Source: an uncultured Chromatiaceae bacterium (lineage in GTDB: Bacteria > Pseudomonadota > Gammaproteobacteria > DRLM01). Taken from it: a stretch of 64,000 nt of DNA. The position numbers were made by a program, and so were the translations under genes. This document shows, in pieces, positions 1 to 64,000 of the stretch (the stretch's first letter is position 1; every line of letters starts with the position of its first letter). The notes beneath the pieces were generated by a model. The model was given only the letters and a program-made list of their open reading frames with translations. It was not told the DNA's origin and ran no database searches. The DNA lies in assembly GCA_945787555.1 (NCBI GenBank), contig CALZJG010000137.1, forward strand, positions 532 through 64,531. The letters are read 5' to 3'.

Positions 1-635
1 TCGAAGCGGGGTCGGACGATGCCGGCCGTTTCCTGGCGGATGATCGACAAGATCCACTCCGGCCGGATGTCGATGCCTTTCTCGTCTTGGAGGCGCGCCA
101 CCGCCCGGTTCACTGCTGCCCCATAGCGCGCGAGGATTTTTCCGCAGTTGAGCAGGCGCCCCAAGTGAAGATTGTTCAAGTGAAAGAGCGCTTCCTCGAA
201 ATCACCACAAGTCACCTCACTTGAATCTATGGCGGAGAGTGCCTCGCGCACCATGGCCGTCAGGGTCGCCACATCCACCTTGACGTCTGCAATCGCCACA
301 ATGTTCTTGCGAGCGGAACGAAAGGTACAGGGATAACACAAGGCCTTGCGGGTGATGCCTTGTGCGAGACCATGTTCAAACTGGAACTGGGCTATGCCCC
401 GATTGGTGCCGCGGCCAAAATCACCATCGATGACAAAGCCACCGCTTGAGGCGGTAGAGTAACCGAGAAAGATCAACAGTCTTTGCAAAGCCGCGATGGT
501 TTCTTCTCCGGCCGAGGCGCGCGTCAAGCTCGCATCCCCACGGATCAAGCGCTGAAGATTGGCGCGCCAGACAGTGTCTGTGCCGTCTAGGGACAATACC
601 CGCTTGATACGTTGATCGCTCAGTTCCCTAATCAT
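1..635 (-). CDS. Peptidoglycan-binding domain protein; start codon present, 3' end truncated by the window edge
   Basis: ATG at 635-633 on the minus strand (reverse complement atgattagg = MIR...). The frame stays open to position 1. Translation MIRELSDQRIKRVLSLDGTDTVWRANLQRLIRGD...LQRLLIFLGYSTASSGGFVIDGDFGRGTNRGIAQFQFEHGL carries the PG_binding_1-type motif L..LGY...DG.FG..T..A...FQ. Absent from the ORF track because there is no stop inside the window. Confidence 0.45.
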   Translation of the reverse strand, partial: MIRELSDQRIKRVLSLDGTDTVWRANLQRLIRGDASLTRASAGEETIAALQRLLIFLGYSTASSGGFVIDGDFGRGTNRGIAQFQFEHGLAQGITRKALCYPCTFRSARKNIVAIADVKVDVATLTAMVREALSAIDSSEVTCGDFEEALFHLNNLHLGRLLNCGKILARYGAAVNRAVARLQDEKGIDIRPEWILSIIRQETAGIVRPRF

Positions 636-1076
636 GTTTGGTCCCTTTCCGTTCTTGGTACAGGTGTCGCGAAAGGCATGGTTCACTTACGCGGTGACGC
701 TGGCGACATGTCTATCGTTAAATACCCGGTGGCCCCTATCTGTTATCGTGTCGCCAGCCCGCCATAAAGAACTAGCGTCTTCGCCGTGAATACTCCCTTT
801 TATCCAGCTCCTAAGAGATTTGGCAGACCTAGGAGCTGTGGCGCGAACGGGGCGCTATTCTCAGGGGGCAATATCGTGAGACTGGTTAGTCAACGAAGGA
901 CAATGGTGGTTAACCGGACCTGGTTGACGACATTGAGCCACTTTCGTTTATCCCTTGTGCATTTTCCTTCATCTCAGAGTGAAATCTAAGCTAACCGGAG
1001 CCTGGCCCGACTCGCAACTGCTGAAATAAAGTCGAAGTTGAACGATAAGAATTTGCATGAGCGTTGTTTTCTTTTG

Positions 1077-1502
1077 TCAGCCACCTGGCGTGATCTTGGT
1101 TCCAGTGATACCGCTTCGTGGAGAAAGCGTCGTATCGAGTTCCTGATCGTATGTATCGGCATGTACATCCTCAAGGGAAAAGTGGGAGAGGATTTGATAG
1201 TCGCCGATATGAAGAATATCGCCGTCATGGAGTTCGGCGCGATAGCCACGCCCCACCGGCCGCGCATTGCTGTTCAGATAGACGCCATTGGCACTCGTGT
1301 CAAGAATGTAATAGTGCCCGTCACGGTGCTCGATGCGGGCATGCTGCTTTGAGATATAGCGGTTTCTATCCGGCAGTACTAAGTCGTTACTACGCGAACG
1401 CCCAATGCTGCAACCGTTCTCATATAGAACGAGTCGGCGTTTGCTGCCCAATAGGCGGTGGTGGTGCGTGAGTACATTCAGTGTGAGTGCCATCTTCATC
1501 AT
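1077..1502 (-). CDS. FHA (forkhead-associated) domain protein
   Basis: The 141-aa ORF contains LVLYENGCSIGRSRSNDLVLPD...ISKQHARIEHRDGHYYILDTSANGVYLN, which is the typical FHA core (G R.....D..L.D..vS..HA.I......y.l.D..S.NG). Confidence 0.6.
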   Translation of the reverse strand: MMKMALTLNVLTHHHRLLGSKRRLVLYENGCSIGRSRSNDLVLPDRNRYISKQHARIEHRDGHYYILDTSANGVYLNSNARPVGRGYRAELHDGDILHIGDYQILSHFSLEDVHADTYDQELDTTLSPRSGITGTKITPGG

Positions 1503-2018
1503 ACACCCCCTGGGCGGAGGAGATTTGCGAGGGTGACGATCACACGGATCGCCAGGACGAGTAGATCGCGCATGTCTCGAACAATATCACGCTTTTGATT
1601 CTCCGCAAGAGCGCGCGAACTGCGCTGTTTGCGCACCTATCTACGAATTTGCTACATCGATCTTTCTGGCTCCGTCGAAATACGCGAAGTTCATGCCGTA
1701 TACGATGCGCGAACCGGACATTTCAACTTGGGAGAAACCGGACATTGCTACTTGGGGCCTACAGCGATAGAAGGTGACATTTCTAACTGGGACAAAGACG
1801 ACATTACTAAATTGGACTAACAACTCAGTGCGCATAATGTATATTATGTAAAATATCGAGAGCATCTCCTTACCGTCGCTTGTTGTAGCTACCGCACGGA
1901 AACCCCGACTGCAGCCACAGCTGGCATCATTATGTGCATGATCCCAGGAGTGCCATAACCAGGAACAGCAGCACCAGAAACTGCAATGCGTTACGGCAAC
2001 AGCGCGATGGATAACAGG

Positions 2019-2297
2019 TCAATCAGCATCAGGGGCTGACTCCGACTCAGGCCAGGCGCGCCGGACAAAAGCGACCGCCGTTACTGCGGCCAGCAAGGCG
2101 AATACCAGCGCAACGTCGTGCAATGCCTCGCTGCCGGTTGCCTGTGCCAACAACAGCAATATAGCCACGGCAGTGGTACCGAATAACTGGGCGGCGAGCA
2201 TTCGGTCGGCGGCGCCAGGGCCATACATCACGCGCCACATACCGGCCGCCAGGTTTAGCAATAAGAAAAGCGCCAACGCGAGATACAGTGACTGCAT
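2019..2297 (-). CDS. mrpF: Monovalent cation/H+ antiporter subunit F-like (MrpF/MnhF family)
   Basis: 92-aa small hydrophobic protein, MQSLYLALALFLLLNLAAGMWRVMYGP..ADRMLAAQLFGTTAVAILLLLA, which matches the MnhF/PhaF pattern in size and sequence. It lies directly downstream of an MrpE-like gene. Confidence 0.5.
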   Translation of the reverse strand: MQSLYLALALFLLLNLAAGMWRVMYGPGAADRMLAAQLFGTTAVAILLLLAQATGSEALHDVALVFALLAAVTAVAFVRRAWPESESAPDAD

Positions 2298-2402
2298 ATT
2301 CTCAGGTCTTCCACAAGTCAGTCATTGGGTTTACTCCGGATGAGTTCAGCGGTCGGCGTGCAGATACCCGAACAACGCGGGCATGTATCCGTCCAGCCGC
2401 AC

Positions 2403-2891
2403 TCACGCAACTCTGCCCGGCTGCCGCAGGTCTGCCGCGAATATTCGTGCAACACTATCCTCGACAATCACGAGCTCCGTACGGTAATCCTGCCTGACAT
2501 CGAGCACATGCACCTTCAAGTTGTTCGCATCAAGCCGGGCACTCAGGGTGCCGGGCAGCAAGTTGACTGTGTTGCACATGAAAATACGCGACGGGCCCGG
2601 CGAAAGTCGCAGCGGATAGTCAACAAGATCCGGCGCAATGGGCATATCCGGGTGAAACACACGCCAGGCCACGTCCACGCCACCGCGCAGGGAATGTACA
2701 AGAAACAAAACCGCAAACTTCGCGAACTCGGACCAGATGAATGTAACTGGTGGCATGAGCTTCATGCTGGCAAGTACCGTCAGCAATACCGCCGGCGCAC
2801 CGATCCACCACGACGCCATGACACCGTCGGACAAAATCCACCAGATGAGTGAGTACAACAGCCCCCTCGATAACGCGGCCGACCATTTCAT
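2403..2891 (-). CDS. mrpE: Monovalent cation/H+ antiporter subunit E-like (MrpE/MnhE family)
   Basis: The C-terminal region LLPGTLSARLDANNLKVHVLDVRQDYRTELVIVEDSVARIF matches the conserved MrpE motif (L.PGTLS.d.....l.iH.lDv.....e). The track ORF runs on to 3080, but the internal Met at MKWSAALSRGLLYSLIWWIL gives a typical ~160-aa MrpE. No mrpABCD or mrpG is detectable nearby. Confidence 0.45.
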   Translation of the reverse strand: MKWSAALSRGLLYSLIWWILSDGVMASWWIGAPAVLLTVLASMKLMPPVTFIWSEFAKFAVLFLVHSLRGGVDVAWRVFHPDMPIAPDLVDYPLRLSPGPSRIFMCNTVNLLPGTLSARLDANNLKVHVLDVRQDYRTELVIVEDSVARIFAADLRQPGRVA

Positions 2892-3232
2892 TGTGTGTTC
2901 TTCTTTCCCAGTCGTATATTCAGAAGTATAGATACCGTTTTCGTTTGCAACCAATTTTTTACGCTTTTTGCTATCTGATGACAATAGCGCGCAGCTTCCG
3001 GCCATCGCTGCCAAGAGAATCTCTATTGCCCATAATAGACCGTACACCCATGTAAGAAGATTTCTCCAACGTTGAGGCACTCCGAGAAGCGCTCTATCGG
3101 TCTTGAGACAAGCACAATCAGCATTGGATTAGGCGCCGGCATAACTTCAAAACACCGGTGCAGGTCAGACAGGAGTGGCAGTCAGATTTGGCTGCTTAAT
3201 GGGTGTACGGTTAATTACGGGCAAGACAAACG

Positions 3233-3778
3233 TCATTTCGACCTGCACTGGTGAAAGCTCAGCGCCTTATTGGGGCAAACGGGGAGACAGCGGCCACAAC
3301 CGGTGCAGGCGTCTGCGTCCAGGTGCATACGCCGTCGCTGATCCAATGACAGCGCACCATGGTCGCAGTGCCCACGGCAGCTAATGCAAAACACATCGTT
3401 CCATGCCAGGCAAGATTGTATATCCAATTTTACCTGCCCAAGTTTGGGCGGGTTTCCTGCGTAATCTAACTTCATCGGGCAGGCGCTAGCGCAGTCACCA
3501 CAAAATGTGCAGCCTGATTCCGCGAAATTGAGATAAGGCCGGCCGGCAAGCAGGTGCCCGTCGGGATAGCGTTTGATGATCCGTGGTTCACAGGCGCTGA
3601 GACACGGGGCATCGCAGTCCTGACAGAGATCAGTATCAAGTTTGTCTTGATGCCAGGGTGGTGGTGGCCCCAAAGGCAGGTGCTTTTGTTTATCGCCTTC
3701 TCGCCCCACATGTGAAAAGTAGGTGCCACGCAAGAAAGCACGGCGGCTGGTATCGACATCATCCGTTGAGCGTGACAT
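3233..3778 (-). CDS. napF: Ferredoxin-type protein NapF (multi [4Fe-4S] cluster)
   Basis: 181 aa with an N-terminal SRRAFLRG motif and four CxxCxxCxxxCP-type ferredoxin motifs (CQDCDAPCLSACEP, CTFCGDCASACP, CISCRGHC, CTGCGRCLPVCP). It sits immediately downstream of napB. Confidence 0.6.
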   Translation of the reverse strand: MSRSTDDVDTSRRAFLRGTYFSHVGREGDKQKHLPLGPPPPWHQDKLDTDLCQDCDAPCLSACEPRIIKRYPDGHLLAGRPYLNFAESGCTFCGDCASACPMKLDYAGNPPKLGQVKLDIQSCLAWNDVFCISCRGHCDHGALSLDQRRRMHLDADACTGCGRCLPVCPNKALSFHQCRSK

Positions 3779-3788
3779 AGGGCGCTGA

Positions 3789-4253
3789 TCAGAATTTGTT
3801 CTTCACCAGCGGTAGTACGTCTGCCTGCGGTACATGACACTGAGTGCAGACATAACGCGAACCGACCAGCTTTTTCCCTGCCTTATCGGGTGAGTGACGC
3901 AGGTCGGTATAGTGGCTGATGGGAATCGGGGTAGGTTTACCCTGTAAGGGCTTACTCAGTTCTTCTGAGTTGCCATGACAACTCAGACAGAAGTTCAGCG
4001 CTGTGGTTATTGGTATAAACAATTCGATGTTGTGCGGGATCTGTGGCGGCGCGCCTGGATAGGCGCGTTGGTATACTGGATCATTGCCAGGCATCACCCC
4101 CTGATAATCGAAAGACTGGGGTGTGGGCACGTCAAAGACACTCTTTTTGCTCAGCCCTGTCTTACTGGCAACGATGCCCTCATCCGCCTGGGCAATACTC
4201 ATCAGCGCTGCCAGGCCGGCAATCAGCGCTGTTTTTATGACTATATTTTTCAT
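3789..4253 (-). CDS. napB: Periplasmic nitrate reductase diheme cytochrome c subunit NapB
   Basis: 154 aa with a signal peptide (MKNIVIKTALIAGLAALMSIAQA) and two CxxCH heme-binding motifs (CLSCH, CTQCH). It is 10 bp downstream of napA. Confidence 0.8.
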   Translation of the reverse strand: MKNIVIKTALIAGLAALMSIAQADEGIVASKTGLSKKSVFDVPTPQSFDYQGVMPGNDPVYQRAYPGAPPQIPHNIELFIPITTALNFCLSCHGNSEELSKPLQGKPTPIPISHYTDLRHSPDKAGKKLVGSRYVCTQCHVPQADVLPLVKNKF

Positions 4254-4263
4254 GCTCCTCTCC

Positions 4264-7029
4264 TCAAGCCTTGTATACCTTGACCGCGCACTTCTTGAAG
4301 TCGGTCTGTTTCGAGATTGGACAGGTGGTATCCAAGGTCAGTTTGTTGATGAACACCCCTTCGTCGAACCAAGGCACGAAGACAGTGCCACGTGGCATAC
4401 GATTGCGACTGCCGTGAGTCTCCACTAATGCTTTGATCTTGCCGCGGCGTGATTCTATCCAGGCCACGTCCTTGCGCCTGATGCCGGATGTCTCAGCATC
4501 GCGTGGGTGCATGTACAACATCGCGGTGGGCACAGCACGATGCAGCTCCGGCACACGGCGGGTCATTGTGCCGCTGTGCCAGTGTTCCAGTACCCGGCCG
4601 GTGCACAGCCACAAATTGTAGTTGTCATCCGGTTGTTCCACCGGCGCGGCATAAGGTCGGAAAAAGATCTTGGCCTTGCCGGCAAGATTGACCTTTTCCT
4701 GGTCGGTGACGCCGTCAAGGTCTCCGCTGGGAATAGACTTCAATGCCGGCCCATAAAAATCGAAACCGCTGCCCTTTGCGACATAGGGGTCATAGGCCTC
4801 GTTGAAACGCCATTTGGTCTCCCTGCCCTCCACTACTGGCCAGCGCAGGCCGCGCACGTCGTCGTGCATGTAGAGATCGAAGGGTGCTAGGTCATGGGCA
4901 TGGCCGCGGCCGAAACGGGCGTATTCTTCAAACAACGCCTTCTCAACAAACCAGCCGTCGCCGAGATGAGCGACCGTATGGTTGTCATGCCCTTTGGCGA
5001 TGTGGTCTGGCCACTTGAACTTCATATTTTCAGCCGTGGCGAATAGCACATCGTACAAGGTGCTAGCGGGTGAATATCCCATCGCGGTGGCGGCGTCGAG
5101 CACATCGGGCAACGCATCGGAGGGAAACTCCTCATCCTTGAGACCAGGAATGGACTGCTCGCCCCACACCTCTTTCAGCGTGAAGCGTTTGGAGAATTCC
5201 AAGACCTGCCAGACATCGCTGCGAGCCTGACCGGGCGGCGGCACTTGCTCGCGCCACAACTGGGTGCGGCGCTCGGCGTTGCCGTAGCCGCCCCACTTTT
5301 CGAAGATCATCGCCGCGGGCAGCACCAGGTCGGCCACCTTCGTGGAGATGCCGGGATAAGCGTCGGCAACGACGATAAAATTGTCCATCTCGCGCGCCGC
5401 CTTGATCCAGTGATTGGCATTGGCCGTGCCCTGGAAGGGATTACAGACCTGCACCCAAAGCCACTTCACGGTGCCGTCTTCCAGATCGCGCATGATCTTG
5501 GTGATGTGACTGCCGACTTTAGGGTTGAGGGTTTTACTGGGCAGCTTCCAGATCTCCTCGGCAACGGCGCGATGTTTGGCATTATTGACCACCATGTCGG
5601 CCGGAAGACGATGAGAGAAGGTGCCCACTTCGCGGGCGGTGCCGCAGGCCGAAGGCTGTCCGGTGAGCGAAAATGCGCCATTACCAGGGTTGGCCTGTTT
5701 GCCCAACAACAGGTGATTCATGTAGGCCTGTTCGTTGACCCAGGTGCCGCGTTGGTGCTGGTTGAAGCCCATGGTCCAGAAAGACACGACTTTGCGCTGC
5801 GCCTCAATGTATAAGTCGGCCAGTTGTTGCAGTTTCAGCTTGAACTGGCCCAGCGTTTCATCCGCATCACCCTTGGCCAATTCGGCGACGTAATCCAGGG
5901 TGTAAGGTTCAACCGCCTGTTTGAAGTGTTCGAACTTAATTAACCAATGCTTATTCGCTGACTTGCTATTGTCCTGGGCTACACGCTCTCCCGGCTTGCG
6001 TCGCTGGGCGACGGCCTCGGCGTCATCCAAGCGGACATGGTTTTGTTTGGCTTGGATGTCCTTTTCAGCGTCAAAGGCGTATGTGTCGTTGTCACGCATA
6101 CCGTAACCGATGTCGTAGGGGCCGGTAGCGAAAGCACAATGTTTGTTGACGAAATCCCAGTTGACGGCATCACGCTTGATAATCTCGCGGGCAATGTAGT
6201 TCTGTATTGCCAGGTCGGTCTGCGGCTTGAAGATGATTTCCAGGTCGGCAAGGTCAGACGACATGTTGCTATAGGTGCTGAGGTTGACGATGCGCGCCTT
6301 GTCATTCGACAAACGCCGATCGGCAATGCGTCCCCAAAGAATCGGGTGCATCTCCGCCATGTTGGCGCCCCACAGCACCATGGTGTCGGTCTCCTCGATA
6401 TCGTCGTAATTACCCGCTGGTTCGTCGACGCCGAAGGTTTGCATAAAACCGGCTACCGCCGAGGCCATGCAATGGCGCGCATTGGGGTCGATATTGTTGC
6501 TGCGAAAACCGGCCTTCATCAGTTTGGTAGCCGCATAACCTTCCTGAATGGTGTACTGGCCCGAGCCCATCACCGCCACGCCGGTGGGACCCAGATCGGC
6601 ATAAGTTTTCTTGAATTGTTTCTCCATCTCGTCGAAGGCCCGCTCCCAGGTGACCGGCACGAAGTCTCCTTGTTTATCGAACCGTCCATTCTTCATACGC
6701 AGTAGCGGCTCGGTCAGACGGTCTTCGCCGTAGAGTATCTTGCCGTTGAAATAACCCTTGATACAGTTGAGACCCCGATTGACGGGGGAATCGGGATCGC
6801 CTTTGGTGGCGACGATGCGACCATCTTTGGTGGCAATTTGAATGCCGCAGCCAACACCGCAGAAACGGCACACGCCCTTATCCCAGCGCCAGCCTTCATC
6901 GACCTTCAGCGCTGCCGTGTGGCCTTCGCGACTCAAGGGAATACCCACGCTGGTCGCGGCGACGGCGGCAATACTGGTTTTCAACAAGTCTCGGCGGGTG
7001 ATGCTCATGGGGTGACTCCCTTCAATCAA
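4264..7029 (-). CDS. napA: Periplasmic nitrate reductase catalytic subunit NapA (molybdopterin oxidoreductase)
   Basis: 921 aa with a twin-arginine signal ([21 protein letters not shown]), the N-terminal 4Fe-4S motif [10 protein letters not shown], and strong molybdopterin-oxidoreductase architecture throughout. The true start is probably the internal Met [10 protein letters not shown] at 7008. Confidence 0.93.
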
Positions 7030-7163
7030 CTATGTCTCTGTGAGCTGCGTGGCCATAAATATACGAGAGCATCGACGTGCTGTACTTCGATGGGATTTTC
7101 CAAGAATTCTGCTAGCTCTCCAGGCCCTTGATATCTATCAAGATCAGCGGGGGCGCGGACTTC

Positions 7164-7406
7164 CTATGCCTCATCCTGTTCAAAATAATGGTAGATCATT
7201 TCAGCCATCGCCACGCCATGCAGCGATTTAATGTGCTTCAAGCCCTCGATCTCGACATCGATCGATTCGGCCTCCTGGGTAACTATGATCTTGCCTGTCG
7301 CGGGATCAGAATGATGAACGGTGATTCCAGGGAGGTCGCCGAGCAGGATCATGCACGCGTTCACCTCGGCGGGTGCCGTGATGACGAGTATGGCGGATAA
7401 ATTCAT
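7164..7406 (-). CDS. napD: NapD, NapA signal-peptide-binding chaperone
   Basis: 80-aa ORF immediately upstream of napA. MNLSAILVITAPAEVNACMILLGDLPGITVHHSD..GKIIVTQEAES fits the NapD/TorD-like small chaperone in size, position and sequence. Confidence 0.65.
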   Translation of the reverse strand: MNLSAILVITAPAEVNACMILLGDLPGITVHHSDPATGKIIVTQEAESIDVEIEGLKHIKSLHGVAMAEMIYHYFEQDEA

Positions 7407-7607
7407 GATTCACAGATCCGGCATCGTAGAGATAAATTTCATGATTCGTTTCACTATCTCATACAATTTTCAAGGCTAATTCAGCTTAACACTAATCCGC
7501 GAGAGTATCGCCCACCTTTATGACCGCGTAGTTGCCAAAAACTAGAACGCAGCCACGATGCCGCGTGTTTGACGGCGTAGGCGACCTCAGTTTTATGATT
7601 GTAGCCT

Positions 7608-8094
7608 ATGCCACCCCGCTTCCCAGCCCTCCAGTATCTTCTCCTGATCTTTGCAGGTTGGGTCAACCGATATCCGCTCGATCTCAAAGAAGAAAACCGC
7701 ATTGTGCGTGAGAGGGGCGGTAAGCAACGCCTGCGTTACTTTACTCCTCGACCGAGACGCAAAATCCTCACAGCCTTTTCGCGCGCTGCTCAAGCGCGAA
7801 GGGACCGACATCATCCGTCTGCCACCGCGGTCACCCAATCTCATTGCCTACGCAGAGCGCTTCGTTCGCTCCATCAAAGCGGAATGTATTGAGAAGATGA
7901 TCTTCGTCGGTGGCGCGTCGCTGCGCCATGCCCTCCGTGAATTCATGTGTCATTATCACGCCGAGAGAAATCACCAGGGGCTCGAGAATTGTTTGCTCGC
8001 ACCCTGCAACGTCATTTCGTTCCACGACATACCGATTTGTCGCCGTGATCGTCTTGGCGGGCAGTTGAGATATTACTATCGGAAAGCGGCCTAA
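7608..8094 (+). pseudogene. DDE transposase (rve/integrase-core family), C-terminal fragment with a frameshift
   Basis: Frame 7651-8094 reads ...LLLDRDAKSSQPFRALLKREGTDIIRLPPRSPNLIAYAERFVRSIKAECIEKMIFVGGASLRHALREFMCHYHAERNHQGLEN, the conserved C-terminal half of an integrase-core transposase. The N-terminal half, including the first catalytic Asp, is missing. An overlapping ORF starting at 7608 in another frame marks a frameshift. Confidence 0.6.
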
Positions 8095-8488
8095 GTCTGA
8101 ACGACTGAGTTTTTGGACCATACGGGTTTCTAGCCCAAACCGTAACTTTTTGCACGGAATGCACGCTACCCCCAGAATGGCTCAATGACTTCGCAAAGCG
8201 CCTTCCACGGAATAAGCTTGTCCATCTCACCAAGAAAGATTTTTCGGCGGGTTGGCTTGCGATAGTGTTCAACGGCTTCATCGGCAATGGTCTGTTGGCG
8301 CATTCGGTAGTTCACAATCATTTTCAACAACCTAAACAGGAGGTCAAAACCACCGCAGTCGAGTCGATTTATCCACAGCCGCGTAGTACGCTACCCCGCC
8401 AAACGCCTGATCAATTTTCCATCGGCGCCGACCCCTACTACGAATTTGTCATTCACAGGGCGCAGGCAAGTCGTTTACTGCGAGTGAA

Positions 8489-9715
8489 TTACTGCCAGCG
8501 CACACCGGGATAGCGGCCATGTTTGAGCCTTGCGAGGCTCTCACGCATGATCTTCCGCCCCCATTTGAATTCCTTGTAGAGACAGACGAAGCGCCACATA
8601 TCACGCAGTACCTTGATACGGTCTTTCATTGGCAGTGCCATCAAGGCCGCCGGGAAATCGGCCTCATGTGGTCGACCAAAGGCGATCTTCAGAGGATTCC
8701 ACTGGTCGGTAGTGCGTCTGACCTCGGTTGAAATCATGTCTCGATAGAGCGGTTTCAGATCACGCTTGTGAATAGTTGCTTCGCTAATTGCCTCGCCAGC
8801 GATTGCACCGGAGTGCAATGCACAGCTCATCCCTTCGCCAATCATATTGAGAAAGCCGGAGGCCTGACCGGTGATCAGTACGTTGCCTTTGCCAAAGACG
8901 TAGCGGTTGATCAGGGATGGCCCAAAATTTTCGGCGCAGCCTTCATGGTCGACGTCGGCAGGCTTGAGTCTAACGCCATGCTTGTCTTGTAGATAGTTGA
9001 CGACATGTTGGTGGCGACCATGAAAATTGTCGCCGCGTTTGAAGCCGACTCCGACAATCTGTCTGCCGTCACGTGCATGACTCCAAGTATAGTGGCCAAG
9101 TTCCGGGTGGAACCAGAAGTGGAAGTACGCTTCATCTAATGGGCAGTCGATGATTTCGTGAAATTTCTGTCCAACAAAGAACCACGGAATCTGTTGTGGA
9201 TAATCGGGATAGACTGCACGTAGCACTGGCGAACTGGGGCCGTCGGCTCCGATCACATAACGGCTCTTAAAGTAGACCTCGTCGCCGCCCTTCTTGCGGG
9301 TGGTAACAGTTTGGTGGTCTCCCTGTTGTTTCATGCCAATAAACGAGGTCTGATCAAACACTTCGGCACCGCTTGCCTGAATTGCCCAGTAGTCAGAGTA
9401 CCTGCGATGCAGGTGTGGTGTGGTGCCGCCGAAGAAATCCATCGACATTGAGACCATTGATGGAAAGTGAAAGGTGACGCCGCGACATGACGTTGGATCG
9501 TGCAGCGCCTGTGGCGGGATCGGGCCGAAGTTTTCCAGCAGAAAACGATGGCCGCGAGGAGACAGAATGCCGCTGCAAACCTTGTGGCGCGGCAATTCAC
9601 GTTTTTCGATAATCAACGTTTCTAAGCCGGCATCGTGCAGTCGTTTGGCCGCAGCGGCGGCGGCAAGGCTTGCACCTACGATGATGACATCAACGCTGCG
9701 AGTCTCATTCGACAT
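8489..9715 (-). CDS. FAD-dependent oxidoreductase, geranylgeranyl-reductase-like family
   Basis: The N-terminus has a Rossmann dinucleotide-binding motif (VDVIIVGASLAAAAAAKRLHDAGLETLIIEK), and later GQASGFLNMIGEGM resembles the FAD-contacting GD/GxG motif of the geranylgeranyl reductase / FixC family. It is the last gene of a three-gene minus-strand operon. Confidence 0.6.
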   Translation of the reverse strand: MSNETRSVDVIIVGASLAAAAAAKRLHDAGLETLIIEKRELPRHKVCSGILSPRGHRFLLENFGPIPPQALHDPTSCRGVTFHFPSMVSMSMDFFGGTTPHLHRRYSDYWAIQASGAEVFDQTSFIGMKQQGDHQTVTTRKKGGDEVYFKSRYVIGADGPSSPVLRAVYPDYPQQIPWFFVGQKFHEIIDCPLDEAYFHFWFHPELGHYTWSHARDGRQIVGVGFKRGDNFHGRHQHVVNYLQDKHGVRLKPADVDHEGCAENFGPSLINRYVFGKGNVLITGQASGFLNMIGEGMSCALHSGAIAGEAISEATIHKRDLKPLYRDMISTEVRRTTDQWNPLKIAFGRPHEADFPAALMALPMKDRIKVLRDMWRFVCLYKEFKWGRKIMRESLARLKHGRYPGVRWQ

Positions 9716-9719
9716 CTCT

Positions 9720-10670
9720 TCAGGCCTCCATTAAGTCGGCGATGTGAAGTACCGGCAATTCGCTGACTTGTGACATCGCTCGGCGGTCTTCGGCGCACTC
9801 GGCAACAATGCGTTGTACATTACGCCCACTGAGTATCCAGCGCACTTGTTCAGCGCTGTCAAGTTGCGGCTCAAATGCATTGAGGCCGCCAGCTGCAGTA
9901 GGGATGGCATTGCATTGTAGGTCAAGATTGATATGGCAGCCGCGTTCGTGACGCAGCTGGCTGTAGTGCCTGACCTTTTTCTTGTGATCGAGATGGTAGG
10001 CGCGGGCCTCGATCAGGTAGAGGTCGTTCTTATTTAGTTTACTGGTGAGTGTATTCAGTTGGCTGAGGCTATGGCCAATGGTGAAGAGCTCGGTCGCTGG
10101 CAGCCAGTGGCGCAGCTGTTTCAGCAAATGAACATTGCTGACGTAGAGCCGCTTTACCTTTTGTAGCGGCTCCAGAAAGGCATGCAGCCGATGGTCGGAG
10201 ATCTCGATTCCCGCCTCAAGCGCGAGCGCGATATCATCACCATCATCGATGGCGAGTGCTGCGCTTGTCTCGCAGGAGAGCAGTGTCAGCACCTTATTGA
10301 GGGTGGCTGGCGTTGATCGCAGCGCTTCGCCGGCGAGCACTATGGTGTTCTCCTCTATTCTAATATCAGACGTTGCTTGTGCTAAATGCGCCTTGACAGC
10401 TTCCTTAAGCGTGGCGTTGGAACTCTGAAGAAGAGCCTCTTTTCTAAGTGCGCTAATCATGCCGGTGATGTCAATCTCCTCTGGACAGAGGACATCGCAG
10501 GCGCCACACAGCAGGCAGCTGAAGAGTGCCGGGGCGATCTCGTCATGCGTTGCGTTGTGCTGCAGTGCCTTGGCAATCCCCTGCGGGCTGAACTGCACAT
10601 CGCGCCGCTGTTGCCACATCGGGCAGGAAAGAAGGCAGAGACTACAGCCGTGGCAGTTTGAGTGCGGCAT
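9720..10670 (-). CDS. Iron-sulfur cluster-binding protein with a GlcF/heterodisulfide-reductase-like N-terminus
   Basis: Two ferredoxin-like motifs, CHGCSLCLLSCPMW and CLLCGACDVLCPEE, lie in the first 70 aa. The remainder lacks canonical CCG domains. The gene is adjacent to an FAD-linked oxidase with a 1-bp gap, suggesting translational coupling. Confidence 0.5.
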   Translation of the reverse strand: MPHSNCHGCSLCLLSCPMWQQRRDVQFSPQGIAKALQHNATHDEIAPALFSCLLCGACDVLCPEEIDITGMISALRKEALLQSSNATLKEAVKAHLAQATSDIRIEENTIVLAGEALRSTPATLNKVLTLLSCETSAALAIDDGDDIALALEAGIEISDHRLHAFLEPLQKVKRLYVSNVHLLKQLRHWLPATELFTIGHSLSQLNTLTSKLNKNDLYLIEARAYHLDHKKKVRHYSQLRHERGCHINLDLQCNAIPTAAGGLNAFEPQLDSAEQVRWILSGRNVQRIVAECAEDRRAMSQVSELPVLHIADLMEA

Positions 10671-12302
10671 CTAGAAAATCACGTTGCGGTTGAGGATCAT
10701 TGCGGGATCGGCCTGGCGCTTCATGGCGAGATGTTTGTTGACCACCTCGTCGCCGAGTGCACGACGGATGTAGCCCTTCATCATGCCGCCAAAGCGATAA
10801 TAGCTGGTACCAAGATCGACGCCGATGTCATAGATTGCATTTTTGAAGGACTGTAGTTGGTCGCGGCTATAATTGTCGTCACCGAGCATCGGTTCAAATT
10901 CACAGCCGTAGGCCCACCCCGTTGCATCCGGCGGGAAACATGAGAGCTCATAGTGTGGCCTATGTTCTTCGCGCAATTTTATGCCAACACAATAAAGCGT
11001 GTAGTGCGGAAAATATTTTTTGCACACCGCGTTGCCTCGTTCAACGGCTTCGATAAACTTGTCGATACTGCAGGCGAGGTCGGGGATTACCATCTGACGT
11101 CCGCCCCAGTGTTTCCACACTGCGCGCGAAAAAACCACGGTGCGATCTAGCATCTGTCCTTTCTGCATGTGATGCGTCGGTTGCAGGTCAGGGAATAATT
11201 GGCGTTTTCGTTGATAGAGGTAGAGCGCCTCTTTGACGCGCCACGGGCGCAGTGTGTAATAGGCGGCGGTGCGCAGCGCAAATGGCAGTTCGCCGTAGCC
11301 TCGTAGTATTTTTCGGTGCTGCCTGAGAAATTCGTCCTCGCGTTCATCACTGTCGAAGGCGACGAGCAGTGTGATTGCTTTGTCCATCATCGTCAGGATG
11401 CCGCTGTAGTCACAACATTGTGCCCGATCAATACGCATCAAATCTTCGACCGCAACTCGCAGTGAGGAATAATAGAAGTAGTGCATTCGTAGCGGCGTGT
11501 ATGGACGGATCCGCAAGGTTGCTTCGGTGATGATGCCAAACTGGCCATAGCCAAGGATCACACGTTGAAACAGCTCAGAATTTTCTTGATCTGAACATTC
11601 GACGATCTCGCCAATGGGGGTGACCACTTGTAGCGAAATGGCCTGATCGGCACTACAGCCCAGCTTTGATGAGTTGACATCGATACCGCCGACGCCGATC
11701 GTGCCACCAACCGATGATGTCAGGTTCAGGGGGGCCGAGAGGTAGTCGAGCCCTTCTCTGCGTAGCGCCTCAGCGAGCAGATGCCAGAAGATGCCGCCTT
11801 CGGTGCGCACTGTGAGGGCCTCTTTATCAATATGCCGGACGCGACTCATGCCGGTCATATCGAGCAGTACCCCGCCAAAGGCAACTGATTCGCCCTCGGT
11901 GGTCAAACCACCACCACGGGTCGTCACAGGGACGTGGTGATACTGTGCCAGCTGTATTAGCGCTGCGACCTGTGTAGCACTACGGGCAATTACCACGCCG
12001 TGTGGCATGCCGTGGGCGAGCCCGCCGGCATCGGTGACATAGGTGCCGGTGTTGCTTTGGGTGACGCGCAGCTCAATTCCTGTCTGCTGTAGTGCCGTCG
12101 CAAAGGTCTGCCACTGTTCGCCTTGCCAGCGCTTGGGGTTTGTTTGCTGGCGTGGAATACCCTGCAGCGCATCGGGGCCCACTGGGCATGGTGGTATCTC
12201 ACCGGTTGTGATGTTGCCGGTTGCTCTATTTTGGATATCCACGTTCTTGGTTCTGTGTGATGGTCCTGGCTGGGTCGGAATGATGTCCAGCAAAGTCGCC
12301 AA
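10671..12302 (-). CDS. FAD-linked oxidase (FAD_binding_4 / PCMH-type flavoprotein; GlcD, D-lactate dehydrogenase or AGPS-like)
   Basis: 543 aa with the PCMH FAD-binding signature GVVIARSATQVAALIQLAQYHHVPVTTRGGGLTTEGESVAFGGVLLDMTGMSRV and a C-terminal oxidase domain. It heads the three-gene operon. Confidence 0.7.
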   Translation of the reverse strand: MATLLDIIPTQPGPSHRTKNVDIQNRATGNITTGEIPPCPVGPDALQGIPRQQTNPKRWQGEQWQTFATALQQTGIELRVTQSNTGTYVTDAGGLAHGMPHGVVIARSATQVAALIQLAQYHHVPVTTRGGGLTTEGESVAFGGVLLDMTGMSRVRHIDKEALTVRTEGGIFWHLLAEALRREGLDYLSAPLNLTSSVGGTIGVGGIDVNSSKLGCSADQAISLQVVTPIGEIVECSDQENSELFQRVILGYGQFGIITEATLRIRPYTPLRMHYFYYSSLRVAVEDLMRIDRAQCCDYSGILTMMDKAITLLVAFDSDEREDEFLRQHRKILRGYGELPFALRTAAYYTLRPWRVKEALYLYQRKRQLFPDLQPTHHMQKGQMLDRTVVFSRAVWKHWGGRQMVIPDLACSIDKFIEAVERGNAVCKKYFPHYTLYCVGIKLREEHRPHYELSCFPPDATGWAYGCEFEPMLGDDNYSRDQLQSFKNAIYDIGVDLGTSYYRFGGMMKGYIRRALGDEVVNKHLAMKRQADPAMILNRNVIF

Positions 12303-12783
12303 TTCTAGACCAAAACCGCAAAGGGGGCATAGTCATCTTAGGATATAGGAGACCGGTCCAAACCGGGGGCGCGGTCGTGAGAATCTTGGCATGGCTGGGA
12401 AGGCCGAATAAGGTTGCCCGATGGCCATGGGACGGACAGGGTATATCAACGTTGGGTGAGTCTGCGCGGCATAAGTCCTCCGGTAACATCATCGAACAAG
12501 AACATCGTCTTATCAAACGCATTACTCGACCTATGTTGCGGCTCAATGATTTCTTGGTGTTCTCAAGCAACATTAATGGGGATTGAGATCATGCGAATGT
12601 TAAAGAAGCGGCGGATTCGAAAAATAGCGGGCGACTACACATCGCCTGCGGATCTCTTCTATCCATTGGCTGATTGAGTGTCAGATTACGAAGAACAAGT
12701 TCTCGGTCTGAGGAACTGTTTGCGACGTAGTCGTTTTCGGAACCCATAGACGACCATCGCATTGCCAATCTTGTCGCTAGTCG

Positions 12784-15732
12784 TCATTGGATCCCCACCG
12801 CTGCTGCTGCAAAACGCTGCTCTAGGTTGGTGCTCACTGCATCCGGCACAAAACCGATGAGATACCAGGCCTCTTGCAGCGCAAGCGCCCCTTCCGGCGC
12901 GCGTGCCTGCGGCTCGCCCGCCCGCAGGCGCTGGGCGAGTTGCGCGACTTGATAGGCCATGCGCGCCTCGCGCGCGTGCGGCGGTGACTCTACGCCGGCA
13001 AGGATTTCCAAGCGGAGGCACAACTCTTCCTTGGCCAGTTGGTTTTGCCGGCGGGCCTCCTCCATCTGCGTGGCCACGGCGCCGTCGCCGTTGGCGAGAC
13101 TTTGCACCCATGCGGAAGCCTGCTGATAACGCTGCTGCAAGCGGCGTTCGGACTCCGGTTCTGCGACGGGAAACTGGGCCCAGCGTGCCGCCGATTCCTG
13201 CATGTGCGATAGCGCTCGCTCCCCCGTCAGCTTGCCGTCCAGCAAGTGAGCGGCGCACTGCTCCAGCTCCATGCAGTGGGCGGCCTTGCGCTGAAACTGG
13301 TCTCGCGCCGCGTCGCGCTGCGCTTGCGCTCCGGCATCGAGCGCGTGCTCCGCGCGCGCACAGGCGGCGCGAAAACGCGACTCCAGGGCGTGTGCGTCCT
13401 GCTTGGGCAACGGGTCTAAGCCGCGCCACTGCGCCTTGCACTGATCCAGCTGGCGCCGTAGGGCGTGCAGGTCCTGCGTGGCGATGCTTTCCAGTTGCGT
13501 GCACAGATTCAAGCGCGCCTGGCGTTGGTCCGCGCGCGCCTGCTGCTGTGCTTCCACCGCCTGCTGGCGCCGCGCGAACAGGGCATTGCACGCGGCACGG
13601 AACGATTCCCACAGGGCGCGTTCGTTCAGGGCGGGGCCGATGGTCTTCCACTGTCTCTGTGCGGCCTTCGCCTGTTCGGTGGCGGCGCGCAGATCGCCGC
13701 CCTGATCTACGTCCTGCACCAGCATCTCGATGCGCTGTACCAGGGCCTGCTTGCTGGCTTGATGTCGTTCCTTCTCGATCTTGATCGCGGCCCGCACCCG
13801 TGCCAACGCGGCGCGGTAGCGCGCATTGATGGTCGGCGTGTGTTTGCCTTTCACGGCCCCGATTTGGCGCCATTGCGTCTCGGCATCGCGGAGCGCGCGT
13901 TGGGTGGCCGATATATCCCAGTCCCCTCCTTCGGTGGCAGGCGCCAGTGCCTCGACGTGCGCGCACAAGGCCTGCTGGCGCTCGAGATTCGCCGCCCGTT
14001 CCAGCGCTTGCGCCGCGAAATGCGCACGGCAGGGCGCATACGTGGCGGTGCAGGCGGCATGAAAACGTTCCCACAGCGCCTTTTCCCCGCGGGCAGGACC
14101 CACCAGCTTCTTCCAGTTCTCTTGCAGCTGCTGGACGCGTTGTGCGATGTCGTCCCAATCGCTGGCGCCCCCGGCCTGTGTTTGCAATTCAGCGAGCAGT
14201 GCCTCCGCCTCTTCACACAACTGTTCCTTCGCCGAGATATTGCCCCAGCCACGCCAATCACGCAGCTCGCGCAAGCGGCCCTCGCTATGCTGTATGCGAC
14301 GCCGCAGAGCGGGCTCGTCCAATTCGCCTAGCCGCTCCTGGGCGCGCTTGTGCAGGCGCTCGGCCTCCTGGAGTTGACCCGCGGTCAATGCAGCGTCCCG
14401 CTGCATCACCAACGCACCTGCTTGTTCGATGCGCGCACGGCGCTGCTCTCGTTCTGCGGAGAGGCGCTGGCGCAAAGACGCCAAGAGCTGCGGCAATTCG
14501 GCCGCGGGTGACGGCGGCGGCCGATGGAGGGGCGCCGCCACGGCCGCGCACTCGCTCTCCAAAGCGCGCAGCGCGGTCTCATCTACGGGCGCGGTCAGCA
14601 TGGCCGCGGCACGCTCCAGCAGTGCGGGCAATACCGCTGTCGCGTCGCGATAACGCGCCATATCGTCCACCTGCGCCTGCGCAGCGCCAACGTCACGTTG
14701 GAACTGCTCTTCGAGTGCGGTCTGCTCCTGCCGCTCCAGCACGCCCGCGCCCTGCCAACTGTCGCGCAACACGGCAAGGGCGCGCAGAGCATGGGCTACA
14801 TCGCTGTCGGTGGGTGACGGCTGTTGCTGCAACTCGCTCAGCAATCGTGCCACCGCCTCCAGCAGCGCGTGCCTCTCGCTGCGCGCGGGTGCATACTTCG
14901 CCTGCGCTTCTTGCCATGCGCGCAGTTCCATCGCCAAGCGCTCACGTACCTGAGCATAACGCTTGGTCAGCGCGTCCTCCGGCTCACCCGCTTGTGCGGT
15001 GTATTGCGCCAGCCACTCCTGCCATTGCGCCTCCGTGGCCGCGAACTCGCGTTGAATGTAGTCCCAGTCGGGGCGCACGCGCGTCCGCTCGTGCAGCGCC
15101 TTCATACGCCCGCACAAGGTGACGCCCTGCTGGTGTAGGCGCTGGGGGCGCTCGTCTGCTTCACGCAGGGCCTCCAAGCGCGTCTTGATGGCGGCGGCCA
15201 CGCGCTTGTCCTTGCTGCGCACGCCCTTGAGCAGCCGTTCCAGGGTGGCGCGCTGTTCGACTTTGGTCAACGCCTCCAGCCTCAACTCGGGATCGGGATC
15301 ATTGAGCACGCGCTCGGCGCATACGGATTCACGGCCCAGGCGTGCGAGCGCCGCGCGCCGGAGTGCAGACTCCGCGCCCTGGCGCACCACATATATGCTG
15401 AGCCGGTCGTCGGCGAGTGTCTCCAGGCGCTCCAGCCGCGCCGCGAACGGTAGGGGCGCGTCCACCTTGCCTGCCACCTGCTCGCAGACGCGCGCCCAGG
15501 CCAGTTCGCGCAGACTGGCGTCCGTCTCCTGGCGCGCCGCCGCCAGCCACAGGTCCAGCTCATCCAGGCGCCTGAGCGCCAAGCCGCGCAGGTCCGCCAC
15601 GGGGTCCTGCTGGGCCAGTTCGCGCAAAATAGCGCCGTCGTCACCCTGCGCGCTCAAGGCCTGCACGGCCTGGCGTCGGACGTCGGGATTCTTGTGCTGC
15701 CACTTGGGCGTAAAGAGGCTTTTCAGACGCAT
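12784..15732 (-). CDS. DUF349 domain-containing protein (repetitive coiled-coil-rich protein)
   Basis: The internal start MRLKSLFTPKWQHKNPDVRRQAVQAL matches the typical DUF349 N-terminus. The protein carries several W..W..G/LW..F..A repeats characteristic of DUF349. The gene is visibly much more GC-rich than its flanks. Confidence 0.65.
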   Translation of the reverse strand: MRLKSLFTPKWQHKNPDVRRQAVQALSAQGDDGAILRELAQQDPVADLRGLALRRLDELDLWLAAARQETDASLRELAWARVCEQVAGKVDAPLPFAARLERLETLADDRLSIYVVRQGAESALRRAALARLGRESVCAERVLNDPDPELRLEALTKVEQRATLERLLKGVRSKDKRVAAAIKTRLEALREADERPQRLHQQGVTLCGRMKALHERTRVRPDWDYIQREFAATEAQWQEWLAQYTAQAGEPEDALTKRYAQVRERLAMELRAWQEAQAKYAPARSERHALLEAVARLLSELQQQPSPTDSDVAHALRALAVLRDSWQGAGVLERQEQTALEEQFQRDVGAAQAQVDDMARYRDATAVLPALLERAAAMLTAPVDETALRALESECAAVAAPLHRPPPSPAAELPQLLASLRQRLSAEREQRRARIEQAGALVMQRDAALTAGQLQEAERLHKRAQERLGELDEPALRRRIQHSEGRLRELRDWRGWGNISAKEQLCEEAEALLAELQTQAGGASDWDDIAQRVQQLQENWKKLVGPARGEKALWERFHAACTATYAPCRAHFAAQALERAANLERQQALCAHVEALAPATEGGDWDISATQRALRDAETQWRQIGAVKGKHTPTINARYRAALARVRAAIKIEKERHQASKQALVQRIEMLVQDVDQGGDLRAATEQAKAAQRQWKTIGPALNERALWESFRAACNALFARRQQAVEAQQQARADQRQARLNLCTQLESIATQDLHALRRQLDQCKAQWRGLDPLPKQDAHALESRFRAACARAEHALDAGAQAQRDAARDQFQRKAAHCMELEQCAAHLLDGKLTGERALSHMQESAARWAQFPVAEPESERRLQQRYQQASAWVQSLANGDGAVATQMEEARRQNQLAKEELCLRLEILAGVESPPHAREARMAYQVAQLAQRLRAGEPQARAPEGALALQEAWYLIGFVPDAVSTNLEQRFAAAAVGIQ

Positions 15733-15931
15733 AGTATAATTCGCTTTGGGATACGTAGGACGATTGTAACCGCCCACCCGCGGGAGTGTGCAAGCGCCTG
15801 GCAATGCGGCGCCGCCTTGCTTGTGCCCCCATCGCTCGACCCCATATCAAGGTGCCATAGTGAATGTGGCCCGAGGACTATCGCCGAAACTACTGGTGTG
15901 GCTTCTTGGGTATCTTCAAGCACCACCGCTT

Positions 15932-16891
15932 TCAGAACGCTCGCGCGCAGCGGAAACCGAGATCAGTTCCTGCCGCAAATGGATCGTAATGGGCACGCCT
16001 TGCGCCACGAAAAAAAGTGCTCTGTATGTTATGGCCAATAGCCGCCCCACCCCCGCGCGCCACTTTGTGAACTTTGTTGTAGAACTCACTGACCCACGTG
16101 GCACCCGACGCACCCGGATAAGCTTCATACCAGTCTTCGACCCACTCCGAGACGTTCCCGGCCATGTCGTGGACTCCGTAATATGATACGTCGTGCGGGT
16201 ACGTTCCGACGGGAACCACAGCAACATCACCGTCGCCCTGCTCCCCAGTGTTGGTCTTTTCGCCGCCCCACTCGACTCCCCACGGATATTCTCTGCCCTC
16301 AGGACCTCGTGCCGTTTTTTCCCATTCCAACTCCGTTGGCAAACGCTTACCTGCCCAGGCGCAATAGGTAAAAGCGTCGTACCAAGTCACCACAGTAACG
16401 GGTAATTTATCGTGTTCCCTTTGTCTAGATTGCATTTGGTTCATCAATTCTTCGCGCCCTAATTGAGTCGTGTCGACATCCAGTCTAAACAATTCATCGG
16501 AGATGCTGCGCAATTCGCCGATCGTCACATTGCGCAATGTTTCGAGCCGTATGTTGTAGCCGGTCGCAGTCCAGGTGGGTGGCTCGTCATAACCGCTATC
16601 ATTTATGAACCGCTTATAGTTGGCATTGGTCACTTCGTACTTATCAATCAAGAAGGGGTCGAGATAGCGCTTATGTTCTGGGTATTCATTGATATACCTC
16701 AGGTCTATCTCATCATTGCTCGTTCTACCACCGTTGCTCCCCATTATGAACTCCCCTCCTGGTATCAATACCATGTCGGTATTAATCTGCGATTGATGTG
16801 ACGGAGAGGTCGACTCAGCACCACCATCACCATGGCCGCACCCACCCAAGCAAATCAGCAATAGCAGAAAACTTGTGCAGCGCGAATTCAT
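15932..16891 (-). CDS. Formylglycine-generating-enzyme (FGE)/sulfatase-modifying-factor domain lipoprotein
   Basis: Lipoprotein signal MNSRCTSFLLLLICLGGCGHG, followed by the FGE-sulfatase fold motifs (HPVTGVSWYDA-like VTVVTWYDAFTYCAWAGKRLPTELEWEKTARG and the C-terminal RGG...FRCAR). Confidence 0.75.
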   Translation of the reverse strand: MNSRCTSFLLLLICLGGCGHGDGGAESTSPSHQSQINTDMVLIPGGEFIMGSNGGRTSNDEIDLRYINEYPEHKRYLDPFLIDKYEVTNANYKRFINDSGYDEPPTWTATGYNIRLETLRNVTIGELRSISDELFRLDVDTTQLGREELMNQMQSRQREHDKLPVTVVTWYDAFTYCAWAGKRLPTELEWEKTARGPEGREYPWGVEWGGEKTNTGEQGDGDVAVVPVGTYPHDVSYYGVHDMAGNVSEWVEDWYEAYPGASGATWVSEFYNKVHKVARGGGAAIGHNIQSTFFRGARRAHYDPFAAGTDLGFRCARAF

Positions 16892-17421
16892 TATCTGGCC
16901 GCGAACGCGGTCGCCGTCTAATTGCGATTTCACGGGCCACAGGTTGGTGCAGGCGTTCATGTCACAGTTCTTAATATTGGAGCTATGTACACGTCAACTC
17001 GAGAGTGCCTTATTCATTCCCAAACGACACGCAAGTAATTTTACGCAGACTTGTGGGCCAGCGGATTGTGAATGCCCCCAGTCCTTGAGGTGATATTTGA
17101 ATTAAGTCTGGTAATACAAGGTCTATTGTAAGGTTCGATGATTTTCGCCTAGTTCGCTAATCACTTGAGACGCTATCCTTGCTGTTTTCATAAATACTGC
17201 CCATTGTTCTACAGGGTCTACGACATGACCAATGATTTCTTCTGGCCTAGATCAGTCTAATAGACTCTCCCATGGATACCAGGTCTTCTCTGGTGAAATG
17301 AGCACGCTTACCATTGACACCCATTTGAGGTTAATTGGTCCATTTGCCTGCTGGATTGCGCGAGCAAGTCACGTCATCAGCCGGGGACGGTCCCCACTTG
17401 CCATCGGAGCCCATGGCGCAA

Positions 17422-20400
17422 TTACCCTAGCGGTTCGAACAGGCCCTCCAGGTCGTCCAATACGAGTTTGGAGGCACTATTGCCCGCTTCGTCGAACAAG
17501 CGATCCGCCAGCTCTTTCTTGCGCGCCTGCATAGCAAGGATCTTCTCTTCCACCGTGCCCTGGGTGATGAGTTTGTAAACGAACACGGCTTTGTCTTGGC
17601 CGATGCGGTGGGCGCGGTCGGTGGCCTGGGTCTCCACCGCAGGATTCCACCAAGGATCGTAGTGGATGACGGTGTCTGCAGCCGTGAGGTTGAGGCCCGT
17701 GCCGCCGGCCTTGAGGCTGATGAGAAACACCGGCACCTCGCCTTCCTGGAATTGTTCAATAGGCTTGGCACGGTTACGGGTGTTGCCGGTGAGTCGCACA
17801 TAGTCGATGCCGACACGGTCGAGTTCGGGTTCAATCAACGCGAGCATACTGGTGAATTGCGAGAACAGCAGAATACGCCGACCTTCTTCGACCAGTTCGG
17901 GCAACATATCCATGAGCAGTCCCAGCTTGGCGGAGTATTGCGCCTTCCTGGCGCTGGCCAGCTTGAGTAAGCGCGGGTCGCAACACACTTGCCGCAGCTT
18001 GAGCAGCGCCTCCAGGATCACGATGTGGCTGCGCGCCATGCCCTTCTTCTCGATCTCGTTGCGCACCTTCTTATGCATGGCCAGGCGGATGCTCTCGTAG
18101 AGGTCGCGTTGCGCACCGGACAGCTCGACCGCGTGCACCATCTCGGTCTTGGGCGGGAGCTCTTTGACGACCTCTTGTTTGGTGCGACGCAGCATGAAGG
18201 GCGCGACCCGCCTTCGCAGATTCACTTGCCGCATGCTATCACCATGCTTTTCGATCGGTGTGCGGAACAGCTTGCGAAAACGCCGTTCGTCGCCCAGCAG
18301 GCCGGGCAACAAGAAATCGAATAGCGCCCACATCTCGCCCAGGTGATTCTCCATCGGCGTGCCGGTGAGACATAAACGGTGCTTGGCATTGAGTTGGCGG
18401 ACGACCTGCGCGGCCTTGGCCTTGGAATTCTTGACCACCTGCGCCTCGTCGAGGATCAACAGATGATAGTCCTGATCGCTGAGCACGTTTTGGTCGCGAG
18501 ACAGCAAAGGATAGGTGGTAAGAACGAGGTCCGCGTCCTTGAGGCGCGCGTAGTTCTGTTTGCGTTCGGCGCCGTGTAGTACCAGCACGCTCAGATCGGG
18601 GGCGAAACGCTCAGCTTCCGTGCACCAGTTGGTCATGAGGCTCGTAGGGGCGATGACCAGGCTGGGGCGGTCCATGCGGCCGCTCTCTTTCTCCAGGAGC
18701 AGATGGGCCAGCGTCTGCACCGTCTTGCCTAGACCCATGTCGTCAGCGAGGATGCCGGCGAGTGCGTATTCACGCAGGAATTGCAGCCAGTCGAGGCCCT
18801 GGCGCTGGTAAGCGCGCAAGGCAGTGCGCAGTCCTGTGGGCGGGCTGACCTTTTGGATGCCCTGGAAGTCTTCGAGCTTGCGAGCAAGCTCGCGTAGACG
18901 CGTACTGCCCTCCCAGGCGACGTCGCGCAGATCTTGGATTTGTGCGACTTGCAGCGTGGGCAGGCGCAGGCGGCCATGATCGAGCTGGGTGTCATAGAGC
19001 TCGACCAAGGTGCCGAGGAAATTGCGCACGCGCTCGAAGGGGATGGGCAGTAATCGCTCATTGGGCAGGCGCACAAACATATTTTCTGGAGCCTGCTCGG
19101 CCGGCAGGCGCAAGAATTCCGCGAGCTCGGGATTCTGCGCGAGTATGTCCACCAGAATTGGCAGGAGATTGAGCCGCTCACCGTCAACGGTTACGCCCAG
19201 CTCTAGCGAGAACCAATCGTTACCGCTCTCTTCAAGCTCCGCGTACCAGTCGCCCGTCTCTTCAACCAGGCGATAAGGCCAGTCGTCGGCGATCTCGACT
19301 CGCCAGCCCTGACGGCGCAATTCCGGTACGCCGTGGAGACTGAAATTGAGGTGAGCATCATGGGGGTCCGCCTGCATTGGCATCAAAGTACGATCGTAGA
19401 CCTGCTCGGGTGTGGGCGCGAAATCTCTGAAATTGGACAGGGGCATGAATTCCAAGGCTTCGAGCGCCTCCATCGCGGCCTGCTCCGCCTTGGCATCGCG
19501 CCTGATCTGCACTAACCGCTCTCCCTCCAAACGAGTGAGATCGGGCTCCGACGTGATGCCCGGCACAACGCGGATACCGTCATAGTCAAAATCGAGCCGA
19601 GCGAGCGGGAACTGCACCGGCTTGCTAGCCGCCTTCCAGGCGTGGGGGCTGTGTCTGTTCGGCACCTCGGCCTGAAACAACCGGAGGCAAGGCACGGGCT
19701 TGACGCGCTTTTCGACGGCCGATTGAAAACGGCGCGGTTGTGGGATGGCGGCGCCCAACTTATCCAGCGCTTGCTGTACGCGTGGCACGTCGTCGGGATG
19801 CAGCGACGGGGACTCCAGCAGCGCTTGAGCCACGCTATCGGGCAGACCGGTGTTCAATGGGCCGCACTGATTGCGGCTAAGATCGACATACCAAGGGGGC
19901 GACAATGGCAGTACCTCGTCGACGTCCTCATCGCCCAAGCAGCGCAGGCGTTGCAGCCCATCGCGGGTCGCCACCCACTCCAGCTGTACCGTGCGCGGTT
20001 CGCCCAGCATCAAGGGCGGGCTCTTGATCGTGCGCCAATGACAACGCCCCGTCGCAATCAGTTCGCTGAGCAGCGATGGGCCTTCCTGGCCTTGCGGTCG
20101 TAGCCACCCGTGCTCCGAGCACAGTCCTATCCAACGCAGCAGGCGCTGATCCACGGCGCGGATGTAGCGGGCCGAGGAATGGGCCTTGACCTGGCCGCTG
20201 CGCGGCTGGCCCCAGCCACCGGTTTTGAGCCGGCGTGCAACCACCGTTCGAACGTCCAAGGCCGGCTGCCCCATGTCTTGACCGCGCAGCGAGAGGAGAT
20301 AGATCACGTAGTCCGGAACGTCCGCCGCCTCATCAGCGGCCGCGGTGTGGGTGGCCGCGTCTAGTCGTTCGAGCCAGCGGATCAGTCGGGGGTTTGCGGT

Positions 20401-20718
20401 CGCACGCGCTGTTGCCACAGGCCGTTTCTTCGCGCCGGTACTCAGGGCCGCCAATGCGACGGCGGCGACGTGCTTGCAGTTATGGCCCACGGGGCAGGTG
20501 CAATCGCCGTTAAGCTGGATCCCTCTAGCGGCGGTCGTGACGTGTAGCACAACCTTGTAGGGAAAGGGAGAGCTGCCGCGCACCTGGGCAGAGATCAGGT
20601 GACCACCGCGCAGTTGGGTCAGTGTCTTGACGCGGCCCCGTTCTAAATAGTCCAGACCGCGCGCGAAGTAAGCGGCAGGAATAGCGTTCTGGACGTCCGA
20701 CAGAGTATAGAGGGTCAT
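17422..20718 (-). CDS. SNF2-family DEAD/DEAH-box helicase with an N-terminal SWIM zinc finger
   Basis: 1098 aa. SWIM CxC..C.H motif (GDCTCPVGHNCKHVAAVALAAL). SNF2 ATPase motifs I-VI are present, including DEAH (ILDEAQVVKN), LTGTPMEN and a helicase-C block QATDRAHRIGQDKAVFVYKLITQGTVEEKI. Confidence 0.85.
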   Translation of the reverse strand: MTLYTLSDVQNAIPAAYFARGLDYLERGRVKTLTQLRGGHLISAQVRGSSPFPYKVVLHVTTAARGIQLNGDCTCPVGHNCKHVAAVALAALSTGAKKRPVATARATANPRLIRWLERLDAATHTAAADEAADVPDYVIYLLSLRGQDMGQPALDVRTVVARRLKTGGWGQPRSGQVKAHSSARYIRAVDQRLLRWIGLCSEHGWLRPQGQEGPSLLSELIATGRCHWRTIKSPPLMLGEPRTVQLEWVATRDGLQRLRCLGDEDVDEVLPLSPPWYVDLSRNQCGPLNTGLPDSVAQALLESPSLHPDDVPRVQQALDKLGAAIPQPRRFQSAVEKRVKPVPCLRLFQAEVPNRHSPHAWKAASKPVQFPLARLDFDYDGIRVVPGITSEPDLTRLEGERLVQIRRDAKAEQAAMEALEALEFMPLSNFRDFAPTPEQVYDRTLMPMQADPHDAHLNFSLHGVPELRRQGWRVEIADDWPYRLVEETGDWYAELEESGNDWFSLELGVTVDGERLNLLPILVDILAQNPELAEFLRLPAEQAPENMFVRLPNERLLPIPFERVRNFLGTLVELYDTQLDHGRLRLPTLQVAQIQDLRDVAWEGSTRLRELARKLEDFQGIQKVSPPTGLRTALRAYQRQGLDWLQFLREYALAGILADDMGLGKTVQTLAHLLLEKESGRMDRPSLVIAPTSLMTNWCTEAERFAPDLSVLVLHGAERKQNYARLKDADLVLTTYPLLSRDQNVLSDQDYHLLILDEAQVVKNSKAKAAQVVRQLNAKHRLCLTGTPMENHLGEMWALFDFLLPGLLGDERRFRKLFRTPIEKHGDSMRQVNLRRRVAPFMLRRTKQEVVKELPPKTEMVHAVELSGAQRDLYESIRLAMHKKVRNEIEKKGMARSHIVILEALLKLRQVCCDPRLLKLASARKAQYSAKLGLLMDMLPELVEEGRRILLFSQFTSMLALIEPELDRVGIDYVRLTGNTRNRAKPIEQFQEGEVPVFLISLKAGGTGLNLTAADTVIHYDPWWNPAVETQATDRAHRIGQDKAVFVYKLITQGTVEEKILAMQARKKELADRLFDEAGNSASKLVLDDLEGLFEPLG

Positions 20719-20803
20719 GGGGCAGTGCTGCTGACACAGGCTAAGGCGCTCAAGGTAGCGGGTCGTGTCCTGAACTACAAGTTAGCCTGTCCGACTTTCC
20801 TCC

Positions 20804-21229
20804 TTACGCCAACAGTGCAAGTCGCGGTAGGGACAATGAAACCGGATTGCACTCCGCAACTATTCGATCAGGCCAATGCAGGCGCGAGGGAATACTCGTG
20901 ATGCAAACCGCCCTGCATCGATCGGGCGCACACGACCGCTCTTGCGCGGAGATGATGCCGGGGTCTCTCGCTGACGAGTAGTGCCGCTCCTGCCGGCGGA
21001 TCGGGAACACCCGGGCCCAACGCCCTATGTGGGCGCGCCACATTGCAATGGGCTCGCACTCTTTCGGTATCGATCGCATGTGCGATAGCGAGGGTGGAAT
21101 CAACCAATCCAAGCACTCGCTTCGGATCGTTTCGATCACCCGTTCGCAGATCGCGTTTGCCTTGGGGCTGCATGAAATTGCGAATGGATGCATCTCGAAA
21201 TCTGCGTCGTGTAGCTTCGGAAACCCTAG
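20804..21229 (-). pseudogene. Decayed IS copy A: C-terminal ~140 codons of an rve-family DDE transposase, multiply frameshifted and 5'-truncated
   Basis: Overlapping frames give ...RRFRDASIRNFMQPQ..., SPKANAICERVIETIRSECLDWLIPPS..., ...HCNVARPHRALGPGVPDPPAG... and the ending GGLHHEYSLAPALA. These are homologous to copy B at 25340-26151, and the string attcgatcaggccaatgcaggcgcgagggaatactcgt is shared with it. The copy is truncated where the DUF3597 gene ends at 21230. Confidence 0.6.
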
Positions 21230-21634
21230 TCAGTTCAATAGATCCGCAGGGATCTTGCCGCCGTTTTCGGCCAACTTTAGCAGCACGGTCTTGTGCAGCC
21301 ACATGTTCATCTGCGCCGAATCGCCCATCTTGTCGGCAGGGCAACCCAGTTCGGTCGCCAGCTCCTTGCGCACTGCAAGGCTGCTGTCAAGGCCTAGCAG
21401 CTTCATCAGATCGACGATGGATACTTTCCAGTTGAGTTTTTCGGCGTGCGCGCTTGCCAATCCCTCGAGCTTGGCAACGACATCGACCTCGCTGATCGCC
21501 ACCGGGGCAGGTGCGGCAACAGGATCAAGTTGCGGCGTAGTAGGAACCTCAACCGCAGGAGCGACTTCGGCGACCACTGCCTTCTTGTCGTCACCAAAAC
21601 CGAGTTTGGACAGGATGCTGCTAAAGATCCCCAT
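21230..21634 (-). CDS. DUF3597 domain-containing protein
   Basis: The N-terminus MGIFSSILSKLGFGDDKK is the hallmark start of DUF3597 proteins, and the C-terminal conserved block DLMKLLGLDSS...ELATELG is present. Confidence 0.65.
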   Translation of the reverse strand: MGIFSSILSKLGFGDDKKAVVAEVAPAVEVPTTPQLDPVAAPAPVAISEVDVVAKLEGLASAHAEKLNWKVSIVDLMKLLGLDSSLAVRKELATELGCPADKMGDSAQMNMWLHKTVLLKLAENGGKIPADLLN

Positions 21635-21872
21635 TTTATTTCCTTTACATGGTTGATTGAATGGCCATTATATACTTTCACTGGGACAGCTACTTACCCG
21701 TCTTTTCTCGTTCACGCGAAAACTTTGCGACACAACTGATTTTGGTCTTATAGCCGCGCTAACGGCGGTTGCATCGCGCTTCAACATCACACCCTTTCGG
21801 GAAATGTTTATTGTAAAGGAAGCCATTGCGTGCACGCGCCGAACCGCATTTCCGCCATGGCACAATGCAATA

Positions 21873-23246
21873 TTACTGCTGTTTGATTGGCGCTTCCTTG
21901 ACCTGATGGCGGCTTACCAGACGACGCAGGCGGCGCACGGCAAAAAACACCGCCCCCACGACCACCGGAATGGCAAGCCCGGTCGCCAACTCCACATTCA
22001 ATCCGACACCGGCCCCCTTCACGGCCTTGAGTCCGTAGCCGACCAAACCCACCAGGTAATAACTCAATACCACCACTGATAGCCCTTCCACGGTCTGTTG
22101 AAGACGCAGCTGCGTATGGGCCCGCTTGTCCATTGAGCGCAACAGGTCGCTCGTCTGCCCTTCCATAGTGATGTTGACCCGCGTTCTCAGCAAATCAGAT
22201 GCACGCGCTACCCGCATGGACAATGCTTCCAGCGTGTCATGTACCGATTCACAGTGATCAATAGCCGCCGATAAACGCTGCTCCATGAACTCGCGAAAGG
22301 TCTGCAAGCCCTGAATGCGCTCTTCGCGCAGTTCGCCGATGCGGGCCTGAACGATATGGTAATACTCCAGCGAGGCGCGTATACGATAATTTGTTGCGGC
22401 GGAAATCCGTTCGACTTCAGCAGCCAAACGCATCAGTTCGTCAAGCAGGCGCTGCTCATCCTCTAAAGTGTCTAATGCGGTGATGCCCTCGGTCAATTCA
22501 GCAAGCCGTTTGTCAAAGCGCGCTAGTTCCGGGCCATACTTACGCACAAGCGGCAAGGGTAGCAATGCCAACATACGAAAAGTTTCTATCTCCAGTAAGC
22601 GCTGAACCAACCGCCCCGCCTGGCGACGGCGAAGGTTTACATCCTGCACCAGGATGCGTCCAAAGCCATCTGAGTCGATCCGATAATCGGTCCAGGCAAC
22701 GGCCCCTCCAGCAGATACCGCACTGCCTATCACGGTATTGGATGTGAATAACCTCCCCAGCTCTCTCAGTTCTCGTTGCGGCCGGCTCGCATGGTCCAAA
22801 GCCAAATGAGTCGCAACCAAGACCTCACCCGGTAGACTCGCCAACCATTCCTTGGGTACATAGTTGATCGCCGGGTCCGCAAACGGAACCTCAAAAGGTG
22901 CGGAATGAAAAAAGGTATAGGTGGAAAACTCTCCATGCCGCACCCACTTCAGGCGAAACGACCCCAGTTTGGCGCTGAAATGGAGTGCGTGGGCGGCCGG
23001 TGGATTCACCCCGTAGCGATCACACAGTTGTGCGATCAGCCGCCGCTCCTCGTCGGTCGCCTCAATGCCACACAGTAGCGCGAGGTGCGACGCCTGTACC
23101 GGGGCAGCGAGCAGCTCGTAAGGCCCCGCATGTAATTCATTGTGAAGGGTAAAACGTAAAGAGTACTCGGGCACACCCACTACAGTGCTCCGCAACGGTT
23201 CGGGGAAGACCGTTGCCGTTCTAGGCTGTGAATTTGCCGTATTCAT
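21873..23246 (-). CDS. DUF3422 family membrane-anchored protein
   Basis: 457 aa with a large soluble N-terminal domain, a coiled-coil central region and a C-terminal transmembrane pair (LSVVVLSYYLVGLVGYGL...LAIPVVVGAVFFAV). The layout and several blocks (RFTLHNELH, WTDYRID) fit DUF3422. Confidence 0.55.
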   Translation of the reverse strand: MNTANSQPRTATVFPEPLRSTVVGVPEYSLRFTLHNELHAGPYELLAAPVQASHLALLCGIEATDEERRLIAQLCDRYGVNPPAAHALHFSAKLGSFRLKWVRHGEFSTYTFFHSAPFEVPFADPAINYVPKEWLASLPGEVLVATHLALDHASRPQRELRELGRLFTSNTVIGSAVSAGGAVAWTDYRIDSDGFGRILVQDVNLRRRQAGRLVQRLLEIETFRMLALLPLPLVRKYGPELARFDKRLAELTEGITALDTLEDEQRLLDELMRLAAEVERISAATNYRIRASLEYYHIVQARIGELREERIQGLQTFREFMEQRLSAAIDHCESVHDTLEALSMRVARASDLLRTRVNITMEGQTSDLLRSMDKRAHTQLRLQQTVEGLSVVVLSYYLVGLVGYGLKAVKGAGVGLNVELATGLAIPVVVGAVFFAVRRLRRLVSRHQVKEAPIKQQ

Positions 23247-23935
23247 GATCGGATACTTTCCTTTAATTAAACGTTTCTTTAGTTATTGGCACCACCTTGG
23301 GGTGATCAACCCTCCGGTGCCGGCTGACAACATGAATGCGTTCAGCTGTTGCCCAAATCAAACAATAAGTCCGCCCCCAAAGCGCACAAAAGCGGTGTCG
23401 CTTCAAGAGACACACTAAAAATATGTCTTTCGTATTACTGAGGTGTGTGTCGAATGCACACAATCAGAAGTCCCTGTCGGGGCCAGAAACATTGACTGTG
23501 CGGATTGTATAGTTGTTTTCGCTATTAAAACATCGTTTTATGCTTCAAAAGATCTGGTGCTGCCTAATGAAGACAGTCGTACCCATAATAAGTTCAGATA
23601 ATGGGGGGCTGCCGTTTCGCCTACACGCCAGTTTGTACCCGCCGGCGGCCTGAGTTGCCGAAAGACCTTATCCAAAACAGGCGTGTATTTGAGCACTCAG
23701 CGATTGAGACTGGAATGGTCGATTCCAACGACACGTTCCTGCATCATCTCCTCCAATTGCCCGTAGCGGATGGGTTAAGCCACATACCAGCGGACGCGCC
23801 AATGGAGGAAATCTCGCTCAAACTGGCCGCCCTTGAAATCCATCATCGTCCCTTCGCTGTCTGAACATTTGCGGGAAGCCTATCCAGTCTCGGCGGAATT
23901 TATTGTTCTCCTGCCTAAAGTAGCAGCGCGGAAAT

Positions 23936-23961
23936 AAAAAGCTCCGCCCTGGGGCGGAGCC
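23936..23961 (-). terminator. Rho-independent terminator of the cold-shock gene
   Basis: On the minus strand this reads GGCTCCGCCCCAGGGCGGAGC followed by TTTTT: a GC-rich hairpin plus a U-tract about 30 nt after the csp stop. Confidence 0.55.
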
Positions 23962-23991
23962 ATACTCTTAGGCTAGGGCTATCCAACTATT

Positions 23992-24210
23992 TTATTGGGG
24001 TATGACATTTACCGCGCTAGGGCCTTTAGCCCCTTGCTCGGTTTCAAAAGACACCGCCTGCCCCTCAGCCAGTGATTTGAACCCACCCGCTTGAATAGCG
24101 GAGTGATGGACGAACACGTCGGGACTACCATCCGCGGGAGAAATAAATCCAAAACCCTTACTGTCATTAAACCATTTTACTGTGCCTGTAGCCATTCTGG
24201 TCACCTTCAT
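23992..24210 (-). CDS. cspA: Cold-shock protein, CspA family
   Basis: [51 protein letters not shown] includes RNP1-like (KGFGFI) and RNP2-like (VFVHH) motifs. The likely start is the internal ATG at 24195, giving [10 protein letters not shown]. Confidence 0.9.
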
Positions 24211-24525
24211 CTATTGAACACTGCATTAGTGTGCAGATTACTGCCGAGAAATCGCACCAGGGAATGTACCATTTCCTGTAGGCGGGTCGGTTCAGGGCGA
24301 AAGTTCGGGCGCCTGCGGCGGAACGCGTCATCCGTATTTGTTAGCTCACAGCGTACATTTTTCGGCCCACCAACTGCCTCAAACCAGCGGAATGTTGATG
24401 CCCTCGTGTAAGGGCGACCCGTGCCCAACCCTGCTGGACCTCGGGCCTGGCATTCCCCGCAAAAGTCGCCACATAGTATATACCCATCGCGGATAGGTTT
24501 TCCCGGAAATTGTGCGTCCTACTGC

Positions 24526-25335
24526 TCATGCGCGAAACATCTTAATGATGTACCCGCCTGACTTCTCGTCACGCTCCAATTCGAGTAATTTTCGCGCCTG
24601 CGCCTCTTCCAGTAATTGGCTAAAGGTGCGAAAACCATGATAGGTTTCATTAAACCCAGGCTTGCGCCGCTTCAAGGTCTGCTTGACCATCGACCCCCAC
24701 ACCTTCTCCTCCTCGCCGCGCTCTTCAAACAGATCCCCGATCGTGGCCAGAACCAGATCCAGTGCTTCCTGCTTCTTCACCTCCTCAGGCTGCGTCGCCG
24801 TCTTGCTCGCCGCCTTTTCTACTGTCGTCTTGCGCTTCGCCTTCCGTTGCTTTTCGGCCTCTCGTACCAAGTCATCGTAGTAAATAAACTCATCGCAGTT
24901 GGATGTAAGCAGATCAGAGGTCGAATTTTTGACACCGACACCAATCACCACCTTGTTGTTTTCCCGCAGCTTGCTAACCAGCGGTGAAAAATCCGAATCA
25001 CCACTGATGATCACAAAAATGTCGACGTGAGACTTGGTGTAGCAGAGATCCAGCGCATCCACGACCATGCGAATATCGGCCGAGTTCTTGCCGGAGTGAC
25101 GCACATGAGGGATCTCGATCAACTCGAAGCTTGCCTCGTGCATAACCGCCTTGAATTCCTTGTAACGGTCCCAGTCGCAGTAGGCTTTCTTAACGACGAT
25201 ATTGCCCTTGAGAAGCAGGCGCTCAAGCACCTTTTGAATATCGAATGCGGCATACTTGGCGTCCCGCACGCCGAGCGCAACATTCTCGAAATCGCAGAAC
25301 AAAGCCATGTTCTGGGTCTTAGATTTTCCGCTCAT
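24526..25335 (-). CDS. NYN-domain (LabA-like) nuclease-fold protein with a C-terminal OST-HTH/LOTUS domain
   Basis: N-terminal NYN signature MALFCDFENVALG...VVKKAYCDWD...IISGDSDFSPLVSKLRENNKVVIGVG, and a C-terminal LOTUS-like region after a Lys/Glu-rich linker (GSMVKQTLKRRKPGFNETYHGFRTFSQLLEEA). Confidence 0.75.
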   Translation of the reverse strand: MSGKSKTQNMALFCDFENVALGVRDAKYAAFDIQKVLERLLLKGNIVVKKAYCDWDRYKEFKAVMHEASFELIEIPHVRHSGKNSADIRMVVDALDLCYTKSHVDIFVIISGDSDFSPLVSKLRENNKVVIGVGVKNSTSDLLTSNCDEFIYYDDLVREAEKQRKAKRKTTVEKAASKTATQPEEVKKQEALDLVLATIGDLFEERGEEEKVWGSMVKQTLKRRKPGFNETYHGFRTFSQLLEEAQARKLLELERDEKSGGYIIKMFRA

Positions 25336-25339
25336 ATTG

Positions 25340-26151
25340 CCTCTGGTGCCTCCTATAGTCCGAAAATATTCGATCAGGCCAATGCAGGCGCGAGGGAATA
25401 CTCGTTATGTAAGCCGCCCAGCACCGATCGCGCGCATACGACTGCTCCTGCGCCGAGATTATGCCGGAATTTACCGTTGGCGGGTGAGACCGTTCCTGGC
25501 GGCGGATCGAGAATACCCGGACCCAATTTCCGATGCGGGCACGCCACGTTGTAATGGGTACCCATTCTTTCAGCATCGATCGGTCTTGCGACCGCGACTG
25601 CGAGAGCGGAATCAACCCTTCCAAACATTCATGTCGGATCGTGCCGATCGCGGGCTCGCAGATCGCGTTTGCCTTCGGGCTGTGTGGCGGTGAATTGAGC
25701 ACGGTCAGCCCGAGATTCTTCATCGAATCGTCCAGGCGCTTGGCTAATATGCTGCCCCGATCGTGAATCAGATAGCGGTGGGCATCCTCGAAACCGATCG
25801 CCTCTCGTAGTTGCTGCAGTGTCCAGGCCGCCGTCGGGTGGGTCGTGACAATAAAATGCAGCGAGCGGCGCGAACCCTGATGGACCACCGCAAGCACGTA
25901 AAGCCGCCGGAACGTCGCCGTTACTGTAACGAAGAAGTCACAGGCAATGGTTGCCTTTGCGTATTGTTCTAGAACGTGGCCCAGCGCTGATCGCCGCGTG
26001 GACGACCAGGTGGCCGCTTGGACATGTACTTGCGGACGGTGCGCGGCGATACCCGGATAGCGAGCTTGAGCAAGAGTTCATTGGCAATGCGTTCCTCGCC
26101 CCGCAGCGGGTTCTCCACGGCTATGCGTCGCATCAATCGGCGGAGCGCCAA
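25340..26151 (-). pseudogene. Decayed IS copy B: near full-length rve-family DDE transposase with at least two frameshifts
   Basis: N-terminal HTH ORF MALRRLMRRIAVENPLRGEERIANELLLKLAIRVSPRTVRKYMSKRPPGRPRGDQRWATF stops at 25969. A shift of one nt continues LEQYAKATIACDFFVTVTA...AVVHQGSRRSLHF...HDRGSIL...SPKANAICEPAIGTIRHEC, where the D, D and E positions are visible. A further frameshift precedes the C-terminus ...THYNVACPHRKLGPGILDPPPG...GGLHNEYSLAPALA. Confidence 0.65.
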
Positions 26152-26496
26152 CGCAATGGGTGGACTGCCCGGCCGCGATCTTCAGTGCCAGAACAGGCGC
26201 CATCGCGCGCGGTGCCAGCGGATCCAGGTCTCGGGGCGCACCACGACCAGGGCATCACGCCAGTCAGACAATTGGGGAAGCAATGCCAGTGACGCGCGCG
26301 TTGCGGCATCCACGCGCCTGGGCATAATCCCACGTTCATGGTAAAGCGCCAATTTGCGGCAAAGTAAAGAGGTTCTCCACCTCGACAGATCGCCGCGGCC
26401 TCATCCACAGTGGAACCAGGCCGCCAAGGTCAGCCAGCAACCGAACGATGACTTGAATAGAGGTGATCAGGCTGCGATCACGCATAGTTAGGGACC

Positions 26497-26769
26497 ATGT
26501 CGTCAAGCCGGATACTCCCGAATGAGTGTTTGCGGATCACACCCGTTACTGACGACCAAACGCTATTGGCGCAGGCAGTTCAAGGCAAAGGTGATGGGTC
26601 GGCCTGGCTGGCCGAGCGCGATGAGCCTGAGAAACTGGACGTACTACGGCGCAACGTGGACACAGGCCTGCCCTGCGGTTCAGAGAAGTTCATTCGCAGG
26701 CTTGAGAAGATTACGGGAAGAGCGTTGCAGTATAGGCCGCGTCGGCGGCCCAAGAAGGTGCATGAATAG
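26497..26769 (+). pseudogene. C-terminal fragment of a REP-associated tyrosine transposase (RAYT/TnpA-REP, IS200-like)
   Basis: LDVLRRNVDTGLPCGSEKFIRRLEKITGRALQYRPRRRPKK resembles the conserved RAYT C-terminus (..IR.a...g..LGse.F...iE...gR.....k.GRPrk). No HUH/Tyr catalytic N-terminal part lies upstream. Confidence 0.4.
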
Positions 26770-28255
26770 AAAGGCTAGCGTCCCCTTTTCTCGTTCCCTT
26801 TTCTCCCTTTCTCCCGGGCTTCACGAAAATCGTTTAGCCCTACCTACCGGGCAGAAAGCTAAGCGTCGCGAAATGAATGCAAAAATGGAGAAGCGTCGAA
26901 AACAAGTATTATGGGTTTGGAACACGACTGCGGGTTCCGTCGCGGCAGACACGCGGCTAAATCGGCGTTTGCGGCGCTTGAAGCGTCAATAGATAGACGA
27001 GCATGGCGAAATTGACTAAACAAAGGAACCCCATCAAGCGAATAAAAACGCGTGTCCCGCCTGAATTGATAATCTGCAACATCGGGCTTTCTTCGTTACC
27101 CCGTGCGTTTGTTTTCCAAAACGTCGATAACAGGTCTTGTATCTTCTCAGGACGGTTGATGCCTCTTACCCCCACCCACAGGAAGAAAACCGCCATCATC
27201 AAGGTCATCAGGTCGCTCATCATCGCCAAGGTACTCTCGGTTGCCACTGCTAGCCCAATGTCAGACTCCGGGCGGCGAGAAAAATTCTCCGCGTCTTAAT
27301 GTTGATCTCTTCGACTGCTGCACCAGGTACAAGAATGGCATCTATTTCACTAAAACAATATAGACCATCGCACTCAGGCCAGCCCATCGGGGAAAAGTAC
27401 GTCGAAGAGTGTTCTTATGTCCAAGCCGCCCGGGACGCCTGCGAATTCCGCCCATGGGAAAGTCGACGCAAACCATCTCGGCTTAGTCGCACCGAGCTCG
27501 CCGGGGCCATGAACAACGTGCAGCGCTTGTGTTGACGCTGCGAGAAGCAAGATACAAAGAATTATAAACCCCATTTTCATCCTAGACTCAACGTATCGTT
27601 ACACCGGTTCACCACGCCTCTTCTTCTTTTCAAACAGCAAGCAATCGCGCAATCCGAGATCGGCTGGCCTGATTCTAGGGCTGTTAGCGCATTCGCGCCC
27701 TCGAGGTGGGACCATGCCCCCCTCTTCATCGCGGGTAGACAATAGCGATCCACCGGCCACCTTGGGCGGCTGGCCCATCCGCATGCTCAGTAAATACCCG
27801 CCTCGTCAGCGCGATCATGGCGCGCCGGCGCCCGTAGTGGCTGGGTGACAAGCCCACGTACGTGAGTATCTTGCGAATATCCGCGGGGTCCTCAATCGCA
27901 GCAAGAGCCTGCCCCGCGAAGCGCTTTGGGTATCACTCTAAGTTGATCGCCGCCGCTCGGGCAGATGTCGATGTCGATATCAAAGACCGGCTTCAACAGA
28001 CGTGCCCATTAGACCATCCTGTTCGTCAAGCGGACCAGATTCAATCGCGGCCGCGATACCAGTGCTGCCAATCTTTGACTGGATCTGACAGTGCCCTTCG
28101 CGGACATGGGAACGCGCCTAGGACCTTTACCCTTTCTCAGATAGGGCCTATACATAAAGTTGGAGCCCGTCGCCGCCAATGACCGGTGGCACACCGGGAC
28201 CCCGTCGAGGGAGGCGTCCGACGGCGTGAGGGCAACTGGATAAGGAGGAGTTGGT

Positions 28256-29350
28256 ATGGCCAGGAAGAAAACCCGAGTCACGGGTAAGAAGGACGGAGGC
28301 GCGGAGGCGCGCAAGTTCGGCTACTGCACCATGCCGATGGTGAAGCCGCGGGAGTTCGGTCCTGAGGTAAATCCGAACCGGTTCCGCCTCATCCGCATGA
28401 ACGACAAGAAGTGGGTCAACGGCACCAATCTGCACTATTACTTTTTCACCGCACCGAAGCGCTGGAGCACCAAGGAGCCGGAAAAGAATGTGGTGCGCAA
28501 CGCCTTCAAAATGTGGAAGGACATCGATATCGGTCTGGAATTCACCGAGGTCGATTCGGTGGACGAGGCGGAAATACGCATCGGCTTCCTGCGCGGCGAC
28601 GGCGCCTGGTCCTTCATCGGCCGCGACATCCTCACGATCGGCCAGGACGAGCGCACGATGAACTTCGGCTGGGACCTCACCGACCACCCGGGCGAGATCG
28701 ACACCGCCATTCACGAGATAGGCCACACCTTGGGCTTTCCCCATGAGCACCAAAACCCGTACGCCGGCATCGTCTGGGACGAGGAGACAGTCTACGCGGC
28801 TCTCGCCCAACCGCCGAACTCTTGGGATCGGCAGACCACCTATTACAATATTATCCGCAAGATCAGCGCCGATTCGGTGCAGGGCTCAAACTGGGACCCG
28901 GACTCGGTCATGCACTATCCCTTCGGCCCCGGGATGATCAAGGAGCCGAACCAGTATCGCAACGGCCTCATGCCCGCGGGCGGGATTTCCGCGCGAGACA
29001 AGGAATGGGCGAAGACCTTCTATCCGCGGATCAAGAAGCGTGACGTCTTGGCGCTGGAACCCTTCAAACCGGTGCGGCTCACCATCAACCCGGGCCAGCA
29101 GCTCAATTTCAGCATCACGCCGCCCTCGACACGCCGCTACGAAATCCGCACCTTCGGCAAGTCGGATACGGTGATGGTGCTGTTCGAGAATATCAACGGC
29201 GAGTTGCGCTACATCACTGGCGACGATGACAGCGGTCACGACACCAACGCCCGGATCCGCGTCAAGCTGTTCAAGGATCGGCGCTACGTGCTGCGGCTGC
29301 GCCTCTACTACAGCGCGCGTTCCGGGGATACCGCGATCATGCTGTGGTGA
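28256..29350 (+). CDS. Zinc metalloprotease, metzincin (astacin-like HExxHxxGxxHE) family
   Basis: HEIGHTLGFPHEHQ is the extended zinc-binding motif of astacin/serralysin-type metzincins, and a Met-turn candidate (SVMHYPF) follows. No obvious N-terminal signal peptide at the annotated start. Confidence 0.7.
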   Translation: MARKKTRVTGKKDGGAEARKFGYCTMPMVKPREFGPEVNPNRFRLIRMNDKKWVNGTNLHYYFFTAPKRWSTKEPEKNVVRNAFKMWKDIDIGLEFTEVDSVDEAEIRIGFLRGDGAWSFIGRDILTIGQDERTMNFGWDLTDHPGEIDTAIHEIGHTLGFPHEHQNPYAGIVWDEETVYAALAQPPNSWDRQTTYYNIIRKISADSVQGSNWDPDSVMHYPFGPGMIKEPNQYRNGLMPAGGISARDKEWAKTFYPRIKKRDVLALEPFKPVRLTINPGQQLNFSITPPSTRRYEIRTFGKSDTVMVLFENINGELRYITGDDDSGHDTNARIRVKLFKDRRYVLRLRLYYSARSGDTAIMLW

Positions 29351-29798
29351 GCGAGCGGGGCCACCGGCCTGTTAGTGTTCTACAAAAAACAGGGGACAGA
29401 TTGAGATAGATGGTTTCCCGACGATATCCTCGGGAGGGCGTGTGGCAACTGCCCGCCGCCAATTCCAGTCTCAATGGTCGCGCCACCTTCTGATAACTGA
29501 TTAGAGGATAGTCGGATAGCAGAATCTGGTCCCAGGTTCCCCAGTATTCGACCATCCACCGTCTGGTTGGGCGGGGTGCTTACACCCTCGATTGGGCTGG
29601 GGGCAATGAGGGTGTGACGGGATAGAACGATTTGTTCGTCATCTGACTTTCGATCGGCCTGTGCTTAGAACCATGCTGACTGAGAAACATAGTTGAAGTA
29701 TCAGTATAATGCAGGTCCGGCATGTCAAAATGGCGACGTTTTACCTCGTGTTATAACAATGAGGGCGCGCCGAAAGTGTCGCCTCCAGACCAGAAAAA

Positions 29799-31538
29799 GT
29801 GAGCGCTCTCATGTACACCTCAGTCAAAATCTGCTGTAGTCAACTTCTGCTACTTACGCTGCTTGTGTTGCCAAGCGGATGGGTTTTGGCGCAAGAAGAT
29901 GGGGCTGGCGCTGTTGAAAACGCGTCGATGTCGCCGTTAGTGGCGGAAGGCGATGCTTTAATTGAGAGAGTAGACGGGCTTAAAAAGAAGATCTCAAAAT
30001 GGCAGCAGATATTTCAGCATGCTAGCGGCGAAGATCGTGCCGTTGCGGCAACGCAAATCACACGTCAAGAGACGGAACTGCGCCATACGCTGGACGCCCT
30101 GATCAAACACTTCGCGCAACGCCGTAGCGAAGGATTGGCCAGCGAGGCATTACAGAATAGCCTAGCGCACTTGGTTGAAGAGGAGTCTCAGCGCGTTCAA
30201 GAACAGATCAAGCGAGCACAAGCGGCGGTTGCAGAATTGCGCACAGGGCGCGAAGCGCTGGCGCCATCGGAACTCCTGGCCCGTGAGCAGCTGTTGACAG
30301 AAGCGAATAAGGAGCTGAATCAACTACTCAAAGCACTGCTGAGCAATAGTGAGCGTCAAGTGACCCTCCAGCTTAACGCCGAGGCACCGTTGGCCGCGCT
30401 CGATAGCCTGTTAACAGAGCGGGCCGATATGCTGGCCGGGCGGGTCGAATTTGTGCAACAGCAATTGACGCAGCTAGCTAAACGCCTTGCTAAGGCCGCC
30501 AAGGGAGACCAAGAGGCGCTGGAAACGCAAAGAAGAGCCTTCCTAGAGAAGAAGCGCAACGCGACCAGCAGTCTGGCGGCGGTGTTGGCTTTGATGGATA
30601 AGCGGGCAATTGAGACCTCAGACTATAGTCAACTATTGATCAAGGCAACCGGTGAAATTAGCGGTGAGACGCTTGATACCAAAGTGCTCGTCGGATTGTC
30701 GCAACAGTGGCTTGATAGCGCCAAGGTTTGGCTTGTTGAGTATGGCCCGGGAATAGTCGTCAAGGTATTGGTCTTTATTGGCATTCTACTGGTCTTTAAG
30801 GTTCTATCAGGATTTGTAGGCCGCGTGGCGCGAAAAGCGATCAAGGCCTCTAAGGTGGCATTATCGCAACTGCTGCAAGAGTTTTTCATTTCGTTGTCGG
30901 CCAAAGTCGTCATGTTGATCGGTTTTCTGATTGCGATTTCACAGCTCGGCATTGAAATTGGACCGCTTTTGGCCGGTCTCGGTGTAGTTGGCTTTATAGT
31001 TGGCTTTGCCTTGCAGGATACGTTGTCTAACTTTGCTTCTGGACTAATGATTTTGATCTATCGTCCCTACGATGTTGGTGATGTAATCGAAGCCGGCGGG
31101 GTGATGGGAAAAGTCGATCAAATGAGCTTGGTCTCCACTACCATTTTGACTTTCGATAATCAGAAACTGGTTATTCCCAATAGCAAAATCTGGGGCGATG
31201 TCATTCGTAATGTTACCGCGCAAGATAGTCGTCGCGTCGACATGGTTTTTGGTATTGGCTATGCGGATGACCATGATAAGGCCGAAAGAGTGTTGCGAGA
31301 TATTATCGCTCAGCATCCTTTGGTGTTGGCTCAGCCTGAGCCGGTAATTAAGTTGCACACGCTGGGAGAGTCATCGGTCGATTTTATTGTGCGGCCGTGG
31401 GCGCGGACCAGCGACTATTGGGCAGTGTACTGGGATGTGACCCGCACTGTGAAACTGCGTTTCGACGCTGAAGAGATTTCGATTCCGTTCCCGCAACGGG
31501 ATGTACATATATACAATGCTTTGCCCAAGGCAACGTAA
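29799..31538 (+). CDS. Mechanosensitive ion channel, MscS family, with an N-terminal periplasmic coiled-coil domain
   Basis: Signal peptide (LLLLTLLVLPSGWVLAQ), a long coiled-coil region, then transmembrane helices and the MscS pore/beta-domain signature (GFALQDTLSNFASGLMILIYRPYDVGDVIEAGGVMGKVDQMSLVSTTILTFDNQKLVIPNSKI). Confidence 0.8.
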   Translation: MSALMYTSVKICCSQLLLLTLLVLPSGWVLAQEDGAGAVENASMSPLVAEGDALIERVDGLKKKISKWQQIFQHASGEDRAVAATQITRQETELRHTLDALIKHFAQRRSEGLASEALQNSLAHLVEEESQRVQEQIKRAQAAVAELRTGREALAPSELLAREQLLTEANKELNQLLKALLSNSERQVTLQLNAEAPLAALDSLLTERADMLAGRVEFVQQQLTQLAKRLAKAAKGDQEALETQRRAFLEKKRNATSSLAAVLALMDKRAIETSDYSQLLIKATGEISGETLDTKVLVGLSQQWLDSAKVWLVEYGPGIVVKVLVFIGILLVFKVLSGFVGRVARKAIKASKVALSQLLQEFFISLSAKVVMLIGFLIAISQLGIEIGPLLAGLGVVGFIVGFALQDTLSNFASGLMILIYRPYDVGDVIEAGGVMGKVDQMSLVSTTILTFDNQKLVIPNSKIWGDVIRNVTAQDSRRVDMVFGIGYADDHDKAERVLRDIIAQHPLVLAQPEPVIKLHTLGESSVDFIVRPWARTSDYWAVYWDVTRTVKLRFDAEEISIPFPQRDVHIYNALPKAT

Positions 31539-31915
31539 TTGACGTACCGATAGCGGGAACGTACTAGCGGAAAATGTCGGGCTTCACCGGCGCAGTCCCC
31601 TACCTGCGCGCTTTGCGAGCTTGTCGTCGGTTTTAGGGATAGTCGCCCCTTCTTGCAGGAAGGTTGTCAGGTCGGGGCAGATGAGACATCAACGTCTTTA
31701 CGATGATATTGGCGCCACCACGTACGTAGACTAGTGAAACTCCAGCCTTGGGGGTGAGATGCCGCATCGTCGGCATACGCCGGTGGAATTGCACTTAGGT
31801 TACTGTCTTACAGCCGGCGACCTACTTCAGTAATTAGTGGCTGGCAGCACGCGTGTTTGTTCGCACCCACATTGGCATGCTCGGATATTGGCGGAGTACA
31901 TCATATGATGTGGGC

Positions 31916-33097
31916 TCAATAGCCCCATAATGCGAGTAATTGTTGGGACTCCAGCGGCGAATCATTAGTCGCCGTTTCCTTAATGGCATACTCCCGTTGC
32001 CCGCAATGGCGCACTAGAGGTTTGCCATAGGTGACGCCGCGCGGCGCGATGAGGCTAGCCACACGGGGAGAGCTATCGCTCTTGGCGCGGTGAGTGACAA
32101 CGGCAATCTCACCATTATAGAGCCGTACCATCCCTCCGGGAGGAAACACGCCTAGCTCCTTGATAAAGGAATAGGCCAACGACTCATCCACCTCCTTGCC
32201 CTTGCTCAAAAACAGATCACGCAGTGCCAGGGTTGGCAACATCGGCACCCGATAGGCCCGCTCAGAGATCTTGGCATGATAGATATCTGCCAAACTGATT
32301 ATGCGCGCACCCACCTCGATTTCGTCACCGACCAGGCCCTTGGGGTATCCGCTGCCATCGACGCGCTCATGATGGTGCAGCACGATGTTCAGCCAATCTT
32401 GATCATCGACACCGGCCGCCTTGAGCAAAGAGACACTAATTTCGGAATGGCGTTGAATTTGCTCCCGCTGCTTCTCGCTGGCGGGTTCCAGCTGCATCTG
32501 CAAGCAGTCCTGCAGCTCAAACATCCCCACATTGGCGGTCAGCACGGCGGCCAATGTCTTGCGTCGTACTGCCGGTGGCATGCCCACATGCGCACAGACC
32601 AGCTCGCACAATAAAGCGCAATGGATCGGGTGCCTGACGATATAGGAGCCCTTTTTTACCAGATGGATCGCACTGAGGGCGGCGTCGGAATCTTCAGTGC
32701 ACAATAACTGGATATCCGCGCACAGCATGCCGACATCGAAACGAATGTCGCGCAGTTTACCGTCCGCCACACCCCGCAAGATGTCGAATAACCGCCCCAT
32801 GAAATCATGAATGCGTGAGAAGGGATTATCCTCAGAATTACCCTCTGATTGATATCGATACTCCTGCACGGCTTGCGCTTTGCCTTCGTCCTCCTCCTGG
32901 GCGAGCACCTCGGCCTCTCCCGCCTCTCGATACAGCCCCTTTTCAAACATAATCTCTAATTGACGCTCGCTCTTGACGATGGTGCCCTCATGCAAGAGGA
33001 CCTTTCCCGCTTTATTGAATACGGTCCAGCCTATGGGCTGGTTGACAAGGATCTCAGAGTCCTTGATCTTGATATGATTAACTGGTTTCTCGCTCAT
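31916..33097 (-). CDS. HD-GYP domain phosphodiesterase (c-di-GMP hydrolase family)
   Basis: HD motif (HPIHCALLCELVCAH) and the downstream HHHERVDGSGYP block, which is diagnostic of HD-GYP. Confidence 0.8.
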   Translation of the reverse strand: MSEKPVNHIKIKDSEILVNQPIGWTVFNKAGKVLLHEGTIVKSERQLEIMFEKGLYREAGEAEVLAQEEDEGKAQAVQEYRYQSEGNSEDNPFSRIHDFMGRLFDILRGVADGKLRDIRFDVGMLCADIQLLCTEDSDAALSAIHLVKKGSYIVRHPIHCALLCELVCAHVGMPPAVRRKTLAAVLTANVGMFELQDCLQMQLEPASEKQREQIQRHSEISVSLLKAAGVDDQDWLNIVLHHHERVDGSGYPKGLVGDEIEVGARIISLADIYHAKISERAYRVPMLPTLALRDLFLSKGKEVDESLAYSFIKELGVFPPGGMVRLYNGEIAVVTHRAKSDSSPRVASLIAPRGVTYGKPLVRHCGQREYAIKETATNDSPLESQQLLALWGY

Positions 33098-33515
33098 TCC
33101 TGGATCACCTCTGCGATGGTGCGGCCCGCATCAGCATCGACTTGCCGCTGCCGCCAGCCTTCCTGTGGACATGCTGTCCCCGCTCGCCAATACCGCCCAC
33201 AGGAGGGGATTTCAATGCTTACATCGGCATTTTGGTGGATTCATTGACTGGCCATGGCCAACGCTGAGATCAGGCGAAAAATCGGCCAGGCAGCCAACAC
33301 CCTCTTGCCGCCGCGACATAGAGGTAGCGTAGGCAAACCAGACATCGCCCTCGCTTCGCGAAAAAGAGGCCGTCCATATCTTCTATTCGCAAACGGCACA
33401 AGTCTCGCCTCATGGATCCTCGCCAGGCTCGACGGCGACAGTCACCGCAAGCGGCGCTATCTGGCATTCCAGAAACTTGGACGCGTTGTGCGCTCGGTGC
33501 ATTTACACAGATGCC

Positions 33516-34805
33516 CTATTCAGGCGGCCTTTCCTCTTCAAAGCTGAGCGCCTGCAACTCGAGACCCTCTATTTCTTGTAGAGACTTTCCGGCGATCCCC
33601 TGCAAGTCGCCATACATGCCTACCGTGGCGCCCATGACGCGCTCGATCTGGGCTTCGCGCTTGGCCCATTGCTTCATGATGGCCTTTCTTTCCTTATCCA
33701 GATCGGCCTGCATGGTGGAAAATGCTTCGACGATGGCCTCCACGCGGTGGCGAAAACGCGGGCCGGTGAGGTACTGGTAGACCATTTCGGTTTTGGTTTG
33801 CTGGCCTTCGGAAGCCTGTCGTGCAGTGGCAATGTCCAGCAAGGTCTGGCGCAGAATCGCCGCAACCGGCAAGGCGGCGCGAGGATGCGTGACCCAGATG
33901 CCGTCTACCATTGCGAATGTCTCTATGCCCTTGGGCAATACCTGACTCACGATGACGGCAATATCCGCCTTGGCGGTGCGTTGATCCTCGCGCAACTTGG
34001 CCAACCAGGGTTCGCTCCAGTTCTTGGTGCGTTTGGTCTCCCACAATATAGTGCCGCTCGCCTGGCCGCTGGCGCTGACGACACGCTGCAACGCATCGCC
34101 GCCAAACTCACCCTTGGGGACAGGCTCGATAACATCGAAAGGGAATTTGTCGTGCAACAGGTTTTCAAGTTCGAGCTCTTGCACTTCGCCCTGTAGTTGC
34201 TGCGAACCTTGTTCGGCGCGGCGCTTGAGATCCTCGATTTGCTTCTGCATCGCGGCGATGGTCTGCTCTTTCTCCATGACCTTGAGCTTCTGTTCGTCCT
34301 CGGCCTCTTTTTTGGCTTGCTCGCGGATAGTCGTGAGACCTTGTTGCACGCGCTTTTCAACAGTGAGTTCCAGCTCGCGTTTGGCATCATCGAGTTCGCG
34401 CTGCTTCTTGATGAGCAGCGCCTGGGCCTGTTGCGCCTCGGCAAGTTTTTCATCCCGAATCTTCAGCACAGCTTGCAAGTCGGCCAGTTCCCGCGTCTTC
34501 GATTCCAGATCGGTGGCGGCCGCCTGTTTGGCTTTCTTCGCCTCCTCCGCCACGATCCGGGCGCGATCCATTTTCAATTGCTCTTCCACTCGACCGGCGA
34601 CCTGCTCATCGAGTCGGTGCTTGGCCTCTGCCAGTTGCTGTTCCTTCTCGCGCGCGGCTTGTTCGCGCTGGGCGATGTCGCGGTCCTTCTGTGCCAGTTG
34701 CTGCTCGTATTGCTTGCGGGTACTCGCGATCAATGGCGCCGCCAAGGACTCGGTGAGCTTGATTTGGGTTTGGCAGCTGGGGCAAATGATGGTGGGCTCT
34801 GTCAT
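33516..34805 (-). CDS. DUF2130 domain-containing protein (N-terminal Zn-ribbon-like CPxC...C then long coiled coil)
   Basis: MTEPTIICPSCQTQIKLTESLAAPLI is the typical DUF2130 start. It is followed by an extended charged coiled coil (QREQAAREKEQQLAEAKHRLDEQ...) and a conserved C-terminal domain. Confidence 0.6.
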   Translation of the reverse strand: MTEPTIICPSCQTQIKLTESLAAPLIASTRKQYEQQLAQKDRDIAQREQAAREKEQQLAEAKHRLDEQVAGRVEEQLKMDRARIVAEEAKKAKQAAATDLESKTRELADLQAVLKIRDEKLAEAQQAQALLIKKQRELDDAKRELELTVEKRVQQGLTTIREQAKKEAEDEQKLKVMEKEQTIAAMQKQIEDLKRRAEQGSQQLQGEVQELELENLLHDKFPFDVIEPVPKGEFGGDALQRVVSASGQASGTILWETKRTKNWSEPWLAKLREDQRTAKADIAVIVSQVLPKGIETFAMVDGIWVTHPRAALPVAAILRQTLLDIATARQASEGQQTKTEMVYQYLTGPRFRHRVEAIVEAFSTMQADLDKERKAIMKQWAKREAQIERVMGATVGMYGDLQGIAGKSLQEIEGLELQALSFEEERPPE

Positions 34806-35071
34806 CAATGGTTCCTTGGGTGCGTGCAGCAAAGCTCGAGGCTATATAGCACATCACTAGTTTTCCTCGCCTGTCGTTCCAGTGTTGTAGGCGCGACGAG
34901 GTCATTTCCTTTCACAAGAAAGGATCCTAACACTTTGTTATATATAGAGGATACATCTTGAGCACGTTGAGGTGTAGACGGAGGCGGAATATCAAAGCGG
35001 CGGGAGATTGACCTGAGTGCTAAGGAACTGGACCGCTGCCGCCATCCATGGCAGCAGCACCCGGCGCCGCA

Positions 35072-36295
35072 TCAATAATCAGACAGCTCGGCCTCATAAC
35101 TCAGACCCTTGGCCCTGGCCTGCTCCCTCACCGTGCCGTAGATTTTCACATCCAAAGAGTCCTTGGCGGCATCGCTCTCCTCCACCTTTTCCTTCAGGAA
35201 GCTGGAGCGCTGCTCGGTCAGTTCATCAATCTGTTTTTTCAGCTCATCACGTCTTGCCGCCGTCGTTTCGATCACCGTCTGGCGCTCCGCCGGCGCCATG
35301 ACCTGCAGGGAGGCGGGCAGCTTGGCCGTTTCAATGGTGTCGAGATCGACACGGCCACTGGCCACATCGTCCACCAGTTCATTTTCACCCAACAGATTGT
35401 CCGCCCCGCTGGCCGAGGCGTTAAAGGTGGCCCGTCGTGCACGTGATGACACAGAGGCCTCTTCGTGCAGTTTCTTGGTCGCCTCGAGTTTGCGTTGCTG
35501 GATTTTCTTTTGTTCGGCATCACCATAAAACAGCCGGGTATCATCCAGCTTGGCGGACAACTCGGCCAGCTTACCATCATAGGGCGTGCTGATGGCCACG
35601 GCACTGCCACCCTGCTCGACCTGGAAGAAATCACCGCCTGCCGCCTGGGCAATGCGCTGCCATTCTGTTTCAGTGCCACGATTCTGACCGCATTGAATCG
35701 TATTCACAACGATGCCTTTGTGCTGCGCCACCTTGAGGGTTTGCGGATATTGCACCTCATCCTGATAATCCATGTGCGGCGGCGCATCGCCCACCAGAAA
35801 CACGACTTTATAGGTGTCCTGATCCGGACTCCAGCTGATCCGATTGACCGCATCATGCAAGGCCTGGTTGACGCTCTCCGGGCCGTCGCCGCCGCCCTGG
35901 GCACTGAAGCCGATCAGGGCGGCATAGAGGCTGTCGAGATCGGTGGAGAGATCGACCACGCGGGTGACATACTCATCGCCGCGATCGCGATAGGCCACCA
36001 AACCGATTTTGATCTCGGGCGCCGGCTGGGCCGAGGCCATGTTGCTGGCGATGGACCAGATTTTCTCCTTGGCGGCCTCGATCAGCCCGCCCATGCTGCC
36101 GGTCGTGTCCAACACAAACACCACCTCCACCTTGGGCCGCTGGTTGAATTGTTGATGCGTCGTGGGCACGTCGGGCACCACCACCGGATCCATCGGCAAG
36201 GGCGTGATGGCACCGGTGCTCTGTTTGAGCGGAACAAAAACCACTGTGGCAGCGGTCAACGCAAATAGTGTGATGGCAAAGAATTTGGTCTTCAT
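35072..36295 (-). CDS. Secreted von Willebrand factor A (vWA) domain protein with a C-terminal coiled-coil region
   Basis: Signal peptide MKTKFFAITLFALTAATVVFV. MIDAS-containing vWA fold (VVFVLDTTGSMGG...GGGDGPES...FLVGDAPPH). The C-terminal ~150 aa are Lys/Glu-rich and coiled-coil. Confidence 0.75.
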   Translation of the reverse strand: MKTKFFAITLFALTAATVVFVPLKQSTGAITPLPMDPVVVPDVPTTHQQFNQRPKVEVVFVLDTTGSMGGLIEAAKEKIWSIASNMASAQPAPEIKIGLVAYRDRGDEYVTRVVDLSTDLDSLYAALIGFSAQGGGDGPESVNQALHDAVNRISWSPDQDTYKVVFLVGDAPPHMDYQDEVQYPQTLKVAQHKGIVVNTIQCGQNRGTETEWQRIAQAAGGDFFQVEQGGSAVAISTPYDGKLAELSAKLDDTRLFYGDAEQKKIQQRKLEATKKLHEEASVSSRARRATFNASASGADNLLGENELVDDVASGRVDLDTIETAKLPASLQVMAPAERQTVIETTAARRDELKKQIDELTEQRSSFLKEKVEESDAAKDSLDVKIYGTVREQARAKGLSYEAELSDY

Positions 36296-36315
36296 GGTGA
36301 GCTCCTATTTTAAAT

Positions 36316-36888
36316 TTAACTGAGGGAGAGTTTGCCCAGCGCCGCCTCGGCGTTGCGATGGGCGCGCATGAAAGGATCAGCACGATCCGCATTTGCAGGA
36401 GTATTGGCGTGCCGCCCCTGAACCGACCACTGGACCGGAATCAGCGCGAACAGGGCCTGGACGAGAAACAGGGTCCACAAAGCCAGCAACAGGCTGCCAC
36501 TGTTGAGAAAGGCCCACAGTCCCGCCACCAGCCCGAAGCCACTCAGGCCCAGATCCACCAGGGAGGAAATCACGCTGCGATAATAGAGCAGAGATCGAAT
36601 TAGCCACAGCACGGCAGCTAGCAGGATTACAACCCCAACAAAGGGGGGGTCGAGCAGCCAGACGCCGAACAAGCTTAGCGCCCAACACAGGACGGCGGTC
36701 ATGCGTCCGCGCTTTTTCGGGCTGCGCGCCAACAGATAGACCAGATACGCAGATCCAATCAAGGCAAGCATGGCGCGGGCGCTAAAGGCAATATTAAAGA
36801 ACGTAGCCATCACGCCATAGAGCGCCGCCCCGGCCACACTGGCCACCACCGCCACCAATACGCCTTCGTAAAATCCAGGCCGCTTCAT
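36316..36888 (-). CDS. Integral membrane protein (4 predicted TM helices), function unknown
   Basis: 190 aa with four hydrophobic segments (GVLVAVVASVAGAALYGV; MLALIGSAYLVYLL; AVLCWALSLFGVWLL...VVILLAAVLWLI; LVAGLWAFLN...LLLALWTLFLVQALFALI). Its start overlaps the stop of the upstream PspA-like gene by 4 bp. Confidence 0.5.
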   Translation of the reverse strand: MKRPGFYEGVLVAVVASVAGAALYGVMATFFNIAFSARAMLALIGSAYLVYLLARSPKKRGRMTAVLCWALSLFGVWLLDPPFVGVVILLAAVLWLIRSLLYYRSVISSLVDLGLSGFGLVAGLWAFLNSGSLLLALWTLFLVQALFALIPVQWSVQGRHANTPANADRADPFMRAHRNAEAALGKLSLS

Positions 36889-37418
36889 GACACACTCCTT
36901 TGCTGCTTTTCTCGCAGCAGCGCCACTTCCACGTCGGCATCAGTAATCGTGTTCGTCACCGGCCAGGGCGGCTCGCTGGCCTGCGGCGCTGGTTCATCAA
37001 CCAGCAGTTCCAGCTTCTGGCGCATGGCTTCTAGCCGCGGCCCATAGTCATCGATGAGTCTCTGCGTCGCGTCGCTATCGCGCAGCAATGCTTGCTGCCT
37101 TGAAGCCAGCGACTTATGCAACTGCTGATGTTCCAGCTTGCGCTTGAGCAACACTCGCGCCAGCGCCTCGTTATTCGCCAGGAAACAGACATCCAGCTCG
37201 TCATTGATATTGCTGACGGCCTCGGCCAGCTCCTGCAAGCGACTGTCCAATTGAGTCTGCTGTTGGTGCTGGGTATTCAGCTGTAGGCGTTCACGCGCCA
37301 GCGCCTCCTCCATTTCCCTGACCGATTGGCGGAGCAACATCGCCGGCTCTTCCAGCTGGTCGATCACGGCATGCAGATCCGCCCTGAAGAGATGAGTGAT
37401 ACGATTAATCAGTGCCAT
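36885..37418 (-). CDS. PspA/IM30 (phage shock protein A / Vipp1 / ESCRT-III-like) family protein
   Basis: N-terminus MALINRITHLFRADLHAVIDQLEEPAMLLRQSVREMEEALARERLQL aligns with the PspA start (M.IF.R......N..LDKAEDP.KM....I..ME..L.E.R). The remainder is coiled-coil and shorter than canonical PspA (177 aa). Confidence 0.55.
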   Translation of the reverse strand: MALINRITHLFRADLHAVIDQLEEPAMLLRQSVREMEEALARERLQLNTQHQQQTQLDSRLQELAEAVSNINDELDVCFLANNEALARVLLKRKLEHQQLHKSLASRQQALLRDSDATQRLIDDYGPRLEAMRQKLELLVDEPAPQASEPPWPVTNTITDADVEVALLREKQQRSVS

Positions 37419-37498
37419 GTCGGGGTCCTCTCGTGGTTGATGATGCGTTCAGTCTAGGCGCGGAGAGGACGACACTGTAGACAGACTTTGGTAAAAGC

Positions 37499-37527
37499 TT
37501 TACGCGGATGTTTACAAAACATTTACA
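37499..37527. promoter_or_regulatory. Three direct TTTAC(A/G) hexamer repeats spaced 12 and 11 bp apart in the divergent intergenic region; candidate OmpR-family response-regulator binding site
   Basis: tttacg (37499-37504), tttaca (37511-37516) and tttaca (37522-37527). Their one-helical-turn periodicity is typical of OmpR/PhoB-family direct-repeat operators. They lie ~40-65 bp upstream of the response-regulator start (37565) and ~80-110 bp upstream of the divergent pspA-like gene. Confidence 0.4.
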
Positions 37528-37564
37528 TGTGGTTAGAGCATCAAACTGCTAGGCTGATGACGTT

Positions 37565-38266
37565 ATGCATAAGAAAACACGCATATTGATCGTCGAGGAC
37601 GAAGAGGCCATTCGCACCGGCCTGGTCGACGTGTTGGTCTTTCACGGCTTCGAGGTCGAGTGGGCCGGCTACGGGCCCGAGGGATTGACCAAGGCGTTGA
37701 GCGGGACCTTTGATTTACTGCTGCTCGACGTCATGCTGCCGGGCATGGATGGTTTCGAGATTTGCAATCGCATCCGCGAGCAAGACCCCGCCCAGCCCAT
37801 CATCATGCTCACCGCCAAGAGCAGCGATGAAGACATCATCCAGGGCCTGAGCCTGGGCGCGGATGATTATGTCAGCAAGCCCTTCTCGGTGGCCCAACTG
37901 GTATTGCGTATCCAGGCGGTATTGCGCCGCGCCCGCGTCGGCGCCGAGACCCACACACGTATTCAACTGGGTGATGCGTTGGACATCGACATCCTGAACC
38001 TAGCCGGACAGTTGAACGGCAAGACCCTCCACTTCACTCGTCGTGAAATGGAAATCCTGCAATACCTGCACAGCAACGCCGAGCGGCCGGTACCGCGCGA
38101 GGAACTGCTCAACAAGGTCTGGGGTTACGCCAAGACCATGGACATCGAAACCCGCACCGTGGACATTCACATGGCCAAGCTGCGGCGCAAAATCGAACCC
38201 GACCCAAGTTCGCCGCGCTTTCTGGTGACCGTGCGCGGCGCCGGCTATCGCCTGATGCCGGACTGA
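37565..38266 (+). CDS. Two-component response regulator, OmpR/PhoB family (receiver + winged-helix DNA-binding domain)
   Basis: Receiver motifs (ILIVEDE...DLLLLDVMLPGMDGF...MLTAK) and a C-terminal winged helix (LTRREMEILQYL......VDIHMAKLRRKIE......TVRGAGYRL). Confidence 0.9.
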   Translation: MHKKTRILIVEDEEAIRTGLVDVLVFHGFEVEWAGYGPEGLTKALSGTFDLLLLDVMLPGMDGFEICNRIREQDPAQPIIMLTAKSSDEDIIQGLSLGADDYVSKPFSVAQLVLRIQAVLRRARVGAETHTRIQLGDALDIDILNLAGQLNGKTLHFTRREMEILQYLHSNAERPVPREELLNKVWGYAKTMDIETRTVDIHMAKLRRKIEPDPSSPRFLVTVRGAGYRLMPD

Positions 38267-38268
38267 GC

Positions 38269-40350
38269 ATGCGTCGCAACCTCAACAGTCTGCGCCTGAT
38301 CCTGGGGCTGTTCTTTCTGGCCCTGGCCGTCCCCACGGCTATTCTCATCTATCAAGCCCTGAGCCAGATGAAGTGGGAATCGTTCCTGCAGCATCAGGTC
38401 ATGGCCGAAGAACTGAGCACGCGCATAGACAAACGATTGAACCGGCTCATCGCCGAGGAAGAGCAACGCGCCTACGCCGACTATACGTTTTTGAATATCG
38501 CCGGTGATGCGAACAGTAACTTTTTGCAGCGCTCCCCCCTCGCCGCGTTTCCGGTTCAGGCCGACATCCCCGGCGTGCTGGGCTATTTTCAGGTGGATGA
38601 TCAGGGTGACTTCAGTACACCCTTTTTGCCTGACCAAGACGCGAGTCAGAATTTCGGTATCAACGCCGACGAACAACGATCACGCCTGGCCCTGCAGCAA
38701 CAGATTCATGACATCTTGAGTCACAACCAACTGGTCAAACAAACAAAGAAAGATCAATCACCGGCTAGAAGAAAGGATGCCCCGGCGTTGGATACTGCAG
38801 CGTCCTCCACCGCCGAGTCTGAACTGGCCGCGGACATCGCGCTGCAGGGCATGGCGGGCAAGGAAGAAGCGGACAGCGACTCCGCACTGACCAGCTTTGA
38901 CAGCTTGGAAAAACGTGATGACACCCGCCAGCGCGAATCAAGACTGGCGCAGTCATTGGGCCGCGTCGATGAGCTGAAGCTGAAATCTAGATTCGAGCAA
39001 CAGGCCACTAGCGCCCCACGTGAAGCCAGCAAACAGCGTCTACTGGATGAAAAGCGCGCCGCGCGTAAAGAGCAGACTATTTTGCCCGAGACCTTGCCGC
39101 CCCAACCCATCGCCAGCCCGCCACCAAGTACAGCCCAAAGCCCGGTTCAACACTTGGCACCAAATCCAGAGCAAGCGGCCATCCGCATCACCACCTTTGA
39201 GAGTGAAGTGGACCCGTTCCGCTTCAGCCTGCTCGACAGCGGTCACTTCGTCCTGTTTCGCAAAGTCTGGCGCAATGGCGCCCGTTATACCCAGGGAATC
39301 TTGCTCGACCAGCGCAGCTTTGTTCAGGGTGTGATCGAATCCGCCTTTAATGAGACCACCCTGTCCGAGATGAGCAATTTGGTGCTCGCCTTTCAGGGTG
39401 ACGTGCTGTCCGTGATCAGCGGCCGCAGCAATCGTAACTTATACTCAAGCGCAGCCGACCTACGAGGGGAACTGCTCTATCAAACACGATTTTCCGCGCC
39501 GCTGAGCGAGGTGGAGTTGATCTACAGCATCAACCACTTGCCGGCCGGGCCGGGCGCCCAGGTGGTCAGCTGGACCGCGCTGGTATTGGTCGTGCTGTTG
39601 CTGGGTGGCTGCCTGCTGTTCTATCGCCTGGGTAAAAGGCAGCTGACCTTGGCACAGCAGCAGCAGGACTTTGTTTCCGCCGTCAGCCATGAACTGAAGA
39701 CCCCCCTAACCTCGATCCGCATGTACGGCGAAATGCTGCGCGAAGGCTGGGCTGATGAAAACAAAAAAAAGCAGTACTACGACTATATCTTCGCCGAAAG
39801 CGAACGACTGTCACGCCTAATCAACAATGTCCTGCAACTGGCGCGCATGAATCGCAATGAAATCCACATCGAACTCAAAGAGGTGTCCGTCAATGAAATC
39901 ATGGACACCCTACGTTCGAAGCTCACCTCACAGTTGGAACACAGCGGTTTTGAATTCAATCTCATCGATGACTGCGAGCAGTCGAGTCTGAAAGTCCAGA
40001 TCGATATGGATCTGTTCACCCAAATCATCATCAACTTGGTGGACAATGCCGTGAAATTTTCGCGTAGCGCGGACCATAAACGCATCGACGTGCGCTCTGT
40101 GCAAAGCGGTGAGCAAAACATTATTTTCAGCGTGCGCGACTACGGCCCCGGCATTGCCAAAGACCAGCTGAAAAAGATCTTTCAGCTATTTTACCGCGCT
40201 GAAAATGAACTCACCCGACAAACGGTCGGCACCGGCATCGGCCTGGCCTTAGTACAACAACTGGCGCGCCACATGCACGCCCAAGTGGATGTCATCAACC
40301 GCCAACCGGGCGCCGAATTCACTATCGCGTTCAAACTCGACCGAATCTGA
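38269..40350 (+). CDS. Sensor histidine kinase with a large periplasmic domain
   Basis: N-terminal TM helix, a ~400-aa extracytoplasmic domain, a second TM helix (VVSWTALVLVVLLLGGCLLFY), H-box SHELKTPLTSIRMYGEML, and HATPase_c N/G1/G2 boxes (NLVDNAVKFS, RDYGPGI, GTGIGLAL). A 2-bp gap after the response-regulator gene means they are co-transcribed. Confidence 0.85.
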   Translation: MRRNLNSLRLILGLFFLALAVPTAILIYQALSQMKWESFLQHQVMAEELSTRIDKRLNRLIAEEEQRAYADYTFLNIAGDANSNFLQRSPLAAFPVQADIPGVLGYFQVDDQGDFSTPFLPDQDASQNFGINADEQRSRLALQQQIHDILSHNQLVKQTKKDQSPARRKDAPALDTAASSTAESELAADIALQGMAGKEEADSDSALTSFDSLEKRDDTRQRESRLAQSLGRVDELKLKSRFEQQATSAPREASKQRLLDEKRAARKEQTILPETLPPQPIASPPPSTAQSPVQHLAPNPEQAAIRITTFESEVDPFRFSLLDSGHFVLFRKVWRNGARYTQGILLDQRSFVQGVIESAFNETTLSEMSNLVLAFQGDVLSVISGRSNRNLYSSAADLRGELLYQTRFSAPLSEVELIYSINHLPAGPGAQVVSWTALVLVVLLLGGCLLFYRLGKRQLTLAQQQQDFVSAVSHELKTPLTSIRMYGEMLREGWADENKKKQYYDYIFAESERLSRLINNVLQLARMNRNEIHIELKEVSVNEIMDTLRSKLTSQLEHSGFEFNLIDDCEQSSLKVQIDMDLFTQIIINLVDNAVKFSRSADHKRIDVRSVQSGEQNIIFSVRDYGPGIAKDQLKKIFQLFYRAENELTRQTVGTGIGLALVQQLARHMHAQVDVINRQPGAEFTIAFKLDRI

Positions 40351-40705
40351 GAGGTCCGCGCTTTCGATTGTTCAATGTCATCGACGACCACAACGTACAA
40401 TGCGCCCATGACGCAGTGGGTGGCTTGCCGCCCAGTGTCTATGCCGCCAGAAACTTGGAACACTCTAGTTTTGAACTGTGTACTTGAAGGGGAAGCTTAC
40501 GATTCGATGGCAACGACATATTGAAACCTTAGCTGCTGTCCAATTGAAAGGGTAGGTGTCGGCCAAATGAAACCCCCGGTCCGGCCCGCGTGCCGATGAA
40601 CCATCCGGAAAATCCGGGTGACTGAACGCCGAGCTGCAACGCCGACCAAGGTGGGACTAATGCGAACAACAGGATGGAAGCGCTTTTTAGCCGCTCCAAC
40701 TCCGT

Positions 40706-41578
40706 TCAATCATCCTTGAGCATCTTGCGTATCTTCTTGAAGCGCTTCAACACCTCGTTATCCAACACCGGGTAACTCAGGCTCAGTTCGCGCAGCCGCT
40801 GGACGATGATTTCCGCCACCGTCAGGCGCATGTAGGGCTTGTCATCGGCGGGGATCACATACCACGGCGCCCAGGGGTGGGAGGTGGCGGCCACCGCTTG
40901 TTCATAGGCTTGCATGTACTTCTTCCAGTCTTTTCTCTCCGCTACATCGGCTTCGGAAAACTTCCAGTTCTTGTTCGGGTCGTCGATGCGGGCGAGAAAC
41001 CGCTCGCGCTGCTCCTTGCGCGAGATATTGAGCCAGAACTTCAATATCACCGTGCCGTTGCGCGCCAAATGTTTTTCATGATCGCAGATCGATTCGTAGC
41101 GTTCCTGCCATAACGTCTCCAGAACATCAGACTGGGGCAGCCGTTGCGCCGTTAAGTATTCAGGGTGCACGCGCACCGCCAGCACCTCTTCGTAATAACT
41201 GCGGTTGAAGATCCCGATGCGTCCCCGTTCCGGCAAGCGGCAGCTGGTGCGCCACAGGAAATCATGATCGAGTTCTTCCTTACTCGGCTGCTTGAAAGAA
41301 AAGACCTGACAGCCGGCCGGATCGATGCCGCTCATCACCGCACGTATGGTACTGTCCTTACCCGCTGCATCCATGGCCTGAAAGATCAACAACAAGGAGT
41401 GATGATCATGGGCGTAGAGCTTGCGCTGCAGCTCGTCCAGTTCATCGATCTGTTCTTTAAGCCGCTCCCTCGCCTTCCCTTTGCGTGGCGCCTCTTGCGG
41501 CGGCGCGGTCGGCATACTGGCATGTTTGAAACTGCTATCGAAGGGCGCGAGATAGGGGCTGTCGACGACTTTGTACAT
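40706..41578 (-). CDS. ppk2: Polyphosphate kinase 2 (PPK2) family protein
   Basis: Walker A-like motif in FQAMDAAGKDST, and the PPK2 lid/Walker B region (GIFNRSYYEEVLAVRVHPE, WYVIPADDK). Size and layout are typical of single-domain PPK2. Confidence 0.85.
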   Translation of the reverse strand: MYKVVDSPYLAPFDSSFKHASMPTAPPQEAPRKGKARERLKEQIDELDELQRKLYAHDHHSLLLIFQAMDAAGKDSTIRAVMSGIDPAGCQVFSFKQPSKEELDHDFLWRTSCRLPERGRIGIFNRSYYEEVLAVRVHPEYLTAQRLPQSDVLETLWQERYESICDHEKHLARNGTVILKFWLNISRKEQRERFLARIDDPNKNWKFSEADVAERKDWKKYMQAYEQAVAATSHPWAPWYVIPADDKPYMRLTVAEIIVQRLRELSLSYPVLDNEVLKRFKKIRKMLKDD

Positions 41579-41785
41579 AATCGGGGTTCACCTGGTGTCG
41601 TGCTATGACGGCTAATGACGAAAGCCTGATGCAACCACTACGCGACATGTGCTCAGGGTCCGGCATCTCCGCCTCATGGCAATAGCGCCTGTCGACAGCA
41701 TAATCCGAAGTCGCCAGCCCAACAACGCGCACATTGCCAGTGATCGTCACTCTAACTGATCGTCATTGCACTTGGCGGCACATCC

Positions 41786-42187
41786 TGTCATTTCGACTGA
41801 AAGGAGAAATCCTATTCCCGATGACACAGTAACCACCGGCCGTTCGGGATACTCTCCGGGCGTTGAGATTTCTCCCTGCGGCCGAAATGACAAGCAGTGC
41901 GGTCGAAATCACAATCGCTGCGGTCTCAATGACACCGGTACGATCAAAATCACCAGCGGTGATCACGTGGACGTCCTCCTAAGGAAGCTCTGAATAATTT
42001 CCTGATGTGTCATTTCGACCGTGGCGAGAAATGACAATTAATTTGAGTCTCCGTCACTATGCGCACCTTCCCGGTAGCCGTCATTCCGGTTGTCTCACAT
42101 TGCGTACATTTCCAGTGACTGTCATTTCGATCGACTGACATTGCGCACATGTGCCGTGGTTGTCGTTTCGACTGAAAGGAGAAATCC
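41786..42187. repeat. Cluster of at least 7 copies or half-copies of the GTCATTTCGACCGCAGGGAGAAATC terminal-inverted-repeat (MITE-like) family in both orientations; the first unit (41786-41892) is a complete ~107-bp element
   Basis: Left arm gtcatttcgactgaaaggagaaatcc (41787-41812), and inverted right arm agatttctccctgcggccgaaatgaca (41866-41892). Further arms: tgcggtcgaaatcaca (41898-41913), tgcggtctcaatgaca (41919-41934), the palindromic tgtcatttcgaccgtggcgagaaatgaca (42008-42036), gtcatttcgatcgactgaca (42121-42140) and ttgtcgtttcgactgaaaggagaaatcc (42160-42187). Confidence 0.75.
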
Positions 42188-42246
42188 TATTCTCACTCAC
42201 AGCACACAGACCGGCATATATAATAATTGACATTCGTAATGTCACT

Positions 42247-43083
42247 TTAACTGTTTATTATTAAGGTATTAACATCGTACCCTAGCCTGGCCACAGCACG
42301 CTGCCCGCGGAATCGCGCCGGGCTGTCGATGGCCCTCAACCGGGCCAAGTCATCAACCCGGCTTTCCACGTCCTTGATGGCCTTCTTAAGAAAAGATCTG
42401 AGATCGCTTTTGATATGTGGCGCCACTTGCTTGATCGGGATGTTCTTGAGCACACAGAAGATGGCCAGGGCATAGGTGACTTCTACCTCATCCAGCGCGC
42501 CCTTGCGCTCCATGGCCGGATTGCTGCAACTGCCGCATCCCACGGCGACCTTGGGACGGGCCGTATTCGCAAACATGATGCCGAAACCCAGGTAAACGCC
42601 TAACAGCTCCATCATGTGCGGCCACTGTTCTTGATCGCAGGGCGCCGGGCTTTGCGCCAGCGCGCCCAGATGATAAGCCAGCGCATGAGCGTAGTTGGCG
42701 ACCATGACGTTGGGATTGCCCACCTGCTGGGGTTCATACAACAGCGTCAATGCGGCGCCGTTCCCCGCTTCCAGACCCTGCATGACCTGCTGCATATTGG
42801 CCAGGGACTCCGCTGGCTGGTCAAATACGCGATGATTGACGATGCGGCAAGGGATGTACGCCAGACCCGCATATTTCTTGACGTGGTCAAGTATCAGCTG
42901 AGCCATCTCCTCCACGCTGTCGCCGTTGCCGGGAAAGCAGCGGTTCGACGGTTCGACCAGGATGGTCTCGTCAAAGAACACATCACTGCCAAAGTTCTGC
43001 AAGGCCCAGGTATAGCCGTCGAACAACCAGGCCGTGGCTGCTTCCGGGAGTAAATCAGGTTTCTTGAAGAATTTATCCAGCAT
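42247..43083 (-). CDS. Hypothetical protein, no recognisable domain
   Basis: 278-aa ORF with plausible coding statistics and a GCGSC cysteine cluster. No family could be assigned from sequence alone. Confidence 0.45.
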   Translation of the reverse strand: MLDKFFKKPDLLPEAATAWLFDGYTWALQNFGSDVFFDETILVEPSNRCFPGNGDSVEEMAQLILDHVKKYAGLAYIPCRIVNHRVFDQPAESLANMQQVMQGLEAGNGAALTLLYEPQQVGNPNVMVANYAHALAYHLGALAQSPAPCDQEQWPHMMELLGVYLGFGIMFANTARPKVAVGCGSCSNPAMERKGALDEVEVTYALAIFCVLKNIPIKQVAPHIKSDLRSFLKKAIKDVESRVDDLARLRAIDSPARFRGQRAVARLGYDVNTLIINS

Positions 43084-43195
43084 AGGGGCACACTACCGTT
43101 GGGGACGTGCAACGTGCACGACTTGAGCCCGCTGCTCCCAGTTCATCGGCGTCCAATGAACAGGGCATTGTCCATCCTGACCACAATAAACCTCT

Positions 43196-43741
43196 TCACC
43201 ACATCAAATCATCCGGAATTTTATAATCCGCGTAGGGATCATCGCCCTCCTGCTCTGGCTCGAACTCATGATCAGACAGGATAATGCACTGCGCGTCGCG
43301 CTGCTTGATCTTCTTCGCCACCGGCATCGGCACCAGCTCGTAGCCCTCATTCAATTTGGCGATCGCCAGACGGCCGGACATGAGATGTTTGTGTACCGTC
43401 TCTGACACGTAGAGGCGCTTGACCACATTGGCGTCGGCAAAGTTGTAAACAATATCGCCATCACGGTCTTGCACCCGATTGGTCTCGATCAACTGCCTGA
43501 CCTGAGCCGCGATGGCCTTGCGCTGCACTTCTTCTTGCTTCTGCTGGTTGAGCTGACGGTCGCGCTCCAGCTTTTCTGTCTGAGCTTGTTGCGCCAGCCG
43601 CTGCGCCTCGCTCAGCGGCTCGGGCGCACCCCGCTTGGTCTTCTGCTTCTGACTTCTATATTGCTTGTTCTTCAGCTGCTGCGCCTGGTTTTTATCAACC
43701 AGGCCACTTTTCTTCAGCTGCTCTAACAGGGAATTGCCCAT
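43196..43741 (-). CDS. DUF2058 domain-containing protein
   Basis: The internal start MGNSLLEQLKKSGLVDKNQAQQ is the canonical DUF2058 N-terminus. A Lys/Gln-rich low-complexity centre and the conserved C-terminal block (DIVYNFADANVVKRLYVSETVHKHL..G.LAI) are present. Confidence 0.6.
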   Translation of the reverse strand: MGNSLLEQLKKSGLVDKNQAQQLKNKQYRSQKQKTKRGAPEPLSEAQRLAQQAQTEKLERDRQLNQQKQEEVQRKAIAAQVRQLIETNRVQDRDGDIVYNFADANVVKRLYVSETVHKHLMSGRLAIAKLNEGYELVPMPVAKKIKQRDAQCIILSDHEFEPEQEGDDPYADYKIPDDLMW

Positions 43742-43783
43742 GGGTGTGCTCCGGGTGCCATGAATGAAAGAAGCTCTGATCAA

Positions 43784-43920
43784 TTGTCATTTCAACCGCT
43801 TACTTTGTCATTTCGACCGCAGGGAGAAATCTTAAGATGCAGATATTGCGCACAGTCCAAAGGTGACAGATTTCTCGCAAGCTCCCTGACTGAACTCGGG
43901 ACAAGGCTCGAAACGACAGC
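43784..43920. repeat. MITE-like element copy: two tandem 21-bp half-TIR units, conserved core, degenerate right arm
   Basis: ttgtcatttcaaccgcttact + ttgtcatttcgaccgcagggagaaatctt (43784-43833), then the core aagatgcagatattgcgcacag, then gacagatttctc (43865-43876) and ctcgaaacgacagc (43907-43920) as the inverted remnant. Confidence 0.7.
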
Positions 43921-43934
43921 TAGTCAGAGTCGCC

Positions 43935-44411
43935 CTAACGCACGTCCAGCAATTCCACGTCGAACACGAGAGTCGCATTGGGCGGGATCACCCCGCCCGC
44001 ACCACGCGCCCCATAGCCCAGCTCCGGGGGAATGGTCAAAGTGCGCTGTCCGCCCACCTTCATGCCCGCCACTCCCTCGTCCCAGCCCTTGATCACCCGG
44101 CCCCCGCCGAGGGGAAAATCAAACGCCTCACCCCGATCACGCGAGCTATCGAACTGCTCCCCTTTATGATCCGGCGCCGCCTCATCGAACAGCCACCCGG
44201 TATAGTGCACGGAAACCCGCTGCCCCGCCGTCACTTCCGCGCCTTCGCCAACAACCACATCCGTCTTGATCAATTCTGTCACGCCGCTCTCCTCTCTGTT
44301 GGAATCCACTGAATCGGAACAGGCACTCACCGCAAGGAGCAGCGTTGCCAACGCCATTGCCCAGGGCACAAAAAGAACACCGCGCATTATTCGTTGTCGT
44401 TCAGGTTTCAT
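43935..44411 (-). CDS. FKBP-type peptidyl-prolyl cis-trans isomerase lipoprotein
   Basis: Lipobox LLLAVSAC, and the FKBP domain signature ([12 protein letters not shown]......[71 protein letters not shown]). Confidence 0.8.
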
Positions 44412-44488
44412 GTGACACCTTATCATGCTGCGCCGCTTGCCCCATCAGGGACTGACCCCTGAAGGAGGTTCTGATTAATGGCATGATG

Positions 44489-44584
44489 TGTCATTTCGAC
44501 CGTCCCTTGGTCATTTCCGCCGTTCCCTTGGTCATTTCGACTGGAAGGAGAAATCTCAAGATGTCGATACTTCGCACGGACTGA
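44489..44584. repeat. MITE-like element copy: three tandem ~22-bp half-TIR units plus the conserved core
   Basis: tgtcatttcgaccgtcccttgg / tcatttccgccgttcccttgg / tcatttcgactggaaggagaaatctc, followed by aagatgtcgatacttcgcacggactga. The core aagATG.cGATA.TtCGCAC.G is conserved with the 43784 copy. The 3' end of the ORF at 44556-45068 lies inside this element. Confidence 0.7.
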
Positions 44585-45068
44585 AACAAGGCGCGACATG
44601 ACCATTAATCTGGACTTCCTTGAACTCATCCAGCCATCGATCCGCCCACCAATTAGCATTCGCCTCGGTATTCTTATGGCTGACCTGCCGCGTGTGGCTG
44701 AGAAAATGAAAACATTCATGCGCCAGGGTGTGCAGGGCGCATTCCTCCAGGTCCTCGAACACAAAGGTTTGCTCACCCGAATACCAACCCTGCTTGTGGC
44801 TATTGGATGGAATCCGCCCCCAATGCTGAAACACGATCGGCGGCGCCATCTCCACATTCACACTGGCCCGTATCCGGTAGCCTTTAAGCAATTCGTGTTT
44901 ATGTTGCCTGGAATAAACCGGGTAGGCGCAACAGCCATGCATCGCGTGATTCCTATTCAGGGGCAACAGCTTGATCCACTCCATGAGTGACACATCATAG
45001 CCGTCGAGCTTGTTCAATATAAAGCTCAGCACATGGGGCATGCCTACCTTGTCGATGACCTTAATCAA
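44556..45068 (-). CDS. Hypothetical protein with an HExxH motif (possible small SprT/DUF45-like zinc metallopeptidase fold)
   Basis: LAHECFHFLSHTRQV contains HExxH with a downstream His. The annotated start is TTG and the true start is uncertain (internal MPHVLSF possible). The stop codon is supplied by the repeat element. Confidence 0.4.
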   Translation of the reverse strand: MIKVIDKVGMPHVLSFILNKLDGYDVSLMEWIKLLPLNRNHAMHGCCAYPVYSRQHKHELLKGYRIRASVNVEMAPPIVFQHWGRIPSNSHKQGWYSGEQTFVFEDLEECALHTLAHECFHFLSHTRQVSHKNTEANANWWADRWLDEFKEVQINGHVAPCFSPCEVSTS

Positions 45069-45122
45069 TTTCTGCCCTTATACATTACCTGGAGCCAAAT
45101 CATTATAAATCGAGACTGACCC

Positions 45123-45158
45123 TGTTTTTGCTGTTTTTGCTGTTTTTGCTGTTTTTCG
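45123..45158. repeat. Perfect 9-bp tandem repeat (TGTTTTTGC) x3 plus TGTTTTTCG in the upstream region of the HExxH gene
   Basis: cctgtttttgctgtttttgctgtttttgctgtttttcgcc read directly from the sequence, ~55 bp upstream of the annotated start at 45068. Confidence 0.85.
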
Positions 45159-45565
45159 CCTTTGAGTACGTCTGTCTGCATTTACGACTCCGCATACATT
45201 TTCTTCAGCCACCGGTTGTCGTCCTCCCGTTCCTTAAGGCGCGCCATCAGCGATGACATGCTTACCCCAATTATTGGCCCGCTATTTGCGCAAGGTTGCT
45301 CTGCTCCTGCTGTGCTCTCGGCACAGCGCTGGTACCGACATGACGGCTTCGGTTTGTTTCAATATCGCCGGGGACTGACTGTCGCTGTAGCGTGATTTCT
45401 TCATACAAAATAGCCTGTTGCAGAATTATTAGAAGATTCTACTTTTGATTACAGCGGTGTTTCGGGGAGATGACCATCGCATGCCCGGTGTATGTGAGTA
45501 CTAAACTATACATATAAGCCTAGAGCTTGTATTGACGACCACGCGGCAACTGCTTAGGAGGTGAC

Positions 45566-45958
45566 ATGGACAACGTTGAAGCACTGCTAAAAACGGCGCT
45601 TGCAGAAGTCGAGCAGATGTTGAGCACCAAGACGGTGATTGGCGAGCCCGTCACAATTGAAGGCCATACCCTCATTCCATTAGTAAGCATCGGTTTTGGA
45701 TATGGTGCCGGGGGTGGCAGCGGCAAAGGTGACGATCCCATGAAGGGCGAAGGCGCGGGGGCAGGTACCGGCGGCGGTGGTGGCGTCAGACCGGTTGCAA
45801 TCATCATCATAAATAAGGACGGTGTGCGGGTAGAGTCCATCAAAGGTGGTGCGACCATCGCCTTTGAAAAGATCGGTGAAGCCATCGGCAAATGCATGGA
45901 AAGCCACACTCCGGGCAAAAGCGCAGAGAAGGGTGAAGGCAAACACGGGCCATGCTAG
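45566..45958 (+). CDS. GerW/YtfJ family protein (sporulation protein YtfJ-like, Gly-rich loop)
   Basis: VIGEPVTIEGHTLIPLVSIGFGYGAGGGSGKGD......GGGGGVRPVAIIIINKDGVRVESI matches the GerW/YtfJ pattern (vG.P..v.G.tiIPv.kvsFGfg.GGG......GGGGG...PvA.ivi..g.v....i). Confidence 0.6.
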   Translation: MDNVEALLKTALAEVEQMLSTKTVIGEPVTIEGHTLIPLVSIGFGYGAGGGSGKGDDPMKGEGAGAGTGGGGGVRPVAIIIINKDGVRVESIKGGATIAFEKIGEAIGKCMESHTPGKSAEKGEGKHGPC

Positions 45959-46548
45959 TTGTTTTACTCGGACTAGTTCTCGGCATCCTAATCCTTCTGG
46001 CGATGCCATTCGATGTGACCTTTCGTCTAACCAAGGATGACGGCGTCCGACTGCGCTTATCTATTGCCTGGGCGTTTGGCCTCCTGTCTAAGGAATTGGG
46101 CAAGACCACCGACAAGCAAGTTGCGGAGAAACCAAAAACCAAAAAAAGACGCCGTAAGCAAGCGCGAGCTGGCAAGGCTAAAGCCAAAGCGGCGATGGCC
46201 TTCATGCGCAGCCCAGGCATGCCCGCACGCTTACTAGGACTGGCGCGGAATATGTGGCGGCAATTACATGTTCGCCAGCTAAACCTGCACCTTACATTCG
46301 GACTGGATGACCCCGCCGATACTGGGCAACTATTCGGTGCACTGGCACCGGCCCTGATTCACACCGATCGATTGTCCAGACTTGATTGCCAGGTACGTCC
46401 GGATTTTTCACAGCCGATTCTGCTGGTAAACGGTGGTGGCCAGCTCCGGGTGATTCCCTTGACTATCATTGGCGTCATGATCGCCTTTTTTCTGTCACCT
46501 GCCTGCTGGCGGGCCTTTACCGCTGCCGCCAAGGCCAACCAATCATAG
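45952..46548 (+). CDS. DUF2953-like membrane protein (usual partner of GerW/YtfJ)
   Basis: N-terminal TM helix (MLVVLLGLVLGILILLAMPF). The layout, with a Lys/Arg-rich linker and a second C-terminal hydrophobic segment, is as in DUF2953 proteins, which are normally encoded beside ytfJ. It overlaps the GerW-like gene by 7 bp. Confidence 0.5.
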   Translation: MLVVLLGLVLGILILLAMPFDVTFRLTKDDGVRLRLSIAWAFGLLSKELGKTTDKQVAEKPKTKKRRRKQARAGKAKAKAAMAFMRSPGMPARLLGLARNMWRQLHVRQLNLHLTFGLDDPADTGQLFGALAPALIHTDRLSRLDCQVRPDFSQPILLVNGGGQLRVIPLTIIGVMIAFFLSPACWRAFTAAAKANQS

Positions 46549-46836
46549 AATCGATCGAGTCTGCCCGTATAGATTTCACTGATCTACTCAACAATAACGC
46601 ATCAAATGCGAGCTCGTATTGTCGGCGTCACATACTCTGAAGCCTTGCTTTCAGCCCCTAATGCCCTTACCCGCGATTTCACTCCTCCAGGTCGAATCGG
46701 CTGTGTGTTTGCGCGCAGCTCGTTGATGACGATGGCACCAGCGAGCAGTGGGCCTTGCCACTGTCTATGTCGGCGGCGCGAACTCCCGGCTTACCCTGCC
46801 CTCCGCCCGGGCTACATTTCCCCCTTCCCCGTCCTG

Positions 46837-46886
46837 TTGACATACCCGGATACTGTACATAAGATCAGTACTGTATATTTAATCAG
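46837..46886 (+). promoter_or_regulatory. SOS-type promoter of the imuA-imuB-dnaE2 cassette: sigma70 -35/-10 with two tandem LexA-box-like palindromes CTGT-N8-TCAG
   Basis: ttgaca (46837-46842), then 17 nt, then taagat (46860-46865). Box 1 is CTGTACATAAGATCAG (46853-46868), overlapping the -10. Box 2 is CTGTATATTTAATCAG (46871-46886). Both resemble the beta/gamma-proteobacterial LexA consensus TACTGT-N8-ACAGTA with one 3' half-site mismatch. imuA starts at 46943. Confidence 0.55.
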
Positions 46887-46942
46887 CCATCGGTGGGTAG
46901 CGTGCGCCAGAGCCAATAGCAGAGCCAACAGGGACAACCATT

Positions 46943-47593
46943 ATGAACACCGCCTTCGAATCCTTGCTCAATCATCCGCAGATTTGGCGCGGCCGGCGCC
47001 CGAGTTGGACGGATGCGGAGTCCATCGCCAGCGGCTATGCCGAGCTCGATGCGCAACTTCCCGGCGGCGGCTGGCCGCGCGGGACGCTCAGCGAAATCCT
47101 GCTGCCCCGGCCCGGCATCGGCGAGCTGCGTTTGCTGCTGCCCGCGCTGGCGCGTTTGCATGACGAAAAGAAATGGATCGCCTTGATCGCCCCGCCCTAT
47201 ATCCCTTATGCGCCGGCCTGGCAGGCCAGCGGTCTCGATCTCTCCCGTTTGCTATGGGTGCGCCCACGCGATGCCGCCGATCAGTTGTGGGCGGTCGAGC
47301 AGGCGTTGCGGGCCGGCACTTGCGGGGCGGTGCTTGCCTGGCCGGGCAGTACGCCCAGTTTCCAACAACTGCGCCGTCTGCAACTGGCCGCGGAGAGCGG
47401 CCGCAGTTGGGGGGTGTTGTTTCGCCCGCCCGCCAGCGCGGCGCAGCCGACGCCCGCATCGGTGCGCCTGCACATACAGGCCCACTCCCGCACGCTCGCC
47501 GTCCATCTGCTGAAACGCCGCGGTGCCTGGGCCGGCGAGCCGGTGCAGATCACGCTGCCCTTCCCCGCCGCACCAAGCGTCGTGCCCAGTTAA
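46943..47593 (+). CDS. imuA: ImuA, SOS-response translesion-synthesis-associated protein (RecA/SulA-like fold)
   Basis: 216 aa, first gene of a three-gene cassette whose second and third genes are clearly imuB and dnaE2. The conserved ImuA blocks W.G...S.G...LP.GG...G.L.E........GE..LLLPALA and the C-terminal ...RL.L...R.G are present. Confidence 0.7.
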   Translation: MNTAFESLLNHPQIWRGRRPSWTDAESIASGYAELDAQLPGGGWPRGTLSEILLPRPGIGELRLLLPALARLHDEKKWIALIAPPYIPYAPAWQASGLDLSRLLWVRPRDAADQLWAVEQALRAGTCGAVLAWPGSTPSFQQLRRLQLAAESGRSWGVLFRPPASAAQPTPASVRLHIQAHSRTLAVHLLKRRGAWAGEPVQITLPFPAAPSVVPS

Positions 47594-47617
47594 TCAATTT
47601 TATGAGCATGCGCTGTC

Positions 47618-49054
47618 ATGTTGTGGCTGTGTCTGTATTTTCCGCAATTGCCCTTGGAGATTTTTTCGCGCGTGGAAGCCACTGCCTCCCCCTGGATCAT
47701 CACCGAGGGTAAAGGCGCACGCCAAACCATCTTCCTGTGCAACGCGCTCGCCGCCTCGCTCGGCATTCGGCCCGGCATGTCGCCCGGGGCGGCTTATGCT
47801 TTGACCGCTACCCTGCGGGTACGCGCGCGCGATGCCGCCGCCGAGCGACAGGCGTTGGCGGCGCTCGCCGCTTGGGCGGGGCAGTTCACGTCGCTGGTCA
47901 GTCTGTCGCCGCCGCAGGCCCTGCTGCTGGAGATCGCCGGCAGTCTGGATTACTTCGGCGGCATCGACGCCTTGCTGCGGCGAGTGCGTCGCCGCGCCGC
48001 CCGGCTCGGTTATGTCGTTGAGTGGGCCGTGGCGCCCACGCCCTTGAGCGCCGAGGTGTTCGCGCGGGTGCCGCTCGCCGCGCCGGTGCTGCACGCGCAA
48101 GATCTCGCCGCCGCGCTGCGTGATGTGCCGCTGCCCCTGCTCGGCTTGGAGGACAAGCTGTTGCACGCGTTGCACGGCATCGGCACGCGTCATGTCGGCG
48201 ATGTGCTGCGCCTGCCGCGCGCCGATCTGGCGCGGCGTTGCGGTCCCGCCTTGATTGAATATCTCGATCGGCTGCTGGGACGGCGCAGCGATCCCCGCGC
48301 GCCCTATGTGCCGCCGCCGCGTTTCGAGCGCCAGCTCCCCTTACCTAGCGAGACGACAGACAGCGAGGCCTTGTTGTTTCCCGCGCGACGTTTGCTGCAG
48401 GAATTAGCCGGCTTTCTGATCGCCCGGCAGGCCGGCACCCAACAGTTGCAGTGGACACTGGCGCATCATCACCAGCCCGCGACGCTGATCTTGCAGGGTC
48501 TCGCCGCGCCCAACCGCGACCCGCCGCATTTGCTCAAACTATTGCGTGAGCGTTTGGCCCGCAGTTCGATCGAACATCCCGTTGAGGGCATCGCCTTACG
48601 GGTGACGGAGTTGCAGCCGCTGCGGCCGCACGCCCTAACGCTGGACGGCGAACGGGAAGCGCCCGCGCAAGACTGGCCGCAGCTAGTCGAAACCTTGCGC
48701 GCCCGCCTCGGCGATGAGGCGGTGCAGGGTCTGCAATGTCGCGACGACCACCGCCCGGAACAGGCCTGGCAAGCCAGCCCGCTAGGCAGCCGCGGCCCCG
48801 CGCTCTCCCACCTCGGCCGACCGTTGTGGTTGTTGCCCGAGCCCGTGAGTTTGCGCCATCGCGACGGCGCGCCTTACCTGGATGCGCCTTTGCATATCGA
48901 AGTCGGTCCGGAACGGCTGGAAAGCGGCTGGTGGGACGGTGGCGACATCACCCGCGATTATTTCATCGCCCGCGATGAGCGGCACAGCCGCTACTGGATT
49001 TTTCGCGAGCGGCGCGGTGAGCGGAGGTGGTTTCTCCATGGCTATTTCGCCTGA
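47618..49054 (+). CDS. imuB: ImuB, Y-family DNA polymerase-like protein without catalytic residues
   Basis: N-terminus MLWLCLYFPQLPLEIF is the signature ImuB start (MLWLaLhFP.LpLEvf). A UmuC-like palm/fingers region and a long C-terminal extension follow. It lies 25 bp after imuA. Confidence 0.8.
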   Translation: MLWLCLYFPQLPLEIFSRVEATASPWIITEGKGARQTIFLCNALAASLGIRPGMSPGAAYALTATLRVRARDAAAERQALAALAAWAGQFTSLVSLSPPQALLLEIAGSLDYFGGIDALLRRVRRRAARLGYVVEWAVAPTPLSAEVFARVPLAAPVLHAQDLAAALRDVPLPLLGLEDKLLHALHGIGTRHVGDVLRLPRADLARRCGPALIEYLDRLLGRRSDPRAPYVPPPRFERQLPLPSETTDSEALLFPARRLLQELAGFLIARQAGTQQLQWTLAHHHQPATLILQGLAAPNRDPPHLLKLLRERLARSSIEHPVEGIALRVTELQPLRPHALTLDGEREAPAQDWPQLVETLRARLGDEAVQGLQCRDDHRPEQAWQASPLGSRGPALSHLGRPLWLLPEPVSLRHRDGAPYLDAPLHIEVGPERLESGWWDGGDITRDYFIARDERHSRYWIFRERRGERRWFLHGYFA

Positions 49055-49115
49055 GGAGGTTTTGATTGATTGCACAGGCATGAACCTTACAGCGTAGGAC
49101 TGCCACGCAGGAGCT

Positions 49116-49173
49116 GTCATCTTGTCATCTCGACCGTAGCCGGTTTGTCATCTCGACCGCAGGGAGAGATCTT
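49116..49173. repeat. Left-end repeat block of the GIY-YIG element: tgtcatc plus two tandem ~23-bp half-TIR units ending cagggagagatctt
   Basis: ctgtcatcttgtcatctcgaccgtagc cggtttgtcatctcgaccgcagggagagatctt, ~35 bp upstream of the GIY-YIG start codon. Confidence 0.7.
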
Positions 49174-49208
49174 GTATTAAGGTGAAGCTTAATTCTGGAG
49201 AGATTGCC

Positions 49209-49532
49209 ATGCCCAAGGAGCAGCAATATTTCGTCTATCTCCTCACCAACTGGAACAACAAAGTCATGTACGTCGGCATGACCAACAACCTCGTTCGCCG
49301 CGTATACGAACACAAGAGCGAGGCGGTCAAAGGTTTTACGGAAAAGTACAAGGAACACAAGCTCGTGTACTTCGAGGAAACCTCAGACGTGCACGCTGCC
49401 ATCGCGCGCGAGAAGGAAATCAAACGCTGGCGACGGGAGAAGAAGAATGCGCTGGTCTTTCAAGGAAACCCCACATGGCGTGATCTCAGTGCAGACCTGG
49501 GCCTTCCATATCGTCATTTCGACCGGAGGTAG
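49209..49532 (+). CDS. Small stand-alone GIY-YIG nuclease family protein (COG2827/UPF0213-like)
   Basis: MPKEQQYFVYLLTNWNNKVMYVGMTNNLVRRVYEHKSEAVKGFTEKYKEHKLVYFEETSDVHAAIAREKEIKRWRREKK has the GIY...YVG motif, the R-x3-EH motif and the conserved K/E of GIY-YIG. A Shine-Dalgarno-like ggagag sits 8 nt upstream of the ATG (track ORF starts earlier at GTG 49182). The last 7 codons and the stop lie inside a repeat unit. Confidence 0.8.
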   Translation: MPKEQQYFVYLLTNWNNKVMYVGMTNNLVRRVYEHKSEAVKGFTEKYKEHKLVYFEETSDVHAAIAREKEIKRWRREKKNALVFQGNPTWRDLSADLGLPYRHFDRR

Positions 49533-49669
49533 TTTGTTATATCGACCGCAGCCGGTTTGTCATCTCGACCGCAGGAAGTTTGTCATCTCGACCGCAGGGA
49601 GAAATCTTAACGCCCCAGCATGTTCGAAACGCACGAAGTTCATCATGCAAATCCGCGCCAGATTTCTCC
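49511..49669. repeat. Right-side repeat block of the GIY-YIG element: four tandem ~23-bp half-TIR units, core, and partial inverted arm
   Basis: tcgtcatttcgaccggaggtag / tttgttatatcgaccgcagccgg / tttgtcatctcgaccgcaggaag / tttgtcatctcgaccgcagggagaaatctt (49511-49608), and the inverted remnant agatttctcc at 49660-49669. Confidence 0.75.
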
Positions 49670-49832
49670 TTTCACCCCCACCCTCCCCTTGTGAGGGGGG
49701 AGGAAAGATGTGGCACTCCACATGACCATCATTCAGCACTTGCCTGACTCGGGCTCTGATCCGGGGCCTGACCTCCAACTTAATTTATGCCAGTTTTCCA
49801 AGAGGCCATCGAGGACGATACGGCACTAGCAC

Positions 49833-52800
49833 ATGAGCGGAATATCACCATATCCCGAACCTAATCCGGCGCCTAATCTGGCGCCGAAATATGCCGAGCT
49901 GCATTGCCTCAGCAACTTTAGCTTTCTGCGCGGCGCCTCGCATCCGGGGGAACTGGTGCAGCGCGCCGCGCAACTGGGTTATCGCGCGCTGGCGCTCACC
50001 GACGAATGTACGCTGGCCGGGGTGGTGCGCGCCCATGTCGCGGCCCAGGCGCATGGCCTGCATCTGATCATCGGCGCGGAATTTAAACTGAGCGACGGTC
50101 CGCGTCTGGTGCTGCTCGCCAGCGATCGCGACGGCTACGGCAATCTCGCGCAATTGATTACTACGGCGCGGCGCGCGGCGGACAAAGGCACTTATCGGTT
50201 ATGCAGCGAGGATCTACGCGACGGCCTCGCCGGTTGTCTCGCTTTGCTGCTGCCCGACGCAGCGACCTCCGTGGCGCAAATGCGCGGCTTGGCGCAACGG
50301 TTCGAACAGCGTTGTTGGTTGCTCGTGGAACGATTGTTGGGTCCCGACGATCAGCACCATCTCGCGCGCTGCCGCGTCCTCGCCGCTGAACTGCAGTTGC
50401 CGCTGGCGGCGGCAGGCGATGTACACCTGCACGCGCGCGGGCGTCGCGCCTTGCACGACACGCTCACCGCTATTCGTTTGGGCTGCACGGTGGCCGAGGC
50501 CGGTTTGGCGCTGCATGCCAACGGCGAACGTCATCTGCGTCCGCGCGCGCGTTTGGGGCGCCTCTATCCTCCCGAGTGTCTCGCGGAAACGCTGCGCATC
50601 GCCGCGCGCTGCCGGTTTTCTCTGGCCGAATTGCGTTACGAGTATCCGCAGGAACTAGTGCCGCGCGGCGCCACGCCCGCCGGTCATTTGCGCCGTCTCA
50701 CTCTGGCGGGCATGCAGGAACGTTGGCCGGACGGCGCGCCGGAGAAAGTGCGTGACTTGGTCGAGCGCGAACTCCAGTTGATCGCGGAGCTACGTTACGA
50801 GCCGTATTTTCTCACCGTGCACGACATCGTGCGTTACGCCCGCAAGCGCGGCATTCTGTGCCAGGGACGCGGCTCGGCCGCCAACTCGGCGGTCTGCTAT
50901 TGCTTGATGATCACCGAGGTCGATCCGGCGCGCATGGCGATGTTGTTCGAGCGTTTTATCTCCAAGGAACGCAACGAGCCGCCCGACATCGACGTGGACT
51001 TCGAGCATGAGCGGCGCGAGGAAGTCATTCAATATATCTATGCCAACTACGGGCGCGAGCGTGCCGCTTTGGCGGCGACGGTGATCAGCTATCGGCCCAA
51101 GAGCGCGCTGCGTGACGTCGGCAAGGCCTTGGGCCTGGATCTCCAGCAGGTCGATAGCTTGTCGAAGTCTCTGGCCTGGGCTGACGGCAATCAAGTCGTG
51201 GCGGAGCGTTTGAGCGAACAGGGTTTTGATCCGCAGCATCCCTTGATCCGGCGTTGGTTGTTGCTCGCCAACACGTTGATCGGTTTTCCGCGCCATCTGT
51301 CGCAACATGTGGGCGGCTTTGTCATTTCGCACGGCCCGCTGTCGCGCCTGGTGCCGATCGAGAATGCGGCGATGGCCGAGCGCACCGTCATTCAATGGGA
51401 CAAGGACGATCTCGATGCGCTGGGTTTGCTCAAGATCGACGTGCTGGCGCTGGGCATGTTGAGCGCCATCCGTCGCGCCATCCAGTTGATCAACGCGTAT
51501 TACGGCAGTGAACTCAGCCTTGCAAGCATCCCGCCGGAAGAGGCGGCGGTCTATCGCATGCTGCAACGGGCGGATACCATCGGCGTGTTTCAGATCGAGT
51601 CGCGCGCGCAGATGGCGATGTTGCCGCGCCTCAGACCTAAGTGTTTTTATGATCTGGTTATCGAAGTAGCGCTGGTGCGGCCGGGCCCCATCCAGGGGCA
51701 GATGGTGCATCCCTATCTGCGCCGCCGCCAGGGACTGGAGCCGGTCAGCTATCCCAGCGCGGCGATACGCGGTGTGCTGGAACGCACGCTGGGCGTGCCT
51801 ATTTTTCAAGAGCAAGTCATGCAGGTTGCCATGGTGGCGGCCGGTTTTTCCGCCGGCGAGGCGGATCAGTTGCGCCGCGCCATGGCCTCGTGGCGGCGCA
51901 AGGGCGGACTCGGTCCGTTTCAACAACGTCTGCGCGACGGTATGCGGGCGCGCGGCTATGACGAGATGTTCGCCGAGCAGATCTGTCGTCAGGTGGAAGT
52001 CTTTGCCGAATACGGTTTTCCCGAATCGCATGCCGCCAGTTTCGCCTTGCTGGTGTATGTCTCGGCCTGGCTCAAATGCCATGAGCCGGCCGCCTTCTGC
52101 GCTGCGCTGCTCAACAGTCAACCGATGGGCTTTTATGCGCCGGCGCAGTTGGTGCAGGACGCGCGCCGCCACGGCGTGGAGATACGCCCGGTGGATGTGC
52201 AGTGCAGTGACTGGGACTGCACGCTGGAGCGCCCTGGTGCTGGTAGCGGCACTGGAGCTGGCAGCGGCCAGCCCACCCTGCGTCTGGGGCTGCGCATGGT
52301 GAAAGGTTTGTCGGCACTGGGTGGCGAGCGCGTGGTAGCCACGCGCCACAGCGCGCGGTTTAGCGATGTCGAGGACTTGGCGCGGCGCGGCGAGTTGACG
52401 CGGCGTGATCTCGATAGTTTGGCGCACGCCGGCGCGCTGGCCAGTCTCGCCAGTCATCGTCACTTAGCGCGTTGGCAGGTGCTGGGGGTGCGGCAAGCTA
52501 ACGATTTGTTGCAAGCCATGCCCATCGCCGAAGGCCGGCCGCTGCTACGCCGTCCCAGCGAAGGCGAAGACATCGTGGCCGATTACGGCCAACTGGGACT
52601 GACGCTGGGGCGGCATCCGCTGGCTTTGTTGCGGCCCCATTTGACGCGACGGCGTTTTATCAGTTCCGCATCGCTACACAGCTTGCCGAACGGACGCCGC
52701 GCGCGCGCCGCGGGCTTGGTCATCACCCGGCAACGACCGGGCACCGCCACCGGCGTTACTTTTCTCACGTTGGAAGATGAGTTCGGCACCATCAATGTCG

Positions 52801-52976
52801 TGGTGTGGAGCGATCTCGCCGAGCGCCAACGTGCCTTGGTGTTGGGCGGACGTTTGCTGGGCGTGAATGGCGTGATAGAAAAAGCCGACGGTGTGTTGCA
52901 TCTGGTGGCCGCGCGCTTGGAAGATCACAGCGCGTTGCTGGGCGGATTGGTTACCAGCTCAAGAGATTTTTGTTGA
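49833..52976 (+). CDS. dnaE2: Error-prone DNA polymerase DnaE2 (ImuC), alpha-subunit-like C-family polymerase
   Basis: 1047 aa with a PHP domain start ([23 protein letters not shown]), polymerase core motifs ([20 protein letters not shown]; [11 protein letters not shown]) and an OB-fold C-terminus. It is the third gene of the imuA-imuB cassette, separated from imuB by the 780-bp GIY-YIG/repeat insertion. Confidence 0.9.
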
Positions 52977-53020
52977 CCGTAGGTCAGGAGGCGTGTGAGT
53001 ACTCCCTGACATATACACCT

Positions 53021-53125
53021 GTCATTTCAACTGAAAGGATAAATCTAGCTCTGGGTCGCCTAGTGACCACCAGGCATTCGGGATGCTCTACGACGCTAAG
53101 ATTTCTCCCTGCGGTCGAAATGACA
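53021..53125. repeat. Complete 105-bp MITE-like element with 26/27-bp terminal inverted repeats
   Basis: Left arm gtcatttcaactgaaaggataaatct (53021-53046) and right arm agatttctccctgcggtcgaaatgaca (53099-53125). The internal sequence (gaccaccaggcattcgggatgctct) is conserved with the 41786-41892 copy (gaccaccggccgttcgggatactct). Confidence 0.8.
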
Positions 53126-53329
53126 CGATGGGAGGTCAAAGTGAGCACCGCGGCTATGGTATTCGCATGCCTATCGCCCTGTTGTCTAAACTGAAAACAG
53201 GCGCTAGGTCAGAGTGTGCGTGAGCGCTCCCAGACATCTCGACGGAAGCTAACATCTTCACGGAAGCCTCGTCAGGCTACCGCCAGCGCGCCAACCTGAC
53301 CTACGACGATCCGCGTGTTGCCAGCGTGG

Positions 53330-53998
53330 CTACTCCGTCTCGATCGCTTCGATGAGTGATGGCCCCTGATTGCGTGGACTGTTCACTTTGCGGCTGACCG
53401 GATGGGCGGCCATCTTCTTCGCTGAATAAGGCCGCAACAGCGGCAGCAAGACTTCCGCCTTGCTCACTTCGGGGTCCAGCCAGGTGTCATAATCTTTGGG
53501 TTCGACGATGCACGGCATGCGGTCGTGGATACGCGCGACCAACTTGTTCGGTTCGCCGACGATCATGGTGCAGGATTCGATCACTTGCCCCTCGCCTTCC
53601 CAGTGTTCATAAAGCCCGGCAAAGCCGAACGGCGCATCGTCGGCCAGGTGGATGTAATAAGGCTGCTTGCCGTTAACCACCGACCACTCGTAAAAGCCGT
53701 CGCCGGCCACCAGGCAACGCCGGCGTTTGAAGGCGGCGCGAAACGCCGGTTTGCCAGCCACTGTCTCCACCCGGGCGTTGATCATGCGATAGCCGATCTT
53801 GGGGTCCTTCGCCCAGGACGGGATCAAGCCCCAGCGCAGCAACGCCAGTTCCCGCTCACCCTCGGCGGCGTTGCGCGCGACCAGCACGTTTTGCGAAGGT
53901 GAGACGTTGTAAGCCTCGTCGGCGTCGATCTTTCCCCGCGCATGAAACAGCTGGGCGAACTGCTCAGGCGGGGTTTTTCTCACATAGCGTCCACACAT
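53330..53998 (-). CDS. SOS-response-associated peptidase (SRAP / YedK / HMCES family; abasic-site processing protein)
   Basis: The start MCGRY, with the catalytic Cys2, is the SRAP hallmark. Downstream conserved blocks are NARVET and FKRRRCLVAGDGFYEW plus a His-containing C-terminal region. The track ORF starts 3 codons earlier (MIN). Confidence 0.8.
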   Translation of the reverse strand: MCGRYVRKTPPEQFAQLFHARGKIDADEAYNVSPSQNVLVARNAAEGERELALLRWGLIPSWAKDPKIGYRMINARVETVAGKPAFRAAFKRRRCLVAGDGFYEWSVVNGKQPYYIHLADDAPFGFAGLYEHWEGEGQVIESCTMIVGEPNKLVARIHDRMPCIVEPKDYDTWLDPEVSKAEVLLPLLRPYSAKKMAAHPVSRKVNSPRNQGPSLIEAIETE

Positions 53999-54264
53999 GT
54001 TAATCACCTGGCGGCACAGTGCAGGTCACCGCCGCAACCGTACTTCATTTCTTCTTATAGCCTACTGCATAGTCCCAGTCATCCCAGCGCCGCTGCACAG
54101 CGACCTCTCTCATGGGCGCGCAGGTACCCCGCCGTCACACCGTGGCCATGTATGCCTATCCAAGGCTGGGACAACGCATGGCCGCAACATCCCACTGCAA
54201 TCAGCGCTGAGCAGACCACCCCTACTCCCCGCGCTCGACCGGCACGATCAACAGGGTCGTCAAA

Positions 54265-55134
54265 TTACTCGATTCGCTGCGCGGGTGACGACAGATGGCG
54301 GGAGATAAAATCATCCAGCCCCCTCACATAGCTCTCCCCGCTTACCAGGAAGCCGCCGTTGTGGTCGCCCTGCAAATCGAGAAAAGCCTTAGGTTCGTGG
54401 GCCGCGTCGAACAAGGCGCGCCCGTGTCGATAAGGAATGATCTCATCCTCAGGACTGTGCACCACCAGCACCGGACTGCGCACATCTTCGAGGTAATCAC
54501 GCGTGGCGTGCTGTAGGCGTGCCAACTGGCGCGCCGGCAGCCACCAGTACAGTTCGGCCGCCAGGTCGGGCACCGAGGTGAAGGCGGACTCCATAATCAA
54601 GGCCGCGGGTCGCTCGCGGGCGGCCAGCCAGGCGGCCAGCGCCGCGCCTAGCGAGCGACCGAACAGGACGATGCGCTGCGCGGCGATGCCGCGCGCCTCG
54701 GTCAGGTAACGCCACGCGGCCACGGCGTCCCGCTGGGTGCCTGCCTCGCTAGGTTTACCGTTGCTCTGGCCGTAGCCGCGGTAGTCGATGATGAACGCCG
54801 CCAGCCCCAGCCGGTTGAAGATACGCATGGAGTCGAGCCGGTGGGAGATGTTCCCCGCGTTGCCGTGGAAGAACAGCACGGTGCCGCGCTCCTGCGCGGC
54901 CGGGATATACCAACCATGGAGTCTCACCCCGTCCTCGCTGGTAAGCCACACCGTTTCATAGTCCAGGCCGATGTCTTGCGGCGAGGCGACAATCGCGCGC
55001 GACGGCAGATTAGGGAGATAGAGCAGGCTCGCCTGCGAGAAATAGACAAACGCCAGCAAGGCGACATAGACGCCGGCCGCGAGGAGGAGCGCTGATAGCA
55101 TGGGATGGGCCTTGTGATTTCGGCGCATGGACAT
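54265..55134 (-). CDS. Alpha/beta hydrolase (lysophospholipase/BEM46-like)
   Basis: N-terminal TM anchor, the nucleophile elbow GRSLGAALAAW (GxSxG), and the oxyanion-hole region LFFHGNAGN. Confidence 0.75.
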   Translation of the reverse strand: MSMRRNHKAHPMLSALLLAAGVYVALLAFVYFSQASLLYLPNLPSRAIVASPQDIGLDYETVWLTSEDGVRLHGWYIPAAQERGTVLFFHGNAGNISHRLDSMRIFNRLGLAAFIIDYRGYGQSNGKPSEAGTQRDAVAAWRYLTEARGIAAQRIVLFGRSLGAALAAWLAARERPAALIMESAFTSVPDLAAELYWWLPARQLARLQHATRDYLEDVRSPVLVVHSPEDEIIPYRHGRALFDAAHEPKAFLDLQGDHNGGFLVSGESYVRGLDDFISRHLSSPAQRIE

Positions 55135-55272
55135 AGCATAGCGCCGTCAGCATCATTCTTCCCGTCGCAGCGCCTCTGGAGACAGCCGGCATGGCGGCAA
55201 TTCTGCAAGGCGCTGGCCATGGCAGAAGACCACGAACGTTCCTATCGGTCGAGTTATCCCGGTTATCCCCTC

Positions 55273-56220
55273 TCAGCGTGCCGCTGCAGCCACGCCCGCA
55301 TCCTGCACGGCATCGGCCAGCGCCTCGCCCAGCAGTTCATGGACGCGCGAGGTAGGATGTATCTCGTCGAAGAAGACATAATTATTTATTGTAAACGGGT
55401 TGCAGGCGCCTAACGGATAGCTGGCCAGGCAAGCGTCTTGTGTGTTGATCAACCCTAGCGCGCCCGCATTCGCTATCCAGCCGTGCAAGGCGCTGAAGAA
55501 ATCGAACTCCTTGATATGGATCCCCAGACGGGCGCGGAGGCGATCGGCGCGACGGGTGAGTTCATGGTTATACACCCGTGTGAGCCAAGTGGCGGTAGCG
55601 GCCAGATGGCGTTTGCCGGTTTCATGTGCCAAACGTCGGGTTTCCGGTAGGAGGCCGATGTCCGGGACATTCACGAGCAGGAAGTGGCGGGCGCCGGCCG
55701 CCGTGAGGGCGCGTATGGCACTGGCCTCCACCAGTACAGCGAAACGCACCTTCAGCCAGGCGGCGAAGAGATTGCGCGCATCGCGGGCCGCCCGCACATC
55801 ATTTCCGCCGATGAATACGACATAAAGGGCATCGGGGTCGGCGACACCGCCCACATTGCTCAGGTAGGCCGCCACCTGCGCCAATAAGTCTTGCGGCTCA
55901 AAGTCCCCGGCCTCAGCGCCAACCACGGCATAGTTGGTGCCGACCGCTGCGCCAATAAAATGTAGCGAGGCCTGGGCGCTCAGGCCTAGCCTCTCTGCGA
56001 GCACTTCGACCGCCACCGGCCCATTGGTAGCGCGCGTCTGCCCGAAAAAGGGCGGATCGGGAGGTCGCTGATCGGGCGGCACCAAGGATGCCGCGTTGCC
56101 GACATCGGAAAGGCTGTCGCCCTTCACGAACAGTTGCGAGTACGGTCCCGCCGCGTAGGCGACGGACGCCAACAACAGCATGCTCAACAGGGTGAAGCGA
56201 GCGAGATAGGTTCGGAACAT
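55273..56220 (-). CDS. Secreted SGNH/GDSL-family lipase/acylhydrolase
   Basis: Signal peptide MFRTYLARFTLLSMLLLASVAYAAGP, the catalytic GDSLSD block (FVKGDSLSDVGN), a GGND block (VVFIGGNDV) and a C-terminal DxxH (FFDEIHPT). Confidence 0.75.
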   Translation of the reverse strand: MFRTYLARFTLLSMLLLASVAYAAGPYSQLFVKGDSLSDVGNAASLVPPDQRPPDPPFFGQTRATNGPVAVEVLAERLGLSAQASLHFIGAAVGTNYAVVGAEAGDFEPQDLLAQVAAYLSNVGGVADPDALYVVFIGGNDVRAARDARNLFAAWLKVRFAVLVEASAIRALTAAGARHFLLVNVPDIGLLPETRRLAHETGKRHLAATATWLTRVYNHELTRRADRLRARLGIHIKEFDFFSALHGWIANAGALGLINTQDACLASYPLGACNPFTINNYVFFDEIHPTSRVHELLGEALADAVQDAGVAAAAR

Positions 56221-56402
56221 GACGGCACCTCCTGCGTCGTTAGTGAAATGGCAACAACCGAGTCACCGCCCTGGATTCTCAGGCTATGTAGGGTGGCCGG
56301 CGGGTGCTCCACTGGACGTCTCCTAGCCCTCTTGTGTATGCGACGCGATTGGTCAGCTTGCCTCCAAAACCTAGTCACGACTCACGATCGTGCTGCGTCG
56401 TC

Positions 56403-56816
56403 CTAGCGACAAACCGTGGAGATCATCACGCGTGTCGTATCGTCATTGAACGTAGAGTCTGTCTGAAATCGTCTCCACAATTCAGCACACACACGTTCCG
56501 CGTCTGTAATGACATTCACCGCGTACTTCTTAGGCTCGAACCAGTCGGATTTGAAGGGCCCGAGTTCACCGAACTCAATCACATCAGAGGACGCTGCTTT
56601 GTGCAGTGAAACGCGGTTATGGCCTCTCGTAACTTTCTTGAACGCCGTCGAACAGCCTTCGGCGCAGTCACCGATGTGCTCAGTGAACACAACCTCAGCC
56701 ACCTTAGCTTCTTGGATGAGAAAACCGGAGTTGTTGGTGACCTGAGTGATGGGCGCGCACGCGGTCAGGGACAACCAAGCAACAAACGGCAGCAGACATG
56801 ATACGAATCTTCTCAT
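56403..56816 (-). CDS. Hypothetical lipoprotein
   Basis: The internal start MRRFVSCLLPFVAWLSLTACAP has a lipobox (LTAC). No recognisable domain. Confidence 0.4.
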   Translation of the reverse strand: MRRFVSCLLPFVAWLSLTACAPITQVTNNSGFLIQEAKVAEVVFTEHIGDCAEGCSTAFKKVTRGHNRVSLHKAASSDVIEFGELGPFKSDWFEPKKYAVNVITDAERVCAELWRRFQTDSTFNDDTTRVMISTVCR

Positions 56817-56847
56817 GGTGGCATCTCCAATGCACCCGTCGGCTTGA

Positions 56848-57462
56848 TCACGGCACGCTGAGTGGCAAGCCACGGCGCGCCGTCAGCGAGAACATGGTGC
56901 TGTTGCACGCTTCATGTTCCTCCAAGCTTAGGTTTTCCTCGAAGACGGAGACCGGGAAGTTGGGATCATAGCTGGGGTCTGAAGGGTCAGTCACATCCGG
57001 GCGATCGATATCATTAAAGGTGCATGAATATGAAAGTTCCAGCAGCACGTCTAGCGGTGAGATCTTTCTAAACCAGTTGGAGGTGGCCCCGTCAGTGTCG
57101 ACGTCCGAGGTAAGAAGATATCTGAATGTCTCCACGGTGTTACCTTCATCATCAAAGCCGATAGAACTGATTGCATTGACCCCTTGCCATTGGTACTGGG
57201 AAATCATCGGGGCATCGAAGCAAGGGCATTCGAGGGGGTCGGCGTTCTCCAAGCTTTCCACCCGCTGTCCCAGCTCGGCCACCTCTTGTGTCAGCTGCGG
57301 AATCCCGCTCTCCAAGCTTTCCACCCGCTGCCCCAGCTCGGAGACCTCTTGTGTCAGCTGCGGTATGCCGCCTGACATATTCTTTCCGGGCTCCGCCCAG
57401 GCCGAGACAGAGAGTATCATCGCAGTGAGCAGGTAAGTTGACGACGAGATCCAGTTGTTCAT
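56848..57462 (-). CDS. Secreted hypothetical protein with a perfect 21-aa tandem duplication
   Basis: Signal peptide MNNWISSSTYLLTAMILSVSAWA. Repeat GIPQLTQEVSELGQRVESLES / GIPQLTQEVAELGQRVESLEN, encoded by a ~63-bp tandem duplication at about 57247-57370. Confidence 0.5.
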   Translation of the reverse strand: MNNWISSSTYLLTAMILSVSAWAEPGKNMSGGIPQLTQEVSELGQRVESLESGIPQLTQEVAELGQRVESLENADPLECPCFDAPMISQYQWQGVNAISSIGFDDEGNTVETFRYLLTSDVDTDGATSNWFRKISPLDVLLELSYSCTFNDIDRPDVTDPSDPSYDPNFPVSVFEENLSLEEHEACNSTMFSLTARRGLPLSVP

Positions 57463-58180
57463 TGTAATCTCCTTTACGCAGGTCGTTGACCGCAAAGTAT
57501 TGATGACACTGATACGGAGTTACGTTGATAAACGAGCAACGTATATCTTGGCGTAGCTGGCATAGGCGGCGTGTAAACGGAACAGAAAGACCGCAAAGAA
57601 TCTTGCCACTAATGGCGTACACCGCTCGCTTGCAGTTTACTGCCATGCACGGGACCCGCCGCTGAGTAATCAAGCGCACACTTCTCCGCCCTTCTCCCAG
57701 TATAGATGTTCAGGATATGTACATATAAACATAGACAGACGCGAGCGCCGTAACAACCAAGCAAAACGGTCATATTATATCCATTGCGGCGACTTTCTTG
57801 ACGGAGGCCTGTTGTTCTCAGTGCGTTCGCGCTGTTCGCCGCTATGCATGATCATCTGGCGCCGGGCCTCTAGCTGATGAGGGTATCGGCTAGCGAATCG
57901 GCGTCCGTGCAGCACTGGAACATCGTCAGGCAGCCGCTGGTTCGGCAACCTGACCTCCGATAACTGAATGGCAGGTAGCGAAAGCCGAATGTAGGGTGGG
58001 TTAGCGTGTTTCGCGTAACCCACCTAGCGGTGCGTAGCGACACAACGCACTCTTATGCGCGCCTTGGGTCTCATCTGCTGGGTAATGGCACACAGGGCGT
58101 GTCTAACCCACCCAATAGTGAATATGTCTCCGCTGAAGTAATCACCCCTCCGGTCTGTCCTCACTTACTGAGAGCCGGCT

Positions 58181-59257
58181 CTAGCCCAGCCCGGGGTAGT
58201 CCGTGTAACCCTTTTCGCCCGGCGTATAAAAGGTGTCCATGTCTGGCGCGTTTAACGGCGCGTTCTTCTGCCAACGGGCAGGCAGGTCCGGGTTGGCGAG
58301 AAACGGACGCCCCACCGCGATGAGGTCCGCTTTGTCGGTGGCCAGATCGCTCTCGGCACGGACGACGTCGTAACCGCCGGAAAGGATCAAGCTGCCCTGG
58401 AACTGTTCGCGAAAAGTCGCCTTGATCGAAGTGGGCACTTCGGGTGCCCCCATCGCCGAGTGGTCGACCAGGTGCACATACACCAGACCGAGCGTATTGA
58501 GTCGTTGCGCCAGGTAAGTGTAGTCGCCCTCCATCGCCTCATAGAGCGGCATGTCATTGAATACCCCGTAAGGCGACAAGCGTATCCCGACCTTGTCTTT
58601 ACCGATGGCGTCGATCACCGCCTGCGCCACTTCCAGCACGAAGCGCGCACGCTGCTCAATCGGCCCACCGTAGCCGTCGCGGCGCTGATTGGACGTGGGA
58701 CGGATGAATTGTTCCAACAGATAGCCATTGGCGCCGTGCAATTCGACCCCGTCGAAGCCGGCCTTGAGCGCATTGCGGGCCGCCTGCGCGTACTCGCCGA
58801 TCGCTAACTGGATGTCCGCTTCCGTCATGGCGCTGGGTATCGGGTGCGGTTGCATGCCCTGGGCGTCGGTATACATCTCGCCCGCCGCCGCCACCGCCGA
58901 CGGCGCCACCATCCGCGCACCGGTCGGCAAATTCAAAGGATGCGCCACGCGCCCCGTGTGCATCAATTGCATAAAGAACTTCGCGCCGCCTTGATGCACA
59001 GCGTCAGTAATGGGCTTCCACCCTGCCACCTGCGCATCGGCAAAAATGCCTGGTATACGTGGATAGCCCAAGCCGTTGGGCGACGGCGATGTGCCTTCGG
59101 TGACGATCAGCCCCGCCGAGGCGCGCTGTTGGTAATACCGCATCATGAGCGCGTTTGGAATATTGTCGATGGCGCGACTGCGCGTCATCGGCGACATGAC
59201 CAAACGGTTTTGCAGCGTCAAGGCGCCCAATTGATAATTCGTGAACAACACCGACAT
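58181..59257 (-). CDS. NADH:flavin oxidoreductase / alkene reductase, Old Yellow Enzyme family (NemA-like)
   Basis: MSVLFTNYQLGALTLQNRLVMSPMTRSRA is the typical OYE start. Conserved blocks HGANGYLLEQF, RRDGYGG and GYDVVRAE are present. Confidence 0.85.
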   Translation of the reverse strand: MSVLFTNYQLGALTLQNRLVMSPMTRSRAIDNIPNALMMRYYQQRASAGLIVTEGTSPSPNGLGYPRIPGIFADAQVAGWKPITDAVHQGGAKFFMQLMHTGRVAHPLNLPTGARMVAPSAVAAAGEMYTDAQGMQPHPIPSAMTEADIQLAIGEYAQAARNALKAGFDGVELHGANGYLLEQFIRPTSNQRRDGYGGPIEQRARFVLEVAQAVIDAIGKDKVGIRLSPYGVFNDMPLYEAMEGDYTYLAQRLNTLGLVYVHLVDHSAMGAPEVPTSIKATFREQFQGSLILSGGYDVVRAESDLATDKADLIAVGRPFLANPDLPARWQKNAPLNAPDMDTFYTPGEKGYTDYPGLG

Positions 59258-59299
59258 GCCTATCTCCTTTTTGGCCGCATGTTTAGACAGGTAACGGGA

Positions 59300-59569
59300 T
59301 CAATTCGCCGATCCCAGGCTCCGCAAATACAACTCTTCCACTTTCTCTCTCGCCCACGGAGTCTTGCGCAGAAATTTCAGGCTCGATTTGATGCTCGGTT
59401 CATGATTGAAGCATTTGATATTTATGATGCGCCCCAATTCATGCCAACCGTAGTGTTCCACCAAGCGTGCAAGGATCATTTCCAAGGTCATGCCATGGAG
59501 TGGATTATTGGCTTGGGGGTCACTCCTGCTGTCGCTTCCATCGTTACCCATGACAGTTTTCGCGTCCAT
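59300..59569 (-). CDS. VF530/DUF2132 family small DNA-binding-like protein
   Basis: [60 protein letters not shown] matches the highly conserved VF530 family core. Confidence 0.6.
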
Positions 59570-59616
59570 TAGAAATCTAGCGTATTGTCACCGCGCGCGA
59601 ATACTCCGAGCGGGCC

Positions 59617-59874
59617 TTACAATAGCGGGTGATCTTTCGGCAGTTGCTTGGCGTACCAGATGGCGAGTTTATGGCGCACGGATTGTTGCGAGACCTGATC
59701 CTCAGGCAAGGCTTGAATGACGCCGTCGTGCACCAACAGTCGGTAGATATATAAGATCTTATCGCTGGCGGAATCCGTCGGTTCGAACACCGCGGCACCG
59801 CGCGCTTCAGCATACTTCATGCCGGCAATGGTCGCTGCCTTGACCAACTCCGCTTCATTTTTCAGCTTCTTCAT
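59617..59874 (-). CDS. Hypothetical small protein
   Basis: ORF with likely start MKKLKNEAELVKAATIAGMKYAEARG. No domain recognised. Confidence 0.35.
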   Translation of the reverse strand: MKKLKNEAELVKAATIAGMKYAEARGAAVFEPTDSASDKILYIYRLLVHDGVIQALPEDQVSQQSVRHKLAIWYAKQLPKDHPLL

Positions 59875-59969
59875 GGCCCCTCTCTGAGATACATGACCTA
59901 TTGCCACCAGCGGATGATAACAAGGACGGGGATCCGAGGTGTATCGTCTCCTGCCTCACGCGGGTATTC

Positions 59970-61373
59970 TTACTCTAGCTGCCTGGCCTTGAAATACCGC
60001 CCTTTCACTTTTCGTGTCGAGAGGACCTCCAGTGCCTGGGCCGCACTGGAACGTGCGATGGCCACATAGGCTAGCTGATCAAAGATGTCGATCTTGCCGA
60101 CGTGAGTGCCGGCGATACCGGACTCACCGGTCAACGCGCCCAGTATATCGCCCGGACGCACTTTGCTCTTGCGCCCCCCGTCGATGCACAGCGTGACCAT
60201 GGGCGGGCTGAAATCATGCTTGTTATCGATATGCAACGCATCGATGGCCGCAGTCTTGGTTGGGCTTTGTTGATAGTCTTCTATCGCGTTCACCCGATAG
60301 GACTCGGCGGCGATAAACAAGCTCAAGGCCAGCCCGGCTTTTCCCGCCCGGCCGGTGCGGCCGATGCGATGAACATGCACTTCCGGGTCTTGGCTCAACT
60401 CGAAGTTGATCACCGCTGCCAAATCTTTGATATCGAGGCCCCGCGCGGCAACGTCGGTTGCCACCAGGATCGAACAACTCTGGTTGGAAAATCGTACCAG
60501 CACTTGATCCCGATCGCGTTGCTCCAAGTCGCCATGCAGGGCCAGGGCGCTATATCCCTTCGCTTGCAGCATATCGGCGATGTTTTGGCATTGCTGTTTG
60601 GTGTTGCAAAAGATCACGCAAGAGGCCGGATGGTAATGACCCAAGAGCGTCACTAGCGCAGCGAGTCGTTGCTCCCGAATCTGACTATGGCCATGGCCGG
60701 CCACCTCGAAGAACACTTGTTCGATCTTGTTGGGGGTGTGTGTGGCTGCAACACTGATCCGGCTGGGCTTTTTCTGCATCGACGCGCTGATCTGTTTGAT
60801 CGCCTCGGGATAGGTGGCGGAGAACAGCAAGGTTTGCCTGGTGCCGGGCGTGGCGGCAACGATTTCGGCCATGTCCTCGTAGAACCCCATATCCAACATC
60901 CGGTCGGCCTCGTCCAACACCAGGGTTTTGAGCTGACTCAGCTTGAGCGAACCCTTGCGCAGATGTTTCAGCACCCGCCCCGGCGTCCCCACGATGATGT
61001 GCGCACCGTGTTCCAAGGAGCCCAACTGAGGTCCGAAGGGCACGCCACCGCACAGCGTGAGCAGTTTGACGTTGGCGATGGCGCTCGCCAAGCGGCGTAT
61101 CTCCTTGCCCACCTGGTCGGCGAGTTCGCGCGTGGGACACAGCACCAAGGACTGTACTTTGAAATGGCGCGCATTCAGCCGAGTGAGCAGGCCAATGCCA
61201 AACGCCGCCGTCTTCCCGCTGCCGGTCTCCGCCTGGGCGATGAGGTCATTGCCCTGCAAGATGACCGGCAGGCTCTGCGCCTGAACCGGTGTCATGGACT
61301 GGTAACCCATGGAGTCAAGATTCGCCAGCATGGCGGCGTCCAAGCCCAGATTGGAAAAAGCAGCGGTGGTCAT
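59970..61373 (-). CDS. dbpA: ATP-dependent RNA helicase DbpA (DEAD-box helicase with C-terminal 23S-rRNA hairpin-92-binding domain)
   Basis: Q-motif, motif I (AQAETGSGKT), PTRELA, DEAD (VLDEADRMLD), SAT, HRIGRTGRAG, and the C-terminal DbpA RRM-like domain (MVTLCIDGGRKSKVRPGDILGALTGESGI...VGKIDIFDQLAYVAI). Confidence 0.85.
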   Translation of the reverse strand: MTTAAFSNLGLDAAMLANLDSMGYQSMTPVQAQSLPVILQGNDLIAQAETGSGKTAAFGIGLLTRLNARHFKVQSLVLCPTRELADQVGKEIRRLASAIANVKLLTLCGGVPFGPQLGSLEHGAHIIVGTPGRVLKHLRKGSLKLSQLKTLVLDEADRMLDMGFYEDMAEIVAATPGTRQTLLFSATYPEAIKQISASMQKKPSRISVAATHTPNKIEQVFFEVAGHGHSQIREQRLAALVTLLGHYHPASCVIFCNTKQQCQNIADMLQAKGYSALALHGDLEQRDRDQVLVRFSNQSCSILVATDVAARGLDIKDLAAVINFELSQDPEVHVHRIGRTGRAGKAGLALSLFIAAESYRVNAIEDYQQSPTKTAAIDALHIDNKHDFSPPMVTLCIDGGRKSKVRPGDILGALTGESGIAGTHVGKIDIFDQLAYVAIARSSAAQALEVLSTRKVKGRYFKARQLE

Positions 61374-61642
61374 AGATCTTTTACCTAGAGAAGCTGTGTC
61401 TAATGCGTGATGGCGGGCATAGTGTAACGGAGACCGGCACGCGGTGCGTTTGAGTCAGCGTCGGCTGCCAGACCTTGCAATCGAGGCAGTCCGCCCATAT
61501 TTAACAGGCCTATGTATCGCAATCCTCTCAAGGGCCATAATCGCCCTCCTATCGGTTACCATAGCCCCCATTCAGCCATAATCCCGATCCAGCACGGGTT
61601 TTGAATGCCGTGTTCGTGCGCCGTAGCAACTAGACGTATCTT

Positions 61643-62494
61643 ATGAAGATTCCCAAAAGAATTGAACCGTTGGTCCAGTATGGTCTCGTCGATGAGGTCA
61701 TCCGTCAGCTCATGAGCGGCAAAGAGGCCATGGTCTACGTCGTCCGCTGTGGGGAAGATATCCGCTGCGCGAAGGTATACAAAGAGTCCAACCAGCGTAG
61801 CTTCCGCCACAGCGTCAATTACACGGAAGGCCGTAAGGTGAGAAACAGCCGCCGCGCACGCGCCATGGAAAAGGGCGCCCGCTACGGACGCAAAGCGCAG
61901 GAAGAGGCCTGGCAAAGCGCCGAGGTTGACGCCTTGTACCGCCTCGCCACGGCCGGCGTGCGTGTCCCGAAACCCTATAACTTTGCCGACGGCGTGTTGC
62001 TGATGGAATTGGTGACCGGCGACGACGGTGACGTCGCCCCGCGGCTCAACGATGTCGCGCTAACGGCAGAGGAGGCTCGCGCATACCACGGCATATTGAT
62101 TATGGAGGTCGTTCGCATGCTCTGCGCCGGCATCGTTCATGGCGATTTGTCGGAATATAACGTGCTCATTGCCAGCGACGGCCCGGTCATCATCGACTTA
62201 CCCCAAGCCGTAGATGCCGCCGGCAACAACAACGCCTATAGCATGCTCGAGCGCGACGTTAATAACCTAGCCGCCTACTTCGCTCGCTACGCCCCTGAAC
62301 TCCTGACCACCGACTACGCCATGGAGATATGGTCGCACTACCAGAACGGCAAGCTACACCCGCAGATCGAGCTGACCGGGCGTTACCAGCGCAGCGAAAA
62401 ACCGGCTGATGCGGGCAGCGTCATGCGGGAAATCGACGCCGTGATCAAGGAAGAAGCTACGCGGCAGCGCCACAAGCAGGAAATGGAGGAATAG
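61643..62494 (+). CDS. RIO1-like atypical serine protein kinase (PA4780 family)
   Basis: RIO kinase hallmarks: G-loop-like SGKEAMVY, conserved Lys in RCAKVYK, the catalytic loop IVHGDLSEYNVL, and the metal-binding IIDLPQAVD. Confidence 0.7.
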   Translation: MKIPKRIEPLVQYGLVDEVIRQLMSGKEAMVYVVRCGEDIRCAKVYKESNQRSFRHSVNYTEGRKVRNSRRARAMEKGARYGRKAQEEAWQSAEVDALYRLATAGVRVPKPYNFADGVLLMELVTGDDGDVAPRLNDVALTAEEARAYHGILIMEVVRMLCAGIVHGDLSEYNVLIASDGPVIIDLPQAVDAAGNNNAYSMLERDVNNLAAYFARYAPELLTTDYAMEIWSHYQNGKLHPQIELTGRYQRSEKPADAGSVMREIDAVIKEEATRQRHKQEMEE

Positions 62495-63000
62495 CTTGAT
62501 CTGTATTAATCCGCATTTGATCGGACAGAAAGTGCGGGATGTACTCTTATTCACGAAGACTGAAAACAGTGGGAAATTTCCATCCAGCAATCTGGGCGAA
62601 ATGAATTCTCAGGGTCGCAGGCGATCCAGCGAAATCTGGCTCCTCAACTACATTGTTCTCGCCACGCAGCAATAGAATGTCTGACCCTGGCACGCGCACT
62701 GCTACCTGAGCCCCGCTTGGGGGGGCCGCAGGGGAATCCACAAAGCCGCGCTTTACGCCTCTACCCGCCACGGCTGAACGAAGCGGCGGAGCGCCGTTAC
62801 GGGCAATCGGGTCCCGCGTCATGGGCGTCTCGGTGGCGTGTGAGTCACATGAGTCGTTCGTTCATGGGTACCGTGTAACCCGACATCATTTTAAAAGAAA
62901 TCCCCAATTTTGATACGGATCAACCGGGGTAGGTTCCCGCAACAACGCTTCAGATCCGAGGATTTCGACCGACATACTTGGATACGCGTGCGCGAGCGCT

Positions 63001-64000
63001 ATGACGAAGCATTGCACGGGAGACAGTCACTTGGAAATATCATTGCATCGATTTCTCGTTGATGATGGCTGGGATCGCCCACCGGACGGCAACGCGGACT
63101 CAGAACAGACACTTCTTATCATCTTCGCTGCTGCGCGCCCGGACGGTGCCCTCGCTGATGAGCTTGGCGGGCTGCGCCAGGCCTTTCCTCGTTCCGTTCT
63201 CATCGGGTGTTCATCGTCTGGAGAAATCTACGGCGAAGGCCTTTGCGACGATAGCATCGTGGTTGCGGTGATGCGTTTTGATCATACGCGGATCAAATTG
63301 GGTCACGTTCCCGTTGCCGCCGCGCATGAATCCGCCGCCGCGGGAAAATCCCTGGCCAGACAACTGCACGCTGACGATTTGACCGCCGTTTTCACCCTGA
63401 CAGATGGACTGCTGGTAAACGGCTCGGCCTACGTGGAGGCCCTGGACAACGCTCTGCCCGAAGGTGTGGTGGTAACCGGTGGTCTGGCTGGGGATGGGGA
63501 CCGCTTCGAGCAAACTTGGGTTCTTTATGACGGCAACATCAGTTCCGGACAGATGGTGGCGGTTGGTTTCTATGGTGATTCGATTCGCGTGGCACATGGT
63601 TCGCGCGGTGGCTGGGACCTGTTGGGGCCCGAGCGCGAGGTAACGCGTTCAGAGAACAACGTGCTGTATTCCCTCGATGGCCAGCCGGCGCTTGAAGTGT
63701 ACAAGAAGTACCTGGGCGATCGTGCGCAAGGTCTGCCGGCTACCGGCTTATTGTTTCCGCTTGCGATTCGTAACGAAGAAGAGATCGACGGTTTAACGGT
63801 GCGTACAATTTTGGCCGTTGACGAGGAACGACAGTCAATCACGTTCGCTGGCAATGTGCCTGAGGGCTGCTTTGTCAAACTGATGCGAGCCAACTTTGAT
63901 CGCCTGGTCGACGGCGCCGCAAGTGCCGCTGAGAGTGTCCAACTCGAGGATTATGTTGGCGGCCCGGCACTGTGCGTGGCGATCAGTTGCGTCGGCCGGC
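63001..64000 (+). CDS. FIST-domain signalling protein (FIST_N + FIST_C); start present, 3' end truncated by the window edge
   Basis: ATG at 63001, with the frame open to the window end. Translation MTKHCTGDSHLEISLHRFLVDDGWDRPPDGNADSEQTLLIIFAAARPDGALADELGGLRQAFPRSVLIGCSSSGEIYGEGLCDDSIVVAVMRF...TDGLLVNGSAYVEAL...VVTGGLAGDGDRFEQTWVLYDG is the FIST N-domain pattern (lv.fas......l...l...fP.a.liGcSs.GEI). The track's 63059 ORF is a different, spurious frame. Confidence 0.6.
   Translation, partial: MTKHCTGDSHLEISLHRFLVDDGWDRPPDGNADSEQTLLIIFAAARPDGALADELGGLRQAFPRSVLIGCSSSGEIYGEGLCDDSIVVAVMRFDHTRIKLGHVPVAAAHESAAAGKSLARQLHADDLTAVFTLTDGLLVNGSAYVEALDNALPEGVVVTGGLAGDGDRFEQTWVLYDGNISSGQMVAVGFYGDSIRVAHGSRGGWDLLGPEREVTRSENNVLYSLDGQPALEVYKKYLGDRAQGLPATGLLFPLAIRNEEEIDGLTVRTILAVDEERQSITFAGNVPEGCFVKLMRANFDRLVDGAASAAESVQLEDYVGGPALCVAISCVGR

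Follow-up and report, generated by a model that had tools for sequence, protein, structure and literature searches.

We have found that a two-component system and a divergently transcribed operon, the latter encoding a short PspA/IM30-family protein, a membrane protein with six transmembrane (TM) helices and an exported vWA/MIDAS protein, form a genuine five-gene cassette, which is apparently previously undescribed. The cassette is a self-contained regulatory system, its function most likely being an envelope-stress response.

Conservation and distribution of the cassette

The open reading frames lie where the earlier note had placed them in the window, i.e. the whole 64-kb stretch of DNA that was analysed (ORF list, Table 1). 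Eighty loci from other species were fetched, drawn from the 308 species encoding the membrane protein, and synteny was scored only where the contig was long enough. The order kinase–regulator, then divergently PspA-like–membrane protein–vWA, was kept in practically all 80 loci, with the five genes in the same order and on the same strands wherever the contig allowed, and all five were complete in 54 of them; the synteny of the trio and the two-component system, on which the earlier note had staked its proposal, is thus conserved. An independent gene call with Pfam labels on one 2.9-Mb contig gave the identical layout. One locus (L073) has 6 kb inserted between the operon and the two-component system, and the intergenic repeat described below remains with the operon. 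The cassette is distributed among ~300 gammaproteobacterial species, mostly marine, and spans several orders of this class in unrelated genomic contexts; its hosts are largely sediment sulfur-oxidisers and methylotrophs. Beyond the five genes, none was common to the loci in the flanks of the fetched DNA, and since these flanks vary between loci, the cassette of five genes is self-contained, as had been supposed. The further suggestion that such a composition had not been described is consistent with the literature, as vWA proteins go unmentioned in two large comparative-genomics surveys of PSP systems and in a 2025 review of ESCRT-III. As vWA has not been reported as a PSP partner, the role of this protein has to be considered without guidance from family knowledge.

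Table 1. Coordinates of the genes and sequence elements of the cassette in the window.
Feature	Position	Strand	Description	Basis
vWA gene	35072..36295	-	exported vWA/MIDAS protein, 407 aa	Pfam VWA_4, VWA; signal-peptide pattern
MIDAS codons	36095..36109	-	D63-T-T-G-S67 (DxTxS), vWA domain	translation
Membrane-protein gene	36316..36888	-	inner-membrane protein, 190 aa, unnamed family, translationally coupled to PspA-like gene	
PspA-like gene	36885..37418	-	short PspA/IM30-family protein, 177 aa	Pfam PF04012 match
Probable -10 hexamer, pspA-like operon promoter	37451..37456	-	TAGACT	fixed offset
Conserved block between repeat and -10	37477..37497	-	cTTTTACCaAA..CTGtCTAc	fixed offsets
Part of conserved block	37477-37484		CTGTCTAC, unlisted by earlier note	
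Inverted GTAAA half-site, part of conserved block	37490-37497		unlisted by earlier note	
Direct repeat	37511..37527	-	TGTAAA-N5-TGTAAA (GTAAA-N6-GTAAA, 11-bp period)	predicted regulator binding site
Probable extended -10, regulator–kinase operon	37547..37555	+	TGcTAGGCT	fixed offset
Response regulator gene	37565..38266	+	OmpR/PhoB-family response regulator, 233 aa	Pfam Response_reg, Trans_reg_C
Kinase gene	38269..40350	+	sensor histidine kinase, 693 aa	Pfam HisKA, HATPase_c
Periplasmic sensor of kinase	38362-39549	+	residues ~32-427	TM positions, AF2 model

The two-component system and the operon products

The kinase carries HisKA (residues 465-528) and HATPase_c (581-691) domains in Pfam. Its TM1 spans residues ~8-31 and its TM2 begins near residue 428, leaving ~395 aa in the periplasm, in agreement with the domain of ~400 aa noticed earlier. 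A HAMP domain is absent, as TM2 is continuous with the DHp domain as one helix. In the AF2 model the sensor consists of two conserved alpha/beta parts flanking a variable, low-confidence stretch (residues 160-304), inside which F210, D211, L213, G231, E268 and P273 are invariant. The sensor had no match in Pfam and none in the PDB by profile search; its family comprises 2147 relatives. The regulator contains Response_reg (4e-30) and Trans_reg_C (7e-25) domains and is 58-85% identical among the fetched loci. It falls under all NCBIfam equivalog cut-offs, the best being MtrA with 202 bits vs 300. Assignment to the Cpx system was rejected for both proteins, the regulator reaching 135 bits vs a CpxR cut-off of 341 (36% identity to E. 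coli CpxR) and the kinase 102 bits vs 486.

The PspA-like protein matches PspA_IM30 with 56.2 bits, vs a cut-off of 33.9, over profile positions 3-138 of 220, and aligns from residue 1 with both E. coli PspA (4WHE, E 1.3e-4) and Vipp1. It is built of an N-terminal helix and a helical hairpin, and at its C-terminus the motif dedVEvAfLrEkq is conserved, as seen among 77 orthologues. Compared with canonical PspA it lacks the C-terminal third; that it polymerises and protects membranes is our assumption. Its stop codon overlaps the start of the membrane-protein gene by 4 bp (ATGA), with an AGGAG Shine-Dalgarno sequence upstream; the overlap given in the earlier note is therefore real, and in most loci the pspA-like gene likewise ends at the membrane-protein start. 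The membrane protein itself had been read as having four TM helices, a number that has to be corrected to six (residues 6-30, 33-55, 60-79, 83-102, 106-130 and 133-148; AF2, pLDDT 83), after which the model has a short helix and, at the C-terminus, an amphipathic one (172-189). R98, D112 and Q144 are among its invariant polar residues. It had no match in Pfam or NCBIfam, none in the PDB by profile search and none by Foldseek of the model against the PDB (best E 1.8); its family comprises 991 clusters at 50% identity, and the relatives among the matches listed all stand alone as proteins of ~150-215 aa. From family knowledge and the translational coupling, the six-TM protein is likely the membrane partner or anchor of the PspA-like protein, and when vWA is left aside, no other pair of parts has a residual co-variation as high as theirs (partial r 0.34). 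The six-TM protein has hardly any loops in the periplasm and lacks known relatives, and could instead be a channel or a sensor.

The vWA protein comprises a signal peptide of ~29 aa, a Pro-rich linker, the vWA domain (residues ~55-235; VWA_4 1.8e-14, VWA 2.9e-9) and a C-terminal tail (236-407). In its N-terminus, MKxK is followed by a ~15-residue hydrophobic stretch and a conserved Pro, and then by A-x-A-like sites (SxGA, ANA, ALA) at ~27-30; by heuristic reading this fits a Sec-type signal peptide, in the window as well as in the orthologues shown, in keeping with the export predicted in the earlier note. The tail, putatively a long coiled coil according to the earlier note, gave no significant Pfam match (best E 0.04) and no sequence match in the PDB. 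In some loci the place of this vWA protein is taken by a second subtype, 25-30% identical and with DTSSSM as its MIDAS motif.

Among the parts of the cassette, vWA distances track the periplasmic sensor of the kinase best (partial r 0.44 with the other parts controlled, the cytoplasmic part giving -0.01), these being non-independent pairwise distances with shared phylogeny partly controlled. Furthermore, in the three complete loci with the subtype-2 vWA protein the sensor has diverged beyond expectation (z -2.4 to -4.2) and its motifs are altered. These are weak hints that the periplasmic vWA protein may contact the kinase sensor.

This co-variation is also what one would look to if the vWA protein were the real effector, in a system for sensing and binding and not for general stress, with the PspA-like and six-TM proteins as accessories, e.g. 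for membrane buffering during export. We consider this reading unlikely. It has in its favour that vWA is the most conserved product of the cassette (55-65% identity), that its tail is conserved end to end and its MIDAS intact among 70 orthologues (VVFvLDTTGSM, GGGDgPESVN and FLVGDAPpHMDY, with LDTTGSM in at least 90% of them), that the very large dedicated sensor of the kinase is typical of ligand sensing, and that the hosts are mostly the sediment sulfur-oxidisers and methylotrophs mentioned above. However, the PspA-like and six-TM genes head the operon, are translationally coupled and are never lost, and no transporter, enzyme or adhesin-assembly gene travels with the cassette in the flanks of the fetched loci. 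In addition, the vWA subtype was swapped in some loci while the other four parts remained unchanged, so that vWA resembles an accessory that can be exchanged more than it does a core part.

The intergenic repeat and the probable divergent promoters

The intergenic region of 146 bp (37419-37564) indeed contains the three TTTAC(A/G) hexamers listed in the earlier note, i.e. TTTACG at 37499-37504 and TTTACA at 37511-37516 and 37522-37527, spaced by 12 and 11 bp, but TTTACG is not conserved and only the 11-bp pair is kept elsewhere. This pair, read on the other strand as a direct repeat, is exact in 67 of 73 loci, and is present in 72 with GTAAC accepted as the first half-site. It lies 108-120 nt upstream of the pspA-like ATG in 65 of 72 loci, and its distance to the regulator ATG varies from 30 to 283 nt, so that the pspA-like side is the fixed one. 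In the 64-kb window it is unique even with one mismatch allowed (~0.09 expected by chance), and each locus has it once, with no further copy anywhere in the 977 kb of fetched DNA. Dimers of the OmpR/PhoB family classically bind direct repeats with an 11-bp period. The binding by an OmpR-family protein suggested earlier would fit this conservation at a fixed distance from the operon, and we predict the repeat to be the binding site of the cassette's own regulator.

A consensus scan of the intergenic region found no consensus sigma-70 promoter. Of 72 loci, 64 have a TAnnnT hexamer at 70-71 nt from the first repeat, against a background rate of ~14%; its interior varies (TAGACT, TAAACT, TACGAT, TATTGT and others), and it does not behave as an RNA stem. 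On the regulator side, 54 of the 72 loci have TGnTAnnnT at 21-23 nt from the proximal half-site. Both are probable -10 elements, judging from these offsets, and their fixed positions on both strands together with the lack of a consensus sigma-70 promoter fit activator dependence. With the promoters so predicted, the repeat would be at ~-82 to -67 of the pspA-like promoter and at ~-51 to -35 of the regulator promoter. As the extended -10 ends 9 nt before the regulator ATG, without a Shine-Dalgarno sequence, the regulator mRNA is predicted to be nearly leaderless. Between the repeat and the pspA-like -10, the conserved block contains TTTAC in 71 and G[TC]CT in 70 of 72 loci at fixed offsets. It was rejected as a sigma-70 -35 element for its illegal spacing to the -10, and as the block is thus unexplained, the promoter model is incomplete.

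The half-site and the spacing of the repeat fall within the published CpxR consensus, GTAAA-N4-8-GTAAA (PMC5063474), and therefore CpxR of the host could bind here, instead of or beside the cassette regulator. That the box is a target of this global regulator, or of another OmpR-family protein of the host, with the adjacent two-component system acting elsewhere or indirectly, seems quite improbable to us, even though the divergent cpxR-cpxP intergenic region of E. coli carries the same half-site and the cassette regulator is no CpxR orthologue. Across orders and unrelated contexts the box moves with the cassette, always beside this regulator, and it is class-II-like on the regulator's own promoter, as expected for autoregulation. 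Moreover, a global regulator would be expected to have more sites than one, and no second box was seen in the 977 kb of flanks, which are a small sample.

Relation to known systems and proposed working

The earlier note saw in the arrangement a mirror of LiaRS-LiaIH or PspF-PspABC. It is analogous to them but not a member of either, and its likeness to cpxP–cpxRA, in the divergent layout and the GTAAA box, is at least equal. In LiaRS–LiaIH(GF) of Bacillus subtilis and other Firmicutes, a two-component system induces LiaH, of the PspA family, in an operon with LiaI, a small membrane protein that brings LiaH to the membrane (PMC9239133). Similarly, the cassette pairs PspA-family and membrane-protein genes in an operon beside a dedicated two-component system, with conserved promoter sites. 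However, its regulator is of the OmpR/PhoB winged-helix type, whereas LiaR is of the NarL/LuxR type; its kinase has a large periplasmic sensor and no HAMP domain, whereas LiaS is intramembrane-sensing; LiaF and LiaG are missing, the six-TM protein has no Pfam match, LiaI-type included, an exported vWA protein is added, and the hosts are Gram-negative.

With CpxAR–CpxP of Enterobacteria the cassette shares a regulator–kinase operon transcribed away from the induced gene(s), which encode a periplasmic product, tandem GTAAA half-sites between them, a box position that fits autoregulation by the two-component system and, going by the co-evolution, an exported product that may act back on the sensor of the kinase. 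Apart from the lack of orthology, it differs in that its sensor is three times larger, unrelated and without HAMP, its periplasmic product is of the vWA/MIDAS and not the CpxP/Spy family, its operon also encodes the PspA-family and six-TM proteins, and the orientation of the repeat relative to the induced gene is opposite. In PspF–PspABC(D) of Gammaproteobacteria, the gene of the effector PspA is transcribed away from that of the regulator and precedes genes for membrane proteins (PMC11237479), a layout that recurs in the cassette. Here, in contrast, the sigma-54 enhancer-binding protein, a sigma-54-type promoter, PspB and PspC are all absent, the PspA-like protein is truncated, and regulation would be by a periplasmic phosphorelay instead of the sequestering of PspF by PspA. 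Envelope-associated vWA proteins with the same fold and a MIDAS motif are also known, in the periplasm or membrane, from MoxR/Bat-type and Ter-type clusters; unlike these, the cassette has no MoxR AAA+ ATPase, TPR or Ter gene in the flanks of the fetched loci, and its vWA protein has a conserved tail of 170 aa without family match.

A role of the cassette as an island of anti-phage defence or abortive infection, with its membrane, coiled-coil and vWA proteins acting jointly on infection, is highly improbable: the variable neighbourhoods suggest mobility, vWA and coiled-coil proteins are found in several defence systems and the psp response was first noticed on phage infection, but neither the vWA nor the membrane protein has a PADLOC match, those of the PspA-like protein (E 0.002-0.005, 12.6-14.8 bits) amount to weak noise from the coiled coil, the Pfam search found no nuclease, NTPase or toxin domain in the cassette, and a periplasm-sensing, autoregulated two-component system is atypical of defence.

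As an envelope-stress system, the module most likely works like Lia or Cpx and is auto-regulated. The kinase, through its large new-type periplasmic sensor, would phosphorylate the regulator, which would bind the GTAAA-N6-GTAAA repeat in the shared promoter region and activate the pspA-like operon from this box and further conserved sites down to ~-33, and probably also its own operon through the extended -10 promoter. Of the three operon products, the short PspA/IM30 protein, with its ESCRT-III fold, would serve the cytoplasmic face of the inner membrane, the six-TM protein would likely be its partner there, and the Sec-exported vWA/MIDAS protein would reach the periplasm and might there exert feedback on the kinase sensor. 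From what is known of the family, we infer that the signal would be envelope stress and that the PspA-like protein would repair the membrane.

Gene order and hosts of the cassette

The five ORFs of the cassette, a kinase-regulator operon divergent from a pspA-like/six-TM/vWA operon, were found exactly where the earlier note had placed them (see the table), and the 4-bp coupling that it had read between the PspA-like gene and the membrane-protein gene is a stop/start overlap, ATGA, with AGGAG upstream. The vWA gene starts 20 nt after the membrane-protein gene and has its own AGGAG, and the regulator and kinase genes are 2 nt apart. By Pfam, the two-component pair is of the OmpR/PhoB type, with a REC plus winged-helix regulator and an adjacent HisKA/HATPase_c kinase, and no family was assigned to the membrane protein or to the first ~460 residues of the kinase.

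Features of the cassette, its divergent promoter region and its neighbourhood (window positions)
Feature	Positions	Strand	Remarks
vWA gene	35072-36295	-	407 aa; ORF
Membrane-protein (six-TM) gene	36316-36888	-	190 aa; ORF
PspA-like gene	36885-37418	-	177 aa; ORF
Response regulator gene	37565-38266	+	233 aa; ORF
Histidine kinase gene	38269-40350	+	693 aa; ORF
Divergent intergenic region	37419-37564		146 bp
Probable -10 hexamer of the pspA-like operon	37451-37456		TAGACT
Conserved block	37477-37484		CTGtCTAc
Inverted GTAAA half-site	37490-37497		ggTTTTACCaAA; 20 bp from repeat 2
Hexamer	37499-37504		TTTACG
GTAAA-N6-GTAAA direct repeat	37511-37527
Hexamer	37511-37516		TTTACA
Hexamer	37522-37527		TTTACA
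Apparent extended -10 of the regulator-kinase operon	37547-37555	+	TGcTAGGCT
MscS-family mechanosensitive channel	29799-31538		N-terminal extension ~300 aa; upstream of the cassette
HD_5 (HD-GYP-type) protein	31916-33097		upstream neighbour
DUF2130 protein	33516-34832		upstream neighbour
PPK2	40706-41578		downstream neighbour
Spore_YtfJ-family protein	45566-45958	+	overlaps the next gene
DUF2953 protein	45952-46548	+	pair spans 45566-46548

Relatives of the membrane protein were sought in one genome per species across 185,579 species and were found in 308 of these genomes, from which 80 loci were fetched. When the five window proteins were compared with these loci by tblastn, the order kinase(-), regulator(-) / PspA-like(+), membrane protein(+), vWA(+) was seen in practically every locus that was long enough, so that the synteny of the trio with the two-component system, by which the earlier note had proposed to check its reading, holds practically throughout. 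The periplasmic part of the kinase is included in this synteny (37-71% identity), and the complete set of five genes is present in 54 of the fetched loci. The same arrangement emerges from gene calls made independently on a metagenomic contig of 2.9 Mb, VWA(404) – unnamed(188) – PspA_IM30(177) / Response_reg/Trans_reg_C(233) – HisKA/HATPase_c(698). Clustering of all locus ORFs revealed no gene common to the loci beyond the five, apart from shadow ORFs and the shared flanks of five closely related Thiodiazotropha loci; the DUF2130, PPK2 and HD-GYP neighbours in the window likewise lie outside the cassette and are not conserved with it. The cassette is thus self-contained, with a dedicated two-component system, and it very probably constitutes one co-regulated functional unit.

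The fetched locus closest to the window comes from an uncultured Chromatiaceae MAG (73-85% identity). The named hosts include Chromatiaceae, Candidatus Thiodiazotropha (symbionts of lucinid clams), Sedimenticola, Ectothiorhodospiraceae, Methylophaga, Methylococcales, Woeseiaceae, Porticoccaceae and Litoribacillus; among the cultured carriers are Sedimenticola selenatireducens, S. thiotaurini, S. hydrogenitrophicus and Litoribacillus peritrichatus, and Methylophaga is also a cultured host. Four MAGs labelled 'Flavobacteriales bacterium' or 'Halobacteria archaeon' (L004, L008, L011 and L075) carry cassettes whose kinase, PspA-like and membrane proteins are 40-55% identical to those of the window, about as in the gammaproteobacterial loci, and these labels likely reflect contig mis-binning or mislabelling. 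Three other loci look like degenerate cassettes: in L040 (6067-7468) the regulator is gone, together with the first 265 residues of the kinase; in L061 (4034-7208), of Litoribacillus peritrichatus, the kinase match is limited to the C-terminal part; and L044 gives partial regulator and PspA-like matches. Elsewhere in the window, the overlapping Spore_YtfJ/DUF2953 pair bears 'sporulation' family names that are odd in an apparent gammaproteobacterium, and the GC content is 0.62-0.66 at 12001-16000 and 0.61-0.64 at 46001-56000, against ~0.53-0.58 in the rest.

The divergent promoter region

To characterize the shared intergenic region, we compared 73 such regions, all oriented on the pspA-like strand. 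The earlier note had pointed to three TTTAC hexamers in the window; the pair at 11-bp spacing is conserved, while the third one, TTTACG at 12-bp spacing, is not. In the orientation of the pspA-like gene the conserved pair forms the direct repeat GTAAA-N6-GTAAA, which is exact in 67 of the 73 regions and present in 72 if the first half-site may be GTAAC, with the consensus ATGTAAATtTTTTGTAAAt. The repeat is highly specific to this location: within the 64-kb window TGTAAA-N5-TGTAAA has a single match even when one mismatch is allowed (~0.09 expected by chance), and the 977 kb of fetched DNA, both strands included, contains 71 copies of the motif, one in each locus and always at this position. 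Since its distance to the pspA-like ATG is nearly fixed (108-120 nt in 65 of 72 loci) and that to the regulator ATG varies from 30 to 283 nt, the repeat belongs to the promoter of the pspA-like operon. Besides the repeat, three blocks are conserved, each at a fixed offset: the inverted half-site ggTTTTACCaAA, then CTGtCTAc and, ~20 nt beyond it, CCTAgACTg.

The last of these blocks varies among the loci (TAGACT, TAAACT, TACGAT, TACACT, TATTGT etc.), and its TA…T signature is kept in 64 of 72 loci, compared with a background of ~14%; by this signature, TAGACT in the window is the probable σ70 -10 hexamer of the pspA-like operon. On the opposite strand, 54 of 72 loci carry TGnTAnnnT, placed 21-23 nt from the proximal half-site, and its counterpart in the window, TGcTAGGCT, seems to be the extended -10 of the regulator-kinase operon. 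As this element ends 9 nt before the regulator ATG and no Shine-Dalgarno sequence is present, the regulator mRNA is predicted to be nearly leaderless; the same geometry is seen in ~22 loci with the shortest intergenic regions, and in loci with long ones the regulator mRNA would have a normal leader. Counted from these inferred -10 elements, the GTAAA box would lie at ~-82 to -67 of the operon promoter and at ~-51 to -35 of the regulator promoter, and therefore one box could serve both divergent promoters, for activation as well as autoregulation. The conserved block between the box and the operon -10 would span ~-52 to -33. A consensus scan detected no σ70 promoter in the intergenic region, which fits dependence on an activator.

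In L073, a locus from a MAG labelled Magnetospiraceae, the pspA-like operon is set apart from the two-component system by an insert of ~6 kb (1313-7467), which carries a GGDEF diguanylate-cyclase gene (6034-7320), and the GTAAA box, TTTACC, CTGTCT and the TACACT -10 all remain with the operon.

Other readings of the conserved blocks were rejected. An RNA hairpin in the 5' leader, formed by GTCTA…TAGAC, was considered, but the sequences fold no better than their shuffles (mean z -0.13) and the arm variants are uncompensated; the right arm, TAGAC, behaves instead as a TAnnnT -10 hexamer. None of the σ54, σ32 and σE/ECF promoter patterns fitted the conserved blocks when compared by eye, and a σ54-type GG-N10-GC element is absent among them.

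OmpR/PhoB regulators bind direct repeats as head-to-tail dimers, and the cassette regulator is a typical member of this type: its output domain matches Trans_reg_C (E 7e-25), GerE scores below threshold (22.5 bits vs 23.5), and the protein is 36% identical to E. coli CpxR and below every NCBIfam equivalog cut-off. The half-site and spacing of the box fall inside the published CpxR consensus, GTAAA-N4-8-GTAAA (PMC5063474). The cassette regulator probably binds the GTAAA box.

The encoded proteins and their co-variation

The PspA-like protein matches PF04012 (PspA_IM30) over profile positions 3-138 of 220 (56.2 bits, E 5e-15; gathering score 33.9). Its residues 1-118 align with residues 1-117 of E. 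coli PspA (4WHE; E 1.3e-4), and weaker alignments were obtained with Vipp1 and sll0617 (~E 0.012-0.015); judged from these alignments, helix alpha0 and the alpha1-alpha3 hairpin are alignable with the solved PspA and Vipp1 structures. Canonical PspA (~220 aa) has two further helices at its C-terminus, alpha4 and alpha5, which are missing here: the profile match ends at position 138, and a variable linker followed by the conserved C-terminal motif dedVEvAfLrEkq stands where the C-terminal third of PspA usually is. The protein has 177 aa, and the orthologues seen have 177-198. The NCBIfam equivalog cut-offs were far from reached (PspA, 33.8 vs 243; LiaH, 35.8 vs 380). A merged ORF cluster had hinted that the PspA-like protein is homologous to the tail of vWA, but BLASTP gave E 0.18 and no direct hits, so that the merge is a clustering artefact.

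The membrane protein had been described as having four TM helices; its AF2 model (pLDDT 83) shows six, whose loops on the periplasmic side are very short, as well as a short helix and an amphipathic one at the C-terminus. A positive N-terminus and RS-rich inter-helix loops suggest that both termini are cytoplasmic. R98, D112 and Q144 are among its invariant polar residues, and R55 is nearly invariant. The family, comprising 991 clusters at 50% identity in a HMMER scan, consists of stand-alone proteins of ~190 aa: the best 150 of the 991 are all stand-alone, with no fusion to another domain, and those of the listed members that have a name are called hypothetical, save one generic transporter-permease label. 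Foldseek against the PDB gave a best E of 1.8, and a PDB profile search gave nothing.

The vWA protein matches VWA_4 (54.1 bits vs 27) and VWA (37.8 vs 23.8) in Pfam, and keeps the MIDAS-type motifs DxTxS (subtype 1, the type found in the window) or DxSxS (subtype 2), GDgPES and GDAPpH. Both in the window and in the orthologues examined, the N-terminus is patterned like a cleavable Sec signal peptide. The 170-aa tail is conserved along its whole length and has neither a Pfam family nor a PDB sequence match. Subtype 2 occupies the third position of the operon in L017, L018, L062, L064, L066 and L079, and probably also in L004 and L076, with Porticoccaceae MAGs among these loci; it is strongly diverged, at 25-30% identity, and has a canonical DTSSSM MIDAS with the same signal peptide and tail architecture, and the other four genes of these loci show ordinary divergence.

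In the kinase, ~395 aa separate two TM helices. The AF2 model (pLDDT 74) shows TM1 with a long stalk helix (2-65), an alpha/beta part to about residue 155, a low-confidence stretch (160-304) and a beta-rich part (305-421), and TM2 runs as one helix into DHp, so that there is no HAMP domain. The stretch 160-304 is variable in sequence and length, yet contains the invariant motifs QaaFD.L, LGRVEDLKL, KR..RKE..LPE and TFESEIDPFE. The sensor family counts 2147 relatives and matches nothing in Pfam or the PDB; a PDB profile search returned nothing, and Foldseek with the full model returned kinase cores only. Even at E<=10, Pfam gave only noise for the six-TM protein, the kinase sensor and the vWA tail.

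Co-variation with vWA was assessed in 52 complete subtype-1 cassettes (the window and 51 fetched loci): for every part, the pairwise distances were correlated with the vWA distances, and the remaining parts were controlled for. With the pairs non-independent and phylogeny only partly controlled, the partial r with vWA was 0.44 for the kinase periplasmic sensor, 0.34 for the regulator, 0.23 for the six-TM protein, 0.22 for the PspA-like protein and -0.01 for the cytoplasmic part of the kinase. The vWA tail alone gave 0.41 with the sensor, and the highest value among the remaining pairs was 0.34, between the PspA-like and six-TM proteins. Furthermore, in three complete subtype-2 loci the sensors are more diverged than the rest of the cassette predicts (z -2.4, -2.5 and -4.2), the ratio of between- to within-subtype identity is 0.83-0.88 for the sensor regions vs 0.93-0.99 for the other parts, and the sensor motifs are mostly altered in subtype 2 (LPE to LPSQ/LPAQ; DPFE to DAFQ/DAFE/GAFQ). 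In this small sample, such co-variation is only suggestive of a link between vWA and the sensor.

Relation to known systems, proposed mechanism and meaning

The cassette resembles three known systems and is a member of none of them. It is like Cpx in its divergent layout, its GTAAA box and its exported product: the E. coli cpxR–cpxP intergenic region contains TTTAC-N5-TTTAC in an equivalent layout, and tandem GTAAA half-sites stand in the divergent promoter region of 72 of the 73 loci (GTAAC allowed in the first half-site). However, by NCBIfam its regulator and kinase are not orthologues of CpxR and CpxA (135 bits vs a cut-off of 341, and 102 vs 486), and the divergent gene of Cpx encodes a CpxP/Spy-family periplasmic inhibitor, whereas that side of the cassette encodes the PspA-like, six-TM and vWA proteins. 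The Lia system shares two-component control of a PspA homologue with a membrane partner, but LiaR is of the NarL/LuxR type, while the cassette regulator is of the OmpR/PhoB type, and LiaS is an intramembrane-sensing kinase with HAMP and no large extracytoplasmic domain, in contrast to the large periplasmic part and lack of HAMP in the cassette kinase. No LiaF-like gene was found in any locus, and the six-TM protein, with six helices and no Pfam match even at E<=10, is not a LiaI-type anchor. Psp relies on PspF and a σ54 promoter, whereas the sole regulator of the cassette is an OmpR-type response regulator, and Pfam found no PspB or PspC match among the operon proteins. An anti-phage defence family was also considered, and PADLOC gave nothing meaningful.

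Many neighbourhoods of PspA genes, along with their two-component contexts, are catalogued in two large comparative-genomics studies of PSP, and neither vWA nor von Willebrand is mentioned in their main texts or in one supplement of one of them; a vWA partner is also absent from a 2025 review of bacterial ESCRT-III-like systems, and a direct literature search on the cassette returned nothing relevant. The cassette thus appears to be undescribed within the searchable literature.

Within the ESCRT-III superfamily, PspA, IM30 and Vipp1 make up the bacterial branch. Polymers of PspA, LiaH and Vipp1 bind to membranes under stress and stabilise them, LiaH is anchored by LiaI, and CpxP feeds back on CpxA. 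In the cassette, the promoter region shared by the two divergent operons carries a direct repeat that is typical of the regulator family and fixed in its geometry, and the pspA-like operon encodes one cytoplasmic membrane-associating, one integral membrane and one exported protein. Combining this architecture with family knowledge of OmpR/PhoB, PspA/LiaH/Vipp1, LiaI and CpxP, we propose that a periplasmic cue would activate the kinase, and that the regulator, once phosphorylated, would turn on both operons from the GTAAA box; the six-TM protein, co-translated in stoichiometric amounts, would recruit the PspA-like protein to the inner membrane, and the place of action of the vWA protein would be the periplasm, where it may close a feedback loop on the kinase sensor. 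The observations behind the earlier note's reading of an envelope-stress sensing and repair module have largely stood and been sharpened, and its interpretation holds for the architecture and the regulatory logic, while the function it assigned is not supported; our own analysis leans slightly towards a physiological role in envelope or membrane stress. We rate the cassette as a putative stress module of the PspA family in which the set of partners and the sensor are new; it is widespread and clean, but conceptually not unexpected.

A more specific reading, which we consider rather unlikely, is a novel trans-envelope feedback circuit in which the vWA MIDAS would clamp short, invariant acidic motifs (e.g. 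FD211 or RKE268) in the otherwise disordered periplasmic loop of the kinase and so set kinase activity as CpxP does on CpxA, the output driving a truncated ESCRT-III-like PspA docked on a six-TM receptor of new fold. If this were true, the periplasmic state would be coupled to inner-membrane remodelling at the cytoplasmic face within one five-gene unit.

The recruitment and regulation of PspA/IM30/Vipp1 proteins beyond E. coli, Bacillus and cyanobacteria are an open field, to which the cassette adds a compact and widespread natural system whose hosts include abundant sulfur-oxidisers of marine sediments, symbionts of lucinid clams and methylotrophs. In it, a minimal PspA of 177 aa is joined by an exported vWA protein, a six-TM partner that is new, and a dedicated kinase whose periplasmic sensor is new as well. 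Three uncharacterised domains gain a common functional setting, namely the kinase sensor, the six-TM protein and the tail of vWA. With conserved sites, predicted starts, autoregulation and cultured hosts at hand, the promoter is directly testable, and if the link between vWA and the sensor holds, it would represent a new way to couple periplasmic sensing with membrane repair.

Follow-up and report, generated by a model that had tools for sequence, protein, structure and literature searches.

Hairpin repeats around a GIY-YIG nuclease gene in DNA of an uncultured bacterium and their probable relationship to the NTS/Ssn system of Neisseria

The repeats found in the 64-kb stretch of DNA analysed here (the window) are best explained as Ssn-related hairpin motifs, belonging to the class of NTS/dRS3 and CGTC/TGTC-tagged REP sequences and cognate to a GIY-YIG nuclease encoded at 49209–49532, a reading to which we give a probability of about 0.82. 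The first-pass annotation had described a MITE-like family resembling no known repeats and had itself named a match to a described family as evidence against that view; since the repeats fall in the CGTC/TGTC-tagged REP superfamily (PMC3733652) and the NTS/Ssn-related-motif class (PMC11893778), such a match has now been found. The interval which it flagged does contain the GIY-YIG gene, which went unrecognised as the probable cognate Ssn nuclease.

The repeat family is real: sites of the GTCATTTCGACCG type (at most two mismatches) number 22 in the window against 1.57 expected, a count reached in none of 100 shuffles, and 20 of the 22 fall within 41787–53124. Full hairpin units number 12 (0–3 in shuffles) and are packed into 11.4 kb, starting on the plus strand at 41787, 42009, 42162, 43807, 44531, 49147, 49582 and 53021 and lying on the minus strand at 41867–91, 43869–917, 49661–726 and 53100–124. 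The window inventory also holds orphan half-units, about 11 in number and all of the 5' type, together with five copies (0.09 expected) of the outer module AAGGARGYTCTGATYAAT, which extends the repeat unit outwards. The hairpin copies have diverged from one another (63–92% identity) and are spread over six separate intergenic gaps; the family is mostly intergenic. Three types of organisation are seen: inverted pairs with a spacer, similar to REPIN or BIME doublets; arrays of 5' half-units leading into a full unit; and one autonomous-looking unit in which hairpins flank ssn on both sides, with inverted outer modules at its bounds.

Each unit, of the type TGTCATTTCGACCGnAGGGAGAAATC, is an oriented hairpin made up of a GTC tag, a 5-bp stem, a tandem G·A, a 2-bp inner stem and a GNA loop, the full pattern being (Y)GTC-ATTTC-GA-NN-GNA-NN-GA-GAAAT-C. 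As single-stranded DNA, only its GTCAT strand folds, into a structure which would comprise an A/T stem of 5 bp, two sheared G·A pairs, an inner stem of 2 bp or longer and the GNA loop. The 25-nt pattern is present in 119 or more genomic stretches spread over many phyla. Among 359 hairpin instances, of which the 65 distinct sequences that were aligned served for the pair counts, GA/GA is present in 354 and the GNA loop in 296. The inner 2-bp stem covaries, its pairs being CC/GG (235), GC/GC (51), CT/AG (28), AC/GT (12) and AT/AT (2), and the outer stem changes from T:A to C:G 23 times. Paired cells amount to 96.3%, compared with 87.4% in shuffles (0/500 reach 96.3%), in a sample of which part (L001–L119) was gathered with a pattern constraining the inner stem; sliding of the partners lowers pairing to 18–63%. 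A single arm scores weakly in nearest-neighbour DNA folding (-2.6 kcal/mol, z -0.75), the parameters of which give no credit to sheared G·A pairs or GNA loops.

Both of the ~105-bp units reported earlier have inverted arms, each of which can fold, and both are small and apparently non-autonomous. The doublet at 41786–41892 (34-nt arms, 79% complementary) consists of arms 41787–41811 (+), with a CT/AG inner stem, and 41867–41891 (-), with CC/GG, around a conserved spacer, and folds as a whole at -18.8 kcal/mol (z -2.46). Its paralogue at 53020–53125, downstream of dnaE2 (27 nt, 81%; DNA fold z -2.97), pairs a degenerate arm at 53021–53045 (+) with a canonical one at 53100–53124 (-), and the two units have an internal segment in common (75% over 75 nt). 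The minus strand carries two 5' half-units of 21 nt (41900–41934) upstream of the 41867–41891 unit. They are followed by a collapsed unit at 41981–42056 (-6.6 kcal/mol, z -3.2), comprising an outer module (+) at 41981–41998, the palindromic hairpin TGTCATTTCGACCGTGGCGAGAAATGACA at 42008–42036 and a weak inverted module at 42037–42056; the palindrome represents a collapsed pair. On the plus strand, 42120–42186 holds a half-unit (42120–42133) and a full unit (42162–42186, inner stem CT/AG) with a truncated downstream spacer and no partner arm.

Loci at 43784–43920, 44489–44603 and 49581–49726 had been considered partial or rearranged; they are not simply partial but inverted pairs, the second arm of which has a longer or degenerate inner hairpin. 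The composite at 43767–43918 runs from an outer module (43767–43784) through a half-unit (43785–43798), a full unit (43807–43831, +) and a spacer to a partner arm with a long inner hairpin (43869–43917, -). That at 44462–44621 begins with an outer module (+) at 44462–44479, half-units at 44489 and 44509, a full unit at 44531–44555 (+) and a spacer, and ends with a degenerate partner arm at about 44585–44603 (-) and an outer module (-) at 44604–44621. A minus-strand HExxH ORF (44556–45068), coding-like in its GC-by-codon-position pattern, ends inside this element, as had been proposed, and extends about 19 codons into it.

The ssn gene (49209–49532, +) lies in a plus-strand composite element of ~695 bp (49055–49747) that fills the imuB-dnaE2 gap and, as read from the sequence, has GCCTGA at both borders (49049–54 and 49742–47). 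From the left, the order is outer module, orphan 5' half-unit (49123–49136, +, preceding the full unit at 49147 by 23 nt), full hairpin GTCATCTCGACCGCAGGGAGAGATC (49147–49171, +), the outer stem of which has a compensated change from T:A to C:G, and ssn. To the right follow three 23-nt 5' half-units (49512–49571, +; at 49512, 49535 and 49558) leading into a full hairpin (49582–49606, +), then a spacer, a degenerate arm with a long G/C-rich inner hairpin (49661–49726, -) that forms an inverted pair with 49582–49606, and the inverted outer module. The element does supply the end of the gene, as the first-pass annotation stated, for the last seven codons and the stop at 49532 (...YRHFDRR*, encoded by CGTCATTTCGACCGGAGGTAG) sit in the first downstream half-unit.

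The product is a 107-aa single-domain GIY-YIG protein (Pfam, E 9.4e-16) homologous to Neisseria SsnA, while a PDB search returned only a weak UPF0213 match (E 0.017). In BLASTP it is 38% identical to the 94-aa N. gonorrhoeae SsnA orthologue over 92 aa, ungapped (E 4e-25), and its Y10, Y21 and E68 align with Y6, Y17 and E64 of that protein, which are the SsnA residues mutated in PMC11893778; the gonococcal orthologue carries all three and has NTS repeats on its flanks. Linkage of the gene to the hairpin extends beyond the window: in 80 metagenomic loci encoding Ssn homologues, the same hairpin precedes the gene in 61 of 79 and follows it in 63 of 75, with 49 loci flanked on both sides.

The closest known system is NTS/SRM-SsnA (Chenal et al., Nat Commun 2025, PMC11893778), which shares with the window an oriented hairpin bearing (C/T)GTCAT as its 5' tag and followed after the stem by a C, clustered intergenic occurrence in multiple copies and in inverted pairs, the hairpin-ssn-hairpin architecture, tolerance of changes at the loop position, and a ~100-aa single-domain GIY-YIG partner with conserved catalytic Tyr/Tyr/Glu. 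The published NTS is CGTCATTCCCGCGMAVGCGGGAATCYRG and the corresponding window unit TGTCATTTCGACCGCAGGGAGAAATCTTA; the stem of the former is Watson-Crick paired over 8 bp and its loop is 4 nt long, whereas the latter has an invariant G·A tandem mismatch in the stem and a GNA loop of 3 nt, which is why the published SRM string, HGTCWYN(0-2)YYVSBRHN(0-5)WNVSBRGN(0-2)RNCYNB, matches none of the window copies. That this string misses the present hairpin subtype is modestly new, as are the 5' half-unit arrays ahead of full hairpins; neither such arrays nor the lineage-specific outer module are mentioned in the main text of PMC11893778. Also in contrast with Neisseria, the host is uncultured, probably gammaproteobacterial and not a competent pathogen, and the system is known here from sequence.

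CGTC-tagged REPs, which include Neisseria dRS3 and Rickettsia RPE-4/RPE-6 (Di Nocera, De Gregorio & Rocco, BMC Genomics 2013, PMC3733652), are similar in their terminal CGTC (often TGTC) tag, a 9-position stem starting A-T, T-A with a short unpaired tail, and their occurrence mostly as inverted dimers, in several phyla, with no associated transposase. They differ in having a CCA tail (C plus TTA/CTA in the window) and a loop of 4–5 nt rather than 3; the window stem has two non-Watson-Crick positions, and the GIY-YIG partner was not known to the 2013 paper. REP/REPIN-RAYT systems and BIMEs likewise present single-strand hairpin repeats in inverted doublets, non-autonomous-looking copies and one small nuclease gene with copies of the repeat on either side, with possible domestication; however, the tag is GTAG rather than GTC, an HUH/Y1 transposase with a covalent intermediate takes the place of a hydrolytic GIY-YIG nuclease, and mobility has been demonstrated for REPINs, whereas that of the window elements is suggested by comparison. 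Neisseria intergenic mosaic elements (NIMEs) are intergenic mosaics of dRS3-type hairpins around other short repeat segments. The 41.8–42.2 kb cluster resembles such mosaics, which are mentioned in PMC3733652, although its intervening segments are unrelated in sequence to Neisseria RS elements.

It is very unlikely that the repeats are classical MITEs, derived by deletion from a DDE-type insertion sequence and mobilised in trans by way of their terminal inverted repeats. The ~105-bp units do have inverted ends of 26–34 nt starting TGT...ACA, and several paralogous copies share conserved internal sequence, but no target-site duplication was seen in the flanks of the doublets, no transposase was present among the searched ORFs of 40–55 kb, the sole gene with the same ends is the GIY-YIG nuclease, and the same 25-nt arm recurs across phyla with unrelated spacers. 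What had been taken for transposon TIRs, with no transposase gene adjoining them, are individually structured, covarying hairpins, oriented in inverted pairs and carrying an invariant non-palindromic G·A motif. Less probable again are GTAG-type REP/REPIN elements mobilised by a RAYT (an IS200/IS605-like tyrosine transposase): clustered intergenic hairpins in inverted doublets and a small repeat-flanked gene recall REPs and BIMEs, yet the tag is (Y)GTC, the flanked gene is not of the Y1/HUH type, no RAYT gene flanked by hairpins was seen in the examined region of the window, and no link between CGTC-tagged repeats and RAYTs was found by Di Nocera et al. (PMC3733652).

The repeats are quite unlikely to be RNA-level elements kept for transcript processing, whether as intrinsic terminators, as stabilisers of mRNA 3' ends, or as a small RNA or tiny ORF. 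Copies are located at gene ends, and the 3' half GGGAGAAATC is Shine-Dalgarno-like, ending 1–2 nt ahead of the first aligned ssn codon in about 17 of 80 homologue loci (counted from offsets; locus L012 shows the arrangement). Nevertheless, copies face either way with respect to the adjoining genes, no Rfam family matches, and SsnA does not bind RNA (PMC11893778). The repeats lack T-tracts and none of the terminator-like sites falls on them, which leaves the terminator-proximal siting once suggested unsupported. The second core proposed at 43837 and 44561 is genuine (79% over 68 nt), but the ATG-initiated ORFs of 7–9 codons that follow these two copies (MQILRTVQR / MSILRTD) are not conserved, since the corresponding spacers in the other three units have no ATG. 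The hairpins may still have a secondary effect on ssn translation or transcript ends. Virtually no weight attaches to a local duplication artefact or assembly error limited to an 11-kb stretch, for which the confinement of all full units to 11.4 kb and the end of the relative's contig near 45.5 kb might speak; it is refuted by the presence of the motif in hundreds of unrelated contigs and by the independent assembly GCA_947259935.1, which contains the same units with only a few base substitutions, and the divergence of the copies over six gaps also argues against it.

The mobility implied by the term MITE-like has only indirect support. In two relatives (L201 and L202, 71–72% ImuB identity) imuB and dnaE2 overlap, with no ssn or hairpins at this junction; because the ssn unit interrupts this gene pair, it is, judging from the comparison, an insertion relative to them. 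The 99.58%-identical relative has the same layout, with no gain or loss of units, and there is therefore no sign of recent movement. Turning to the Ssn-related reading, single-stranded DNA is the only form in which SsnA binds the folded hairpin, and its cut falls a few nucleotides to the 5' side of the GTC tag; the Neisseria system limits recombination of single-stranded DNA entering the cell. The window Ssn would be expected to bind its single-stranded hairpin and cut 5' of the GTC tag, which together with the C after the stem would give the site its orientation, and we infer a role for the protein in spreading or maintaining the repeats. For the spread we favour nick-stimulated copying or repair from one hairpin-bearing site to another, which would also account for local clustering and half-unit duplications; as strand transfer is not known among GIY-YIG nucleases, this is offered as conjecture. 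Loop extensions and split halves are still cleaved in the published system (PMC11893778), a tolerance that matches the variable inner hairpins of the window.

The dispersed repeat family with inverted arms that had been noticed in the first-pass annotation proved to be real: its core GTCATTTCGACCG, with up to two mismatches allowed, occurs 22 times in the 64-kb window against a mean of 1.57 in shuffled sequence (0 of 100 shuffles reached 22), and 20 of the 22 matches lie within 41787-53124. The annotated families were also recovered by a repeat finder, which returned a 29-nt unit in 8 copies, a tandem unit of 23 nt (49122-49608) and the pair of ~105-bp units (41786-41892 and 53020-53125), whose arms are inverted (I10, I19) and which have an interior in common (D3, 75% over 75 nt). 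A tolerant scan of the window yielded 12 full units, compared with 0-3 in shuffled windows; some 11 5' halves stood as orphans, and the 3' half was never found alone. Units form five inverted pairs with spacers of 50-60 nt (41786-41892, 43806-43918, 44530-44603, 49581-49726 and 53020-53125) and one collapsed pair, the palindrome at 42008-42036; the spacers of the inverted pairs are recognisably paralogous. An outer module, AAGGARGYTCTGATYAAT, is present in 5 window copies (0.09 expected), arranged in inverted pairs outside the hairpins, and bounds units at 41981-42056, 44462-44621 and 49053-49747; it is lineage-specific and is also found in L017, a stretch from the hairpin-pattern scan. The repeats were thus confirmed and their earlier interpretation was partly right; they are not a novel MITE family, and the ATG of the proposed tiny ORF after the hairpin is missing in the homologous spacers at 41786, 49582 and 53021.

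An ORF at 44556-45068(-), which encodes 170 aa with a HExxH motif (LAHECFHFL) and has no Pfam or NCBIfam match, has its final ~19 codons and stop within a repeat element, so that its original end was probably replaced by insertion of the element. The gap between this ORF and a YtfJ-like gene contains a perfect tandem repeat of the 9-mer CTGTTTTTG in about 4 copies (45122-45156).

The 25-nt full unit reads GTC-ATTTC-GA-CC-GNA-GG-GA-GAAAT-C, the window copies starting with TGTCAT, CGTCAT or GGTCAT and ending in ...GAAATC or ...GAGATC. Its anatomy was studied in 359 instances from the window and from loci elsewhere (66 distinct, 65 of them aligned for pair counts). The pattern used to collect them placed no constraint on the GA positions, the seven inner bases and one outer pair, fixed G1, T2, C3 and C25, and restricted A4 and T5. 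The invariance of G1, T2, C3 and T5 and the conservation of A4 (at least 90%) among the 65 distinct units are therefore partly built in by the collecting pattern, and the invariance of C25 in alignment A2 is not independent, as this position was fixed. For the stretches from the hairpin-pattern scan (L001-L119) the inner stem was also restricted by the pattern, whereas the metagenomic loci found via the protein (L120-L199) are free of such bias. GA stands opposite GA in 354 of the 359 instances and the loop is GNA in 296; the inner pairs vary between CC/GG (235), GC/GC (51), CT/AG (28), AC/GT (12) and AT/AT (2), and the outer T:A pair is replaced by C:G, with both sides changed, 23 times. Among distinct sequences, 96.3% of cells are paired as compared with 87.4% in shuffles (0/500) and 18-63% with slid partners, and two-sided changes occur in 37 cells where 9.8 are expected. 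Nearest-neighbour folding predicts only a weak fold for a single arm (-2.6 kcal/mol, z -0.75), so the argument for a structure is based on this covariation, which indicates that the predicted hairpin stem is kept by base pairing. Longer variants, represented in the window at 43869-43917 and 49661-49726, keep ATTTC-GA...GA-GAAAT and have the 2-bp inner stem replaced by hairpins of 4-10 bp.

Tandem sheared G·A pairs are established in nucleic-acid chemistry. The invariant GA/GA of the unit is non-palindromic and so would not be accounted for by a symmetric binding site in duplex DNA; it would fit such pairs in a single strand that is folded, and this for the GTCAT strand only.

The repeats surround a gene, ssn, at 49209-49532, whose 107-aa product is a single-domain GIY-YIG protein according to Pfam (match to residues 15-88 of a 116-aa reading, no second domain); it is flanked by a full unit at 49147-49171 and by an array and full unit at 49512-49606, together with a degenerate minus-strand arm. 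The product is 38% identical over 92 aa, without gaps, to the 94-aa orthologue of Neisseria gonorrhoeae (NZ_CP119140.1), with an E value of 4e-25, the cut-off for Ssn homology in Chenal et al. 2025 being E < 1e-10 (PMC11893778). Residues Y10, Y21 and E68 align with Y6, Y17 and E64, which were mutated in Chenal et al. 2025 and are carried by the gonococcal ORF, itself flanked by canonical NTS repeats, and the catalytic Tyr/Tyr/Glu are kept in 27 of 28 aligned metagenomic homologues (the one at L179 is cut to 7 residues). NCBIfam has no specific model for the Ssn protein, the top match being a group I intron endonuclease model below cut-off, and no solved structure of a close relative was found in the PDB (best match UPF0213 BH0048, E 0.017); a tblastn search of 50,697 phage records gave 0 matches to ssn. 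The record from which the gonococcal ssnA locus (L200) was taken, NZ_CP119140.1, is a 2.17-Mb chromosome filed as a plasmid in PLSDB.

SsnA has been described as a 94-aa single-domain GIY-YIG protein (cd10448) that binds the NTS, CGTCATTCCCGCGMAVGCGGGAATCYRG, an oriented extension of dRS3, solely as single-stranded DNA and cuts a few nucleotides upstream of it (Chenal et al. 2025, PMC11893778). In the same study the GTC tag was found to matter for cutting, and no base was more critical to binding than the C that follows the stem; NTS with loop extensions or split into halves were still functional, ssnA homologues across phyla were flanked by 'Ssn-related motifs' (SRM), and the NTS-ssnA-NTS layout was likened to an insertion sequence (PMC11893778). 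The window unit aligns with the NTS position for position, and the window copies share with NTS/SRM the oriented hairpin, the 5' GTC(A/T)Y tag directly ahead of the stem, the C 3' of the palindrome and the position at the flanks of ssn. Judged from these sequence features, the repeats and the predicted nuclease at 49209-49532 form one Ssn/hairpin system, and the family, which in the first-pass annotation had matched none of REP, ERIC, BOX and Correia, falls within the Ssn/hairpin-repeat class.

The published degenerate SRM string nevertheless matched 0 of the 12 window full units, because it demands S and B where the subtype found here has A at the G·A positions; the limitation lies in the string and not in the SRM concept. 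The string gave 2 unrelated matches in the window against 0.43 expected, one of which (CGTCATCCACTACGATCCTTGGTGGAATCCTG, 17640-17671(-), within a 1098-aa ORF) resembles a different hairpin subtype and may, given these numbers, be due to chance.

The units can also be compared with the CGTC-tagged REPs, which include Neisseria dRS3 and Rickettsia RPE-4/6, occur in five phyla mostly as inverted dimers, often have TGTC as the tag and 8-9-bp stems opening with A-T, T-A, and lack a dedicated transposase (Di Nocera et al. 2013, PMC3733652). The window units are likewise mostly inverted dimers, their tag is TGTC or CGTC and their stem (ATTTCGACC/GGGAGAAAT) has 9 positions, 2 of them G·A. The comparison is less clear-cut for the loop, which is 4-5 nt in the CGTC-tagged REPs and is GNA here (3 nt, or 5 nt when the closing pair is not counted), and for the tail, near CCA in those REPs and here C followed by TTA, CTA or TCA.

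A pattern scan with GTCATYTCGACYGNARGGAGARATC, using one genome per species, returned at least 119 stretches, and the family is therefore not genome-specific. Hosts among the matches listed include Flavobacterium and other Bacteroidota, Ignavibacteria, Desulfobacterota, Anaerolineae, Riflebacteria, Nitrospirales and Gammaproteobacteria, and these matches are mostly inverted pairs with lineage-specific spacers. A bacterial-type 25-nt inverted pair was also present on two short archaeon-binned contigs (L039 and L052, Candidatus Bathyarchaeota MAG HYP3_US_13_22), which could reflect mis-binning or transfer. The outer module in the form AAGGAGGYTCTGATYAAT was considered as a family-wide feature and rejected, as it was not enriched in other lineages (AGGAGG 3% upstream and 3% downstream of the hairpins). 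A literature search for the exact motif found unrelated primer matches only.

The protein-based search yielded 80 metagenomic loci with Ssn homologues of 63-85% identity. A hairpin of the same type was present in the 200 nt upstream at 61 of 79 of them and in the 250 nt downstream at 63 of 75; 49 loci have one on each side. In the usual layout, seen at about 17 loci, a plus-strand hairpin ends 1-2 nt before the first aligned ssn codon; the hairpin downstream of the gene is mostly in minus-strand orientation. The GGGAG of the upstream hairpin's 3' half is thereby placed at ribosome-binding-site distance from the ssn start (e.g., L012 3890-3930, L128 and L151), which suggests that it may act as the ssn ribosome-binding site at loci with this 1-2-nt spacing. 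Many ssn ORFs run into the downstream repeat and have their stop codon inside it, with tails such as ...PCHSDQ (three times in L128) and ...DFSLRSK*. The window gene is one of them (49512-49532), and the earlier observation that the gene ending at 49532 takes its last codons and stop from the repeat holds for it as well as for many of its homologues.

The orphan 5' halves follow a strictly one-sided rule. In the window, the 5' halves (41900/41921(-), 43785, 44489/44509, 49123 and 49512/49535/49558) always lie upstream of a same-strand full unit with a spacing of 20-23 nt, forming stretches of half-units and a full hairpin at 49512-49606, 44489-44555, 43785-43831 and 41867-41934(-). Each half-unit of an array consists of TGTCATTTCGACC and 6-10 variable nt, with a period of 17-24 nt, and such arrays were also found outside the window in L046, L128, L141, L143 and L166. 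Over all loci, an orphan 5' half is found within 45 nt upstream of 26 of the 330 full units, mostly at 19-22 nt, and downstream of none, whereas the few orphan 3' halves are evenly divided (5 upstream, 5 downstream); the one-sided pattern recurs in 19 loci including the window. Every 5' half keeps all the bases that pair with the single 3' half; as loop extensions are reported to be tolerated, this 3' half could pair with any one of the 5' halves. The asymmetry is also consistent with a nascent GTCAT strand that slips at the hairpin. Half-unit arrays are not mentioned in the main text of Chenal et al. 2025 (PMC11893778).

As regards other explanations, a classical MITE would be expected to show target-site duplications, and none was found at the four units read (41786/41892, 53020/53125, 41981/42056 and 44462/44621); the single possible duplication, GCCTGA, belongs to the ssn element only. 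The arms are moreover structured, no transposase is encoded by the ORFs searched at 40-55 kb, and the only window gene with these ends on both sides is ssn, of the GIY-YIG type, which also speaks against GTAG REPs mobilised by a RAYT, where the flanked gene would encode a Y1 transposase and the tag would be GTAG rather than GTC. A local duplication artefact, which the first-pass annotation had named as a possible objection, is excluded by the presence of the hairpin in many other genomes (at least 119 stretches, in addition to the 80 homologue loci) and of the same units in the independent assembly GCA_947259935.1.

A function as terminators or small RNAs, in line with the earlier idea that the copies are terminator-proximal, is unlikely: the repeats are without T-tracts, the tiny ORF is not conserved, and predicted terminators and promoters in the window are at chance level in number, with none located on the repeats. 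Rfam gave nothing meaningful for the whole window at gathering thresholds, and with E up to 1 the 41.5-53.5 kb region matched only a fragment of a group II intron (E 0.94) and a plant miRNA (E 0.43), the latter on account of the long inverted repeat. The window has no tRNAs and is therefore not a tRNA-linked island.

The ssn gene with its repeats lies between imuB (47618-49054), preceded by imuA (46943-47593), and dnaE2 (49833-52976). Two relatives, the nearest that could be retrieved (71-72% identity in ImuB), have an imuB-dnaE2 overlap of 17-50 nt, with no ssn and no hairpin within 21 kb, and other ssn loci gave no case of linkage to imuB or dnaE2. An ancestral dnaE2 ATG is still visible at 49038, ahead of the ssn element, and GCCTGA is found at both borders of the element (49038-49054 and 49742-49833 regions). 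Taken together, the overlap in the relatives, this ATG and the bordering GCCTGA indicate that the ~695-bp ssn unit was inserted at the imuB/dnaE2 junction; dnaE2 now starts at 49833 and has a different N-terminus.

It is conceivable that the hairpin-ssn-hairpin unit with its inverted outer modules is an autonomous mobile element and that Ssn spreads both this unit and the ~105-bp doublets (inverted pairs of hairpin units with a spacer), a tentative proposal to which we would assign a probability of roughly 0.3. Under such a mechanism Ssn would nick beside hairpins extruded in single-stranded DNA and copy-repair would follow, in a homing-like process without a transposase, and the one-sided 5' half-unit arrays would be footprints of nick-driven copying. 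Compatible with ssn-driven mobility are the imuB/dnaE2 insertion, the array asymmetry (26/330 versus 0), the clustering around ssn and the near-identical hairpins across many phyla. The relative GCA_947259935.1 (99.58% identical in an ungapped alignment of 9.7 kb) carries precisely this set of units, which argues against recent activity; at least 3 substitutions in ~315 bp of repeat were counted, indistinguishable from the background of 0.42%.

An annotation should treat the repeats together with the 'GIY-YIG nuclease family protein' at 49209-49532 as an Ssn/hairpin system, neither as a new MITE family nor as an unrelated hypothetical gene. For the Ssn field, a widespread subtype is added, GTCATTTCGA-stem-GAGAAATC, in which the G·A pairs stand in tandem and the loop is GNA, seen in Bacteroidota, Desulfobacterota, Chloroflexota, Nitrospirota and Gammaproteobacteria; as the published SRM string misses it, the published SRM counts probably underestimate the family. 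With regard to mobility, the window offers a natural case of an ssn unit inside the conserved operon imuA-imuB-dnaE2, and the half-unit arrays may bear on how hairpin repeats multiply. If ssn-driven mobility were true, it would supply the 'missing mobilising enzyme' of the CGTC-tagged REPs noted in 2013, and the IS-like resemblance noted in 2025 would become a new mechanism of DNA mobility. What goes beyond published work is modest, i.e., the G·A subtype missed by the search string, the one-sided half-unit arrays and the imuB-dnaE2 insertion, by which the known Ssn picture is extended and not changed.

Two further features were observed in L204, the contig of the close relative GCA_947259935.1. 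It lacks a ~1-kb segment of the window at 55200-56217 that carries, on the minus strand, a gene for a GDSL lipase (55273-56220); there is no transposase, and at the junction in L204 the two BLAST alignments overlap by ~10 nt. Position 1 of the contig corresponds to ~45483 in the window, just right of the repeat-rich 41.7-44.6 kb, and a repeat-caused assembly break is a possible reason for the contig ending there.

Follow-up and report, generated by a model that had tools for sequence, protein, structure and literature searches.

The closest described counterpart of the locus analysed here is the Ssn family of GIY-YIG nucleases, which corresponds to CDD model cd10448 (GIY-YIG_unchar_3) (Chenal et al. 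2025, Nat Commun 16:2388, PMC11893778). Most ssn genes are flanked by hairpins of the NTS/SRM type, with units on both sides in 42% of cases, and an NTS is marked by GTC, a hairpin that starts with ATTYC and a C afterwards (PMC11893778). Ssn nucleases bind such hairpins as single-stranded DNA (ssDNA) and cut a few nt upstream; four homologs were assayed (the Neisseria, N. elongata, N. wadsworthii and Wolbachia enzymes), the tested members do not cut double-stranded DNA (dsDNA) and SsnA does not bind RNA (PMC11893778). The IS-like NTS-ssnA-NTS layout was already pointed out in that study, where mobility was only hypothesised. Our literature search found no later work on SsnA, and a search for small GIY-YIG proteins with MITE- or REP-type repeats returned nothing relevant beyond the same paper. 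Here we describe a gene of this kind and its repeats in a 64,000-nucleotide stretch of DNA, referred to as the window. In comparison with Neisseria SsnA, the window protein is only 38% identical and comes from an uncultured gammaproteobacterium.

Parts of the arrangement recur in other described systems. In the REP/REPIN system the single-copy nuclease gene for RAYT is likewise flanked by short hairpins with a conserved 5' tag, recognition is likewise of ssDNA, and the repeats are intergenic and clustered, with convergent pairs as their common dispersed form. RAYT, however, is an HUH/Y1 (IS200/IS605-type) transposase with a covalent intermediate, whereas the partner in the window is a hydrolytic GIY-YIG nuclease, on which ground a REP/RAYT (REPIN) assignment was rejected; moreover, REPs are lineage-specific and the sequence of the window unit is conserved across phyla. 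Classical MITEs (Correia elements, derivatives of IS elements with DDE transposases) are also non-coding, about 100 bp long and present in several copies, with inverted ends and long hairpins. The window elements differ from them in the lack of target-site duplications, in that each 'TIR' is itself a structured hairpin, in the tandem half-units at one end and in a partner that is not a DDE transposase. Free-standing GIY-YIG homing endonucleases (Seg, I-TevI class) share the catalytic core and a selfish-looking position between conserved genes, whereas the window protein has no DNA-binding domain and its tested relatives cut ssDNA only. UPF0213/YhbQ/YazA/Slx1-like proteins have the GIY-YIG fold and a length of about 100 aa, as does the window protein, and to our knowledge no repeat association has been reported for the UPF0213/YhbQ family. 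A reading of the window from its sequence only (the sequence-only reading) had assigned the protein to the YhbQ/COG2827 type, but the only solved UPF0213 protein, BH0048 (1zg2), which is the best PDB match, is marginal (E 0.017, 18.5 bits) and not significant, and UPF0213 membership was rejected.

Organization of the locus

A 107-aa ORF lies at 49209-49532, in a 778-bp gap between imuB (IMS domain; 47618-49054) upstream and dnaE2 (49833-52976) downstream. A GIY-YIG gene bracketed by a repeat of the window had been placed here before, and both its coordinates and these features were confirmed. The ORF is bracketed by a 25-nt unit, GTCATYTCGACCGCAGGGAGARATC, and by tandem 5' half-units, and the window holds ten full units, all of them intergenic and within 41787-53124 (41.8-53.1 kb). 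The core of the unit, GTCATYTCGACCG, is present in 16 copies against 0.2 expected from shuffles (0/100 shuffles reach 16). The features are listed by position, with the evidence for each in brackets.

41787-41933, no strand: non-coding, MITE-like convergent pair (41787-41811 on +, 41867-41891 on -), then minus-strand half-units 41902-41912 and 41923-41933 (repeat search, folding)
42009-42186, +: further units, namely full unit 42009-42033 (extended palindrome GTCATTTC..GAAATGAC), half-unit 42121 and full unit 42162-42186 (repeat search)
43786-43878, +: half-unit, full unit 43807-43831, spacer and partial inverted arm (AGATTTCTC) (repeat search)
44490-44555, +: two half-units and full unit 44531-44555, no inverted arm (repeat search)
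49055-49115, no strand: left part of the inserted DNA, resembling neither other ssnA loci nor any other part of the window (comparisons)
49116-49146, +: upstream 5' half-units, a degenerate GTCATCTTGTC and then TTGTCATCTCGACCGTAGCCGGT (sequence, repeat search)
49147-49171, +: upstream full unit GTCATCTCGACCGCAGGGAGAGATC, an Ssn-related motif (repeat search; covariation)
49172-49208, +: leader of the GIY-YIG gene (sequence; comparison with 80 loci)
49209-49532, +: ssnA-family gene, 107 aa, single GIY-YIG domain (ORF, Pfam match, homolog comparison)
49511-49579, +: array of three 23-bp 5' half-units in tandem, into which the ORF runs at its 3' end (sequence, repeat search)
49582-49606, +: downstream full unit GTCATCTCGACCGCAGGGAGAAATC (repeat search)
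49607-49674, no strand: spacer and truncated inverted unit (AGATTTCTCCTTTCA, 49660-49674) (repeat search, folding)
49675-49885, no strand: right part of the inserted DNA, unique; dnaE2 has its new start (ATG 49833) and N-terminus here, and 49675-49703 form a G+C-rich hairpin (comparisons)
53021-53147, no strand: convergent pair (53021-53045 on +, 53100-53124 on -) and a degenerate half-unit, between dnaE2 and an SRAP gene (repeat search, folding)

The upstream block of half-unit and full unit (about 49122-49173) ends 35 bp before the ATG. The sequence-only reading had this spacing right, but what it took for two half-units is one or more half-units followed by a full unit, whose outer stem (ATCTC/GAGAT) carries a compensated change. 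Within the leader there is a 26-nt insert with a small palindrome (ATTAAG..CTTAAT), and the duplicated 3' half GGAGAGAT (49197-49204) is likely the Shine-Dalgarno sequence of the gene. At the other end, about the last seven codons and the stop fall inside the first downstream half-unit, as had been read, and residues 98-107 form a repeat-encoded tail; the array, however, consists of three 23-bp half-units and a full unit instead of four half-units. The partial inverted arm described at 49660 was found there as a truncated arm at 49660-49674. Full unit 49582-49606 and segment 49607-49674 together make up a MITE-like copy; 53021-53124 is its homolog, oppositely oriented, with 70% identity over 94 nt.

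Four MITE-like copies of about 105 bp had been described elsewhere in the window. The description fits two of these, 41787-41891 and 53021-53124, where both arms of the convergent pair are complete over some 105 bp and folding gives a long hairpin (z about -2.5 to -3.1), but the copy at 43786 has a truncated far arm and that at 44490 is an array only. The units at 42009, 42121 and 42162 were absent from that description. Rfam searches of the window and 12 loci at gathering thresholds, and of 41.5-53.4 kb at E up to 5, returned nothing relevant, and there is no T-tract 3' of the units.

Identity of the nuclease

The 107-aa protein gave a near end-to-end match to Pfam GIY-YIG (PF01541; E 7.5e-16, residues 6-79 of 107) and has no DNA-binding domain beyond the catalytic core of about 95 aa. 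Residues Y10, Y21, R31, E34, H35, E68 and N87 are invariant in an alignment of 18 homologs, and the window gene is intact with all catalytic residues present. An exact-protein look-up returned no identical entry, the viral contigs searched held no homolog, and PADLOC, PHROGs and NCBIfam gave weak generic GIY-YIG matches only, with no NCBIfam model above cut-off (best match 23.6 bits against a cut-off of 56).

For comparison with Neisseria we used an ORF recognised as SsnA by its length of 94 aa, the residues Y6, Y17 and E64, and its NTS surroundings. It was the one tblastn match in a chromosome-sized N. gonorrhoeae record and is surrounded by 9 canonical NTS and 16 dRS3 repeats within 3.3 kb. 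The window protein is 38% identical to it in a gapless BLASTP alignment over 92 aa (E 4e-25), the hhalign probability is 99.9, and Y10/Y21/E68 align with Y6/Y17/E64. A further homolog, of 95 aa and 54% identical (locus L211), lies in a cluster of at least 16 canonical NTS units, and the window unit itself shares the NTS hallmarks of GTC, an ATTYC hairpin start and a C after the hairpin.

We consider it very probable from these comparisons that the locus is an Ssn/SRM module, that is, a hairpin repeat and the gene of its cognate nuclease, a single-domain GIY-YIG protein of the SsnA family. The likenesses to SsnA and its NTS/SRM repeats are that: (i) the protein is likewise a single GIY-YIG domain of about 95 aa, in which the catalytic residues and their spacing agree; (ii) the gene is flanked on both sides by oriented hairpins with a GTC-ATTYC start and a GRAAT-C end; (iii) a unit sits right at the stop codon and (iv) the repeats occur in clusters between genes, in numbers far above that of the nuclease gene. 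The window differs in its tandem 5' half-units, which precede full units, in the insertion of the gene inside an imuA-imuB-dnaE2 operon and in its hairpin, which has a tandem G.A/A.G internal loop and a triloop where the NTS has a continuous 8-bp stem. The earlier suggestion of a new class of nuclease-linked repeat does not hold: the gene-repeat link is real but already known, being the subject of PMC11893778, and the protein is an SsnA homolog.

A hairpin subfamily outside the published motif

From the outside inwards, the hairpin has an outer stem of 5 bp (ATTYC/GRAAT), the tandem G.A/A.G internal loop and an inner stem of 2 bp, which is capped by a triloop of the GNA type. Among 82 distinct units from 120 genome loci, pairing was found in 97.6% of cells as compared with 87.2% in shuffles (0/500 reach the observed value), and covariation supports three base pairs of the hairpin; pair 8-22 is CG in 41 units and UA in 38, and pair 12-18 is GC in 36, AU in 18 and CG in 18. 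Since folding of single units with nearest-neighbour DNA energies was not significant (z -1.0 and +0.4), the structure rests on this covariation, which by itself cannot separate a DNA from an RNA hairpin. The general form of the unit is T-GTC-ATTTC..GAAAT-C-T. As the search pattern prescribed GTC and the C at the end, these letters are uninformative in the 142-unit sample; the flanking T was left free and occurs before the unit in 118/142 and after it in 120/142.

The published SRM motif, HGTCWYN(0-2)YYVSBRHN(0-5)WNVSBRGN(0-2)RNCYNB, matched none of the window units and only 2/80 subfamily loci. It fails on this subfamily because the G.A/A.G internal loop breaks the continuous stem that it requires. 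The motif is a search device and not a definition, and the subfamily is its blind spot. The present analysis adds three points to Chenal et al. 2025: a subfamily of G.A/A.G internal-loop hairpins that escapes the published motif, a typical distance of 2 nt from the upstream unit to the ATG, and the common occurrence of tandem 5' half-units.

Gene and repeat across loci

Of 80 metagenome loci, 52 have a full unit upstream of the gene, 52 have one downstream and 43 have both; for half-units the numbers are 73 upstream and 77 downstream. These counts reproduce the published gene-repeat link. Unit density was 3.41 per kb within 300 bp of the gene and 0.126 per kb elsewhere in the same loci, a 27-fold difference. 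Most homologs of this 80-locus comparison have only 2 nt between the end of a full unit and the ATG, a + unit before and a - unit after the gene are seen in many loci, and among the best 120 homologs the C-terminal tails are repeat-encoded, in several frames and orientations. Gene and repeat are linked, in the window and across phyla.

Units also occur on their own: in 119/120 randomly sampled unit loci ssnA was absent from the surrounding 8 kb or less. Of the unit pairs in random genome loci, 36 were convergent and 6 divergent. Units were co-oriented with neighbouring genes about 3:1, with both orientations occurring, a ratio that is uninformative because it is near the usual bacterial background. 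The solo units and convergent pairs near the window gene are copies of the same putative Ssn-type binding site.

Insertion at the imuB-dnaE2 junction

The closest relatives found, whose ImuB is 71-72% identical, have no GIY-YIG gene at this place; their imuB and dnaE2 share 17-50 nt, and the block in the window is therefore an insertion. As had been proposed, it splits the junction, which normally overlaps, and it also gives dnaE2 a new N-terminus. DNA common to the window and other ssnA loci covers 49123-49610 only and ends at units; the module (about 49116-49674) arrived by insertion at the imuB|dnaE2 overlap, for which the empty site is observed in the relatives. Target-site duplications, which had been suggested as something to look for, were absent from the 49055-49885 insert and from both complete pairs. 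A different kind of duplication is seen at locus L007, where the module has 77 bp of the hsdR 3' end on either flank; the corresponding search of the window insert revealed no imuB or dnaE2 remnant and no flanking duplication.

Homologs from Nitrospira, Bradyrhizobium and Hydrogenophilales MAGs have 76-81% identity with the window protein. Because ImuB identity falls to about 50% across comparable distances, we infer horizontal transfer of the module. A 98%-identical copy of the ORF is present in a 99.6%-identical MAG, which provides no presence/absence polymorphism since it has the same insertion; the two differ by 6 SNPs in the 559 bp of the module and 41 in 9717 bp overall, numbers too small to interpret.

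A search for consensus signals revealed no promoter-like or credible terminator-like site around the GIY-YIG gene, and two LexA-box-like sites precede imuA. For these reasons the SOS mutagenesis operon and the GIY-YIG gene probably share a transcript.

Mobility and function

One reading that goes beyond the Ssn/SRM module, with which it overlaps and which it does not exclude, is that unit-ssnA-unit is an autonomous transposon that mobilises itself, the convergent pairs being its MITEs, cut and pasted by the nuclease; it was also hypothesised in PMC11893778, and we consider it rather doubtful. Consistent with it, empty sites in relatives confirm insertion, the shared DNA stops at units, and the module occurs in unrelated contexts (imuB|dnaE2 here, hsdR|hsdS in loci L002 and L007) with very high protein identity across phyla; the many loci with a + unit before and a - unit after the gene, and the excess of convergent pairs, also point this way. 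The missing target-site duplications (49055-49885, 41787-41891, 53021-53124) argue against it, as do MITE spacers that have no similarity to the gene region, only the units being common, and gene-adjoining units that are in direct orientation here and in many loci, with the inverted arm at 49660 truncated. Furthermore, near-identical ORFs among 84 loci are all syntenic, with none in a new context, and the window and the 99.6%-identical MAG show no presence/absence difference. The enzyme would also have to do more than cut: GIY-YIG nucleases are hydrolytic, and we know of no joining or strand-transfer activity in GIY-YIG/Ssn enzymes. A TIR-gene-TIR element with deletion-derivative MITEs, as first read from the sequence, is not supported in view of the mostly direct units, the unrelated spacers, the lack of target-site duplications and the hydrolytic enzyme, and we treat transposon-like mobility as a hypothesis.

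It is conceivable, at a similarly low probability, that the nuclease has been domesticated for a host function, restricting or trimming unit-bearing ssDNA in transformation, conjugation or repair and thereby modulating recombination around the flanked genes, with its place in an SOS operon being functional. Precedent comes from the phenotype documented in N. meningitidis (PMC11893778), and ten intergenic units in 11 kb around an intact gene with all catalytic residues, in probable co-transcription with a LexA-type operon, would be in keeping with such a role. The closest relatives found, however, have no such gene at the imuB-dnaE2 site, and it is therefore not a conserved part of the imuA-imuB-dnaE2 cassette. 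A free-standing homing endonuclease that cleaves dsDNA at a unit or an unoccupied imuB-dnaE2 junction and is copied in by homologous repair, with the repeats as mere targets, would fit the position between two conserved genes (as in intronless homing), the hsdR copies beside the L007 module and the weak PHROGs and NCBIfam matches to homing endonucleases. This is very improbable given a protein with no DNA-binding domain beyond its catalytic core of about 95 aa, tested relatives that do not cut dsDNA (PMC11893778), an NCBIfam score of 23.6 bits against a cut-off of 56 and the lack of a flanking duplication in the window. Least credible, to the point where we give it almost no weight, is that the units are generic REP-like terminators or mRNA stabilisers which the gene merely happens to adjoin. 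Solo units in 119/120 random loci, and covariation that is blind to DNA versus RNA, would permit this, but the 27-fold enrichment, the fixed position and orientation of the upstream unit, units in both orientations relative to neighbouring genes, the absence of an Rfam match or T-tract and the failure of SsnA to bind RNA (PMC11893778) all speak against it.

Returning to the Ssn/SRM module, by homology with the Ssn enzymes tested (and 38% identity to Neisseria SsnA) the window protein would bind the repeat only as a folded single strand reading GTCAT..., the predicted substrate being the strand that carries TTGTCATCTCGACCGCAGGGAGAAATCTT. It would nick this strand a few nt 5' of GTC, a position extrapolated from 38%-identical proteins, and dsDNA, RNA and the complementary strand would be ignored. 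As to how the units multiply, we favor the possibility that Ssn nicks transiently exposed ssDNA and that recombination between units, or a template switch from one to another, would repair the nick and generate copies; such repair would also yield tandem 5' half-units.

We think it unlikely that unit-ssnA-unit is a true autonomous mobile element, with convergent pairs as its non-autonomous copies, moving through ssDNA intermediates by way of a hydrolytic nickase and host repair. If it were, transposition would proceed without a covalent transposase intermediate, the retention of a 25-nt motif across many bacterial phyla would be explained, and in the tandem 5' half-units one would see the scars left by successive rounds of cutting and repair.

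With regard to annotation, the locus is corrected to a probable Ssn nuclease with its cognate repeat, neither YhbQ-like nor of an undescribed class, and it is one of the cleaner natural cases of module insertion, with a gene overlap split and a new dnaE2 start. The G.A/A.G internal-loop, GNA-triloop hairpins define a subfamily spread over many phyla and outside the published SRM motif; as the motif misses them, published counts of SRM-flanked ssn genes and of SRM-rich genomes are probably underestimates. The enzyme-site pair of the window would add a distinct specificity to the ssDNA tools proposed for the Ssn family. Should ssnA really share a transcript with the SOS mutagenesis genes, cells would induce an ssDNA nickase at the very time at which they contain much ssDNA.

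The window gene as a member of the Ssn/SRM system

We confirmed the coordinates and layout of the GIY-YIG ORF and its bracketing repeats between imuB and dnaE2, as described in the sequence-only reading of the window. A full unit is the 25-nt hairpin repeat, a half-unit is its 5' half, often in tandem, and a convergent pair is a MITE-like copy.

Features of the ssnA locus and of the two complete convergent pairs
41787-41891: complete convergent pair, ~105 bp, folds as a long hairpin
47618-49054: imuB-type Y-family polymerase gene, 5' of the GIY-YIG ORF
49122-49173: half-unit and full unit upstream of ssnA, ending 35 bp before the ATG
49209-49532, + strand: GIY-YIG ORF (ssnA family), 107 aa; Pfam GIY-YIG nearly end to end, E 7.5e-16
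49511-49579: three 23-bp half-units, downstream; the first holds the last ssnA codons and the stop
49582-49606: full unit, downstream of ssnA
49660-49674: truncated inverted unit, 53-nt spacer after the full unit 49582-49606
49833-52976: dnaE2, 3' of the GIY-YIG ORF
53021-53124: complete convergent pair, ~105 bp, folds as a long hairpin

The same reading took the gene and its repeat for a candidate new class, a novelty that does not hold because the Ssn/SRM system (SRM, Ssn-related motif) has already been published (Chenal et al. 2025, Nat Commun 16:2388, PMC11893778). In that study the SsnA of Neisseria meningitidis, a GIY-YIG protein of 94 aa with a single domain (CDD cd10448), was shown to bind the Neisseria hairpin repeat NTS, CGTCATTCCCGCGMAVGCGGGAATCYRG, as ssDNA only and to cut a few nt upstream; cleavage is abolished by Y6A, Y17A and E64A, and the three nt preceding the palindrome matter for cutting, the C following it for binding. 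SRMs occur there in the flanks of 71% of ssn homologs (both sides in 42%), and 81% of genomes with >200 SRMs have an ssn gene. The authors liken NTS-ssnA-NTS to an insertion sequence, draw an analogy with IS200/IS605 and REP/RAYT, and report that SsnA reduces transformation of Neisseria by NTS-bearing DNA (PMC11893778).

A tblastn search of PLSDB with the window protein returned a match in a 2.17-Mb N. gonorrhoeae record. The matching ORF, of 94 aa, has Y6, Y17 and E64; 9 canonical NTS and 16 dRS3 repeats lie in the 3.3 kb around it, and a unit directly follows its stop. Over 92 residues the two proteins align gaplessly at 38% identity (E 4e-25; hhalign probability 99.9), with Y10, Y21 and E68 of the window protein opposite Y6, Y17 and E64. 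The homolog in comparison locus L211 (54% identical) sits amid at least 16 canonical NTS units and other 54-60%-identical relatives have perfect-stem hairpins of their own immediately ahead of the ATG, so that the series from NTS to the window unit is continuous. On these sequence grounds we assign the window gene and its repeat to the published Ssn/SRM system. The YhbQ assignment made in the sequence-only reading is not supported: the only solved UPF0213 protein matches the window protein at E 0.017.

Linkage of gene and repeat

The gene-repeat link that had been proposed is real. The window protein has 3,933 database relatives, the best 120 of which are 70-86% identical over the core and include source-named members from Nitrospira, Bradyrhizobium, Hydrogenophilales, Sulfuricella and Gammaproteobacteria. 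Homolog lengths among these best 120 vary because the C-termini run on into this repeat, in various frames and in both senses relative to it; typical repeat-encoded tails are CHFDRREKS, CHSERSEES, VISTEGRNL, VIPNEVRNL and DFSLRSK. Among 80 metagenome loci retrieved by using the protein as query, 52 have a full unit (<=3 mismatches, within 300 bp of the gene) upstream, 52 have one downstream and 43 have both, with half-units upstream in 73 and downstream in 77; unit density was 3.41 per kb beside the gene versus 0.126 per kb elsewhere in these loci. The upstream unit nearly always shares the gene's coding strand, and its end is typically 2 nt short of the ATG, which puts its 3' arm GGAG where a Shine-Dalgarno would be expected. 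Downstream, the usual layout is either a + unit followed about 45 bp on by a - unit, or a - unit directly after the domain. Whereas the unit abuts the ATG in most homologs, the window leader (49171-49204, unit to start codon) holds a 26-nt insert that is bounded by duplicated GGAGAGAT and contains the short palindrome ATTAAG gtgaag CTTAAT.

In a Hydrogenophilales MAG (L007) and a Nitrospira MAG (L002) a type I R-M operon houses the ssnA module, placed between hsdR and hsdS, and the last about 25 hsdR codons are duplicated, one copy on each side of the module. The copies in L007 (1790-1866 and 2326-2402; 77 bp) share 87% identity; that in L002 (about 10650-10745) shows resemblance at the protein level only. 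From this arrangement, the module seems to have arrived along with a substitute 3' end for the gene into which it inserted. In syntenic loci from related strains (L137-L140, metagenome Ga0256832) the ssnA ORF is 93-95% identical versus 75-91% for the flanks; either ssnA is under tighter constraint than the genes beside it, or strains exchange it.

Structure and distribution of the unit

Scanning one genome per species with GTCATTYCGA-N7-GAGRAATC gave at least 120 unit loci from a very wide range of phyla, of which 1 in 120 among the matches listed has an ssnA gene. Positions left free by the pattern covary as base pairs: of 58 distinct units, 30 have T-A and 25 have C-G at positions 7 and 21, with 3 exceptions, and positions 11 and 17 hold G-C, A-T or C-G. 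Over 82 distinct units, 97.6% of cells pair versus 87.2% in shuffles (reached by 0 of 500), and slid controls give 7-60%. From this we infer a 5-bp outer stem ATTYC/GRAAT, a G.A/A.G tandem internal loop, a 2-bp inner stem and a G/A-N-A triloop, the four G.A/A.G positions being set by the search pattern so that their constancy in the sample is no evidence. By nearest-neighbour energies the stability of a single unit is not significant, and the structure thus rests on covariation. Partners within 175 bp are convergent for 36 of 127 units and divergent for 6, and 5' half-units lie just upstream of 17 of the 127. Long unit forms (upstream and at the 3' end of ssnA in L004, an unrelated Gammaproteobacteria MAG; tails CHFEPCPERSEGACEKS, DFSQAPSLRSGHGSK) resemble a hairpin within a hairpin, a second of the same design, TCCC-GA-GC-GNA-GC-GA-GGGA, being nested in the loop of the first.

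Within the window the core GTCATYTCGACCG occurs 16 times versus 0.2 expected, and the 10 full units are all intergenic and confined to 41787-53124. Tandem 5' half-units (GTCATTTCG plus 8-14 nt), always 5' of a full unit, occur at 49511-49579, 41897-41933, 43786 and 44490-44522, as well as in L002, L007 and many homolog protein tails; their period of 17-24 nt varies with lineage, and they might represent scars of repair or give the single 3' arm other partners to pair with. Several unit arrays have a conserved box, AAGGARGYTCTGATNAAT, immediately on their 5' side (box at 41981-42008, 43767-43785 and 44462-44489). As GAAGCTCTGATCAA, this box also precedes the unit upstream of ssnA in L004 (about 9960-9985), and it may extend the conserved 5' flank of the repeat. 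Well away from the main cluster, the window has a lone 3' half GATTTCTCC (3059-3067) and a lone 5' half GTCATTTCGACC (3232-3244), divergent and 170 bp apart; they may be what is left of a decayed copy, or may have arisen by chance. A G+C-rich hairpin, CCCCCACCCTCCCC ttgtga GGGGGGAGG (49675-49703), immediately follows the truncated inverted unit, without a T-tract or a match elsewhere. A repeat scan also returned a perfect tandem repeat of CTGTTTTTG (45122-45156, 35 nt, about four copies).

None of the window units and only 2 of the 80 subfamily loci fit the degenerate SRM motif of Chenal et al. 2025, because that motif needs an uninterrupted stem and the G.A/A.G loop interrupts it. Three features were not found in the portions of that paper covered here: tandem 5' half-units (period 17-24 nt, varying with lineage), a fixed placing of the upstream unit relative to the start codon and a 6:1 convergent-pair excess. 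The window hairpin is a variant missed by current search motifs; the system itself is already known.

Insertion and spread

The 778-bp imuB-dnaE2 gap houses the GIY-YIG ORF, a single-copy gene within the window, and the contig of a 99.6%-identical MAG (L001) has the same imuB-ssnA-dnaE2 arrangement. Comparing orthologous junctions bore out the insertion: in the closest other relatives found (ImuB 71-72% identical) the GIY-YIG gene is absent from the junction and imuB and dnaE2 overlap by 17-50 nt. By junction alignment, about 830 bp were added directly after the imuB stop codon and dnaE2 gained a new start and N-terminus (19 residues given). Likeness to other gene-carrying loci is confined to 49123-49610, which unique sequence flanks on the left (60 bp) and on the right (210 bp), and we found no remnant of flanking genes inside the insert. 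We regard this case as comparative evidence for a module inserted as a block. The window also has ~1 kb (55199-56218) missing from L001, in which a GDSL-lipase gene lies on the minus strand (55273-56220); either the strains differ here or the MAG assembly has a gap.

The sequence-only interpretation stood in part: the gene-repeat link and the insertion are real, and the mechanism of an autonomous transposon with MITE derivatives is unproven. The ~105-bp convergent pairs are homologous to one another and to 49582-49674. No target-site duplication was found at the insert. The analysis establishes homology to SsnA in which the catalytic residues are retained, a hairpin that is conserved and covaries, a close positional tie between gene and hairpin, and insertion. 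By extension from tested homologs, the window protein would bind the folded GTCAT strand when single-stranded and nick about 4 nt 5' of GTC. With two directly oriented units, the enzyme would be able to free a defined stretch of ssDNA comprising unit and gene; at a convergent pair, the two strands would each be nicked once, at the outer borders. A mobility pathway could start from either arrangement. A hydrolytic nickase is unable to join DNA. Our guess is that units spread via repair, recombination or template switching at Ssn nicks, which we favor over true cut-and-paste.

Possible SOS control of ssnA

Around the window ssnA gene we found no promoter-like or credible terminator-like site. 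An imuA/SulA-like gene lies further upstream of imuB, and 5' of imuA are two adjacent TACTGT-N8-TCAG sites (46851-46886; 2 found versus 0.04 expected for a pattern picked post hoc, with the sequence already seen). Because of these sites and the lack of such signals around the gene, ssnA is probably transcribed by read-through from an SOS-type promoter. The sites are LexA-box-like (TACTGTACATAAGATCAG and TACTGTATATTTAATCAG) and adjoin a TTGACA just 5' of imuA, which suggests that an imuA-imuB-ssnA-dnaE2 operon is SOS-regulated. If so, this ssDNA nuclease may be induced by damage.
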